Of a stretch of 64,000 nucleotides of DNA, positions 1 through 64,000 are shown piece after piece. The notes under the pieces were generated by a model, which did not search any database, was not told the origin of the DNA, and saw nothing but the letters and a program-made list of their open reading frames with translations. Position 1 is the first letter of the stretch; the number at the start of each line of letters is the position of its first letter. This stretch comes from Mytilus edulis. Taxonomy: Eukaryota. The stretch spans positions 8,804,001 to 8,868,000 of the forward strand of contig NC_092357.1 in the NCBI RefSeq assembly GCF_963676685.1, in the 5' to 3' direction. Position numbers and translations under genes: made by a program.

Positions 1-2959
1 AGCGTTAATCAAAGAATAGTTGTTAAAAGGTCAGAATAACTCAGATTTGAATAAGAGGGGAAATTAGTCGCACGTCAAGAAATCAGAAGTCCAATAAGAC
101 AGTTCTCCCAGCTTGGTCATTCTGTTTCTATATTTTTTTTGGGTAGTAATAACAACCTTTATACTGATATAAGCAACACGCTTTGGTGAGCCATTTCTGA
201 TATAGTTTTTTCCACATGATAGTAATCTATATGATACAAATTGTTTTGATAAAAACAAAAATGTCAGCTTAAACCTATTTGTGACTTTTGAAAATCGGTA
301 CACTACTATTGCCTTTATTTGGTTTTCTATGGTTTATAATAATTCCATTGTATGTCCATTATATTGCAGAAGCTATATAGATGACTTGTTGATGGCATGA
401 TAAAACTAAGAGTTTGTCGCACATCTGTGAGCAAATTGGGATTAATAGGGTTTGGTTTTTTGATGACAGAAGGACTATAAATGTAAAAAAAAAGAGGATA
501 TATCAATATACATTTAAACAAATACTGCATACTGAATGATTTCCATAAATTCATTAATAATTCAGGATTTGTTGTTAAGAATATAAAACAAAGATTTCAC
601 AAGCGTCATTCATTATTTTTGCAGTCGGGAGAAAACTAATTTTGATATGTTTTACTTAACAGCAGGTTTTTAAGAAATTGGTTACAGTGTCAAAATAAAA
701 TGAAATCCACAGCAAGAACTCGTTTCGCTCGACAAAGCCTTTTTCTCATCTAAAGATATATTAATAAAAACAATTATATGTTGTAAAGATCCAATCAAGC
801 AAGATGCTGTGATGAAATGTGATTTGGAATATTAATTATAGTACACTTTTCTTCATTAGCGTAATGGGGTAAAAAAAAGTCCATTGATTTCTGTATGGCT
901 ATAATTTGAAGATAGGATTCAGTGTTTCGGCTCTGTGTTGAACACAATTGGTATATTACTTTGCATACATTTTTATGAATATGTAATTTGTTAGGTTTGA
1001 CCTCTACGCCGTTATGAAACTAATGATATGATGTAAGGTTTCATGTTGGCTTCCTAATTTGATTTATGATAGGAATAATATTCATTCTAGGAAGGAATTT
1101 TAATCTGTTATATGTAATCAAGAATAATTTTGCAAATTTGGTTCATATCATTTGATTAACGTACAATAATATTTTACAATGAATCTATGGAAAATCTACT
1201 GATCATCAACTTCCGTATCTTAAAGATTATTACAAATTGATTTGAATGACATATTGATGGAAAACTCTGAATGGCATGCATAGTAAATGGTTGATACGTG
1301 CAGCTAACCCGATTTCAAAATATTTGATATGAATTTATATAACAGCAGGGAAAAACACGAATTTTGTTGTATGTTTTGTCTTATTAAATTCCTTATTAAA
1401 AGAAAACATACTTGTATGATAGTTGATCGATATAGTCAAACTTTTACTGTTTTTTTTATTTGACCTTTTTCAAATCACTTTGATATTGTTGACAATACCT
1501 CCTTTTACTTACCTTCACACGATTCAATTGACATTTACGATACACTGGTTAACTTTAAATTCTTCTTAAAAAAATTAAGTTTTAATAATTTGTCCGGCTA
1601 ATTTTATTTTGATTTCCTCATGTTATAGTTGTCTCTTATACCTGCTATTTGGGATCTACTTAGGTCAGGTATGTAAATGTTTGTCAAATATTCAAGATAT
1701 TATATTTAGCATTTTTTTTAAATTTGAATATCGCGAAAAGGGGCTACATAACCAATCAATGTTAATTTGACCTAATGCATGCATTTTAGATTAGTACATC
1801 CTTAAGTGAAAAATTGAAATATTATTGACTTGTGCATGTGAAATCATTTAATGACCTTATAAAGCAATGTTGAACACCTATTTATAAAATCACTTAGATC
1901 AGGAAGTAATTTGTCAATTTTTAATTATGGATGATAAAATGTCAAATGTCAAACTATTGAAGAACAAAGTGTCACGGAAAATGCTAGAAATGATATCATT
2001 TCAACTTAAAGCTTTCATATATGACAAACATAACGAGAAGAAAAAGATACGAAATGACTATATGCACCTTAACATGGAAGTCGAAAATGATTTGACAATA
2101 CAATTGCTAAAACAAAAACATCGATTAGTGTTGATTGTTTCTTCAACAGTTTCATTTATAATGTAATTATCGTATGTTTACAAAGATTCCAACTTAAATT
2201 GAATGGTTAGCAAGCTACAGCTTATATACATAATCTCAAACATAATGCAACATGATAAATTCAGTTGTACAAATTGGTTAAATTAGCAGTGCCAATATGT
2301 TACATTCTCAGCTCATTTAGTTCGATTCTCAGAAATGTCTTTGGACAGTGAACTTAAAATACATTGTATGTATAGCGCAGACTTAATTTATTGTTCTTTA
2401 ACATAGTTCTACTGCTGCGATGCAAATTCTGAGTGTCCCTCCGGAGTACAAGATACAACCAAAAGTTTTGGTTTGGTCAGTGTTGCTCAGTCTTAAAAAA
2501 AGTATGTAGGAATTAGTCAACTGATTTGTCATTTTTTTCCTCTGTCACGGCAACATAAGCAATGTCAGTTTTTCTTTAATAAATAGATTTTTAATTATTA
2601 CCTCAGAAATAACGCTTTATCAAATCATGCATCCGAAGCGTCTTCGTGGATTGACCTTCGTCAGAAACGTTAAAAGGATTAATAAGAACCGTGGTATTTG
2701 CAAAGATATAAGACCAAATACGGCATATCCATAGTAGCTAAATTGATCTAAGTACAACTTTGCCTAAAGGAGTTGAAATATATTCTACTTTATAAGGCAA
2801 TAGCACATAATTTATATTATAGTTGGATAGATTTAACAGATGATAACCTTTACAAGAAATCATGCTTTTCTAAGATTGTTTGTGACGTCTTGAGATTCAA
2901 TCAGTTATATGTGTAATAATTGATGCTTTCATCTAGGAGTGATATTTTTTTTATTAGTA

Positions 2960-3370
2960 TGAACTGGCTTTGAACGAGCTAGCGGTAACTGAAAGTACTC
3001 ATATTGTATCTGTTGTTTTATTCTTGTAATTTACAATTGATATGTGAGCGCTCACAAACATATTTAACCTCGCAACATTCTGTATGTTACTGTCCGACGT
3101 CAGGAGAATGTATTTCAGTGATGTTGTTGGTTTTTACTGTAATATTCGTTGTTCGTCAATAGATTTATTTGAAATGAACCGTTTTCTTCTTTTAATTGAC
3201 ATGTTTCATTTTTTGATGACGAGATCTTTTATAGCCGTTTTTTCGATAAAGGGTTGTCTTACTTTTGAAGGTCAAATACTTGTCAATTTGGCTTATATAC
3301 ACTTTATTTGAACTCTCGTTAATAGTTTTCTCAAAGGCAAACATATCTTATTCCCTTCTTTTTCTATTGA
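2960..3370 (-). mobile_element. Decayed family A copy
   Basis: gaactggctttgaac..agcggtaactg..tttatagcc..tgaaggtc; similar decayed minus-strand copies at 21250-21500, 23000-23220, 33030-33245 and 33590-33785. Confidence 0.6.
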
Positions 3371-6029
3371 GATATACAATTTGTTTCATTTGACAATTTA
3401 CTAGTGATATATTATCAATAAAAATGATAATAATAACTACAAAAGAGCAGCAAAAGATACCAAAGTGACATTCAAACTCATAAGTAAAAAATAAACTGAC
3501 AACGCCCTGGCAAAAAAAAAAGACGAACATGCAAAAATCCGAACATAAAACGAAAATTAAAAAAAAATATCGAAAGCAACACGTTCCACACTAATGTTAT
3601 TGTCCCAACAAACGGGTATGCTAAACCTCCTCCGCATGTGATACCGGTCGTTATTATAAATAATACTATAATGGCAGACAATGATGAGAATGTACGTAAA
3701 CAAGTAACAAGTAAACATTGTCATCAAATCTTTTCAAAGATTGATCACCTTCTTCATTAGAGATATTGTAAATGACACTGTTTCAGTATGACAGCCCTAT
3801 TATCTTTGTTTATCAGTATAAGCGTATTGGAAAAACGAGAAGCTTCAGAGATATAGTTTTCCAAGTTTTCTTTTCTAGAAATTCTAAGGAAAGGCAAATT
3901 TGTCATTTTGTTAAACTGATATGTAAATCAATAAAATTGAGACAAAGACAGATGCATTTATATAGTATAAATTTACAAGTTCATGGAATTATGTAATACT
4001 GTCATGCATTATTGGTATGCAGCCTTTCCTGTACTCGCAATACTTAAAATCGTATTAGTTTTGATTGTCCAACAACCGCCACAATAGAACCAATCAATTA
4101 TTACTGAATGACGACCTCGTTTCCACATGCTCGATACTTTTAAAGAGTAATACACGGTACTCCTTGATAAACCGAACGACTTATTTTGATCATTCAGTTC
4201 ATATAAATTGGAGGTAATCGCACATTATAATATTACAATGGTTTGAGAAATATGTAAAGTGCGTATTTTGTTGTTTTTTAATTTATAATTGTCTATGTGC
4301 AGTCATTATTATCTGATGTAATGTTTAACTAAGTAAAGCTGTACATGTTGTATGTTTGATATTTCATACCATAATAGCAGTCATAAAAGGAGTAATGAAA
4401 TATGAGCATGTAGGGTTAGTTAAGGAAATCTTAGAGGCAAGAAATAAATGTAACTGCCTTTTAAATTTGTTAAGTGCAAATTGATAATTCATAAAAATTG
4501 TAGGACAAAGAACATAAAACACAACTACTGACATTTTCAGACCAATATTTATAATTTATATATGATTCACAATAAATCGATATCAAACTAATTTTATGAA
4601 CAAAGCAATGACACGGTACTTCCTTGTTTAACAGTGCAGCCATTTTACTTTGATTACACTTTGTTGTCGATATGATGGAATTGTATGCGACTGTCAGACA
4701 AGTGGGTGGCTCATCTAGCTATGTAACAATAATTCAACCTGGTATTATAGCTAGTGTTTGTTTCTACATATAGAAATGTCTGTACCAAGTCAGAAAAATA
4801 AAGATGATTCCATTCGTAAGATTTGTTGTCCTTCTGATTTTACCATTTGTTAAGGGGATTTAAGTTTTGAATTTTCCCTTGAGTTCGGTATTTTTGTAGT
4901 TCAACAATGAACAAGTGCCTATATTGTTAAAGATCATTATGACTAAAATGAACCAAAACTGAGTTCGGTAAAAATTTATAAAATACTGATTAACATTTTT
5001 TTTAATAATTGTGCATTACTATTCATTTATACAATCGAACCAAACTTGAGTTGTGATTTCCTCCTGCGAACATTGTGCTTGTTGTAAATGGATTCATTTA
5101 AATTAAGCATGTTAAGTCTGTTGTATATAATGATTTTTTCCCTCACTTTTTCCAAATGAATGATTGATGTCCCTCATGTATTGTTTCTGGATAGTCTAGC
5201 CTTATGTTTACTCGCATTATTATAGAATCTGGCCACTGGTCTTTGGATTTCGGTTTTCAGTATTGCCAGATTTTATGTAATACCTGATCATTGGTTTTGA
5301 TGGTCTCAGTTTTTTTTCTGTCATTTTGTACGACTAAAAGATAAAAAAAAATCAAACAGAAATAAATGATGCTTTCCCTTTACTATTTTTTCTTAAAAGT
5401 ACATTTTAGTTTTGTCCATGGATTTTCTTGATTATAGGGCACTAAAGATCGAATTAAAAAATTTTCGAACGTAAAATGTAATTTTTATGATAGTGAAAGC
5501 AAATATAATACCCAGAGGTTTAGATCTGCACTGTTCGCGTATAATTCAAAATATGATATTACTTTTTGAATGTTTAGTTAAAGTTCCCGAAGCTAATTTC
5601 CACTATGATGATTACACAATATTATGTAATTTACCCTTTAATGGAATTTGGTTATTCATATGGCCCTCACCCTTTTCAAAATCTGCAGAGAAATAATTAA
5701 TTAAATGACAAAATAAAATTCTTCCTTTTAGAAAAAGTCGGAGACACCAATGGAATTTCAATGCCAGGTCTCACAACTATTTTTTTCCCTGATGTTTTGT
5801 TTCCTGATTGAGTGTTTCTGATTTAATATGTACCTGTATGTTTGTTTATAGTTTTTAGTACGTATATTCTCTAGGAATGAATGTGTAAGTACGATGATTA
5901 ATTCATATATCTGATACAAACAATCATAACGTGAAAAACATAGCTGGATTTATGTGTGGGCTTCGAATGGTATCTGCTCAATTTTAAAACATACAGGATT
6001 CAAATATCGGTACACTATCGCCAACTCTT

Positions 6030-6618
6030 ATACAACAGTAGTCAGTACTTCGTTGTTGAAATGAATATCAATTATATGGTCATTTTATGAATTTCTTGTT
6101 TACGTAAAATATAAATAGTTCGAAATACTAAGGATTTTATCATCCCAGACAAATATTATTTTAGCCGTATTTGGCACAACATTTTGGAAATTTGTGTCCT
6201 AAATGCCTTTCAAATTTGTACGTGTTTGGCTTTCTAGCTATATTGATCTGAGCGTCACTAGTGAGTTGTTTGTAGACAAACGTCTTGTATATTAAATTAT
6301 AACTATTACTATTTACACCACTTGGAAGATGCCACTGCTGGTGGACGTTTCGTCCCCCAGAGTATCAGCAGCTTTGTAGTCAGCACATCGATCTTGACAT
6401 GTTTATCAATTAATATATATGGTTATTATTATAAATTTCCTATTTACAAAAGTATGATTTTTACGAAATTCAATGGATTTTCTTATCCCAGGAATATATT
6501 ACCTTAGACGTATTTGGTTTGATAACTAATTTGATGTGAGCATCACTGATGAGTCTGATGTAGACAAAACGCGCGTTTTGCGTATGAAATTATAAGCCTG
6601 GTACCTTAGATAACTATT
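6030..6618 (+). mobile_element. Tandem (about 1.7 units, about 340 bp period) hammerhead-bearing retrozyme-like repeat, both ribozymes degenerate
   Basis: gtagtcag(t/c)ac recurs at about 6038 and 6376; HHR remnants at about 6258 (ctagtga) and 6546 (ctgatga gtct..agac aaaa); ends cctggtaccttagataacta. Confidence 0.75.
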
Positions 6619-9600
6619 GTAATTGTAATACTATGACCATTTAAATTTCGATTGACAAGTTGTTACACATGAATAACAATTTCTTTTTGAAGTGACAACA
6701 TACAAATAGTATACCTCCATTGTATACATGTGTAGGTGTTGATTTGTTGTTCCAATTTTTTTTACAGTACACAATTAGTGCTATTCCACTTGAATATTGT
6801 AAATTATTACATGGTTTTAAGGAATTACTTAAGATACATTGTTTAATATAAATATCAACTACGAGTTCCTTTTGAGGAATGATTTCATATTGAGAAAAGT
6901 TATTATTAAATATCTTTAAAAAGACGTGAATGTGTCCATTTAATTTGCCATCAAGTAATCAGTATTGGTTATGCTCCAATGCAAATTAATGAAAAGCTCA
7001 TCAAAGACACTAGAAAAATGTAAATCGGTTAAAATATTCAGTAAAACTTTAAAACTCAATCGATTGTATGCAACTGATTAAAACGCAACGACTATCGTAA
7101 AAAAACGGCTATAAAACTTACACTGCTATTATAATTTTATTTTAATATTTCAACTGATTTAATTAAATAGAAATCTTCTTAATACCTGTATTATTATTTT
7201 TTTAGAGATAAAACAAATTACTTGTAATAAACAGTGTGTGTCCAATTTGGAAGCTACATACAGTTTCAATATACGTTTTATTGAAAATGATAGCAAATTC
7301 TCAAGTTAGTCACGTATCTATGATTTTTGTTATGTTATGTTACAGGGACATCCAATTGTATCAATTCAAACATAAACTGGTAACTACATGGCGAGAAAAA
7401 AAAAACCAAACAACAGCATTCAAAATAGTACACAGGAAAACAAAAGACTGACCAATAGGAGTCCCATCAAAATTTATTACAAATTTTTTTACATACGGAA
7501 ATTCCATGAACTAAGTCAGGTGTATGAGGTTGGTACCTTTAAATAAAATCTTTATCTGGACGATGAGATTTTCGGCTAATCTAAGAATTGTGTTTTTTAT
7601 TCACCCGGATCGTTTTCTAAATTTTAAAATGGATATTGCAAATAAAATAACGGGTTAACACAAAGATTGACAGTTTTGATGAGTGTTGCTTTCGGCTTTA
7701 ATGATTAACGTTAATGATTTCTATTGTGTCAAATGTCAGGAACCGTATATATTACACACATAATTCCAGTCAAATACAGATGTCTTTGATTAAATTGGCA
7801 AAAACAGTTAATAAAACTTCTGACATGTGAAGACCCATCGTATTAGTTATACACGAATAAGAGTTCGGTAATTTTTCTGTAATTCAAAATGAAACTCAGC
7901 TGTATTCTATTGGATGACTTTTAATCAGCTTGAATATATTGAAACAAAAAGCCTTTATTAGATAATAGAAAATGTTCCAATACACAAATTAATGAAAAAG
8001 TTCAAGTTATACAATATCAGACATTTATAAAGAAATGTATTTGACAGCTTCAGTTGTTAATCTTTGATGTTCATTACCAAAACAAGGCTTATTAGCGATT
8101 TGAATTGGCCCCGTTAAGATTTGGTGGTTTTTCATCAATGATATGTAGAACAGAAAAATTAGAAGTGGGAACTAATGAACTAGATGGAATGTTTTGTCAT
8201 TGACCTTTTAAGATGAAGATAGGACAGTAGTCAACTTCGTAGTATTTAATTATGCCGCTCTACTGAATGATAGTAATGTGATCAGTGTTTACTTTGAAAA
8301 GTCGCAATCAACTGTAGACAAGAAATGTTGGAAACCGTATACGGATCCTTTATTTGTATTTTCACATTGACTATTATTTATCATCGCATTAAGATTTAAC
8401 TGTATTGTTTTTTTAATCTTCGCCTTCGTTAAAGTAATTTTTATTGTCACAAACTGAGTTTGCCAATCGACGCTTAGAGGAGCTAGAAAAACACATAATG
8501 TATTAATTCAATAGTAATACAAAGAATTCAAAAGAAATGTTTACAAATTGCTTATTAAAGTATACGTTATATAATTATGAACAGAAAAGTAGGGGGTAGC
8601 GGGCAAATTATGTATTGGCACCACATGAATAAAACCAGAGAGTTCTGATTGTCAAAATCATATAACCCAACATCGGTAAATGATATACAGAACTGATCAG
8701 AAAAGAAGAAAAGAAAAGATCAACTACCAACAACAGTCTCTGCATACACATTCATAGGCTTTACTCATTGATGAAGGTTATAGTTGTTATTTTTTGTGTC
8801 ATATGGTCCAGTTTAGTTAGTAGTCTCATTGCCAATCACCACGCCGCATATTCGTTTTATATCACCAGGAATGAATCATACATATTTCATTTAACCATAT
8901 GTGTTCACCAATATGTCTTTTGTACGATAATCTTGTCCAGAGTACAAAATTAAAATCCAGCTGTTAAATATCTTTGTGTCTTTTTTTATATTAACCTTTT
9001 CACTGTAGAAGAAATGTAGACATGATATCTTCAGTCATCATATAGATTTTTCTTTATATTATCATCTGTTTCGATAAAGAAATTGCCAAAATTCAAAATG
9101 GAAATATGCAAACAACCTAGACTTCGATAGGTTGAAAGTTCTGTACTGGAATGGAAAGTTGACAATAGGAAAACGCAATTGTTGCTTATATCACAAAATA
9201 TAAGTATCAGTTGTCTAAAAGCAGTGTAAATTGATTTAAAATGTTAAATATATATGTTGAAAAAAATACAATTCATTGCGAGTTATATATGTTTAAGGAA
9301 ATTTAATTTAATTTAAAACATATTCAGATTATCTCACTGTTAGTAAAGTTGTAGTGTAATATCTAGTCAGGAATGTCACGATAACTGTACTCACACTGAC
9401 ATGGTAGACAATTTTTATTTATGAATATCAACTTTTAAATATCCCTAGAGTAAGGCAACAAATACAAACATCATCATCATAAATCTAAACGTTATTATCC
9501 TTCATGAAAAATAGAAATCGCAATTTATTACGTGAAGTCTACATTTTCAAAGAAGATATCAACTAATATTCATAAGGTTTACTTAATAAAGTATATATAA

Positions 9601-10720
9601 ATAATAATGACGTTATATAACCGTTTAAGTCATTGTAAGATTTGAAGATTTGTGAATCATGAATATTATAACCTCATAAAATCAATGACTCATGTCTGTC
9701 TGTTGGCCGCCACTCCTGATCCCTGAAGCCTTGTTCCTGAATTCTGTATGAATGTTTGACTGATATCTACTTATTAAGCCTTTTATAGCAGACTATACAA
9801 TATGGCTTTTTCTAAGTGTTGAATTTAACATGATTAAGTATGATTGCTTACAACCTTAGTGAAGGTATCATTGCATCAATGGCAAACATTACACATGTCC
9901 TTTTTTGTATATCATATGACCTTAAAGTATCTTGCAATCTAACTAACTGCAGTCGTGTTATATAAACGTTTGCTTGATGTGAAAAAAAACCCACAGTTAA
10001 GAGGGTCTTTTGGTGCACTGATTTAAATTCTGTTAGTATACTTATTCAAGAATGTATTCATCACACCCCACCGTTTGATTGACAATTTATTTCCGAACCT
10101 GCAACGTTTACACCGAAACACAAGTGATGCAAGCTTGTATTGCTTGTCGATATAATGATTTCATACGGATCACATGTTAATTATCTCAACACTTCTATTT
10201 TGTTATTAATTCAAATACAATAAACAACAGCATGCACAGTTTTAGTTTTTCATTTAAATATGAAAGCATAAATTAGGACAAAAGATGTATTTAGTTTCAG
10301 GGGAAGTCACTTATACTGATTACCTGGTAAAGTGCAATGTTATTTCAGCATGTCGTTTGTATGAAAACATATTACATTCATACTGAACCATAAATATTTA
10401 AGTACATAAGTAATTGTACCGTGTACTTATATGACTGTTCGTGACTTTTATTTGAGGTAAACACTGCCCTCTCTGATACCCAAGTGTAATTGATGATTTG
10501 TACATTAAATTATAAGGTTTGTCATCGTTGAAGGTCATACTTTGGCTCTTTGTTCTTTATGACTTACTTTATTGAAAGTTATCTCATTTGTAATAAAACC
10601 GCTTCTCTGTACCTTTATAGTATCAAAGAAAATACTCTTAGTTTTCTTCTTCTTTCAAATTTCGAAGATCTTTAAAAGTCAATACAATATTAGACCCTTT
10701 CATCGTGTAATAGTATATGA

Positions 10721-10764
10721 GTATCACTGATGAGTCTTATGTAGACGAAACGTTCGTCTGGCGT
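10721..10764 (+). ncRNA. Minimal type I hammerhead ribozyme (core intact, weak stem I)
   Basis: GUAUCA CUGAUGA GUCU UAUGU AGAC GAAA CGUUCG UC^UGGCGU; core at 10727-10733, GAAA at 10747-10750; one mismatch in stem I. Confidence 0.7.
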
Positions 10765-10799
10765 ATTAAATTATAAGCCTGCTACCTTTTGATAGCTAC

Positions 10800-11170
10800 A
10801 TGTATTATGTGTGTGTTGTTCTGTCCTTTGTGTTCTCCTTTTTATTTGCATTGAAGTCCTGTCATGTAATGTTGTCATTTAATGTTATATTCAACATTGC
10901 CGTTACAACGGGAGGTTTGGCTAGCCACAAAGCCAGGTTCAACCTACCATGTTTTCTTAAAATGTCCTGTACCAATTCAGGAAAAAAGCCATTTTATAAT
11001 ATAGTTTGTTTCCATATGTGTTGTTTTTGAGTGTTGTGTTTCTGTTGTTTCGTTGTTCTCCTCTAATATTTGATGTGTTTCCCTCAGTTTAAGTTTGTAA
11101 CCCGGATTTGTTTTTTTTTCTCAATTTATTGTTTAATTTCGAACGTCGGGATATTACTGCTGCCTTTATC
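10800..11170 (+). mobile_element. Interspersed repeat family C
   Basis: Matches 22340-22685 (+) and 36080-36410 (-). Confidence 0.75.
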
Positions 11171-11905
11171 TAAACATGTGACTGTTCTATACTCTACACA
11201 AGTATTCCCCATTTCAAACTAAAGACAAATTGAAAGAAATGGTATAACTCTGTTTCATAAAAAAAAATGGCCAACGTACAAGTATCTTGTCTGATGGAGG
11301 GATACATCTTACTTTGAAAAGAATCACTCTCACTTAAATGAAAAATTCTCTGAAATTGATAATATCAAGATGTTTGATTTCTTGATTGACAACATATCTG
11401 TTACGTTTGAAGGACGTGTTTTTCAACAAACTATCGGCATTCCCATGGGAACAAATTATGCCCATTTTCCTGCCGACTTGTTCCTTTATTATAATGAGGC
11501 TGACTTCATATAGGAACTTCTGAGGTAAAAGGATAAGTTTAGTTATCAAAGGTACCATGATTATAATTTAGTACGCAAGACGCGCGTTTCGTCAATATCC
11601 TTTAACTTTTCTTTCCACTATGTAGATAATGTTCTCTCACTAAATAATTCAAATCGAATTTAAACGTTATATTATGAGCAAAACAAAAGGTGCCACATGC
11701 CGAGTAGGATCTGCTTGAACGTCCGAAGCACCTGAGATCGCTCAACATTTGTGGTGAGGTTCGTGTTGCTTCATCTTTAGTTTTCTATGTTGTGTCTTGT
11801 AAGCTATTTATTGTCTTTTAGGCTTTTAGTTTTCAGGCATGGCATTGACAGTTTATTTTCGATCTATGAGTTCGACTGCCCCTTCGGTACCTTTCACCCC
11901 CTTTT
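11170..11905 (+). mobile_element. Degenerate Penelope-like RT fragment with associated 3' repeat (family E)
   Basis: Encodes, across frameshifts, LIDNISVTFEGRVFQQTIGIPMGTNYA..ADLFLYYNEADFI and YVDNVLSLNN; interrupted at about 11540-11593 by a retrozyme-family end; followed by gcacctgagatc..tgagttcgactg. Confidence 0.8.
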
Positions 11906-12324
11906 TCCAGTGACGGTGTTTTCTTACAAGCAATGAAATGTCATTTGAAATTGTGTCTACAGTAGTGGACAGGAAAAAAATGTATTTATGTATTTTAAAC
12001 AAAGAAAAATTCTGCAAAACTTTTTGAAAAGTACAATTTTAGCCAAGACTAAAAGGGGAAATCAATAGTGTTTACGTCTATACTGTATTTAAATAATTCT
12101 TAGAAGGTTTCAAAGTTTTCTAGAGAATTAATGTTGTAATTCTTAATATAACATAAAAACAACCATATGTAGTCCATTAGACGATATTTAATGTAATCAT
12201 TGTTTTTGTAAAGTCAAAAAGTCGTAGTGATTAACAGCGTGCACCTTGAAACACAATAAACATTTCAAAGAAATCAATTATCTCCTGATGTTTAATCTTA
12301 TTTCACTTTTCAATTAAAGAATTG

Positions 12325-12513
12325 AACAAGGCGATAACGAAGGATTAGATGCACATTTGTGTTAATGGGTTTTTATTTAGTTACATAACCTGCTATTCTC
12401 GTATTTCTTACTTTGTTCTTAAACAAGGCGATAACGAGGATTAGATGTACAGTTAATGGGTTTACATTTAGTAACATAACCTGCTATTCTTGTATGTATT
12501 ACTTTTTTCTTAA
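12325..12513. repeat. About 95-bp tandem duplication
   Basis: aacaaggcgataacga..ggattagatg..acataacctgctattct occurs twice; single in copy 2 (about 61940-62035). Confidence 0.85.
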
Positions 12514-12876
12514 ATTCTAAATAAATGAGAATAAAACCATAACACAGGTTGATCTTCACCAGCAGTTTTGTTAAATTTGCTTTGATTGAATCCTTGAAGT
12601 TGTTTTAAATATACGGGGTGAAATAACTCACGGCTAATAGTATCATAAAGTAAACAGTACGTGCTTCTATTTTGAACTTGAAATAAAAACAATGCATCAC
12701 GTTATTCATTCTATTTTATTCGAATTAATTTTCGATTATAAGAATGAATATGCAGATGAAACAAAATATGTCGTGGAATCAGCTGAACAAATAGATCATA
12801 AATGTAATTGTTGTTGTAACTCAGGAAATCCATTAAATTTGGTATCAGAGGTAAAATGAATCTAAAGTATGTATGA

Positions 12877-14004
12877 AGGACTCGAAAGTGCGATGATACT
12901 CTAAAGTGCGATGGTCACGCTAAAGTACGATGGTGTCTCACGCTGAAGTGCGATGGTTGTTTGTTTGCTAAAGTACGATGGTGTCTCACGCTAAAGTGCA
13001 ATGGCTGTTTGTTCGGTAAAGTACGATGGTGTATCACGCTAAATTGCGATGGTCCAAAGGATAAAATTCTAAGTATTAAAACATCGAGGTTTTAAAAGTC
13101 TTTTTGCAAAAGCTAATTTGCTAAGGTTTAACATATGAGATAGGCTTTACAATTTACCGGTAGGCGGAAGTGATTGTTTCTAAATTAACAAGTCCAACCA
13201 TGTACTAATTACTATTAAGGTAACTTATGTTTTCAAAATATTATTTTTCATGTAAAATGATTTTTTTACAATTCGAAGCGTATTGAATATTTGGATAATT
13301 GGTGTAGATTACCGTTCACACTAATGTTACAACCTATCTTACATTTGTCATTAAAATTAAAAATAAAAAACTCGCACGTTCATTGTCAGAATATGTATTT
13401 GTATAAGTTTTAATCAGGCTAAATGCAAGAGAAATGCAATGTATGCCAAGCTTTCTCCTTTTTTCGTAGCGAGTGCAAATAAATGTTTTGTTTTCCTACA
13501 ATTTACAGTACGAACTAATGTCTTAGCAGACAATTTATAATATACGCATGAAACATGTATTTTTATTTTACTGACGTTACTTTTCGTTAAAATCAACGGA
13601 ATTTTAACGGAGATCACAAAGTAAACTGCCACAATTCGAATGTATCCGTTTGATTCAAATAGAAGCAGGATAGGTATGCGTATACTGTTTTGTATTTATA
13701 TAGTAAAATGGTCGACTGTAGTCCTTTCTTCCAGCACTTGAAAAAAAACCTTGTGATTTAGTAGACAAAGAACATGGTTGAATTAAATCAATTACTAGTT
13801 AGTCATGGACATTTGGTGTAAAATTTGTTTATCAAATATTCCTAATCTATCTTCCGGCATGTTCATTTTTAGTTTGTATAAACAACTGTTAACGTCATAA
13901 TCCAACTACATCTATACTTTTGCGGACCATCGCACTTTAGCGTATACCATCGCACTTTAGCGAAACCATCGTACTTTAGCGTCCCCATCGCACTTTAGAG
14001 TCCT
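12877..14004. mobile_element. Non-autonomous DNA transposon with TIRs and subterminal arrays
   Basis: TIR aggactc(g/t)aaagtgcgatg / catcgcactttagagtcct; 8 left and 4 right (inverted) copies of ctaaagtRcgatgg; lies in a segment with no counterpart in duplication copy 2. Confidence 0.88.
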
Positions 14005-14985
14005 ACATGTATATTGGGGGTCGTATCACTTTTCAATACACTGGTTTAACATGCTTAAGACGTTGATTATTGGCACATATTATCGTTGATTTGATCTGGA
14101 CTGTAGAAGCTCTCTGTGATCAATCAAAAACAGTCTACCAATCAAATTTAATTGTCAATCAAGTGATTATTACATTGTGTTCTACTGTTCATTTTGCTCT
14201 TCTAACAAAAGAATTTGAAATTCTAATATGACGTGCTTCTTTCGATTTGTAAACAACACCGTGATAAAATTCTCGATATATCTATACTAAGCGCAGACTC
14301 AGAACTGTACTTAATAAAGACTGCTACATTTTGCCTCCCACGTAAATCCACATGTATCGTAACCTATGTACAAACGATATGCCGATTTTGCTTGCTTAAA
14401 CATTTCAAATGAAAAATATATTATAGAGCCTTTATTTTTATTATGATGCATAACAAAAATAATCAAAGCATTACAGCTAAGAAAACTGTACAAAAATCAA
14501 TATTAAGATGAAAGTCCCCGTTATGCCAAAAATGCTTTTGTCGCATTAACGTCATTCAAAGCATGACGTCATACAAATGAAAACGATAAAGCTGAATCTT
14601 CTTCCGTTATGCGAACACTTTAAATTCGAAACATATTGCATTCAAATGGAGTTTTGAGGTAGGAGTTGCTTTATCTTCTATTCTATATTATGTTTTTTAC
14701 ATTTATTTATTTCAGCAAGTCAATATGGTTGGTCCTTAATTACGAAATGTCAACTCCGGATTTGACGGAATCTTACGTAAAAAACTGTATTAAAAAATGC
14801 AAATGTTGGGGTTGAAATTTAAAAGAGTCAAACACATTTTAGCGGTTTATAAATAGATTTCATACAAGCTATGGATTTATTGGAATTTTGAGCTTTATCT
14901 GTCTATGGGTGAAATAGAACAGCAACACACAAGGCAAACCCACCCTCACTTCGTTTTTTTTATAACAGTATTCGTCCTATCATAA

Positions 14986-15138
14986 TTCATGAAAGCCTTG
15001 GATTTGTTGTAAATTTACGCATGGCCTGCTTGGCAGTGATATTTGTTAAATGTATCCCTCGTTTACACTCAGGATTAAATTTGAATATCATAGCAAAAGC
15101 CTTGTGTAAATTTACAACAAATTTGTGGCTTCCTTGAA
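14986..15138. repeat. About 150-bp palindromic MITE-like element
   Basis: atttgttgtaaatttac / gtaaatttacaacaaat, with further imperfect pairing inward and outward. Confidence 0.65.
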
Positions 15139-15732
15139 TTATTTTTAATTTAACCCTCACATGTCAATTTAACCTCAACAATAAGGGCACCAGTAGTTCA
15201 TCCATTTGTCAAATCTTAATAATCAATTTCGAAAGGATAACTCAAGTTAACAAACAACACTGAGTGAATATACATGTCGAAAGTGTCAACCCTAAATCAG
15301 GAACCTGTTAACCAGTGGTTTCAGACTGTCTCTTGTATTTTTACGCATTGCCTTTTATTAAATTTACGTAAATAAATACGTTTCTTTTATAATCTAAAAT
15401 CTTTTTAAATGTGAATATTTGAAAGTAACCAATACAATCATCATAGTTGAATACATGGCGGTGACCAGAAGCTGTACAGATCATTTTACTCTGGATGCTT
15501 TTTTGTAGTTTATTAACTGATAATCATAGCAAATATCTATTTTAGATAATGCATACGATAAAGCCTTAAACCAATATTTATTTGTCATAACATTAATTAA
15601 TATCTATTGATCAAGATATAATATGAATTATACTAAGCGTTAACAGATATCCATAGATATAACAACAATTGTCATAGATTTTATTCCTATCAAAAAGATA
15701 ACGTTGATATGTTAATATGAATGACATCGGTA

Positions 15733-16133
15733 TTAAGGGAGTTCGCTTCTCAGTTTCTAAATAATTAACTTTCCAAACACTAGGGTATTTAGATAGGAGA
15801 TTACTAAAGGAAATCAAAAGAGCAAAAAACAATATATAGGTCAATGTGCTTTTTTTCGAGACATTAGCCATTGAAATGATGGCTGGAATATATTCTCTCT
15901 TGACTTTTCATAGCTTTAATCATTGACAGGTTTAAGTTGTCAAAAACTATTAAAAAATAATTAAAATGTTATTAGACTTAAACATTTAGACTTAGCATTA
16001 TACATGTAAAAGATTTATAAAAAGAAAAATGGGGATCAACAGGCAATTTTTTTAAAGGCATTCAAATGGATAAAACCAGAGGATTTCCAAAATCTGACAA
16101 AAATCCCAAAACATGACTAGCAAACTTCCTTAA
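15733..16133. mobile_element. TTAA-flanked MITE (Kolobok-like)
   Basis: ttaa-gggagttcgct..agcaaacttcc-ttaa; related inverted copy at 34849-35245. Confidence 0.75.
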
Positions 16134-16677
16134 ACAAGGTTTTAGCATAAACTCATACAACGTACACAAACCCTGACATTAGTTTAGCATCAACAGATCT
16201 ACATTGAAATATCGGTAAGTCTAGAAAGGAAAGTAGTACAATGGAAGGATGCTTTCTGTTGATTAAGAATTTGATATTGTACATGTACTTTGCGGTTTAC
16301 CATATAGTTATATTTTTAATGTCGTGGTATACCATTGTGCAAATTGGTCACTACATATCATGTATTGACACAGGACACAAAGAAGTACTACAAAAATGTA
16401 TGTATCATGTATCAGAGCAAAACAAAAAGATACAATACGCATACGCGTTAATCGAGTTTTGAATCCAACTAATTCAAACTAAACGACAACTCTTTGGGAG
16501 GTCCGTAGATGGCCTGTTGCCAAACAACATGTCTGTCCTACAATGAATCTAGGTTGCAAAACTTTGCAGTACATAAATTCATTGTAAATTTTTATTAATG
16601 ATTAAGAACTATCCTCTTGCATATGAACTTGAAAATTAGTCATTGTGTGAAGATAATTCACGTTGGTAAAGGTCTAA

Positions 16678-17130
16678 AAAAGAAGATGTTGTATTATTGT
16701 CAATGAGGCAAATCTCCACAAGCTCCACCAGAGACCAAATGATAAATATTATCAACTATAGGTCACCGTACTGCCTTCAACAATGAACAAAGCCAAAACC
16801 GCATATAAAGCTATGAAAAGCCCGGAAATAATAATTTAAAACAATTCTAGCGAGAAAAATAACGGCTTAATTTATGTACACAGAATGAACGAAAAACAAA
16901 ATGTACACACAAGAAAACGGCAACCACTGAAATTACGGTTCCTGACTTGGGAGAGGCACATACATACAGAATGTGGCGGGTTTAAACATGTAAGCGGATC
17001 TCAACCCTTCCCCTAACCTGGGACAGTGGTGTAACAGTACAACATAAAAACGAACTACAAAAATCAGTTGAAAAAGACTTGACTCATCAGATGGGTAAAA
17101 CAACAAATACTACAAATACAAGTGGATTGA
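16678..17130 (+). mobile_element. High-copy SINE-like family A
   Basis: aagaagatg..caatgag..ctccac..aactataggtcaccgtac..ccttcaacaatga..caaccactgaa..cctgacttggga. Confidence 0.8.
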
Positions 17131-19589
17131 CTACAGCAGTATCTATCGAAAGAATGAAGCCCAAATATCTAAATGAAAACATTCTACACAACCAAACCGT
17201 ATGAGCTTAAACAGAACAACCGGATTACTGAAAAGAACACAACAAGTTTTAGAACAGTGGAAAGATGAACGCAAAATATATGAAACAGGCTATATTATTG
17301 TTATTTGTAAGTTGAATGACAACAGTAAAACTTACCGTTCCTCCTTAACCAAAATCAACCCTTTTTTTTAGGAGTTTGTGTTGTGTTTACTTTAATTCCG
17401 ATAATACTTTGACTTTGATTTTCAAGAGCTTTAATCTCAATTTTGTTTAAATGCTTTTTGATATTGTTTGTTTTGTTGTTGCGTTATCTTGTTGTATTAT
17501 CGAGCAGTTCTTAAATATAGACATGTTGGGAATACGTTAACATTAGTATCTACGGGACTTTCGAAATGTTTTCTTTTTTATAGCGTCCTTTTAGTCTTAT
17601 TCTATATCAATAAAACGAACTTAAATCTTTTAATTAACAATATCTGTTCTGACTTTGATTACACGTGTTTAAATGTAGTTGCACTGCATGACAGCAATCA
17701 GATGACAAGAAATGTACCTGTTACATTGTATATAGTCAATTAAAAGATCATTTACAGTTGTTCAGTGCTGTAATGTGACTTCAACATTGTACTTTGATTT
17801 ATCAAAGATATAATCAGTCCTTGATAAAATTGATGAAAGCTTATTATCTTATAAAACTGGTTACATTTAATCGAATGATTAGTTCAAGAAAATGCATTTC
17901 ATGGAGTTTGTTGATTATAGATTTACTTTTTTGAGATTATAGTTATGTTTCTCCAATGGCAATTTTATTATGTTATCACTAATGTATTAAATTTTCGATA
18001 ATAATCTTTACCAATGATATTACTATTATAATACCATGATAAGAAATAAAAGAAGTAGTAGTAGTATAAATAGTCTAAAAGAGTTTTACACAATGAATCG
18101 AAATTATCGTCACCATTAAAACATTACATGATTACAAATGTATACATTACACTTTGTTTTACTGTCGATTTAATGAAAACCTATAAAAACATATGTTTAA
18201 CCAAACTTCTTTATGAGAAATGTTATCACAGATATACCTTGAAAGAACTGAATGAAGAAAAAATTAATGAGAAAATATTTATTTGGTAGATGTATAATGT
18301 ATGAAACATCAATATATATCAGACATTTAATCATCTTTGCGATGTATTGTAAGATAATTGGCGATTATGGTCATCCCCATTCTGTTCTAAATTATGTTGG
18401 TTTAGAATTGCTTAGCTACAATTATTCTAATTGACTTAACTGCACTAAAGTCTATGAACAGTAAAGGAAATGTATTCATCACACACTCATTAACAAACAT
18501 GATTAAGTTCTCGTACCTTGTCCTTCAACTTGGTGAGCTATTAGTCAGCAAAATCCTATCGTTTGGTTTCTATGTTATTTTTTTGAAAAAAAACAGGAAA
18601 TTAACAACTCTTCAATTATTGGATTCACTGTCAAGACTTGAGTACTTTATAAAAAGTGCATATACGTATACCAACAAAAAGAATTCTCAAATTTCCTGTT
18701 AAACGTCATTTATGTCGAAACACACTGCTAAAATAAATATGCCCTAGAAATGCTACAGTCGCTGCTTTCCATGTATCACCCTGTGTGTTACGTCTATAAG
18801 TTCAAGATGGTTAGTCGTATCCGGTGATTAAGCATCAACCGATACCTTCTGGGTAAATATGTTCCTCCTGAATCTTATATATCACCAATACAACTGTTTA
18901 AAATGTTAAGCTTATTGTGTACTGGTTTGACGCCTGTAGTTCGGTGATCCAATGTGCTTATGATATGCGTAACAGGCAGCTTCGAAGTTAAAATTGAGAA
19001 TCTTCTGAAAAGCTTCTAATTTCATTAAATGAAAAATTGCATTCTACCAAATAGTGCTTAACAAATTGTTGGTTTGTGAAGAGAATATTACAGACGAACG
19101 TAAAGTGTCAATTTCAATCTAACAATACATGGGTTTTCAGGTCAGTAAGAACTGGCTACCGGGATGTTCATATTCTTTGTGAAAGTTGTTTCCTAGTTTT
19201 CACAATTGATATTCAGCTTAGAGTGTGTAAACATTCCGTTTTAGTTATCAGCAGTTAATATCACCCGGGAATTAATATCAGAGGCTTCATGTAGAGTCTG
19301 ATCAATCAACATGAGGTATTCACAATTAAATTATTTAAACCAAATGATGGTAAATTAAAGATTTAATATGATTGATAACAACAATAAAGTCTTGATGCAA
19401 TGTACTTTGCAGCCGTAATAACTTTGATCTGGTTCACTTTTATCGTGAATAAAAATAAGTTATAATTTCATGAATCTTAACTTTAAATAGTCTACACTTT
19501 ATGTTTCATGTTTGACAACTTTCGTAACAAAATACTCACATGTTAGAAATTATCAATTTAAAATATAATTATGTTCTTGATTGTTGAAA

Positions 19590-21190
19590 AGATATATAAG
19601 ACCACTTTACAGGAAAATATCAAATGTATCTGACCGGTTACTAATAGTATGTGTCATGTTTCTATCTCGTTATAATTCAAGGTCTTATTACATGGTATGA
19701 ACAATAGAGCATTCTCTTTTATCAGGGTGCAGCAGCTTAAGTCGAAACAATTTAAGCTCCTATTTCATGAAAAGAAATGTTTTCCAACCATGCAGTAAAT
19801 TGGTGCTTAACGCTAATTGGCTACTATAAATAAGTAGTTTATGATCTGAGGAATTGTTAAGTGAAATCAATTTCTAAGTAAATAAGATATGTACCAGATT
19901 TTTGTAGAAGTTTGCATGCAACGTTGGCTTGTTGGACTTTAAATCAAAAGGGCATTAATATAACACCACTTGATATGAAAATCTATCAAATTTAGCTGAC
20001 AGGCTACTAATTGTTTTTGTGAAAGTATGAATTTTGATATAGTTCAAGAACTAGTTACATGGTACGAACATTGTAGAGTTCACGTGTATATTTTTTGTGA
20101 TAGCTTAAATGGAATTAATAAAAGCTCCCCTTATATTGAAAGAAGTGTCCTTCAAACAAGTGAAAGCGGTGAATCACAAAAATACTGAACTTTAAGGAAT
20201 TTGGTGCTTTAGGCTAATTGTCTGTAACAAAATAATTTATGATTTGATGAATTCTAAAGTACGGTCAATGAGTCATTAGGTATCCTATGTAAGAGTTCTT
20301 GATAAATTGGGCATTAAACTTTGGCTTGATAATCTATAATCCAAAAACCGTAATATTACTAAAAATATATATCTTAGAGTTCAAGGACTAATTACATAGC
20401 ATGAATATTGTAGATTTCACCTCAATCTATAAGCGTAAATGAAATCAATTTGAGATCTCCAATTATGAAAGGAAGTGTCTGTCTAACAAGTTAATTGGTG
20501 CTTCATGCTGATTGGCTAGTAAAAAGTAATAATATTTGATCCGATGAATTGTTGAAAGAGGCCAATGAGTTTTGAGCAATGTCACATATTTTGGTAAAAT
20601 ATTGCATATAACGTTGGCTTGTTTGACTATAATTCAAACAGGACAGAAGTCTTGTATAATTCAAGGTTTGATGACATAATATTTACATGGCGAGTTTACT
20701 TCTATCATTATTTCTGTAGTGATAATGGGATAAAAAAAATGCTTTCATGATCAGAAGTGCCTTTCAAAAAAGAAAACTGGTGCTTCATACTGATTTGTTA
20801 TTAACTGATCAATTGTTCAGTTAGGTCAGTAAGTTGATAGATATATGTTGTCAATGATTTTGGTAACAGTTTGCGTGCAACTTTGGCTTTTTGAACTATT
20901 ATTCAAAAAGGCGATAATATTAGAGCACTATACAGGAAATTATATCATATTTTTCTGACAGGTAACTAATGTTTGTTGTCGTGTAACAATTTCCTTATAG
21001 TCTCAAGGTATAATTACATTGTATACAAATTGTAGAGTTTACTTCTATTATTGCTGCGGTAGGATAAGTGGCATTCATATAAAGTTATACATTATTAAGA
21101 AAGTGTTGTTTCCTATAAAGTAAGCTAATGCTGATTTGTTATTAAAACTATTGATTTATGATACCATGATTTTTGAATGCGGTCAATATG
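19590..21190. repeat. Old degenerate tandem repeat, about 5 units of 280-400 bp
   Basis: Anchors (t/c)tggtgctt at 19800, 20201, 20495, 20777; aac(g/t)ttggctt at 19920, 20317, 20610, 20879. Confidence 0.8.
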
Positions 21191-22074
21191 TTATAAAAAT
21201 AAAACAACAATACCGAACTCCGGGTTTATTCAAGAGGGACAAAATAAAATGTTAAGGTTGAAGGTTCTCGCCTGTTAACACCTTAACACTAGCTGCATTG
21301 TATGCAAATATTTTTAACCAAGAGTCTGTTGTTCTATGTTTGTCGTTTTTTGGTGTGGTGTATAGGTGCTTCACGTTTTTTTTAGATAGATAAGACCGTC
21401 GGTTTTTCTGTTTGAATTGTTGTAAACTAGTCATAGCATGGTCCTTTATAGCTTACTGTTCGGTGTGATAGAAAGATTTATGTTGAAGGCCCTACTTTGA
21501 GCTGTTTTTGTTCACTTTTTTACTGTTACTTATTGTGACTGTTTTGCTGAGTATGAATTCGCATTGCTATAAGACGTGTCACGTTACTTTTCCATCCTCA
21601 ATTCATTTACATGTACATAAGTTTGATGTTATATTTGTAATTCTCATCGGATTTTGTCACATGTCTTAACGTTTGCAGTTGTAAATCCTATTTTTTCTGT
21701 TGTATTCCTGTGATAGGTAAAGATAATAAATCATCCAGTTCATTTATTAGATTTAAGTTTGGATCAACGAAATTTACACGATATATTTGGTTTATCGTTC
21801 GATTCAGCAGAAACACCGACATAGCTAGACAGTACAAGTAATTATCTAATTACTACTACAATTTGATATTTATTTGTATTGTAATTTTCACTGTTATTAA
21901 TAAATGTTAGATAAGTCATACAAATCTAATCTTGAATTTCATCCACATTCTTTCTTAATTTGGGAACTCGTCTGAAAAATTCAAACGTGATGTCACTTTG
22001 TACTTTGTGCTTTGCACTGGCTTTGGCTAACACGGCTGAGTATTTTTGTAATGTATCCGTTTGTATTCTGTAGC

Positions 22075-22685
22075 TAGTCACCACTTCATTTTTATCATGT
22101 ATATCTATTATATAGTCATTTTATAAAATTTACTGTTTGCAAAAGTATGAATTATTCTAAATAATAAGATGTTCTTGTCCCAGGCGGATTACCCTGGACG
22201 TATTGGTCACAACTTTTTTTGGAACTTTTGTCCCTCGGTTATCTTCAACTTTGTACTTGATTAGGCTTTTAAACTTTTTTTAATCTGAGCATCGCTGGTT
22301 TGTCTTGTGTGGATGTGGCGCGCATTTGACGCATTAATGTTTGTTTCTTTGTCCTATATTTTATTCAATTTATTTGTATTGTAGCCCTGTCATGTAATGT
22401 TGTCATTTTAATGTTATAATTTACATTGCCTTTGAAAGAGGTTTGGCATGCCACAAAACCAGGTTGAACCTACCATTTTGTTTCTTTAAATGTCCTGCAC
22501 CAGATCAGGAAAATGGCCATTGTTATATTATAGTTCGTTTTTTGTGTGTGTTACATTTTAATGTTGCGTTTCTGTTGTGTCGTAGTTCTCTTATATTTGA
22601 TGCGTTTCACTCGGTTTTGCTTTGTGGCTCGGATTTCGTTTTCTCTATCGATTTATGAATTTTAAACAGCGGTATACTACTTTTT
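22075..22685 (+). mobile_element. Composite repeat: decayed retrozyme unit plus family C segment
   Basis: Same B+C arrangement as 10715-11170 (tgtcatgtaatgttgtcattt..ccacaaaaccaggt..cggtatactac). Confidence 0.7.
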
Positions 22686-23732
22686 ATTTTACATCGTGAA
22701 TGAAACGTTGTCTCATTGACACACCTTATTCATAATTAATTGACTATTTTCTAAATAAGGAAATGATTGTACCAAATCAGGAATATGACAGTCGTTTCCC
22801 ATTCGTTTGACTTATGAGTTTGCAATTGGTTTAAGGACTGTCCGTTTAGAATTTTTATTGGAGTTCGGTATTTTTGTTTTTATACTTTTCAATGAGATAG
22901 CTAACTTCATAAATAACAAACATACATATAGTTGTACAACCTTCACAGAGAAGATACATTTAATGAAACGTATAACTTGGTAACATACATGAACCTGATG
23001 TTCAATGGTTGTTGTTCGTTCATAATGTTCATAAGTGTTTCTTGTTTTTTGTTTTATCTATATAAATTGGACCGTTAGTTTCCCTGTTTATATGGTTTTA
23101 CACTTGTCATTGTTTGGAACGTTTTAAAGTTTGCTGTTTGGTGTGAGCCAAGTCCCAATGTTGAAGACCGTCCTTTGACCTATAGTGGTTTACTCATACC
23201 ACATTTTCTTATATCTATGAACGTAATAATAAAAACATGAAGTGTGGTATCTATAATTGCAATGTCGACTGTATTCTTCAAATATCAAACGTGTATTGAA
23301 AGAAGAGGATTGGACAACATACTTAATCTTTACAAATTCTTCCCACTGAAAATAAATTCACTAATTTCATACTTTGTATTAGAATTTAGATTGTTCATTG
23401 ATCTTTCATTACTGCATTTAGTAAGCTACCTATTTATTTATAAACGCATATATTATAATAATAATATGTGAACTATTGCCAGATTACTACGTTGAAAATT
23501 CGTGTTTAAGCTTTATTTATCAAAGAAGTACGTTAAGGTTAAGATTTAAGTATGATATTATTCAAATACACCAACCCACATAACCTTTTGGAATATATGT
23601 TGGACATATGTAAATATGATTGCTTATGAAATGAGTATATATATAAGTACGTCTGAGTCAGTGACAACTCTACAACAGATGTATCCATCGGATCGCCATT
23701 AATGATGGTGATACATGGCTGTGTACATAATG

Positions 23733-23958
23733 TATATACAACTCGTCTAAACATCAACCAAACGATGTTAGATCTGTAAATTTGCTTTCGCAAATTTTTG
23801 GTTCTTCCCTCGCCGGGATTCGAACCCATGCTACTGTGATATCGTGACAGTGCAGGCGATTTGGTGTCACGATATCACAGTAGCATGGGTTCGAATCCCG
23901 GCGAGGGAAGAATACAGATCAAACATTGTTGGGTTGATGTTTAGACGAGTTGTATATA
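23733..23958. repeat. Head-to-head inverted pair of tRNA-like (SINE head) repeats forming a long palindrome
   Basis: Perfect 48-bp arms 23802-23849 / 23865-23912, 15-nt spacer; outer imperfect arms 23733-23778 / 23913-23958; B-box-like GGTTCGAATCCC in each arm. Confidence 0.85.
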
Positions 23959-24049
23959 TATACCACATACCAACTTGGACGAATGACCACCATTACAAAT
24001 CACTGTATAAAACGACAGCATCATTTGTTTAAATTGGATATCCGACTGT

Positions 24050-25070
24050 AAATTACGCTAGTAATGATAAAAGCACGGACTCGTGTGTTTGCCAGTTGTT
24101 TATGTGTCGTATAGTGATAACGAAAGGACAGAAGCGTGTGGTGGCCATTTGTTTCTATGTCGTATAGTAAAGTAATTACAAGAGAACGGACGCGTGTGCT
24201 GATCATTGATTATGTGCCGTAATGACATACCCAAAGAACGGAATCGTGTGCTGATCATTTATTATGTGCCGTAATGACATACCCAAAGAACGGAATCGTG
24301 TGCTGATCATTGATTATGTGCCGTAATGACATACCCAAAGAACGGACGCGTGTGCTGAACATTGATAATGTGCCGTAATGACATACCCAAAGAACGGACG
24401 CGTGTGCTGAACATTGATTATGTGCCGTAATGACATACCCAAAGAACGGAATCGTGTGCTGATTATTGATTATGTGCCGTAATGACATACCCATAGAACT
24501 GAATCGTGTGCTGATCATTGATTATGTGCCGTAATGACATACCCATAGAACTGAATCGTGTGCTGATCATTGATTATGTGCCGTAATGACATACCCATAG
24601 AACTGAATCGTGTGCCGACCATTTGTTTATATGTCGTCAAGTAATAACGAAAGAACAGACTTGATTGTTGACCATTGTTTATTTATCTAATAAAAATAAC
24701 GAAAGCACGGATTTGTGGGTTAACCATTTATTTGTATGTCGTAACGTAATAACGAAATAACAAACTCGTGTGCTGACTGTATACGTCGCTAAGTAATAAC
24801 CAAACATTATATGTCGTAAGGTAACAATGAGAGAACAATCTCGTGTTCTGACCATCTTTTTATGTGTCGTTATTTCAAAACGAAAGCAAGGACTCGTGTC
24901 CTGACCATATTTTTATGGCGTAAACAAATCTCGAAAGAAACAAACTCGTGTGCTGCTCATTGCGTATATGTTGTAACGTTATAACGAAAGAAGAGAACTG
25001 CATGCTGACCATTTGTGTTTTTTTTTAATATAAATAGCAAAAGAAGTAATTCGTGTGCTGACCAGTTGTT
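24050..25070. repeat. 52-bp minisatellite (about 8 near-identical units, 24194-24615) inside older degenerate units
   Basis: Unit gtgtgctgatcattgattatgtgccgtaatgacatacccaaagaacggaatc; flanking units keep ctcgtgtgctgacca and taacgaaag. Confidence 0.92.
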
Positions 25071-26007
25071 TAATGAAGTAATTCCCTCGTTACTTCTGTC
25101 AGTTATATATATGACTGTGTTTATAAAGCATTGCACTATCTCATTTGATTACTAAGACTTGTTATGACCAGCTTTGGGAATAAGATGTCCTTTAATCGTT
25201 ATTTGTATAATTACAGTGTCTCTTGTCATAACATGCTATTACTTATTCTGAAGTATATGGTTGACAACAAAAATAAGCGAGGGAATTAATCTTGGAAAAT
25301 CAATCGTGTGAAGAGATTATTGAGATGTATGATAACCTAAGGGGCAACCAAAAACCGAAATTAGAAAAAAAGGAATACAATATAGTTGATATCGGCTGTC
25401 TTCTTAATAAGCTGACGGTTAATATCGGATAGGATTTTAACCAACTGAGATCTGCATATAAAGTGACATGCCTAATACAACAATTTAAAAAAATAAATAT
25501 AATAGCAACATCCTAACTATAATTCATTGCACATCTAATTGCTATTTCAAACATTTGCATTGTAATGTTGTAGAACCAAAAAGAAACGTCAAAGCTAATT
25601 ATGTTTTGAAATAGAAAAGAAAAGAAAAACAAATAAGTCTTGGGTTTCTTTTGAACTGAGTTTTACTGTGCGTATTGCTGTATAGTTGTTTTGTATTCCA
25701 CATATGCTACAGGTACTAAGGGAAGTTTAAGATCTGGAAAAACGTGTTTAATTTGTTAGCCCAATTCAGAAACCTCTGTTCTTTGGTTTATGTATATGTT
25801 TCGAAGTTTAGAGAGGCGTCCTTTTTCTCGGTGAACTAGTTTACATTGTTTTCAGAGACCAGCTGAAACCCATCTCAGGATGCGGAATTTTCTCGCTATG
25901 TCCCTATGATGAATACCCATTGGCGACCATTGTTGGTTTTCTGCTTTTTTGGTCGGGTTGTTGTCTATTTGACATATTATCCATTATCAATTTAATTGTC
26001 AATATGT

Positions 26008-26320
26008 AAATAAAGGCAACAGTAGTGTACCGCTGTTCAAAACTCATAAATCCAGGGACAAAAAACAAAATCGGGGTAACAAACTAAAACCGAGGGAAAC
26101 GCATTAAATATAAGAGGAGAACAACGACATAACACCGAAACGTAGCACACACAGAAACGGACCAAGCATCAGCCAAACACCACGAGAATAACAAATATAA
26201 CAAGAAAACCAAATACATGAATTTGGGATAGACAAGTACCGTGCCACGTCTGATCTCAATATCTCAAAAATAAGAGAAAACACAAACGACTCAACGTTAA
26301 AATGCAACACAAATGTTAAA
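26008..26320 (-). mobile_element. Family C variant
   Basis: aaataaaggcaacagtagtgtaccgctgttcaaaactcataaatc shared with 36080; internal segment shared with 21570-21660. Confidence 0.65.
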
Positions 26321-27360
26321 TTTAAGAGGTCACTGTACAAATTAGGAATGTTACTACTTGATATCGGAAGATGTTGTATGAGTTCCGATGAGACAACTCT
26401 CCATCAAAGTCACACTTTATAAAAGTAAAACCATTATAGGTCAAGGTACTAGTTCCTTTCCAGAAATTAAGTCTGTCATGTTTAACAAAGATAGTAATCA
26501 AACAAACATTAACTCAATCGGTAAACCGTCAGGAAAGTTTCCTTATTGTCCACCAGTCACTGAATTAACTAGTAATGTAATAATCAATTATAAGAGTGAT
26601 TCACCTTCTAGCTGTAAATATCGGTCCAATTTATCCAACACATAATAAATAATTATCATCACTCGCACATCATCTTCTATAAGAAAGCACAAATACGAAA
26701 CTAATTGTTGTAATAACTGTTATGTTGAATTAAAATCCTGGTACCTTTGATAACTAATATCAATTATTACAATTTGTCGATTATTTGACATGTTTTGCCC
26801 TATGACGGTGTATTTTTCACGCAGGTTGATCGGGTTCTTTTTGTAAATTATTTATTTGTAGAATAGTTCTTTACCCGGTGTTTTCTTTTTCTTTTTTTCT
26901 AAGACTTGAAATACATTTATTGAAAATCACCTGAGTAAGATTTACCTTGTATAACCCAGGGAAGTCTACACAAGGGTCCCTGTGTTTACATTTTATCGGC
27001 AGTAGGTGCATCTTCCCTTGATCTTAATTTGTAATATTTTACTTACCATGGACAGGACATGATACTTGAAAATATAAGGCAATGAAGTCGCATATCAGTG
27101 CACCATCAATTTTGAGAACAACTATCTCAACGTTTCGTACACCAACAAAATAGTTTTGCTGACAAATTTATTTTATTTTTATATTCTCTACCAAAATAAA
27201 GGTCTAGTCAAAACAATTTGCCGAATAAAAAAAAAAAGAAAAAAGCTCGCACTAGCGCGCTCGTTTGGTATTCTTGTTGATAAAGTCAATATCAAAAACA
27301 AAGTTGCCGTTGTTTTCACTTACCGCTGTTATCAAAGAATTTTGATATAATATTTTTCAG

Positions 27361-27542
27361 ATCTAATGGTAGGGATCTTCCTGGTACTTACCGATCTAAT
27401 CTCGAAGATCACTATCACGTGGGAAACACTGGATCCCGGATGTAAGATAGTCGAGTTTCTACAGGCTATGTCAACTTGCACTTCAGCATTCTCATTGGTC
27501 GACTCAGTGTAGTGATCCGTCCACTAAATAGAGCGGCAAATG
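27361..27542 (+). pseudogene. GPCR pseudo-exon TM2-TM3-ICL2
   Basis: Acceptor tttttcag|AT CTA ATG; reads (D)LMVGIFLVLTDLISKITITWETLDPGCKIVEFLQAMSTCTSAFSLV, frameshift near 27501, then LSV-VIRPLNRAAN with the DRxxA segment missing; donor gtaggt at 27543. Confidence 0.85.
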
Positions 27543-29356
27543 GTAGGTATCATATATCAAGGTCCAAAAAGGGAGGTCCTTTATTTCCTTATACATTGTG
27601 TACTTCAATTTCTTTGAACAGTGATCTTTGTTGTCAATTATTATATATTCTTTATATGTTAGTAGATATAGGAAGATGTTCTCTATTTTTCTATATTTAC
27701 TATTTTGTTTGCCACTCATTCTTCACTTGTATACCATTATTCTCTATATAACACATTCTGACTCTCATAGTAATGATATCATTAACTAGCGGTCTGAACA
27801 CTCAAGGAAATTAATAAATGTTCAGTTGAGACAAAGGTCTCTTTATTGCAAAGACCATTATGCTTTCTTGTTTTAACCAATCAAAGACTCTCATAGATAA
27901 AAGTAGCTGTAAAACATGGCATAGTTACTCTAGGAGATTCCTAAAAATTTATTTCAGACATATTTCACTTTGTTGCAAAGTATTCCAGTAGTTGTTCGCC
28001 ATGTCTGATTTTAATTATGTCATCCATCTTCCGGGTATATACTTTTGATATTGTGTCATTTTGTCTGGGTTATTGTAAATGCAGTTGCATGTTTAGACCA
28101 GAAGCAGTTAACAAATATTAGATGTCTTTCAAATAATTATGTTCAGGATAACACTATAATGTATTTCATATCTAATTTGTGCAGTATATGACTGAGTAGT
28201 GATCAGTAACATTAAACAAATAAAAGGATTTGATAAAGTGTGATATTTTTAACTTTTATTGATGGATTGAGATTTAAACCCAATATAACTGCATGACTAA
28301 ATGACAGACCTTAAAAAGGTATTGACTAAAAGCATAGAACCGATTATTTTGTCGTCAAACTATTCATCAATCTTCTTTCTTCTTTTCTAAATCTGCAGTA
28401 ACATTATTTAATCAGATAAACATCACCATCATAAATAACCTACTAATAACGTAATTAAGACTGTATTACTGTATGATCCCCGTTCCTTCGAGGAGAAAAG
28501 CCCCCTTTTATCGCGACAAATTCTGGGGAGGGGGACTCCATTTCAGTATTTTCTAGACTATTTCTCTTTATTATTTGTTTTTGTACACTTTCTTTAATTT
28601 TTATATCTTTATATTTTAACATCTCATTTTCTTTATGTTTTATTTTTTTATCCAGTTTTCTCTATTCTGTAATTTCCCCCTCATTATTCCGTAGTATGGG
28701 AAGGCTTGAGGCGATAGCATGTCAAAGGCAGACGTGTGGAACTTCTTGTATTAGCTGGCCAACCTTAACTTTGTGTTTCGAGCTTTAATCATCTTAGTTA
28801 TCCTACACCTTGTACACGTACGCTGTATTTTGATGGTTGTTGATGTAATTCTTCGTGCATGTTTCAATATTGTTGTTGAATATGCACTAGTATAATATTT
28901 TTTTTTATCTTGTTTACCCATATACTTGCCAAATTCTATATAAAAATTAGGATATGCTGTATTTTTTCCGATTGAGCAATATAACAAAATATTTTACAAA
29001 AAAAAAAAATAACGATATGCCTTATTTACTTTCATGGAAACCAATATCAATTGTGAATGTTGTGTGTTTAATTAAATTCGAAGTGATTAGGAGAAAATAA
29101 CTTCCGCTACTACCGTCTCAAATAAATAAATCCTCTTTCTATACATGATATTTATCTGGTTTAAGTATTGTTCAATTTAACCCCCAAAAAATGGTTTAAT
29201 AGCTATATAAACCTCTCACTTGTACGACAGTCTTAAAAAATATATTATATTGATAACGATGTGTGAACAAAACAAATGGACTAAATTGACAAAAATGTCA
29301 AAAACTGACATCAACAAATTATTATACTTTGTACATTTGTATTTATGTTTTTGCAG

Positions 29357-29494
29357 GTAAAAGCTGGACATAGTAGCCTAAGCTTGGATCTTTGCTGCTT
29401 TATTTGTATTTCCAATGTTTCTTTGTTTTTCGTCAAAGAAGAACAAAATATGAAATTTTGTAAAATGGAGTTTACCAAACATTGGATGTGGCAG
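29357..29494 (+). pseudogene. GPCR pseudo-exon TM4-ECL2
   Basis: Acceptor tttttgcag; IVA*AWIFAALFVFPMFL (TAA 29379-29381), frameshift near 29430, VKEEQNMKFCKMEFTKHWMWQ; donor gtaaat at 29495, phase 0 matches the next exon. Confidence 0.85.
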
Positions 29495-29501
29495 GTAAAT
29501 A

Positions 29502-31001
29502 TGTAACACTCTCAAACGTGTCCTGTCCCCCAAACGTGTCCGATTCCCCCAAATGTGTCTATTCTCCCTAAACGTGTTCGTAATATCCAATATTCCCCAA
29601 ACGTGTCTGATTTTATAACCCCCAAACGTGTCCGATAATTGTTATTCGCCAAAACGTGTCCACTATTTAACGCCAGGACGTCTCACGTCTTTTAGCGCTA
29701 ATACATGAATAAAATCAATAACGTTTACGGCAATTCTATAATGGGGGACACAGTTGATGAAGTGATCATTTATTAGTATTAGTTGGTTCAATGCCGGTTG
29801 TTATTGCAAATTTAATCTGTAACATATAAATCGACTTTTGACTGAAATTGCTTATAGTCCAGTTGCAAGTATTATGCTCGTTTAGAGCGCACAAACATGT
29901 ACAAACAATTCTAGTTCAGTTGGATTAAGCGTTTACCATAAGATAGCACCAAATTAAATTCAAATATAATTTATTTAGGTTAAACTATGCCTATACATAT
30001 TGTTTAAAGATGTCAATCTTATTTACAAAGCTTGTATTAACAATTACACAAACAAAGCAAGCAAGCCAAACAAAGTTTTACTTTGCAAGCATTAGGAAAT
30101 CAGCTGTAATCCGCGAATACTGCACGGTAGGATTTTAAAAGAATTGGCTCCCTTTTTTCAACAGTTTTGATATTTTAAAAGATATTTAAATCATAAACTG
30201 GTTATCAGGATCACTACTAAAGTGAAGACATACAAACAAAAGTCATACATTGTAAGTCCAGTGCCAAATATTTCATGCATTATTTGAACGATATCATATT
30301 AACAATAAATACTATACATAAGTTTTATTATAATACCGGGGATTTAGGATTGGGCCTAAATTTGTTTACGATTATTCGGGATAAACCTTAGTAAAAACTG
30401 GTAGTAAGGTTTTATATTATGAACTTTTAGTTTCGAGCATCACTTAAATACACGCAATCAAGAGACATTACGTCCAGTTGCAAATATTTCATGCATGGAC
30501 AGGACGACAACATACTTTGGATAAGTTATATAATGAGATGTGGAAGAATATTTGCCAGAACTCTTGGATTGTACCTTAATTATTCCGGGAATTTGGGATT
30601 AGGCCTAAATGAATTGTGTACAGTTATAAGAATTTACACTTTACGGTTTTTAGGAATCTACACTAATCGTAACTCGGAATTAAATTATATTTTTTTGGAG
30701 CGGAAAAGGCCAGTTTTATTTTTACGGAATATCAGTGTAACAATCTTTTAGTTCCCTTTATATTATAGGACAACTTTGGGGGATTTGGGCACGTTTGACG
30801 GATTGGGCACGTATGGGTGTTTATTAAAAAATGGACACGTTTAGGCGTTTAAATAATACAAATGACACGCTTTGACGCCCTTTTTACAACTAGACATGTT
30901 TTGCAGTTCAGTGACGTCGATGTGGACACGTTTGGGAGTATCGGACACGTTTGGGAGTTTCGGACACGTTTGGGGGGAAGGACACGTTTCTGAGTGTTAC
31001 A
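29502..31001. mobile_element. Non-autonomous TIR transposon (TGT..ACA ends, 4-bp TSD AATA; Ginger-like) in a GPCR intron
   Basis: tgtaacactc..aaacgtgtcc / ggacacgttt..gagtgttaca; AATA at 29498-29501 and 31002-31005; subterminal aaacgtgtcc arrays at both ends. Confidence 0.88.
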
Positions 31002-31046
31002 AATATACTAACATAGCTTCGATCGTGTGATAAAAAGGATTACGAA

Positions 31047-31615
31047 TAAGAAGATGTGGTACAATTGCCAATGAGACTCTCCAAAAGAGACCTAATGACA
31101 CATACATTAGCAACTATAGGTCACCGTACGGCTTTCAACAATGAGCAAAGCCCATACTACATATATTGTAGTCAGCTTTAAAAGGCACCGAATGGTGAAT
31201 ATTCAAACGAGAAAACCGACGGCCTCATCTATGTACAAAAAATTAACGAAAAACAAATATGTAACACATCAACAAACTGCTACCACTGAATTACAGGCTC
31301 TTAGTTTAGGACAGACACATACACACAGTAAGTGTGGGGGGGGGGGGTTAAATATGTTAGTGGGACCCCAACCCCCCTCTTACCTGTGACAGTTGTGTAA
31401 CAGTACAAAAAAAGAACTAAATATAAAAATCAGTTAAAAAAAGCTTAATTCATATGATGGGTACAAAGCGAAATACATCTAACAAAACACAAAGCGGAAG
31501 TGGTCGAGTGCTTGTTTATCCTCACAAACAAAACCTTTGAGAACTGATATGAGTGTACTCGCAGTTACTGACAGCTAGTTCAAAGCCACTAACAACTATT
31601 GAAAAATCATGCAAC
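31047..31615 (+). mobile_element. Family A copy (long)
   Basis: Same motifs; extends to gtactcgcagttactgacagctagttcaaagcc. Confidence 0.8.
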
Positions 31616-32644
31616 TTATAATATATATGTTGTTTTTTACACATTTGCATACAACCTTGTTGTCCATTTTCATTTTGCTTCAGAAAAATAGCCAGACCTG
31701 CAGTTGTGTTTTTTCTTGTTAATTCTTATTATTAAAACTTTGATAGATTTGATTAAAAGTAGAAAGAGGTAACGTCTATATAATTTGGTACAATTATATC
31801 AAATACATATGTTTTTTAGTAATCATGATTATCATTTATATAAAATAAAGGAATGTTAGCCATAAACATGAGTTATGTTTTTTAACACAAATACAATATT
31901 AGCAAATATCTATATTCTTACTTGTTTTATGTTATGAATAAATCAAGCTTAATTATTGTTGTTTTTTCTTCAAATATTAAGATAAAAATCCCAACATTAA
32001 TTTCATAAGGCAAATGACTGTAACCGTCATGAGAAACAAATGTGGTATTCGTAATTTTGACCTCCGAAGATTTGGACCTCAACAACCAAAACCTAAGATA
32101 AGATATAAAGGTCAGCATATGGTCTTCTCGTTGAGAAGATATCATGTGAGGTTTGCATTAAATTAAATAACAAATAATACGAGATGTGTTTATTTCGTTC
32201 AGATTATAGAAACAAATATTAAACGACAACATAACTTGTATTTCTATATCAAGTAATAACAGTAACGTCCAGGGACTATTTTAACTCGTAGTTAATTATA
32301 TCACATACCGTTATCATTGTTAATCCTGGTGTCATCTGGAGTTTAACTTTCTTTGTTATGTGTATCGATCGACAATTGACCAACAGCAGATCTCAATGGG
32401 AATTTACCGCTTATTCTTTATCTTAACAAAGTGTATCATATATGTTTTAGTTAAAGGTTTAATTATGTTTGTTCAGTGTCAAATGTGTAATAATATTGAC
32501 ACAAAAAATATGATATTGTCATCTTCATTTGAAAAGTAACCGAGATAATGTTTAGGGCATAAATATTTTTGATAACTGTCAAAGATTAAATTTTGAAAGC
32601 ATTTTAAAACATTTTTCTGTGTTGTTGTTTTGCTGTTTGAAATT

Positions 32645-32790
32645 TTCTACATTAGAAAATGCCTGTACCAAGTCAGGTTGTTATCCATTCGTTTGATGTG
32701 TTTGGACTTTTGATTTTGCCTTTTGATTTTTGACTTTCCTTTTTTGAATTTTCCTCGGAGTTCAGTATTTTTGTGTTTTTACTTTTTCAT
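32645..32790 (+). mobile_element. Family D short repeat
   Basis: tgtaccaagtcagg..ccattcgtttgatgtg..ggagttcagtatttttgtg; also at 4780, 22765, 53940, 58030 and 59525 (-). Confidence 0.6.
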
Positions 32791-32833
32791 TATGTATAGT
32801 TTTTTCTTTATTGTTTTCATTTTGTACCTGCAG

Positions 32834-32996
32834 GTGTACCTATCTTTGAACGCTGCTGCCGTTTTCATAATATCAGCTGTTATTATTGCCTTCTGCTATA
32901 TTGTCATAGTAACTGTTTAATGGAGAAAGGTGAACTTTGCTTTGGGTAATGATACCTACATTAACGGCTGTTCTCCAAAAATCATTATCAACAAAG
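32834..32996 (+). pseudogene. GPCR pseudo-exon TM5-ICL3
   Basis: Acceptor cctgcag; VYLSLNAAAVFIISAVIIAFCYIVIVTV*WRKVNFALGNDTYINGCSPKIIINK; TAA at 32918-32920; phase-1 donor at 32997 fits the next exon. Confidence 0.85.
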
Positions 32997-34255
32997 GTAT
33001 CACACCTAATTTAAAATTAACTTATAAGTTCATAAGTGTTTATCGTTTCCCTTTTTTTATATAAAGATTAGACCGTTTGTTTTCATGTATAAAGTTTTAC
33101 ACTAGTAGGTGTGTGTCCCTTTGTCGCTTGCTGGTCAGTATAAGTCTAGCTCGGTGCTGAAGGTCGTATTTTGACATATAGTTGTTTACATCGATACATT
33201 GTCACTTTTGGATGAACAGTTGTCTCATTGACACTCATGCCACATTGTAATGCAGTAGTGTTCGTTTGTTGGTGTATATAATATACTATGAGATTAATTT
33301 TGTATTGACTAACGCTACATGAATGTGGTCTTAAGGGGGGGGGGGGGATACAAGTTAAAAAAAAAACAAGTCAAATAATGACGGTCCGGACGACTCCAAA
33401 ATTGTGATTTTCTTCATTGAATTTAAACAGACGATCAAGAAATTATCAAAACTTCATGTTCATTGTACTAAGATAGTACAACGAACATTGTTTAAAGTCT
33501 ACTCTTTTTGAGTGGCACATCTTACTGTATGAGGAACTTCACTCATTCGGCTTAGTTTGTAGCTGTTCATCAAAGTTGTCTTTAGTTTATTGTTTGTACA
33601 TAAATATTTTTTTCGTTTGCTTTGGTTTCAGATTTGTCATTTAGGGCCTTTTTATGATTTGATATGTGGTATGGGTTTTTTGCGTTGTTTAAGGTCGAAC
33701 GATGATTTGTTTTGATAACTTTCACATCATTCGGTCTTTGGTAGATATATGTTTCATAAGCAATCATACCACGATTTTTTTATGTCCAGGCAGTTGTTAA
33801 ATAGGCTTTAGAACCTAGTTTTAAATCGTTTTCTATTAGTTTCGCAATAAGTAAATTAGGAATTTGCAAATCTTTATATTATGACTTACAAAAATATTAC
33901 AAATATTAAACTAATGAAAATATTTCAAGCGAATAGACAAAATCAGTGGAATCATGAGCGTCGTTCTTTTAAAGAGTCTCGACATTTGACCCATTCAAGA
34001 GACTAAGTACAGAATTTTACAAAAAAATATAATACATCATCAAATAGACACGTACAAACATTTAGTTAATTACAGATTGAAATAGAAAAAAAGCATATTC
34101 AATATAATTTCAATAGCATTATATTATTGGTCTTCCTTTGTGCGGTAATACAAATGTGGAGCCCGATTATCGTACTTTGAACAAGAAAAACACTCAATCA
34201 CATTAATAAATTTAGTGTTTGATATATTATCAATGTTCCCGTATATTTATTCCAG

Positions 34256-34372
34256 ACAGACAGACTGTACCGCAACAAAATCAAAAGAAAGTTACACGGA
34301 ACGGCAGTTCTAGAGGTGTTATCCCAAAGGCTAAAATCAAAACAATCAAAATGACATTCGTTATTGTATTAG
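34256..34372 (+). pseudogene. GPCR exon ICL3-TM6 start (open frame)
   Basis: ttccag|..(D)RQTVPQQNQKKVTRNGSSRGVIPKAKIKTIKMTFVIVL|gtaagt; phase 1 at both ends. Confidence 0.92.
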
Positions 34373-34848
34373 GTAAGTAAAATTAATGGAATATTGAATA
34401 ATGATATTATACCCGACCATGCAGTACAGGTTTTGCTCATTGTCGAAGGCCGAACTATTGCCTTGTAATTTCCTGAATTCACATAGTTTTAACTTTGGTG
34501 GGAAGTGTTTGGGGAATCAAGATATAGTTAATTGGAAAACAATCAATATGATATTTGTACTCTCAGGAAAAACAATATGATAGAACACTACTTAAACTTG
34601 AGGTTTACGTACATTGGTACATACAATGTATAATTGGATCACCAAAATATACCATACGGTCAAACAAACAACAAAATAAACTTCCTTTTTAGAGTGTATT
34701 ACTTTGAATAAAACAAACGTACACACAGAGACAAAGAAGAGCAAACATGGCATGTCTTGTAAATCTTTCTTAGACATTTCCTTTTCATGATAATCTCCAG
34801 ACATGTGCAGAACTTCCCGCCAATTTTTAATAAACAGTTGAGTCTTTA

Positions 34849-35245
34849 TTAAGGATGTTTGCCCCTCCATCTTTTGATTTTTTGCCAGATTTTCGGAATC
34901 CTCTGGTTTTATCCATGTTGTCATTAAATGAAATTGCCCAATAACCCCTACTTTCCTTTTGATAATTTTATTACATAAGGTTAAAAAGCCATATTTCAAA
35001 ATTATATAAAATTCTTGTAATTTTTTCATAGTTTTTGAAACAAAGAAGGTGCCAATGTTAAACATATGAAAAATCTAGAGAGAATTATTTCCCGCAAAAA
35101 TTTTCAATGGCTTATACAATGTATCTCGAAAACGAGCACATAGAACCTCCATTTGTTTCTACCTTTTTAGTTTCTTTATTTATATACTATCAATATATAA
35201 TAGTCTGTTAAAAAGCTTGTTAGTTTTTAGCAGGGTAGCGAACAT
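34849..35245. mobile_element. TTAA MITE, same family as 15733-16133, opposite orientation, in the last GPCR intron
   Basis: ttaaggatgtttgc..cagattttcggaatcctctggttttatcca is the reverse complement of about 16065-16130. Confidence 0.7.
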
Positions 35246-35478
35246 AGCGATATGTCATTAAAAATTAGGTAATAAGTTATTTTTTAAACACAAATATATT
35301 CCTTTCCGCGTGGAACTTGTGCAGAATACATACTCGGATTATTTAAAGGGGAAATTCCGATGGAAATAAATGCATGCAAACCTTTGACAAACAATGTTCA
35401 TACATTTAAAGAAAAGTCTATATATATTTCACGTATGCAAATGTTGTATTTTTATATCTTTGTTTAAATTTTTTTCAG

Positions 35479-35719
35479 CTTTTATTTTCTGTTGGAGCTC
35501 ATATTTCTTCTTTAACCTATTATGTGTGTATGATTATATACCTGATCCATATTCACAACACAATACTGCTATAAATACTTTTATACAAAGTTTGGCACCC
35601 TCAACAGTGCTGCCATACCTTTTATATTCCTGCTCTTCAATTTTAATACCGTCAAATTTGCGTATGGAAGACATAATCGCCACCTGTACTCGCCACCATC
35701 TACACATTCATATTTGTAA
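35479..35719 (+). pseudogene. GPCR terminal pseudo-exon TM6-TM7-C tail
   Basis: tttttcag|(A)FIFCWSSYFFFNLLCVYDYIPDPYSQHNTAINTFIQSLAP, 1-nt deletion at about 35598-35601, then LNSAAIPFIFLLFNFNTVKFAYGRHNRHLYSPPSTHSYL* (TAA 35717-35719). Confidence 0.88.
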
Positions 35720-36079
35720 TTGAAATTGACTGTAAAACCAACGTAGAAAGAGTCGCCATTTTGACTCACAACCAACATCACAAGTACAGTTCTAATTATG
35801 CCCGGACATGCTGAAAAAGTATTTAACACACATCTATAAATATTCTAAATCCATTGATCTGATTATACAGATAACATGTGTTGATTCTTATAGAGATGTG
35901 ATGCTCAAAACAAAAGAAAGCAAAAAATGATTACTAATAATCTAGGAAATCATCAACTACTGGAAATTAATGACCATCTGTACTCGAAATCTACTCCGCT
36001 ATCGCATATGTAACAACAATTACTATAATGTCCCTGCAAACTACGAGATCCAGGCAGTCTCCATCTTTACTTGATACCA

Positions 36080-36410
36080 AATAAAGGCAATAGTGGTATA
36101 CCGCTGTTCAAAATTCATAAATAGATTGAGAAAAGACAAATCTGTGTTACAAACCAAAACTGAGGGAAACTCATCAAATATAAGAGGAGAACTACGACAC
36201 AATAGAAACACACCATTTAAATGTAACACACACAGAAACGAACTATAATATAACAATGGCCATTTTCCTGACTTGGTACTGGACATTTTAATTAAAATAC
36301 ATAGTGGGTTGAACCTGGTTGTGTGGCAAGCCAAACCTCCCGCTTTTATGACAATGACAAATATAACATTAAAATGACAACATTACATGATAGGACTATA
36401 CACATAAATG
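36080..36410 (-). mobile_element. Interspersed repeat family C
   Basis: Reverse complement of 10840-11170 (aaataaaggcaatagtggtataccgctgttcaaa..aaaatgacaacattacatga). Confidence 0.75.
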
Positions 36411-38269
36411 GAAGAAGACACTATTGCGTGTGTACTTACAACTTGTCTTATTACTCTATGAACGACGGATAAAATTGTCACAATGATTACTGATCATCAA
36501 CAACTACACAATCGTATTTGTATTACAGTAAAACTCAAAATTATCAAATCTACGTAGGCATAACAAAGTTATTCTAAAAATTCAGCAATTTTTTAAAAAC
36601 AACTCATTTATTTTCGAAGAGAAACAATCGATTACATACTATAAATTTGTGGTACAAGATTGGGTTTCTGTTTGCACTAACATTCTATAGTGTGTTGTTT
36701 AGAATGCGTTTCCAGTACAATAAACAGTTTTCATGTATCCTCATAGGATTATGATGACTATGGTTTTCAATTCTCCGAAAAATGCAATGTGCACCATTGG
36801 TTCGAACCGTGTTCTGATAACTGTCTTGTACTTAAATGTCACGAAACATACAGGAATCAGCTTAAAGAGTGCCATAATCATTTTTATCTATAATTGTAAA
36901 TATATTTTAATTGTAAAACTTGTTACATAAATCAGGTCATTATTTCCTGAGTCGAAGTTTAGTCTTTGATTACATCTTGCTGCGTCTTTATGAATTGTCA
37001 AACGGTAAATATCACATGACATTAATATGTAACTTGTCCCACACCATGTAATAAACGACAGATTGTTTTAGCATCCTGGTTTATCAAAAGGATTTTATCA
37101 TAGAAATAAAGAAACTTTTTATTCTTCTTGGCATCGCCAACTTTTTTTTCGATTAAATCACAGTTTCGCATTAGTAAATGAATTAAACTTTTATTTAACT
37201 CCCAGAAGACATTATTCTTTTTTCGTTAGGTTAATGTCTCAATAACCTACAATATCTCTGATCATTTATATGAAGACTGTAATAAGAAAATAATTTTCCA
37301 CATTTATTGCAGGAAACATAAGTTCAAGGTAATTCCACTTATATTGCAATTGAAATTAGTTCTCCGCACTTGCTGCTCGGATAGGTACGACATTGAAAGA
37401 ACCGACTATAAAACGGAGCAATTGCGGAGAATTTATTTTAATTCGATTGGGGTATTTCCGTACACTTTTTGTTGAGACCGTGCATGATAATATTACTAAT
37501 TAAAGGATAGTAATTTTCTCTATCGCTATGTCTTATACAGTATTAATGTCCATTGATAAAGGAAGTCAATAGCTGATGTCTGATACTTTAGTATTTACAG
37601 ATTACATTGACTGATTGAAATTGTGGTGATTAAATCTTTAATATAAGATATTTTCCGAAGACATCTAGGAACGTGAGAGTCCATTTATTAAACAGGGATT
37701 TTAACGTTTGGAAGGTTTCAGATTGCATTGGAACAATTGTTCTCGTTTTAGTGTCAATTATAATGAAACACATAAATGTGGTTTATAATGTTAATTTATT
37801 TAGGTAAGGAAAATATTATGTAAATGGCTTCATTGACTAACTTTGATAACTGCAGTATAGAAACGATTTCAGATAAATGTTTGAAAAACTCATCCTTTCA
37901 GTGGGTTGCCCTTCCCTAGTGTATAAGCATCTGGTCACTCCTTATTTCTAAATCTAAGTTATTTTACCCACCTTGTAAATGCAAATACACAAGATTACAA
38001 TTGGCATTGATCTATTATGTATTTATCGTTTCGCGTTTTCGCTTGATTCAATATCAAAAGCCAAAATCTATATTGCTTATTATGAAAAAAAGAAGGTGTT
38101 GTATGATAGCGAATAAGACAATATGTTTCAAGACCACATGACTGAGAAAATAGCATCCATAGGTCAGAGACGGTCTTCAACAATAAATAAAACCTATTTT
38201 TCGTATTCGGCTATAAACACCTCAAAATTACCATTGTGAAGACAATAACAATCAAAACCAAAGAAAAAA

Positions 38270-39105
38270 CAAAGACTCACAAAACCAAGGGACATTTACA
38301 TCAACAGTTATAAATAATAAGTAAGAAACAAAACGAACTCCACTAAAAACCGGGAGTGAAATCAGATGCTCGGAAAGGGTAAGCATTTCCTGCACCGTAT
38401 ACGGCACCCGTCGTGTTATTTCTTTGTTCAGTTCGGTAATAATTGAAGGTTATTATGACTGACGAAGAATATCAGATATGATTTCTGACACACTTTTGTC
38501 ATAATGGCCAATCAGCTCATGATGGCGACCATAACATTTCTTGAGGTATGACCTTATTTCGATTGATTATTAGCCCTGTCTTAGCAACTTTTGAGAGAGC
38601 GGTATTCCTCGTTCAACAAAATCAACGTACTTTGAGCTGGCTCTAGAGTAACGTATCAATTGAGACACATACACTCCTTATGATGGTGCCGCTGGGATGT
38701 TGCTACACAGAAATGGAAAGTTGACTATAGGACAATTAAAATTATCGCGTTTGTCATAAATTTTGGTATTCTACGTACCATCAGTAGCTATTTCGAGGAC
38801 AAGGTATATATATGAAGCAGATTTATCTGTGTTGGTAGTATCTTTAATTTCAAGTTCACTTGGATATATTAAATGTAAGTGATCACTGAATCTATTATTA
38901 TTAAGAGACAGTATATCATCAATATACCGAAAGGTGAAATTAAAAGACTGGGCTAATTTCTTTTCTCCTTTCTGTACAAGCCCTTGGATAAATTCTGCTT
39001 CATAGGAATACAAAAACAAATCTGCAAGTAAAAGAGCGCAATTAGTGACCATTAGGATTCCAATAGTCTGTTGGAAGTCCAAACCTCCAAATTCAACAAA
39101 CATTG
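38270..39105 (-). mobile_element. Penelope-like retroelement, 5'-truncated RT fragment plus 3' region
   Basis: ORF 38771-39103: FQQTIGILMVTNCALLLADLFLYSYE..FRYIDDILSLNN..IYPSELEIKDTT; continues through stops as TKIYDKRDNFNCPIVNFPFLCSNIPAAPS*GVYVSQLIRYSRA, typical of PLE RT and thumb. Confidence 0.88.
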
Positions 39106-39189
39106 AAACTATTCACACAAGAAAACTGTATCTACTACACCCATATCACGACAGCAGTCTCCAGCCAATTGTTTAGTACATAGTCTTTT

Positions 39190-39790
39190 AACAATCTTAA
39201 CTCAAATGACAAATTGAACACAACCTCAACTTCGTGTACAAAATATTCATTATTTTTTTTAAGATATCAAAATGAAAAAATATATATTCTTAACAATCAT
39301 TTCACTATCATACCATAACTCTCCTTCTTACTGTTTATTAACTGTTTGTTTTCAATTTTGAATTAATAAAAAAATGAATACAATCTCAACTTCGTTTAAC
39401 TACTATCTAATTTTACTTAAAATGTTAAGCCAAAGATAGATTGTAGCTAAAACAGGTCATTTTAATATCGCCACGTAAGTTTTCTTCACTACTTTTCAAC
39501 TATCTGGTTTTGTTTTCAATTCTAATTCAAGTAACGTTTTGCAATGACTTAAACTGCGTGTACAAAATATCCATTTTTTAAATATCAAAAGAAAAAAGCT
39601 AGATAGGTAAAACTGGTCATTTCAATTTCGCGATTGAAATCTTCTAGTAGCTGTATAGCAATTTTTTTTGTTTTTCAATTTTAAATCAGTAACGAATTGA
39701 AATCACTTAAACTTCCTGTACTTAGTAACTGTTTCTTTATATTTGCCAAAGTCAAGTGATAAATCTAAAAAAAATCATCACAGACACACA
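39190..39790. repeat. Degenerate about 160-bp satellite, about 4 units
   Basis: Anchors ctcaacttcgt/cttaaact at about 39226, 39386, 39548, 39706. Confidence 0.7.
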
Positions 39791-40529
39791 ATCTAAACGA
39801 ATCTCATTACGGAGTTTAGGTGTAATACAGTTATGTTTTATTAAAGCTTCCAATAGGATTTTAGATAGATATTACATTTTGAGATCAAGTGTGCTGTAAG
39901 TATCGACTTTAAACTAAGAGACAACAAACTGTTTATCACATTGTCAATGCGATCAAATTGAAGTTAAACGATTTTTAAAAACAATTTAGATGAATATTTA
40001 ACCGATTTTTAACTACTTGACTGCTTTTTATAAATGGTCAATAACCATAAACAGTTTATATTCGGAACAAAGATATCGTGTTCAGGAGGGTGGTTTGCAT
40101 GAGCTTAAATTTAGTTCATGTAAATTCCTTCACAAGACAGGCATCTACAAATCACTAAAGAAAAAACGTAAGACTGGGCAACTTGAACACCACAAGAACG
40201 AGGGAAATAGTAATGTCTTATCTTCATGGCCTTATTATATTTTCTGTTGATAAATATAAATTTGAAAAAAAATAGTAATTAAAGTAGATCGAGTGTCCCT
40301 TTCTGAGCATCGGTCCCGTGCATGTTGCAGACATACAATTTGGTTAAAAAACATTTACCAATTATTATTCAAAAACAATAGAAACAACCCGAATTAAATA
40401 ACTGTGATTGCGTTAATTTCAATGTATTTCAACGAAAAGAACAAGGAATTTTTTTGGAAATTTTCTTGAAAAAATTACAATTCATCAACAGTATTTTTTT
40501 TTTAAATTTAATTCACTTAAAATGAAATA

Positions 40530-41140
40530 TAAAAAAAAAATGTGGTATGATTGTCAAAGAGACGACTCTCCACAAAAGACCAAAATAACACAGAAGTTGA
40601 CAACTATAGATCAGCGTACGGCCTTCAACACTGAGCAAAGCCCATACCGCATAGTCAGCTATAAAAGGCCACGAAATGACAATGTAAATTGAGAAAACTA
40701 ACGGCCTTATTAGTGTACAAAGATTGAACAAAAAAAAAATACGTAACACATAAACAAACGACAACCACTGAATTACAGGCTCCTGACTTGAGAGGCACAT
40801 ACATACAGAATCTGGCGGGGTTAAACATGCTAAAGGGATCTTAACCCCCTAACCTAGGACAGTTGTATAACATTACAACATAAGAAAGAACCATAACAAT
40901 CAGTTGAAAAGTGCTTCATCAGATTGTCAAAAATACAAGTTGACGTGGACGGGTACTTGTCATAACAACAAAAATACACTAGGTACATACCTAGCAGTAC
41001 TCGCAGTTAACTGAAAGCTAGTTCAAAGTCTCCAACGACAAATAAAAAATTATGCATCTAAGACAAAATTATCAATCCGTACACATCTAACATCCAATGG
41101 GTTTCGTCTAAAGACGTCATAAACAGTCAGAGGAAAACAT
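40530..41140 (+). mobile_element. Family A copy (long)
   Basis: Same motifs as the 31047 and 54630 copies. Confidence 0.8.
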
Positions 41141-42599
41141 AACAGAACACATGACAGGAGTCAGCTTGTTTTTTGAAAATATGAACTTTTTCATACGGTG
41201 TAAATTTAGACTAATTTACAAAGGTTACCGATGTTTAAATTTTATTAGAGATTTAGACTTTAAGACGAATAAAGGTCACGAGCGACCTTAAATAAGGGAA
41301 TATCATGAACTTAATAAAAAAAAACAGAACTGGCTGCATCAAAAGGATAAGCATATCTTGTTATGTAGAAATCAAATGCGGTTTAAACAAAATAAGATTT
41401 ATCATGACGTAAACCGACACATTTGTATAGACCTACGATTATCATGTGTTGTGAAAGCTTTGTTTACTGAGCCGATTTATTCGACTTGTTTCAGTTGAAC
41501 ATTGAGAAAAAAGTTATCATCGTAGAATGATTAAACGTTTTGATAATAATTTGTAAAATTGATTTTGGTTAGTTTGAATTTTTTTTTTTTTTTTTTTGTG
41601 TGTGATAGGGTCTTTAGTCTCTTTTTGGATTTGTTATTTTTTTCAATGAATTCATATGTTATCATGATTAAAAGCTTGTTTGAAATGATTCTGAATATTT
41701 GATGTATCATTTGCTTTAAGATTACTGTTAAAAAGGGGAAGGGTTGCAATCAAAATTAATTAAGTTTAATATTGTACACATTCATAAGTCGTGATTGTGA
41801 CGTAACCAAAGGCGAATGTTCACATATGTTTTCTTGCAATTAATATCATTATGGCATCTACACACCTATCTGAACATGAGATCACACCAACACCGTTTCT
41901 TTATTCATTGTCAGTATTTCTCTCAAACTTGTTAGTTTTTAAAATGGTCTCTGTGATATCTTACCACATTTGTTTCAATAATTAACTGTTTTTTTTAAAT
42001 TTCCATTTACGTTAGAAACGGATGATTCATGTGTTTTACTTAGTTGATAGGGACAGGAATCTACACAAATCTTATCAGTACAAAAACTTATTAAGTCTGG
42101 ATAGCCGATCCTGATATATTTGTCTAGAGTTTTACTTCTGAGGCCTTATCTATGACACACGTGGTGATCGAATACACCTTGGCAATTCCTGACAAATTAC
42201 GGAAGTTTCAGGTGTTTATGTAATTGTATTTTTACTCTTTAACATTAACGTAAAGGTGAAATCAGAATGATTTTATTGCTGACAATAAGCTAAATCTACG
42301 TTTCTGTCATTATCCTATCTAGGCTATTATTTTGTACAATATAGATAGAAAAACACCTCCGATAATGGAATTTTTGAAAAGTCGTAAGACTTCTAATGCA
42401 GTAATGTCAACGATTTGTGTATCGACATTTCTAATCTTATTTTTCTTTTCGTAAAGGCCATCCTTTGATGCAAGCTCGTTTTCGATTTGTGAGTCAGATA
42501 AATGCTATAAACAAAATCGGGTATGTCAAATAGCAACACTTGTCAGGTACGGAGTTGAGGACTTCCGACATGTGTCATTAGAACACAAAATATAGATGA

Positions 42600-42792
42600 G
42601 TTTAACATGTGTGTAAGCTGAAAACCTGAGATCACCCCAGTTTGTGGTGTGGTTCGTGTTGCGTATTCTTTAGTTTTATATGTTGTGTCATATATATTAT
42701 TGTTTGTCTTTTTCAATTTAAGCCAAGGCGTTGTCAGTTAATTTTCGAGTTATGAGTTTGACTGTCCCTCTGGTATCTTTCGTCCCTCTTTT
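42600..42792 (+). mobile_element. Family E repeat (PLE 3'-like)
   Basis: cctgagatcacccc..ggttcgtgttgc..tgagtttgactgtccctctggtatctttcgtccctcttt, as at 11730-11905; fragments also at 44090, 50180 (-) and 52270 (-). Confidence 0.7.
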
Positions 42793-43171
42793 ATCAACCG
42801 TCCGCATAACATCGGAGAGTGCTGTAACATCACAACAAACGAACAGACTGTTAATATTAGCTAGAAATCTAAAAGACCTGACAGATCACAAAAAATGTCA
42901 ACATTAAACAACAACAAGACTGAAATCAAAGAAAAAGCATCAACCATAGCCTCGATTTTGCATATGTGTGAAAAGATGGTTTCTAATTCAGTGGTTGTTC
43001 TGTTGCTCTTTACCATATAACCAATTGATTTGGCCTTTAAGGGGGCGATAGTATTCCCGTTTTAATTGTTTAAATGCTTTTATAGCTCAGTATGCAAACT
43101 ATAATCTAATTAGCTATTATATCATATCGTCTTTGTATTTACCAATATGTCACAGCTACACATAAAGGCTG

Positions 43172-43203
<32 letters not shown>

Positions 43204-43519
43204 AATATTTTTGGTATTTCTTTTTCCAGATTAATCCTTTTTAATGTATTGATAAAGCATGTCAATGTTAAGTTACAGATACCAATCATTTCAATTGATA
43301 TATGCCCGTAAGTCCATTTATCATGTTCGATATTTAGTTGTTTTCGAATCTATTTAAATCTTCAATACATACACTCAAGCAGGATACGGATATTTATCTT
43401 AATAATATTTTGTAATTAAATATTCAATCTGATGGAATACTACTAGTGTTGTAATGTCATGATTGTTGATGTGCTTATAACGAACAGCGAGTTGCATTTG
43501 TGATGGAGATTTTTATAAA

Positions 43520-43720
43520 AAGTAAACTTTGATATTTTTGCAAAAACTACGGATTTTTTTATTTCAGGCATAGATTACTTAGCCGTATTTGGCACTTTGG
43601 AATTTCGGGTCCTCAATGCTTTTTAACTTTGGACTTGTTTGGCTTTATAAATATTTTTATCTGAGCGTCACTGTTGAGTTTTATGTAGAAGAAACAAATT
43701 CGGGTACCTTTTGTAACTAG
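43520..43720 (+). mobile_element. Retrozyme-like repeat copy, degenerate
   Basis: agccgtatttggcac..gagcgtcactgttgagttttatgtagaagaaac..ggtaccttttgtaacta. Confidence 0.75.
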
Positions 43721-44679
43721 TGTATTGTCGATTATAGTGGTCAATCAAATAATATTAAATTGTTATATCGTAGCTAAGAGAAATCTCAATACATGTCAAG
43801 CATAAGACTTGCCGTAGGTTATTAATAACACAAAAATCAAACAAACATTTTAGCCTTCGTCTGACCTGTAAACAGAGGAAACACCCAATCAGCTTCTGTT
43901 TAACATGTAAACTTACCGGTTATTTACTAACGATAACACAGTTTCCATTTATCATAGAGTACTTATCTTGAAAAACAGTACAAAACCTAAATCTTCTTTG
44001 AGAGACTGATGCATATATTTGGGTATCATCAGTGTTGTTTAGTAACGCTATTTTTCGATACAATATTTAATGGATAAGCTATATTTTTATTTTTAGCCAT
44101 TGGTTTGTCAGTTTATCTTATATCTATGAGTTTGACCCTCTGGTATCTATCGACCCTCTTCTATAACACAATATTAGTAAAAAATACAGGTAATTCTATC
44201 GTTGTCTACAAATTCTTATTGTTGCCAACATTACAAACGTCTTGATAAAACCCATTTTTATGTAGTTTAAGTATAAAAGTTTTTCTGGGTATACAATTAT
44301 CTTATTTAAACCAATGTGTTAACTTTTTAGCATACACATAGTTTTTGTATGGTGAATAGGATAGTTAAATAACTCCATTAGGACAATTTGAATTAAATCC
44401 AAGAATTCAAAACTCCCCTTCCTATATGCATGCATTCCATTTGTGGTCAAAATATATCCTAACTTTAACAGTTTTATTATAAATATGATCTTCTCATAAC
44501 GCAACAGTAATCTACCGATGTTCTTTTAATCTCATGTCTATGAATAACATAGATACTTGGAGTGGGTATTCACGTGACAAAAAGACGTCGAGACAAACTT
44601 GTAAATAGATCTTGCAAAACAATACACAGAACAAAAGTTCGTTTAGAGATCGGTTGATTATCTGCAATTTGATATGAAA

Positions 44680-44950
44680 AAAAGAAGATGTTGTACATGT
44701 TTGATTGCCAGTGAGACAACCGTCCACAAGAGACCAAAATGACACAGAAATTAACAACTATAGGTCACCGTACTACCTTCAACAATGAGCAAAGCCCATA
44801 CCTCATAGTCAGCTATAAAAAGGCCCCAAAATGACAATGTAAAACAATTCAAACGAGAAAACTAACGGACTTCTTTATATAAAAAAAAAATGAACGAAAA
44901 ACAAATATGTAACACATTAACAAACGACAACCACTGAATTACAGGCTCCT
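44680..44950 (+). mobile_element. Family A copy
   Basis: Close match to 52788-53050. Confidence 0.8.
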
Positions 44951-45344
44951 CATACGCTTTCTTTCTTTTTTGTTTTGTATGTGGAATATTGTTATACTAG
45001 TTTGCCTATTTTGTTATAGTTTGTCCCATAGCACTTTTTGATTTACTTCTAGTTATCCGTTTTGAATGCCCCTTTGGTACTTTTATCTCTTGTCTATGCA
45101 GCTGTTTTTTGAACATTTCAATAGATGGCTTCGTCTTATTTCGTGTCAAGATACGATTATATCGAACAATATATTCTCTGTGGATCGTTTTTTCATATTA
45201 GCTATAAATAATCAGTACGAACTCAGACTTTGCACGTACAGTAACTATTATACAATAACAAGACATCCTTTTTAGACAGAGTCATTATACAAGTAGTACA
45301 CTTCCAAATTGAATAGATAATGAAAAGTGTATTACATACTATAT

Positions 45345-45850
45345 TGATAAATCCAATATGAGAGTTACGGTGCTATCAGTAATAAGAAATATAAAGTGCG
45401 GAAGTTTGTTCAGTATTAATCTTACTGTGAAACATCAGTGTACAGATAGAAATATAATCTTTGTGTATTAAAGTTATTTTATCCGTTGAATAAATCACTT
45501 TGCAAGTTCATATCGTTTGCAATGCTTTGGAGGCATATTGTCATCATAAAAGTTTACAGCAAAACAAATTGATGGGAAAAAAACAGGACTGTTATGATTT
45601 TTGACGTTCTATCTTTAAATCAAATATAAGGGTTACGATGTAAAGACTAAAACGTGGAAGTTTGTAGAGAATTAATTAGATATTTAAACAGAAATCAGTG
45701 TACAGTTAGAAGTATAACCTTTGGGTATTAAAGTAATTTTAACTGTTAATAAAATCGCTGTATAATTGCATGTCGTTTGAAATGTTTTTAAGTACATTGT
45801 CATTGTAAAAGTTTACAGAAATACAACTCGACAGGGAACATACACAGAAT
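45345..45850. repeat. Diverged tandem duplication, about 265 bp x2
   Basis: atcagtgtacag(a/t)tagaa at about 45434 and 45694; aaaagtttacag at about 45548 and 45807. Confidence 0.75.
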
Positions 45851-45961
45851 ATGACGAAAAAAGGATTCGTTCAAAGCGTTGGTTATTTGTTGCTCGTTTA
45901 TATCAACACTGGGAGATCATCCTTAAGTCATCGAAATTGAAAAGAACAAGTTTATAAGGAG

Positions 45962-46980
45962 AATTAAAACAATTGTTCAGAGAACAATTGAAAGTATTTC
46001 CACCCATAAAGATCAATCTTGATATATAAATATTAAAATTCAGTTTGAACTATCTTATCCGGCGTCAATTGATAGATCATTGTACACTGATTCCAAAAAT
46101 ATAAGGTTTCTCTTAATTTATTTTCTAAATAAGGGAGATACATTGTTACTTCCGGTTTGAAATATGTCACTTCCAGTTTTATTTTATAATTTACTTGATA
46201 CTGATTCCAAAAATATATTGTTCAACATACTTTTGCAATAAACAAGTACAAACAATAGCAACTTCCGGTTTACACAAGGTCACTTCTGGTTGGCTTTTCA
46301 AGGTAATGTAATTTGCAACCAAATAAAAAAGCCCTATGGTATTTTTGAGTTTAAATATGAAGTTTAAGCAAAGGTTAAAATCTAGAACATCAAATTTAAC
46401 TTGATCTTTAGCTCAAGTTTAAGGACAAACACCAAGGACCATTAATCATATTTTACTAGGTCTTTATTATACTTGGTAAATGAGTTATACAACCATACAT
46501 GTAATTTTAAATATAAAAAGGGAAAAACTCCCTTTTACGGTCAACGTACGTGCTCAACAAAAATTCATGTGTTACGACATGTCGCAACTTACAATTTAGT
46601 AAAAATATGTTGTCAATATCTTGTACGGTTTTGAAAGGAAGTGAAAATAAGCCATAATCAAAATTCAGAATATGACCTTGACCTTTGACCTTGACCTAAT
46701 TTTCATTTTTTTTTGGACCAAGGACTTCAAATCAAAAGACCCTAGGTCTCTATCACTTATGGTTTAACAGTTAGAAATTCGTATCACTCCTACAAAGAAA
46801 ATTATTTGGTTACGCGGGGTAAATTTCAAAGGTGCATAAACTGTTCGATATCATATACAAAATATATAAGAAACATATTGCGAAACGCTTATTTATCACA
46901 AGAACAAAATTAGGCGGAAGAAGAAAAAAATCGAAGAAAACCAATAGTTCTTTCCACAGAAAAGTGGAAAGACCTAATTA
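45962..46980. mobile_element. Helentron/HINE-like non-autonomous element
   Basis: tgaccttgacctttgaccttgacct motif at about 46672, repeated acttccggttt, terminal hairpin tagttctttccac-agaaaa-gtggaaagaccta (46945-46976). Left boundary uncertain. Confidence 0.5.
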
Positions 46981-47126
46981 TCAAGACAAAGACAAGGGTG
47001 ATATAAACTGAAATCTTGAGAATATTACATGACCTTGTTCAAACAGATCATATAATGAGGAAAACGCAGACTATTACAGCCGGACGCTCACTAAAGATGA
47101 TATTGATGATTGCTTCGTATATTTTC

Positions 47127-47318
47127 TTAGCTAATAAATTAAGAGAAAACTGTAATGTATTTGCAGCTTTAAGGACGTCCATCTGTACATTTACTTTCGC
47201 AAATTTAGTTTACCTGGCGACGAGTAGCGGAGACGTGTGAATGGGTATTTGCGACAGTAAAACTATCGATGGACGTCCGCAAAGCTTCAAAAACAAAACA
47301 GTTATCTCTATGCTAAGC
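47127..47318. repeat. Imperfect palindromic element
   Basis: agagaaaactgt..agctttaaggacgtccatc..tttactttcgcaaat pairs with atttgcgacagtaaa..gatggacgtccgcaaagct..acagttatctct. Confidence 0.7.
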
Positions 47319-48825
47319 AAGACAAATTCATAATTAAATTTCAATCGTTATTTCAGTGTACAATCTTCATTAAAGAAATTCCGCGAAAAGATGTTATCTT
47401 CTTTGGTCCCTACACTAGGTGACGTCATAGGTATGATTCCGGCGTCAAACATAAACAGTGGGCTTTTTCTGGTTTCTGTGCCGCTTCAAAATGTAATAAA
47501 ATTTGATAAAAAGAAGATTCGTAGGTGAAACGTGTGAGTTTTTTTGCTTATTATTGTAGAAATTACATGTCAATACATTCAGCAATTCAAAATGTCGGCT
47601 TTCTTAGTTACAGACAAGGAGATAGAGAATGTTACGCTAACTGTCATCCAATCAGAATCATTGATACAAAATAATTGCATTATAATTGTTATTAATTGTC
47701 TTATGTTAGAGCAAAAAATGAATAAAAGTACTATCAATAGAAATTGAGACGATAGCTATGGTACTTAGTGTTAATGTTGTTTTCTTCAAAAACGAGTGTG
47801 TTATAAAATATTATTCATCAATTTCGTATAATATGCGTAAAATTTAATTTGCAAGCGATAAATATTTCGTATCAAAGATTGACATTTGAGGTTAAATCAC
47901 TTTAAATAAATAATTGACAAATTACTTCCGCATCTGAGGGATTTTCAGAAATCAATAGGTAATTCAGGAATGGTTATTAAGAATATAAAAAGGTTTGACA
48001 CGCTTCAGTCATTATTTGTAGAATCGGGAGAAAACTAATTTTGATATGTTTTACTTAACAGCAGGTTTCTAAGAAATTGGTTACAGTGTCAAAATAAAAT
48101 GTAACCCACAGCAAGAAATCGCTTCGCTATACAAAGTATCTGATCTATCTATAGATGTATTAAATTAATGTAAAAGTCCAATCAATCAAGACTGATGTGA
48201 TGAAATGTGATTCTAAAATTAATGATAGTACATTTTTCTTTATTAGCATAATGGAGTATTTAAAAACGGAAATTTTTTAAAACTCAGAATCGTCATACAG
48301 AATTTAACGTTATTCAAATAATAGTTGATAAAAAGTCAGAATAATTTAGCTGTGAATAAGAGGAAAATGTGTCACACAACAAGAAATCAGAACTAAAAAA
48401 AAGACAGTTCGACTAGAATGCTCACAGTGTGGTAATATGATTTTATTGAGGAAAAGCATGTTCGTGTACACTGATATAAACAACCAGCTTCTGATATTGG
48501 GTTTTTTTCCACATGGAAGCAATGTATATAAAGCTAGCCTAAATAAGGGTGGTTTTTTTTTAAATATACATTGTATTGCCTTTTTTCTCTCAATCGATTT
48601 ATGACTTTGAACACCAGTATACTATAGTTGCCTTATTTTTCCAATGGACATTTTTCAGTTTTCTGCGGTTTATTATGAATCCATTGTATGTACATTATAT
48701 TACAAAAGCTATATACTTGACTTGTTAGAGGGCATGATGAAATTCAGAGCTAGTCGCACATCTGTGAGCAAATCGTGATTAATGGGGTTTTGTTTCTAGA
48801 TGGCACAAGGATTATAAATGTAAAA

Positions 48826-49068
48826 TAGTTATCAAAGGAACCAGGATTATAATTTAGTACGCCAGACGTGCGTTTCGTCTACAAAAGACTCTTCAGTGAC
48901 GTTCATATCAAAATATTTATAAAGTCAAACAAGTACAAAGTTGAACAGCATTGAGGATCCAAAATTCCAAAAAAGTTGTGTTTCAAAAATACGGCTAAGG
49001 TAATCTATGCCTAGGATAAGACAAAGTCTTAGTTTTTCAAAAAAATTCAAAGTTTTTTAAACAGGAAA
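48826..49068 (-). mobile_element. Retrozyme-like repeat copy, specific to duplication copy 2
   Basis: Begins tagttatcaaaggaaccagg (family 3' end on the minus strand); empty site tataaatgtaaaa..aagagga at about 477-500 in copy 1. Confidence 0.85.
48859..48902 (-). ncRNA. Minimal type I hammerhead ribozyme, intact core
   Basis: Minus strand reads ACGUCA CUGAAGA GUCU UUUGU AGAC GAAA CGCACG UC^UGGCGU: CUGANGA box, 4-bp stem II, GAAA, short stem III, GUC cleavage triplet, 6-bp stem I (ACGUCA/UGGCGU). Confidence 0.85.
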
Positions 49069-50799
49069 CAAGAAGAAGTATGAAAACATTTAAAAATTAA
49101 AAATAAATGTTCTGATGACTTATAATCTGTCAAATGTGCCATTTAAGACTATTAGGTCTGAAAATTAGAAAATATCATTCGTTGCATATTTTGGAAGAGT
49201 TCTATTGATTTATGTATGGCTAAAATTTGATTAAAGGATTCCGTCTTTTGGCTGTGTGTTGAACAAAATATGTGAATTAATTTCGATACATTTTTATAAA
49301 TTAGTAATTTGTTAGGTTTGAAATCGACGCGGTTATAAATAAAACTTGTGATATGATGTAAGGTTTCTTGTTGGCTTCCTAATTTGATTTAAGATAAGAA
49401 TTATACTCATTCTAGAAAGAAATTTTAATCTGTTATATCTAATCAAGTGTAATTTTGCAAATTTTGTTCATATTATTTTATTAACGAACATTAATATCTT
49501 ACAATGAATCTATGAAAAATTTGCTGAAAATCAACTTCCGTATCTTAAAGATTATTACAAACTGATTTGAATGAACTATTGATGTAAAACACTGAATGAG
49601 CATGCACAGTAAATGTTTGATACGTGCAGCCAACCCGATTTCGTAATATTTCATTTGAATTTATATATAGCAGGGAAGGGAAACGAATTTGGTTGTGTGT
49701 TTTCAATTTCTTACATTCCTTTTTAAAAGAAAACATGCTTGTTCAATAGTTGATCGATGTAGTCAAGCCTCTAGATTTGTTCGTTTTTGTTTTAAAACCA
49801 CTTTGATATTTTTGTAATTACCTTTTTTTTACTTATCTTTTTCAACATGCAATTGACACGTATGATACACTGGATAACTTTGGGTATCCCTGTTTACAAA
49901 CCGACATTCTTTTTCTGTATCTTCTAAATTAGGGCATTATATTTAAAGTATGAGGATTAATGTAACCTAAAACAACCATTTTGAAACACTCGCTCGTAAA
50001 TTAATTTAAATTAACTTTTCAGTTGTACACTTTGTAATTATATACAAAAACAATTTTGCTCGCATTGGGTTATACCTTTATAAATCAAGAACCTTGAAAG
50101 AAGCTGTCATATTTGATAACTCAACATTTTTTGCTGTTTATATCATTGCTTTCTAAGCAACTTTTTGATAGTTTCTGTAAAAGAGGGACGAAAGATACCA
50201 AAGGGACGGTAAAACTCATAAATCTAAAATAAATGTAAGTTTAGTGGGTGTTAGCGCTTATGTCATTTTTACTATCAACCTCAATGGTACAGAATATAAA
50301 TTTAGTTTTTTGTGTGTTTCACGCTCTCTCGAGAAACATGTTGTAGCAATGTACCATGTGACAATATTTCGGATTACCTTTCCATTATTAATTACCATCC
50401 TTGAAATTAGATGAAGAATCGAGTTAAAGATTTTCTTGTTTTTGCTAATCAACCGATCACACTCAGATGAAAAAGCATGTAACCGAATTTACATTTATTT
50501 ATATTTAATTAAATCTTTTTGATTGACATGATTGATACAGTTCGTCATAAAAAAATTGATAATTGATAATGTATCTTATTGAAGAACATTCGTTTAAATG
50601 ATTGGGATAATACTATATGTTGTTGATTTTATTTTGATATATTCAACATGATCAAGTTATCAATGTCTGTTATATCTGCTGTTAACGATGCACTTAGGTC
50701 AGGTTTATAAATGGTTGTCAAATGTTCGGACTCCTCGGGTGTTGTTTTTTTTTAGAACGATACAGGGCAATAACACCAAATCAGTTCATTTAAGATGTC

Positions 50800-50981
50800 G
50801 AAAAACTAATGATTTTCTTATTACAGGCATAGATTACCTTAGATGTATTTGGCACAAATTTTTGGAATTCTGGATTCTCGATGCTCTTCGACTTGTTTGG
50901 CTTGATAAATATTTCGATATGAGCATCCCTGATGAGTCTTATGTAGAAGAAACGCGCGTCCTGGTACCTCTGATAACTATT
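50800..50981 (+). mobile_element. Retrozyme-like repeat copy with damaged hammerhead
   Basis: gtatttggcacaa..ctgatgagtcttatgtagaagaaacgcgcgtc|ctggtacctctgataacta; stem II closing pair broken, 3' strand of stem I deleted. Confidence 0.8.
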
Positions 50982-52785
50982 TCATTGCTAATGAAATGTC
51001 ATCTTCCAAACTTTAAACAGATTCTAGTTTTCTTTTCTTTCAATTTTAGACCCAAATTTTACCATTGAAATATCAGGTAAAAGTCCACGTCAGTGTTTTT
51101 CCGTATTTAAAAAAAAATATCACGAAAGGGAGCTCCGTTGCCGATTAATGTACTCTTGACTTTAAGATTTAATTATAAATTCCAGACTTGTTTTCATTTT
51201 AACCTAAGTACGTCCTTGAGTAATAAAATGAAACAATAATTGACTTGTGCGTGTGAAATCATTTAATGACTAGATAAAGCAATGTCGAAAATGTATTGAT
51301 TTATATCAATCACTTAGATTCGGAAGTAACTTGTAAATTCAAAATTGTGGGTGATAAAACGTCAAATGTAAATCTACTGAAGAACAAAGTGTCATGGAAA
51401 TTGCTGGAAATGATATCATTTCAACTTATCTGTAAAGCTTTCATTTGAAAGAATTGTTTTATTTTGAAAATCCGATTACAGTACCACATATATCAACTTA
51501 ATTACTAGTCAAGTTGGAAGAAATAATGATTACCATTAGAATAATGAGAAGAAAAATATACCAAATGAATATACAAACTATTACATGTCAACCAGGAATT
51601 AACAATGCAATTGCTAAAAACAAAAACAACGAAGAGTGTTGATTGTTTTTTAGTAGTTTCATTTATAATGTGATCATCGTTTATTTGAAAACCAAAACGT
51701 CGTCTTAAATTGAATGATCAGCAGGCTACGGCTTATATACATTCTCTAAAATACAAATTGGTTAAATCATCAGTGTCCATCTGTTACATTATCAGCTCAT
51801 TTAGTTTTATTCTCAGAAATGACTTTGGTCAGTGAACTCAAAAATGCAATGTAAGTATAGCTCAGACTTAATTAACCTTATTGTACTGCTGTGATGCCAT
51901 TTCAAGGTATTCCTCCAGAGTACCTCATAAAACCCACAGTTCTTATTGGGTTTGCTTTGCTCTGTCTTAAGTTTATTATGCAGGATTTAGTCGACTAATT
52001 TATCATTTCTCGTCTTTTTTGTATGGCATTGTCAGTTCCTCTTTGCTATTTCAGTTTTGAATCACCTTTGGTATAATCAGCTCTTTTTTATGAAGTTATC
52101 ATCAACAACAAAAAAAGAATAACAAATTTTTGTGGACTTACTTCATCAGGAACGGTCAAAGCTGAAAATTCCAAGGTAATGCTTTTTAAAAACCGACGCA
52201 ATTGTAAAAAGACCAAACGCTACTTATCAATGATTGCAAAATCCGTCTTATAATGCTGATGATAAAAAAGAAAAGAGATGCAAAAGATAAGCAAGTGACA
52301 TTTAAACGGATAAGTCGAAAATAAACTGCGAAGACATAACCCAAAAAGAAAACGACCAACAGATAAACAAAAGTACACAAAACACAGCATCGAAAACCAA
52401 CGACTGATCAACACTATCTCAAATAAACTAGGGTTATCGCAGGTGCTCTAGACGAGCATACAGATCCCACTCCTAATATAACACCCGTCTTTATTATAAT
52501 TATTTATGTTAATACATTGATGTCAAAAGGGAAACTAGTAAGAATGTACTTACACACACAGTAATAAGTTAACATTGATCACGAATACTCTTAAAGACTA
52601 ATACCGTTTATTATTAGAGATATTGCTATTGACACTGTTTCGCTATGACAGCCCTATTATCTTTGTTGATCGGTATAAGCGTATTGGAATAATGGACAGT
52701 CTCAGATGTATAGTTTGCAAAGTTTTCTTTTCTAGAAAATGCAATCTGAGGATAGGAAAAATTTGTCAATTTATGATATGGTATA

Positions 52786-53090
52786 AATAAGAAGATGTAG
52801 TATAATTGCCAATGAGACAACTATCCACAAAAGACCAAAATGACATAGACATTATCACCCATAGGTCACCGTACGGCCTTCAACAATGAGCAAAGCCCAT
52901 ACCGCATAGTCAGCTATAAAAGGCCCCGATAAGACAATGTAAAACAATTCAAACGAGAAAACTAACGGCCTTATGTATGTAATAAAAAATGAATGAAAAA
53001 CACATATGTAACACATAAACAAACGACAACCACTGAATTACAGGCTCCTGACTTGGGAAAGGCACATACATAAATAATGCGGCGGGGTAG
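52786..53090 (+). mobile_element. Family A copy, specific to duplication copy 2
   Basis: Empty site at about 3900-3930 in copy 1; tataaat on both flanks (possible TSD). Confidence 0.85.
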
Positions 53091-54627
53091 AAATATAAAT
53101 CATTAAAATGGACAAACAAAGAAAGATGTATTTTTATAGCAGGAAATTACAAGTTTATGAAATCATGTTATACTATACAATATTATTAATATGCAACATT
53201 GCTTTATTGGAAGTACTAAGAATCGCATTTGTTTTGAATGTCAAAAAATTGCAACAATAGACAAAAGACGCAATAATTACTAGATTTATATATTGTATTT
53301 CAACAGGCTTGGTCCTGTTTAAAGTACCAAACGTTAATACTTGATGCACCAGCAAACGGATATTTTGGATAATTTAGCTGTTCTGCGTTATATGTTGTCA
53401 TACATCATGTGCTTTTAATTTTTGGGCGGGACTTGTATTTGCAAACATATTAATAAATTAATGTTTTTATTGTTTGTATTACAGTCATTGTCACCTGTTC
53501 AACTGAGTAATGTTGTTATGTTTATAACTATGTATCACATTAACAATCATAAGAGGTAAGTTACTATAAACACCAAGACTACAACAATAATGGCTTACAG
53601 GCGACACATGTGACTGCCGTAAATTAGCTACATATTTAAGATTTATAGAAATGCAAAGACAAATAAAATTGAAAACAACTGTTGACATTTACAGACCAAT
53701 AATTATAATATATATATATATATATATGATTCAAACAAGATCACGATCAAATTAATTTTCAGCAAGAAAGTAATGACACTGTATACCCTTGTTTGACATT
53801 GTAGACATTTCAGTTTAAGTATGATTACACATTGTGGTCAATATGATGGAATTGTACGGACTGTCATGCATACAAGTGAGAGGTTGTGCTAGCCTTCATA
53901 AACAAATTTAATTAAAGCTATTTTGTTTTCTAAATTAGAAAATGCGTGTACCAAGTTAGAAAAAAAGTTGTTGCAATTCGTTTGATTTGTTGACCTTCTC
54001 ATTTTACCATTTGTTAAGGGAATTTCTGTTTTAACATTTCTTTCAATTTTGGCATTTTTTTAATGTTACAATGAACAAGTGCCAAAATTATTAGAGAACA
54101 TTTTGACTAAAATGAACCGAAACTGAGTTCGGTAAATATTAAAAAAGAAAATGCATATGGAACGATAAAAACCGTAACTTGAAAGAGAAAAAAAAATTGT
54201 ATGCATGGCTGAAAGATACAGTAACAAAAGAGTCTGATTATCTTAGTCATTTATATTAATACATAATTTTCTGATTTTGCATTACTCTTCATTTATGAAA
54301 TCAAAGCAATCTTATGTTGTGATTTATTACTGCTAAAGTCGTGCTTGTTGTAGTTTGATTCATTTGAATTAATTATGATGTATATAATGATATTGTTTTC
54401 CCTCTATTTCCAAATTTGATTGATGTCCTTCTTGTATTGTTTTTCGGATAGTTCAGCCTTATATCTACCCGCATTATTATAGAATATGGTCACTGATCTA
54501 TGATTTCTGTTTTCTTTCTTCCCCGACTTAATGTGATATATGATCATTGGTTTTGATTTGTCCTTTGATCTTATTTCTGTCCGTTTCAATGACAGCAAGG
54601 TTTACATTTCAAACAGAAATAATTGAT

Positions 54628-55066
54628 ATAAAAAAGAAGATGTGGTATGATTGCCAATGAGACAACTACCAACAAAAGACCAAAATGACACAGACATTAA
54701 CAACTATAGGTCACCGTACGGCCTGCATCAATGCGCAAAGCCCATACCGCATAGTCAGCTATAATAGGCCCCGATAAGACAATGTAAAACAATTCAAACG
54801 AGAAAACTAATGGCCTTATTTATGTAAAGGAATGAACGAAAAACAAACATGTAGCACATAAACAAACAACAACCACTGAATTACAAGCTCCTGACTTGGG
54901 ACAGGCAAATACATAAATAATGTGGCGGGGTTAAACATGTTAGCGGGATCCCAACCCTCCCCTAATCTGGGACAGTGGTATAACAGTAAAACATAAGAAC
55001 GAACTATAAAAATCAATTGAAAAAGGCTTAACTCATCAGATGACCAAAAATACAAGTGAACGTGGT
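54628..55066 (+). mobile_element. Family A copy, specific to duplication copy 2
   Basis: Empty site acagaaataaatgat..tactattt at about 5356-5390 in copy 1. Confidence 0.85.
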
Positions 55067-55674
55067 TGTTTACACTTAAATACTATTTCTTTAGAGTACA
55101 CGTTGTTTTCGGTGTGTTTTCTCTATAGATTTTTATTTCGGCAATGAATTTTCCTGACAAAAGGATACTAATGATCGACTTAAAAACTTTATGAACATGT
55201 ACTGTGATTTAATGATCAAGTACAATCAACCCATGTCAACTAGTTATGCCATTTATAGATGTACATCTAAATAAGACTAAACACGAAACCATACAAAGGC
55301 ATTCCCAGTTGTCAACTTACGTAATTTTCTGCAGTATTATATCACAATGTTGATAAGGTTTCCATTAAGATAGACCCAAAGGCATCAAGACTAAATCTAT
55401 TTTTTTTTATTTTTACGTCTTACATCATTTACCATGATTTACGTGTATATAAGTTGATAATGAAATACCAACATAATTATAAATACTCTAAAATTGAATC
55501 AACAATGAAATCACTTAATTTACAGAATAAACATGAGGTTACCTCAATGTTGAAAACTGAATGGGTACCTATATTGCTTACATTTACTTCATTTGAACTC
55601 AGAGTTATAGTTGTCTCATTGTTAGCCATGCTACAACTCCTTATTTTATAATGAGGAATAGTTACCATCATATA

Positions 55675-55736
55675 TAATGCTGTATGTATGTATGGCTTCC
55701 CCTCTTAATGCTGTATGTATGTATGGCTTCCCCTCT
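55675..55736. repeat. Perfect 31-bp tandem duplication
   Basis: taatgctgtatgtatgtatggcttcccctct x2. Confidence 0.9.
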
Positions 55737-58700
55737 TCCATGTATGTATATCAACACTAACACCAAGCATTTTCAAGTTTACTTTTTTTGTATTTAGTAA
55801 TAATATATCTTTAAAATTTTGACACTTAAGGGTAATCAACGGCACTATTTATTTTAACAAATTACACATCGTCTGAACGGAACGGATATAATCTCTAGGC
55901 ACGCGTTATTTATAAAAGTTTCACATAATTGAATTTCATATGTGAGACACTAACACAAACACATATATATATATAACCAACGTGATTATCTAATTTACGT
56001 TCATGAGCAACTACTATTGTTATTAGTTGCTATGTCAGTGCTTTTGGCGATATTTCCGTCGATCCGATTTCTTTAATTTTGAATATTGTGTTCTTATGTT
56101 CTGGTAAGGGAATTATTAGGAACACACTGACATGTTGCCCATGTTCAAACTGACATGTCTTAGTACAGGAGCAAGTACTCGATATGTGTTGCTGTGAACT
56201 ATATCGGTTTTGCGTTAATTTTTGTACAGTTTTTAGGATAAGCTTTTGAATCACTGTCGCCTATCACATGTAGGATCTGACGTCCGCTTTTATTTTTCAA
56301 ACATTCCACATAATGTGTGAGTCGGTCGGAATTAGGAGCATGTAATTCAGTGTTATTCCCTTTTGAATTTTCCAAAAAATTGTCTTTATTCCTATTGAAA
56401 CTAGTTGTGCACCTCTTCTGATCATTTTTGTTTTGAAATTTTTATATGAGTTGGAGTGATTGTTCATTTTTCAGTTGATTGATAGTGTCGTATACATCTG
56501 ATATAGAGATATCAATCAGAGTAAACTACAAAATTGACCATCAACATAATAAGAATATCCTGTTTTGAACATGATGCATGTATCAGTCAAACTGCGACAT
56601 TTAAGACGAGGACGCAACATTATAATTAACAAATAAGACAACTATTCCGGATTAAAAATAACTACTCCCATGAAAATTTGTAATACATCGTACACATTTA
56701 GAACTAATCCCTTACCATTACAACTTGTCATATTTATTCGTAAGATAAGGGTTGTTAACATTATCTCCTCATTTTTATTGAATGATGAGTCTGGAATTGA
56801 TGTATTCTATTCTATCACATCCGTCTAAGGATTAGACACATTTACATTAAAGTTAGCAGCATTAATGGTCATCGACAGACTTTTTATGAAAAAATTACAA
56901 ATGTACTTAAATAAATACGAAGTAAATTAAGATTCCTTTTTTTAGAATATTCGAGAGATACCAATCACATTTCAATGTATGTTTTTTTCCCTTGATGTTT
57001 TGTTTCCTGGTCTTTAGTCTGGTTGTTGTATCTTTGACATACTTCCCATGTCAATTCTTAATTTTATAACATTCAGGATTCGATTTTTGTTAAGTGAGAA
57101 CAAACAGAAGTATACCTCCTCTGTATATAAGTGTTGATGTTGATTTGTTGTGTCCATTATTTACTGTATAGTACACTATTCTGCGCAATTCAAATACATA
57201 TGTCACTTGAATATTGAAAATCATTACATTGTTTTGATGAATTCCTTATAATAAATTGCTTAATATGAATATCAATTTAGAGTTTATTTTAGAAAAGATT
57301 CGATATCAAGAAAAAATAATTATCAACTCTCTTTAAAAATACTTAAAGTGTGCGTTTCATTTGTTATCAAGTAATGAGTATTGGATATGCTTCAATAAAA
57401 ATTAATGTAAAACTCATCAAAGTTACTAGAAAATAGTAAATCGGTTAAATTTTTCCGTAAAGCTTTCATTACTCATTTGTTTTATGCAACTGATTGAAAC
57501 AGAACGGTTATCGTAAAATTACTGCTAAAATTCTTACACTGCTATATTAATGTCTTATTAATACTGTTACAAATTACATTTTCGTAATAGCTGTAATATT
57601 GTTTTTAGTTATTAAACAAATTACTTGTTTTGAACTTATTCTTGAAACTACAGGCAGTTTCAATGTAACATTCTATTACAAATCATAACAAATTCTCATG
57701 TTTATAATATACCAATGATAATGTTATTGTTATTTAAGACATCAAAGGGACATTCAAATTCATCAATTCAAACATAAACTGGCAATGCCATCGCAAAACG
57801 AAAAACAAAAACAAATAGCATCACACAGATCATAATACATAAAAACAAAAGACTGAGGAATATAATTAAATTTCATGACCAAAGTCAGGTGTGTGAGATA
57901 GGCTACCCGTTGGGTAAATTCTTAATCTGGACGAAGAGATTCAAGTCTAATGTCACAACTGTGTTCGTTATTCACTTGTGCCGTAAATTTTATTATGAAT
58001 ATTGCAAATAAAATGACGGGTTTATTATGTTGGTATCCATTCAATTGATGTGTTTGAGCTTTTGATTGGTTACGGACTTTCCGTTTAAAAAAATTTCTCA
58101 GAGTTTAGTATTTTTGTGAGTTTAATATTTACACAAAGAATGACAGTTTTGACGTAATTTTGCGTTTGACTTTAATGATTGAAGTTAATGACTTCTATTG
58201 TGTCACGTGTCAGGAACCTTAGAGATAACACATAGCATTCCAGTCAATTACAGATGTCTTTGATTAAATAGGCAGAAACAGTTAATAAAACTTCTGACAT
58301 GAGAAGAACCATCTATCTGATTATAAACGAATAAGAGTTCGGTTAAACTTTCAGTAATTTAAAATGAAACTCGACCGTATTATAGTGGGGGATTTTAATC
58401 AGCTTAATCAGATTGGAAGAAATAGCCCGTATTAGATAATAGAAAATGTTCCAATCCACAAATTAATGAGACAGTTGAAGTTATATAATATCAGACTTTT
58501 ATAAAGAATTGTATTCGACATCTTCAGTTGTTAATCCTTGATGTTCATTACCAAAACAAGGCTGATTGGCAATTTTCGTTTGCCCTGTTACGATTTGGTG
58601 GTTTTTCAGAAATAATATGTAGAACAGAAAAATAGAAGTGGGAACAAATGAACTAGAATAAATGTTTTGTCATTGACCTTTTCGGATAAAGATAGGACAT

Positions 58701-61700
58701 TGGATAACTTCCTCGTATTTGATTATGCCGGTCTACTGATTGGTGTAAATGTGATCAGTGTTTACTTCGAAAAGACGCAATCAACTGTAATACTAAATAG
58801 TCAAGAAATGTTAGAAACCGTATGCTGATCCTCTATTTGTATTTTCTCTTTGACTATACTTCATCATCTCAGTAGATGATAACTAAACTGTTTGTTTTAA
58901 GCTTTGCCTTGTAGATTTTACTGTCTCAAATGTAGTTTACCAATCGACGCTTAAAGGAGCTAAGTATACGAATATTTATCAAATAAAAAATAAAATTAAA
59001 AAAAAATTGCATTTTTAACTATATGTAAAGAAATTTATGAACAGAAACGAACGGAGTAGCACGCACATTATTATTTGTACCCCGTATTTTAAACCTGCGA
59101 GTAATGAATATCTTACATATATTTCTTCAAGTTTACATCCTGTTTCGATAAAGAAACTGCAAAAATTTCAAATCACGTTTCATATTCCATGATGGCAATA
59201 TGCAAATCTCTTATACGTCTATATATTGGAAGTTATTCAGGAACGGTAAATTGACAGTAGGAAAACGCAACTGTCGCTATTGTGACAAAATACAGACATC
59301 AATTGATTAGCAGCAGCGTTCAATGATTTAAAGTGTTGATAAATTATGTTTAATAAAACCACGCATTGCCAGATACATATTTTCAATGATACCTAGGTAA
59401 ATGTTTAACATATTTAGCTTCTTTCTCTATTAATTAGGAATACCTAATCAGGAATATCACGATAACTGTATTCACACTGTCTCTTTAGATAGTTTTTATT
59501 CATGAAAATCAACTTTTAAATATGAAAAGTAAAATCACAAAAATACTCCACTCAGAGGAAAATCTAATCGTAAAGTCCATAATCACATGGCAAAATCAAA
59601 TGACAAAACACATCAAAAACACATCAGAATCACATACAAACCTTATAATCAAAACCACAAATCTAAGCATTATTTCCCTAGATGAAAAATAGAAATCAAC
59701 ATAAATACTTCAAGTCTACATTTTTAAAGTATGTATCAAAAAATATTCATAAGGTTAAGTTTTATATAAATATCAATGAATTTGGATAACCGAGTAGGTC
59801 ATTATTAAATGATTAGACTTGTGCTTCATGAATAATATAACGTCATCAAATAAATGTATCCTGTCTGTCTGTTGGCCGCCACTCCGGAACCCTGAAGCCT
59901 TGGTCATACTTTGTATGAATGTTAGCCTAAGATCGACGTATAAATCCTTTTAAAGCAGACTATACATGTACGGTATGGGTTTTTCAAATTATCGAATGCC
60001 GTATGGTTGACTATAACTGCTCACATCTAATAAGTTTGAACTTAAGTGAATAGTGGTCTCTTTGGCAATCATATCGCATGTCCTTATTTTTTTACTGTAT
60101 AGACTTTAAAGTATCAACGATCCCAATAATTGCAGTCGTTATTCATACACGTTTGCTTGATATACAAAGAAGGAAAGAGGGTCTTTTGGTGCACTGATTA
60201 ATAATGTGTTGGTATACAGATCTAAGAATGTATTCAACCAACCCAATCATTTGATTGACAATTTATGTCCGGCACTGCAACATTTACACTGAAACACAAG
60301 TGATGCCAGCTTGTATTGCTTGTCGATATAAATATTTCATACGAATCACACGTTAATTATCTCAACACTTTTATCAATTTTAAATATGATTACAATGTAA
60401 AACAGCATGCACAATCAAAAATTAGTTTTAGATTCAAATATGAAAGAATTAATCAGGGAAGAGGATGTATTAAGTTTCCGGGGAAGTCTATTATACTGAT
60501 GTTTTATCAGCATGTCATTTGTATAAACACATGATTAAGTTTATTTAGGTCCAACACTGCCCTCCCTGACACGTAAGATTGATTGATAATTTTATATTGA
60601 ATTATTAAGTAATTCATCATTGTCCTTTTTGTCACAATTTATTGATAGTTATCACAATGGCTTCATTGTTCCGGTTTTTTTATAGTATCAAAGAGAAAAC
60701 TCTTAGCTCTCCTAGTCTATCAGAAGACATATCATCATCTATGCACCTTAATCTGCAATTACAATCGTCAAAGTTTATTGTCTGTTGTTTATTCAAACCT
60801 TTTAATGTCGTTTACATATGAGATAATCCCAAAACAACTGACAACGTTATCAGTTCTAAATCAAGACTGTTTTATTTCAATTTAAACAGGACAAATTCTT
60901 AATGTACATTTTACTTCAAAGGTAAGTAAAATGGATAAATCAAGGCTGATCATCAAATTATACTTAAATATGATAATCTATTGAAACGATAAACACTTCT
61001 TAACCATCCTTTCTGAATACTTCAGTTTTACGTTTCATCTGTAAAGAACAAATTATAAATATTTTTACTTTTTATTGTGTTATAAACTGAATCAAAATCA
61101 TTTGTTTGCATGCCTATTTTTTATATTATTTTGTAAGCACCACTGTAAAGGTCAAAGAAACGTTCTACTGGCGAACTTTACATTACAATAGGTCGATGCC
61201 ACTGATAATGTTGTGAACGTTTCTTGTCCGTGAGTGTAGCCAATGGAGCAGTCAACATTCCTGTATCAAAAACAAATTCTCTGAATTTAACAGTTATTGA
61301 TGATGAAGTCCTACATTTCATTGCAGTAAAACAAATTCTGGGTCATACACATATATTGTGTATTTTAAAGCACCTGTTATTTATTGGGTATTTTTCTAAA
61401 ATATTTTGGACACTTGAGGTAACAAGGTTACTTAAGCTTGTACGCAGGTAAGAAAATGGTGATAATTTGATTGGATGGCTGCCAGTGATGATTATTTCTT
61501 AAATGTAATGAAATGTTACGTGAAATTTTGTAATAGTTCTGGACAGGATAAAACTTTATTAATGCCAAGTATTTATCTATTTGAAAGACAGATAATTCTA
61601 CACAACTTTTTTAAAAGTGAAAATTTAACAAAGACACATTGGCGATATCAATCGTGGTATTACGTTTATATTACATTTAAAAATACAACTTAAAATCTAT

Positions 61701-63533
61701 TAATGTGCGTCAAGGTTTTCTTGAGAATTAGTGATTAAAATCTAAATGTAACTTAATAACAACCATATGTAGTCCATTAGACAAACCAGTAAATGTGATG
61801 TAATCATTGTTTTTCTAAAGTCAAAAAGTCGTAGTAATTAACAGCCTACACATGGTAACACAATACATAGTTAAAAGAAGGCAATTATCTCGTGATGTCT
61901 TATCTACTTTCACTTTGTAATTCAAGAAATTAAAAAAAAACGCTAACGAGGGATTAGATGTAAATGTTTGGCAATGGGTTTACCTTTGGTTACATAACCT
62001 GCTATTCTTTTATGTCTTACGTGGTTTTTTTTTTAAATTCCTAATGAATGAATGAATAAAACGATAACACAGGTTGATCTTCACCAGCAGATTTGTGCTA
62101 AAATTTTCGACTTATAATATCATGAGGTAAAGAGTAAGTGAAAGTCTAAGCCTTTTATGGAATACTATAAGTACTACTAACTGTTCAAACAAATAGATAC
62201 ACTGTCATATGAAAGGATACTTAAATGTTTTTTTAGAATTTATAATTTGATATTATTCTTGACTTTTCGGTCTACCGTATAGGTATCATATTAGTGTCAT
62301 GGAATACCATTGAGCAGATTGGACACTACACATTATGTATTGGTGTTTCTTTACAGTAATCTCAACACGCTTACGTTAAATTGTATTGTCAATCCTTATT
62401 ATAATAGCAGTCACACAAAAATAAGAACTATGCATCATATAACTTCGAGATAAACAGATTGAAACAACAAAACGCAAACAACACGCACCAATTCTCAATT
62501 AATCTATCATTTTAACAAAAGTGATGTGAAATAAAATACAATATAATTCACGTCAGCACAAAGCATGGACCACAGCAATACCAGCATTCAAAACATTCGA
62601 AACCAGAATTTGGCACGCTAAATCTGTATAGCTTAACCAGAGCAAACAAATTCTAGGAAAGGACAAAGCAAGTATCGGAATAAAACGTAATCTGTTTTTA
62701 GGGGTTTGTGTTGCTTTTATTTTTATTGTGATGATGCTTCGACTTTGATTTTGATAACACTTTAACTCTAATGTTGATGATCCGTCGTCTTTAATTCAAA
62801 TTTGATGATGATTTGACCGAAATTTTTACGAAGTACTTTTTGAAATTTTTCGAACAGTTCTCAAATATCAAAATATTTTAAAACGTTAGCATTTTTAACT
62901 GCTGAACTGATATGTTTTCTTTTTGTACTCCTTTCAATCTTATTTCGTGTATTTTGTTTAATAAAGTATTACTTAAATCTTTTAAGTAAGAATAGGTTTT
63001 TCGACATTGATTTCACTTGTTAAAATGTAGTTGTACTGCATGACAGCAATCAGATGATGAGATTTATCCTGTTATGTAGTCAATCAAAAGACCAATAACA
63101 GTTGTTCAGTGCTATTATGTGACTTCAAAATTATACCTTGATTTATATAAATATAACTAATCCTTGATGAAATTGATGGCAGGTCATTATGTTTTAAAAT
63201 AATATCGTAAATTTACAAAATACGTATATATACTTTTCGATACTGATAGATGAACCGCGCATTAATTCTGTTAAGTTCATATAATTAGTTCAGGATAACT
63301 CGTGTCATAAAGTTTGTTGATAATAATTTTTTTTATTAAAGTTATCTCTAATCAATGACAGAATTATTAATAAGTTAATTGATATTTCTTTTCACCAATG
63401 TATTGACTTTTATATAATAGTCTTTACTAATAATATAATTATTCTAATACTATCATAAGATATGGAAATATAAGTACATGTAGTTGTAGTAGTAAACCAG
63501 GATGAATCGACCTCATCATCACCATTTACATGA

Positions 63534-64000
63534 TTAAGGGCATACGATACAGTTACAGGGGAGGTAATGACGTTGCTAACGTAAAATGTTATTTTCTCGA
63601 CGTCAAACCGTGACATATCGTGAAAAGATGCATTTTTCAACTGATTTTTATTGTTCAAATTGATTTTATTTGAAAACGAGTGCATGGACCCCTATTCTTT
63701 AAAACGACATTTTGTTTCATTCTTCAGGGAGATTATGTGGACCAAATTTTATAAAACTGTAAATAGTGCCTTTTTTAAAATTTTGATAAATATACAGCAA
63801 AAAATGACGGTTTTTCTCAATTCATGACCATTTGATAAATATGAGTTATTTTTGAATAATAAATGCATAAATTTTTAGGATACTTGTAAAATACAGAAAT
63901 TACAAATTATTTAACACGAAACAATTTGTGTTTATATTTTAAAACAAAAAAATTGTCTCTTTCTTTCGAAAGGAAAAATACGGCCAAAAATCCGAATTTT
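63534..64000. mobile_element. TTAA-GGGG-started DNA element, cut by the window end
   Basis: ttaaggggcatacgatac begins exactly where similarity to copy 1 (tacatgatta, 18125-18134) breaks. Confidence 0.6.

Follow-up and report, generated by a model that had tools for sequence, protein, structure and literature searches.

The closest described system is the non-LTR retrozyme of Mytilus galloprovincialis, in which a type I hammerhead ribozyme is carried by non-coding, low-GC tandem repeats of 350-390 bp present in thousands of copies (Cervera and de la Pena 2020, PMC7229834). The text of that report distinguishes two related ribozyme families, describes a cloned genomic repeat that cleaves itself at a rate of about 0.1/min and builds up in circular form, and proposes Penelope-like elements (PLEs) in general as the mobilisers. 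The minimal hammerhead of PLEs themselves lacks helix III, according to a review (PMC7761336). In Xenopus, retrozymes are homologous to PLE terminal repeats, and both an origin from PLEs and a non-autonomous partner model have been put forward (Li, Clavereau and Pollet, July 2026 preprint, 10.64898/2026.07.22.740005). Which enzyme mobilises animal retrozymes, and how, is a question posed in both the mussel report and this preprint. Two further PLE clades are relevant. Naiads, which encode an N-terminal GIY-YIG domain, CxC and DKA motifs and a C-terminal reverse transcriptase (RT), were described as being without canonical hammerheads, and the two Mytilus Naiads in the table of that study carry no hammerhead-core note (Craig et al. 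2021, PMC8557442). The Poseidon element of Anolis carolinensis starts reverse transcription internally at an AC-rich stem-loop, uses AT-rich targets, and does not need ribozyme cleavage for insertion (Frangieh et al. 2024, PMC11167929).

The locus examined here, in a 64,000-nucleotide stretch of Mytilus edulis DNA (the window), is an ordinary copy of the known retrozyme family. As in M. galloprovincialis, the family consists of tandem type I hammerhead units, here of 355-356 and 365-368 bp, whereas the locus copy is a sub-unit fragment. It is probably a 5′-truncated, single-ribozyme insertion of this 355-368-bp family that is likely dead and was likely pasted into place by a Naiad RT. The text of PMC7229834 reports no fixed 3′ end, conserved hairpin or named helper, unlike the present analysis, and the supplements of PMC4918200 yielded no Mytilus match. 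No published statement of a link between Naiads and retrozymes was found in a search that left most subscription journals and some supplements outside its scope.

The retrozyme insertion and its hammerhead

The first-pass annotation had claimed a full catalytic core on the minus strand, complete pairing of stems I and II, and a predicted cut between 48865 and 48864, and all three points hold on reading the sequence. From 48902 down to 48859, the two arms of stem I, forming six pairs (one G.U), enclose in turn CUGAAGA, stem II (4 bp closed by a 5-nt loop), GAAA, stem III (2-3 bp) and GUC. The check that had been suggested, a search with the Rfam Hammerhead_1 model (RF00163), returned a match over model positions 1-45, i.e., all positions, at 33.9 bits (E=1.2e-4), 0.1 below the gathering score of 34. 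The motif possesses the core (CUGANGA, GAAA, NUH) and three stems, with stem I open, that define membership of RF00163. At the level of sequence, the hammerhead is confirmed as real and above chance. Thermodynamic folding (z = 0.13 and 0.85) supported neither side, and the probability of the active fold was 0.0002 for the locus copy and the family copy alike.

Across the 1.37-Gb genome (14 large contigs), a tight hammerhead pattern produced 17,387 matches, with 0 in the reversed control. A genome search with the 243-bp carrier gave 4,998 candidates; among the 40 scored, the best others were 90-92% identical and lay on many contigs, and many matches stood in tandem arrays with a period of 354-356. 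Two subfamilies, with units of 355-356 bp and 365-368 bp (about 367), are 79% identical to each other. The family thus shows the features of non-LTR retrozymes, namely a short non-coding tandem unit (within 150-450 bp) bearing one type I hammerhead each and dispersed at high copy number, and, set beside the description of the published Mytilus retrozyme, it fits in unit size, copy number and the presence of two families. A separate search for PLE-type hammerheads with a shorter stem III gave 89 matches that by sequence resemble retrozyme variants, and these were set aside.

The 243-bp carrier is almost certainly a member of this family. It is 90% identical to a real unit from another locus (L023) and spans unit positions 159 to 356 followed by +1 to about +41, where numbering starts at the cleavage site. 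Its 5′ end falls at 49065-49068 and its 3′ end at 48820-48826, with microhomology of up to 4 nt per junction, so that the extent first assigned to the carrier was right within this microhomology; comparison of the junctions revealed no clear target-site duplication. The hairpin found at +42 to +107 in tandem copies is missing from the locus copy. Other retrozyme and Naiad pieces in the window are listed in Table 1, including a weaker second hammerhead whose motif spans 10721-10766.

Table 1. Retrozyme- and Naiad-related features of the window
Feature	Position	Strand	Basis or remark
Older tandem retrozyme array, decayed and internally deleted	6036..6618	plus	78-86% to unit A
Second, shorter hammerhead fragment, followed by Naiad-type 3′ end to about 11172	10715..10798	plus	22.5 bits
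Naiad-1 copy 3′ end, stopping at hairpin boundary	26007..26311	minus	94%
Broken Naiad RT fragment	38646..39103	minus	Query leading to intact Naiads
Retrozyme fragment	43524..43695	plus	86% to unit A
5′-truncated retrozyme insertion, 0.68 of 356-nt unit	48824..49068	minus	Comparison with family units
Cleavage site to fixed 3′ end of family, 41 nt	48824..48864	minus	Array-end mapping
Type I hammerhead, intact core	48859..48902	minus	Rfam Hammerhead_1 match and sequence reading
Predicted cleavage site	48864..48865	minus	Sequence; after GUC, C17 = 48865
Retrozyme fragment	50798..50960	plus	86% to unit A
Paralogous position in old duplicate, element absent	477..500		Right flank not colinear, no clean empty site

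Insertion ends and a hairpin shared with Naiad elements

To define the boundaries of family insertions, array ends were mapped relative to the cleavage site in two sets of loci. Of 51 independent arrays, 44 have their 3′ end between +39 and +49, and seven end elsewhere. In the best-match set, 27/29 loci end at +39 to +48, or 24/26 once three rows from a single array and a duplicated pair are each counted as one. The pattern-hit set comprised the first 30 matches on one contig (C1), picked regardless of their ends; after four same-array pairs and one duplicated array were merged, 25 independent arrays remained, 20 of them with ends at +39 to +49 and five with ends at 23, 32, 36, 158 and 354 (row L058 reads 367, although in L059 this array stops at 48). 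Ends distributed uniformly over the unit would predict about one array per set at this site. The fixed 3′ end holds in both subfamilies, while 5′ ends scatter and array lengths range from 0.3 to 4.8 units. Since the ends lie past the cleavage site, they do not correspond to the ribozyme cut. Instead, in tandem copies, a hairpin of ~65 nt directly follows the fixed end.

Homologs of this hairpin open two Naiad families, Naiad-3 (85% over 74 nt, E=1e-17) and Naiad-1 (71% over 70 nt), and in both families the hairpin stands just upstream of the start codon. The hairpins of retrozyme A, Naiad-1 and Naiad-3 have the same predicted fold, with z of -3.2, -1.9 and -3.6, respectively. In an alignment of 14 related sequences picked by similarity, 10/20 pairs were changed on both sides, compared to 5.1 +/- 1.4 after shuffling, and none of 500 shuffles scored as high; this count is not a probability, because the sequences are related and similarity-picked and the structure (an RNAalifold consensus with one pair added by hand) was derived from them. 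Naiad insertions also stop at the hairpin. Among 30 Naiad-1 loci, the 17 that are terminal copies all stop between -1 and +8 relative to the hairpin and the other 13 continue into the next copy; in a second match set, 27/40 stop at the hairpin boundary and 13/40 continue; and all three Naiad-3 insertions checked end at the same hairpin position. The second start site of PLE type, which would leave a tail of 30-40 nt, was seen neither in the retrozyme arrays nor at the 17 Naiad-1 ends; in the literature, a 30-40-bp tail is optional among PLE-type insertions. A family-level link between retrozymes and Naiads through this hairpin appears well supported by these comparisons. The same hairpin with different flanks also occurs in a third short family (L094:758-854, L085:745-816, and L145:3244-3316).

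Candidate helpers of the Naiad-1 and Naiad-3 families (L096/L098 and L175-L178) keep many intact frames, of 1007 aa within a 4,751-bp tandem unit for Naiad-1 and 1000 aa within a 3,370-bp unit for Naiad-3. In both, a GIY-YIG domain precedes the RT within one frame: PF01541 matches Naiad-1 at 138-226 of 1007 aa (E=1e-4) and Naiad-3 at 135-172 of 1000 aa (E=0.036), and PF00078 matches Naiad-3 at 645-854 (E=1e-4). CxC and DKA motifs are found in the Naiad-1 translation and CxC in a Naiad-3 fragment. The C-terminal RT, partial tandems, 5′ truncation and lack of a canonical hammerhead in these candidates likewise agree with the domain order and hammerhead status described for Naiads in PMC8557442. 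In contrast to the Naiads described there, the two families carry the retrozyme hairpin and Naiad-1 bears a decayed hammerhead block; the available text of that study draws no link to retrozymes.

This Naiad-1 block, 295 nt long, aligns with the rest of the retrozyme at 72% identity (139 bits, versus 30 bits for the best of 100 shuffles), and its hammerhead core is decayed in all 29 Naiad-1-type rows listed. Derivation of the retrozyme from Naiad-1 as a deleted terminal repeat was considered and not adopted: the block is itself 5′-truncated and ends exactly at +41, which fits an old captured insertion as well, so that the block may derive from a retrozyme that was captured and may not be the ancestor. 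Naiad-3 has no match to the hammerhead region of the retrozyme. In the window, at 10715-11172 (+) and 22048-22684 (+), a hammerhead fragment with a nearly intact core is joined to a Naiad-1-like 3′ end, with the parts in the same order as within Naiad-1; these may be retrozyme/Naiad-1 intermediates or chance insertions.

A third young family, Naiad-2, has no retrozyme match inside the element, and it was ruled out as a retrozyme partner for want of common sequence. Its insertions also stop just before a hairpin, of unrelated sequence (L165:6685-6760, z -3.0), which may mean that the signal is particular to each Naiad family. By eye, the N-terminal frame of one Naiad-2 copy is apparently interrupted by TGA where cysteines might be expected (L165:7150-7300 and 8410-8560); clam and spider Naiads were reported to encode selenocysteine (PMC8557442).

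A candidate helper for retrozyme mobilisation

The common end position and the shared hairpin, together with intact frames in the two families, suggest on sequence grounds that Naiads are the probable helpers of retrozymes. This helper comparison was made among the Naiad families; canonical PLEs in the genome from the Penelope, Poseidon, Neptune and Hydra groups could serve as helpers too. In the proposed mechanism, a Naiad protein would bind the hairpin and nick AT-rich DNA, and reverse transcription would begin internally, just 5′ of the hairpin, a mode with an in vitro precedent in another Penelope-like element. With a linear monomer cut by the ribozyme as template, such an internal start would copy only about 41 nt, so that a circle or an uncut multimer would be needed. 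The RT would then run backwards over the cleavage junction and round the unit, with random stops giving 0.3 to 4.8 units. At the locus it would have stopped after 0.68 unit, short of the hairpin, leaving a copy that makes no unit circle and is without the likely RT-binding signal. The A. carolinensis Poseidon is similar in that a stem-loop directs an internal start, which for that element was shown in vitro and is here deduced from insertion ends; it differs, according to the available text of PMC11167929, in belonging to another PLE clade and in having two start sites and a tail, whereas the mussel family has one site.

A broader version of this mechanism, to which we give about even chances, is that viroid-like retrozyme circles hijack the hammerhead-free Naiad via its 70-nt RT-recruiting hairpin and that the ribozyme-made circle has been selected. 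With a Penelope-type RT starting just upstream of where it binds, a template would have to be circular or tandem to be copied whole, hence selection for a circle made by the ribozyme. If true, the hairpin and the ribozyme would amount to a minimal cis-acting module, portable to any RNA circle, for its integration by Naiads. The Naiad link would give the ribozyme and the circle a reason and would extend the connection between retrozymes and PLEs to a clade described as hammerhead-less. By offering a candidate protein family, a candidate RNA signal and a start nucleotide, it also makes the question of retrozyme mobilisation accessible to direct in vitro testing.

An unlikely alternative is that the same dead copy was mobilised by a hammerhead-bearing canonical PLE or by a LINE, with the hairpin of Naiads reflecting ancestry or serving as a promoter or translation signal. 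The candidates discussed in the available texts of PMC7229834 and PMC7761336 are indeed hammerhead-bearing PLEs, and the hairpin directly precedes the Naiad start codon. The homology in the Xenopus preprint involves pLTRs belonging to annotated PLEs, and its survey detected Naiads in the coral alone; the vertebrate-focused text, in which Mytilus, mussel, bivalve, tail and stem-loop go unmentioned, shares with the present proposal the retrozyme-PLE homology and the non-autonomous partner model, and describes no Naiad homology, shared end point or binding signal. However, neither a promoter nor a translation signal requires that retrozyme and Naiad insertions stop at the same hairpin position, and the retrozyme hairpin is closest to that of a very young, intact Naiad family. 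Mobilisation by Naiads is accordingly preferred.

The fixed end itself could be explained differently, as the fixed 3′ end of linear multimeric RNAs, set by termination or processing and followed by ordinary target-primed copying with neither a circle nor an internal start. Non-LTR elements usually combine a fixed 3′ end with 5′ truncation of variable extent, and the retrozyme end sits in a short T-rich stretch. Nevertheless, arrays of up to 4.8 units hold the same site internally, so that transcription must read through it, and neither a poly(A) nor a repeat tail follows the end in the retrozyme arrays. Moreover, according to the text of PMC7229834, circular forms predominate among these RNAs in mussel tissue. 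Taken together, these observations make a fixed RNA end improbable.

Age and activity of the copy and its surroundings

The window contains an old duplication of about 68-83% identity, and the first-pass annotation had placed an empty site for the element within it. Copy 1 of the duplication does lack the element, but colinearity breaks down on its right side: the copy matches up to about 488, after which 527-871 matches 47930-48258, and 49069-49200 has no counterpart. A clean empty site lies elsewhere. The duplicated region occurs five times on contig C14, and in one paralog outside the window (L039/L103, near 8,982,988, about 130 kb away) the flanks join directly. In contrast, a closer paralog (L038/L102), with flanks 88-93% identical, carries the same insertion minus about 98 bp, hammerhead included; L102 and the locus copy have the same 5′ junction and one common substitution against the family. 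The deleted form, as in L038/L102, is also present in contigs of a public run (X12) that may come from the source sample. Absence from two more distant paralogs bears out the claim that the element inserted after a segmental duplication, and its arrival is thus dated between the old duplication and the recent one. Since another paralog shares it, the insertion is not recent. Pairwise alignment of the locus copy with its best genomic match shows 13 substitutions and 7 gap columns; 29 other family copies have 0-8 substitutions each from their majority. No host exons were found near the insertion in the paralog comparison.

The copy had also been proposed to cleave probably best as a dimer, which is not supported, and it is not of the minimal PLE type. 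In the family, the stem III 8-mer is a perfect palindrome. The locus hammerhead carries four changes against its best genomic match, and one of these, a central change in the 8-mer, breaks the palindrome and lowers the stability of the self-duplex to -3.1 kcal/mol, compared to -13.3 kcal/mol for the family, thereby removing the basis for a dimer. No second ribozyme stands in tandem at the insertion, and with a single ribozyme no unit-length RNA would be released; in addition, the cloned mussel repeat self-cleaves. The minimal PLE-type dimer hammerhead has a helix III that is lacking or palindromic, whereas at the locus helix III is present (2-3 bp) and is no longer a palindrome. By the criterion of the Xenopus preprint, active retrozymes have at least two tandem hammerheads, and the locus copy has one hammerhead in less than one unit.

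RNA depth was zero on both unique flanks in 2/2 RNA runs, for which 19% and 13% of the data were read and the tissue is unstated. Reads placed on the element numbered 42 and 3, every one fitting only partly; none of the 42 from the RNA-Seq run was 99% alike, and these reads came from other copies. This is weak evidence that the locus copy is silent. Given its single ribozyme, sub-unit length and missing hairpin, the copy is very likely immobile, and it is likely dead. Judging from its intact core, it might still cleave minus-strand transcripts running through the locus, slowly and in monomeric rather than dimeric form. The original view of a recently moved, still active copy that cleaves a minus-strand transcript best as a dimer draws on the core and stems I and II, which are intact here and lost in the paralogous copy, yet it is highly improbable in light of the broken palindrome, the single ribozyme, the insertion held in common with a paralog, and the RNA data.

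Several other features were observed in the window. A rhodopsin-family GPCR exon lies at 27351-27509 (+; PF00001, E=1e-4), with paralogous copies up- and downstream, an arrangement suggesting that the repeated region is a tandem cluster of GPCR genes; no Pfam match was obtained for a putative TM7 exon at 35546-35716. A long imperfect inverted repeat at 15000-15124, which matches MIR5512 weakly (36.6 bits, compared to a gathering score of 139), is probably a MITE-like hairpin. A tandem repeat with a period near 52 bp occupies 24060-25072 and also occurs in the downstream paralog. Finally, an abundant dispersed repeat of about 300-440 bp has six copies in the window, at 16671-17106, 31045-31466, 40527-40948, 44665-44950, 52767-53088, and 54623-55065.
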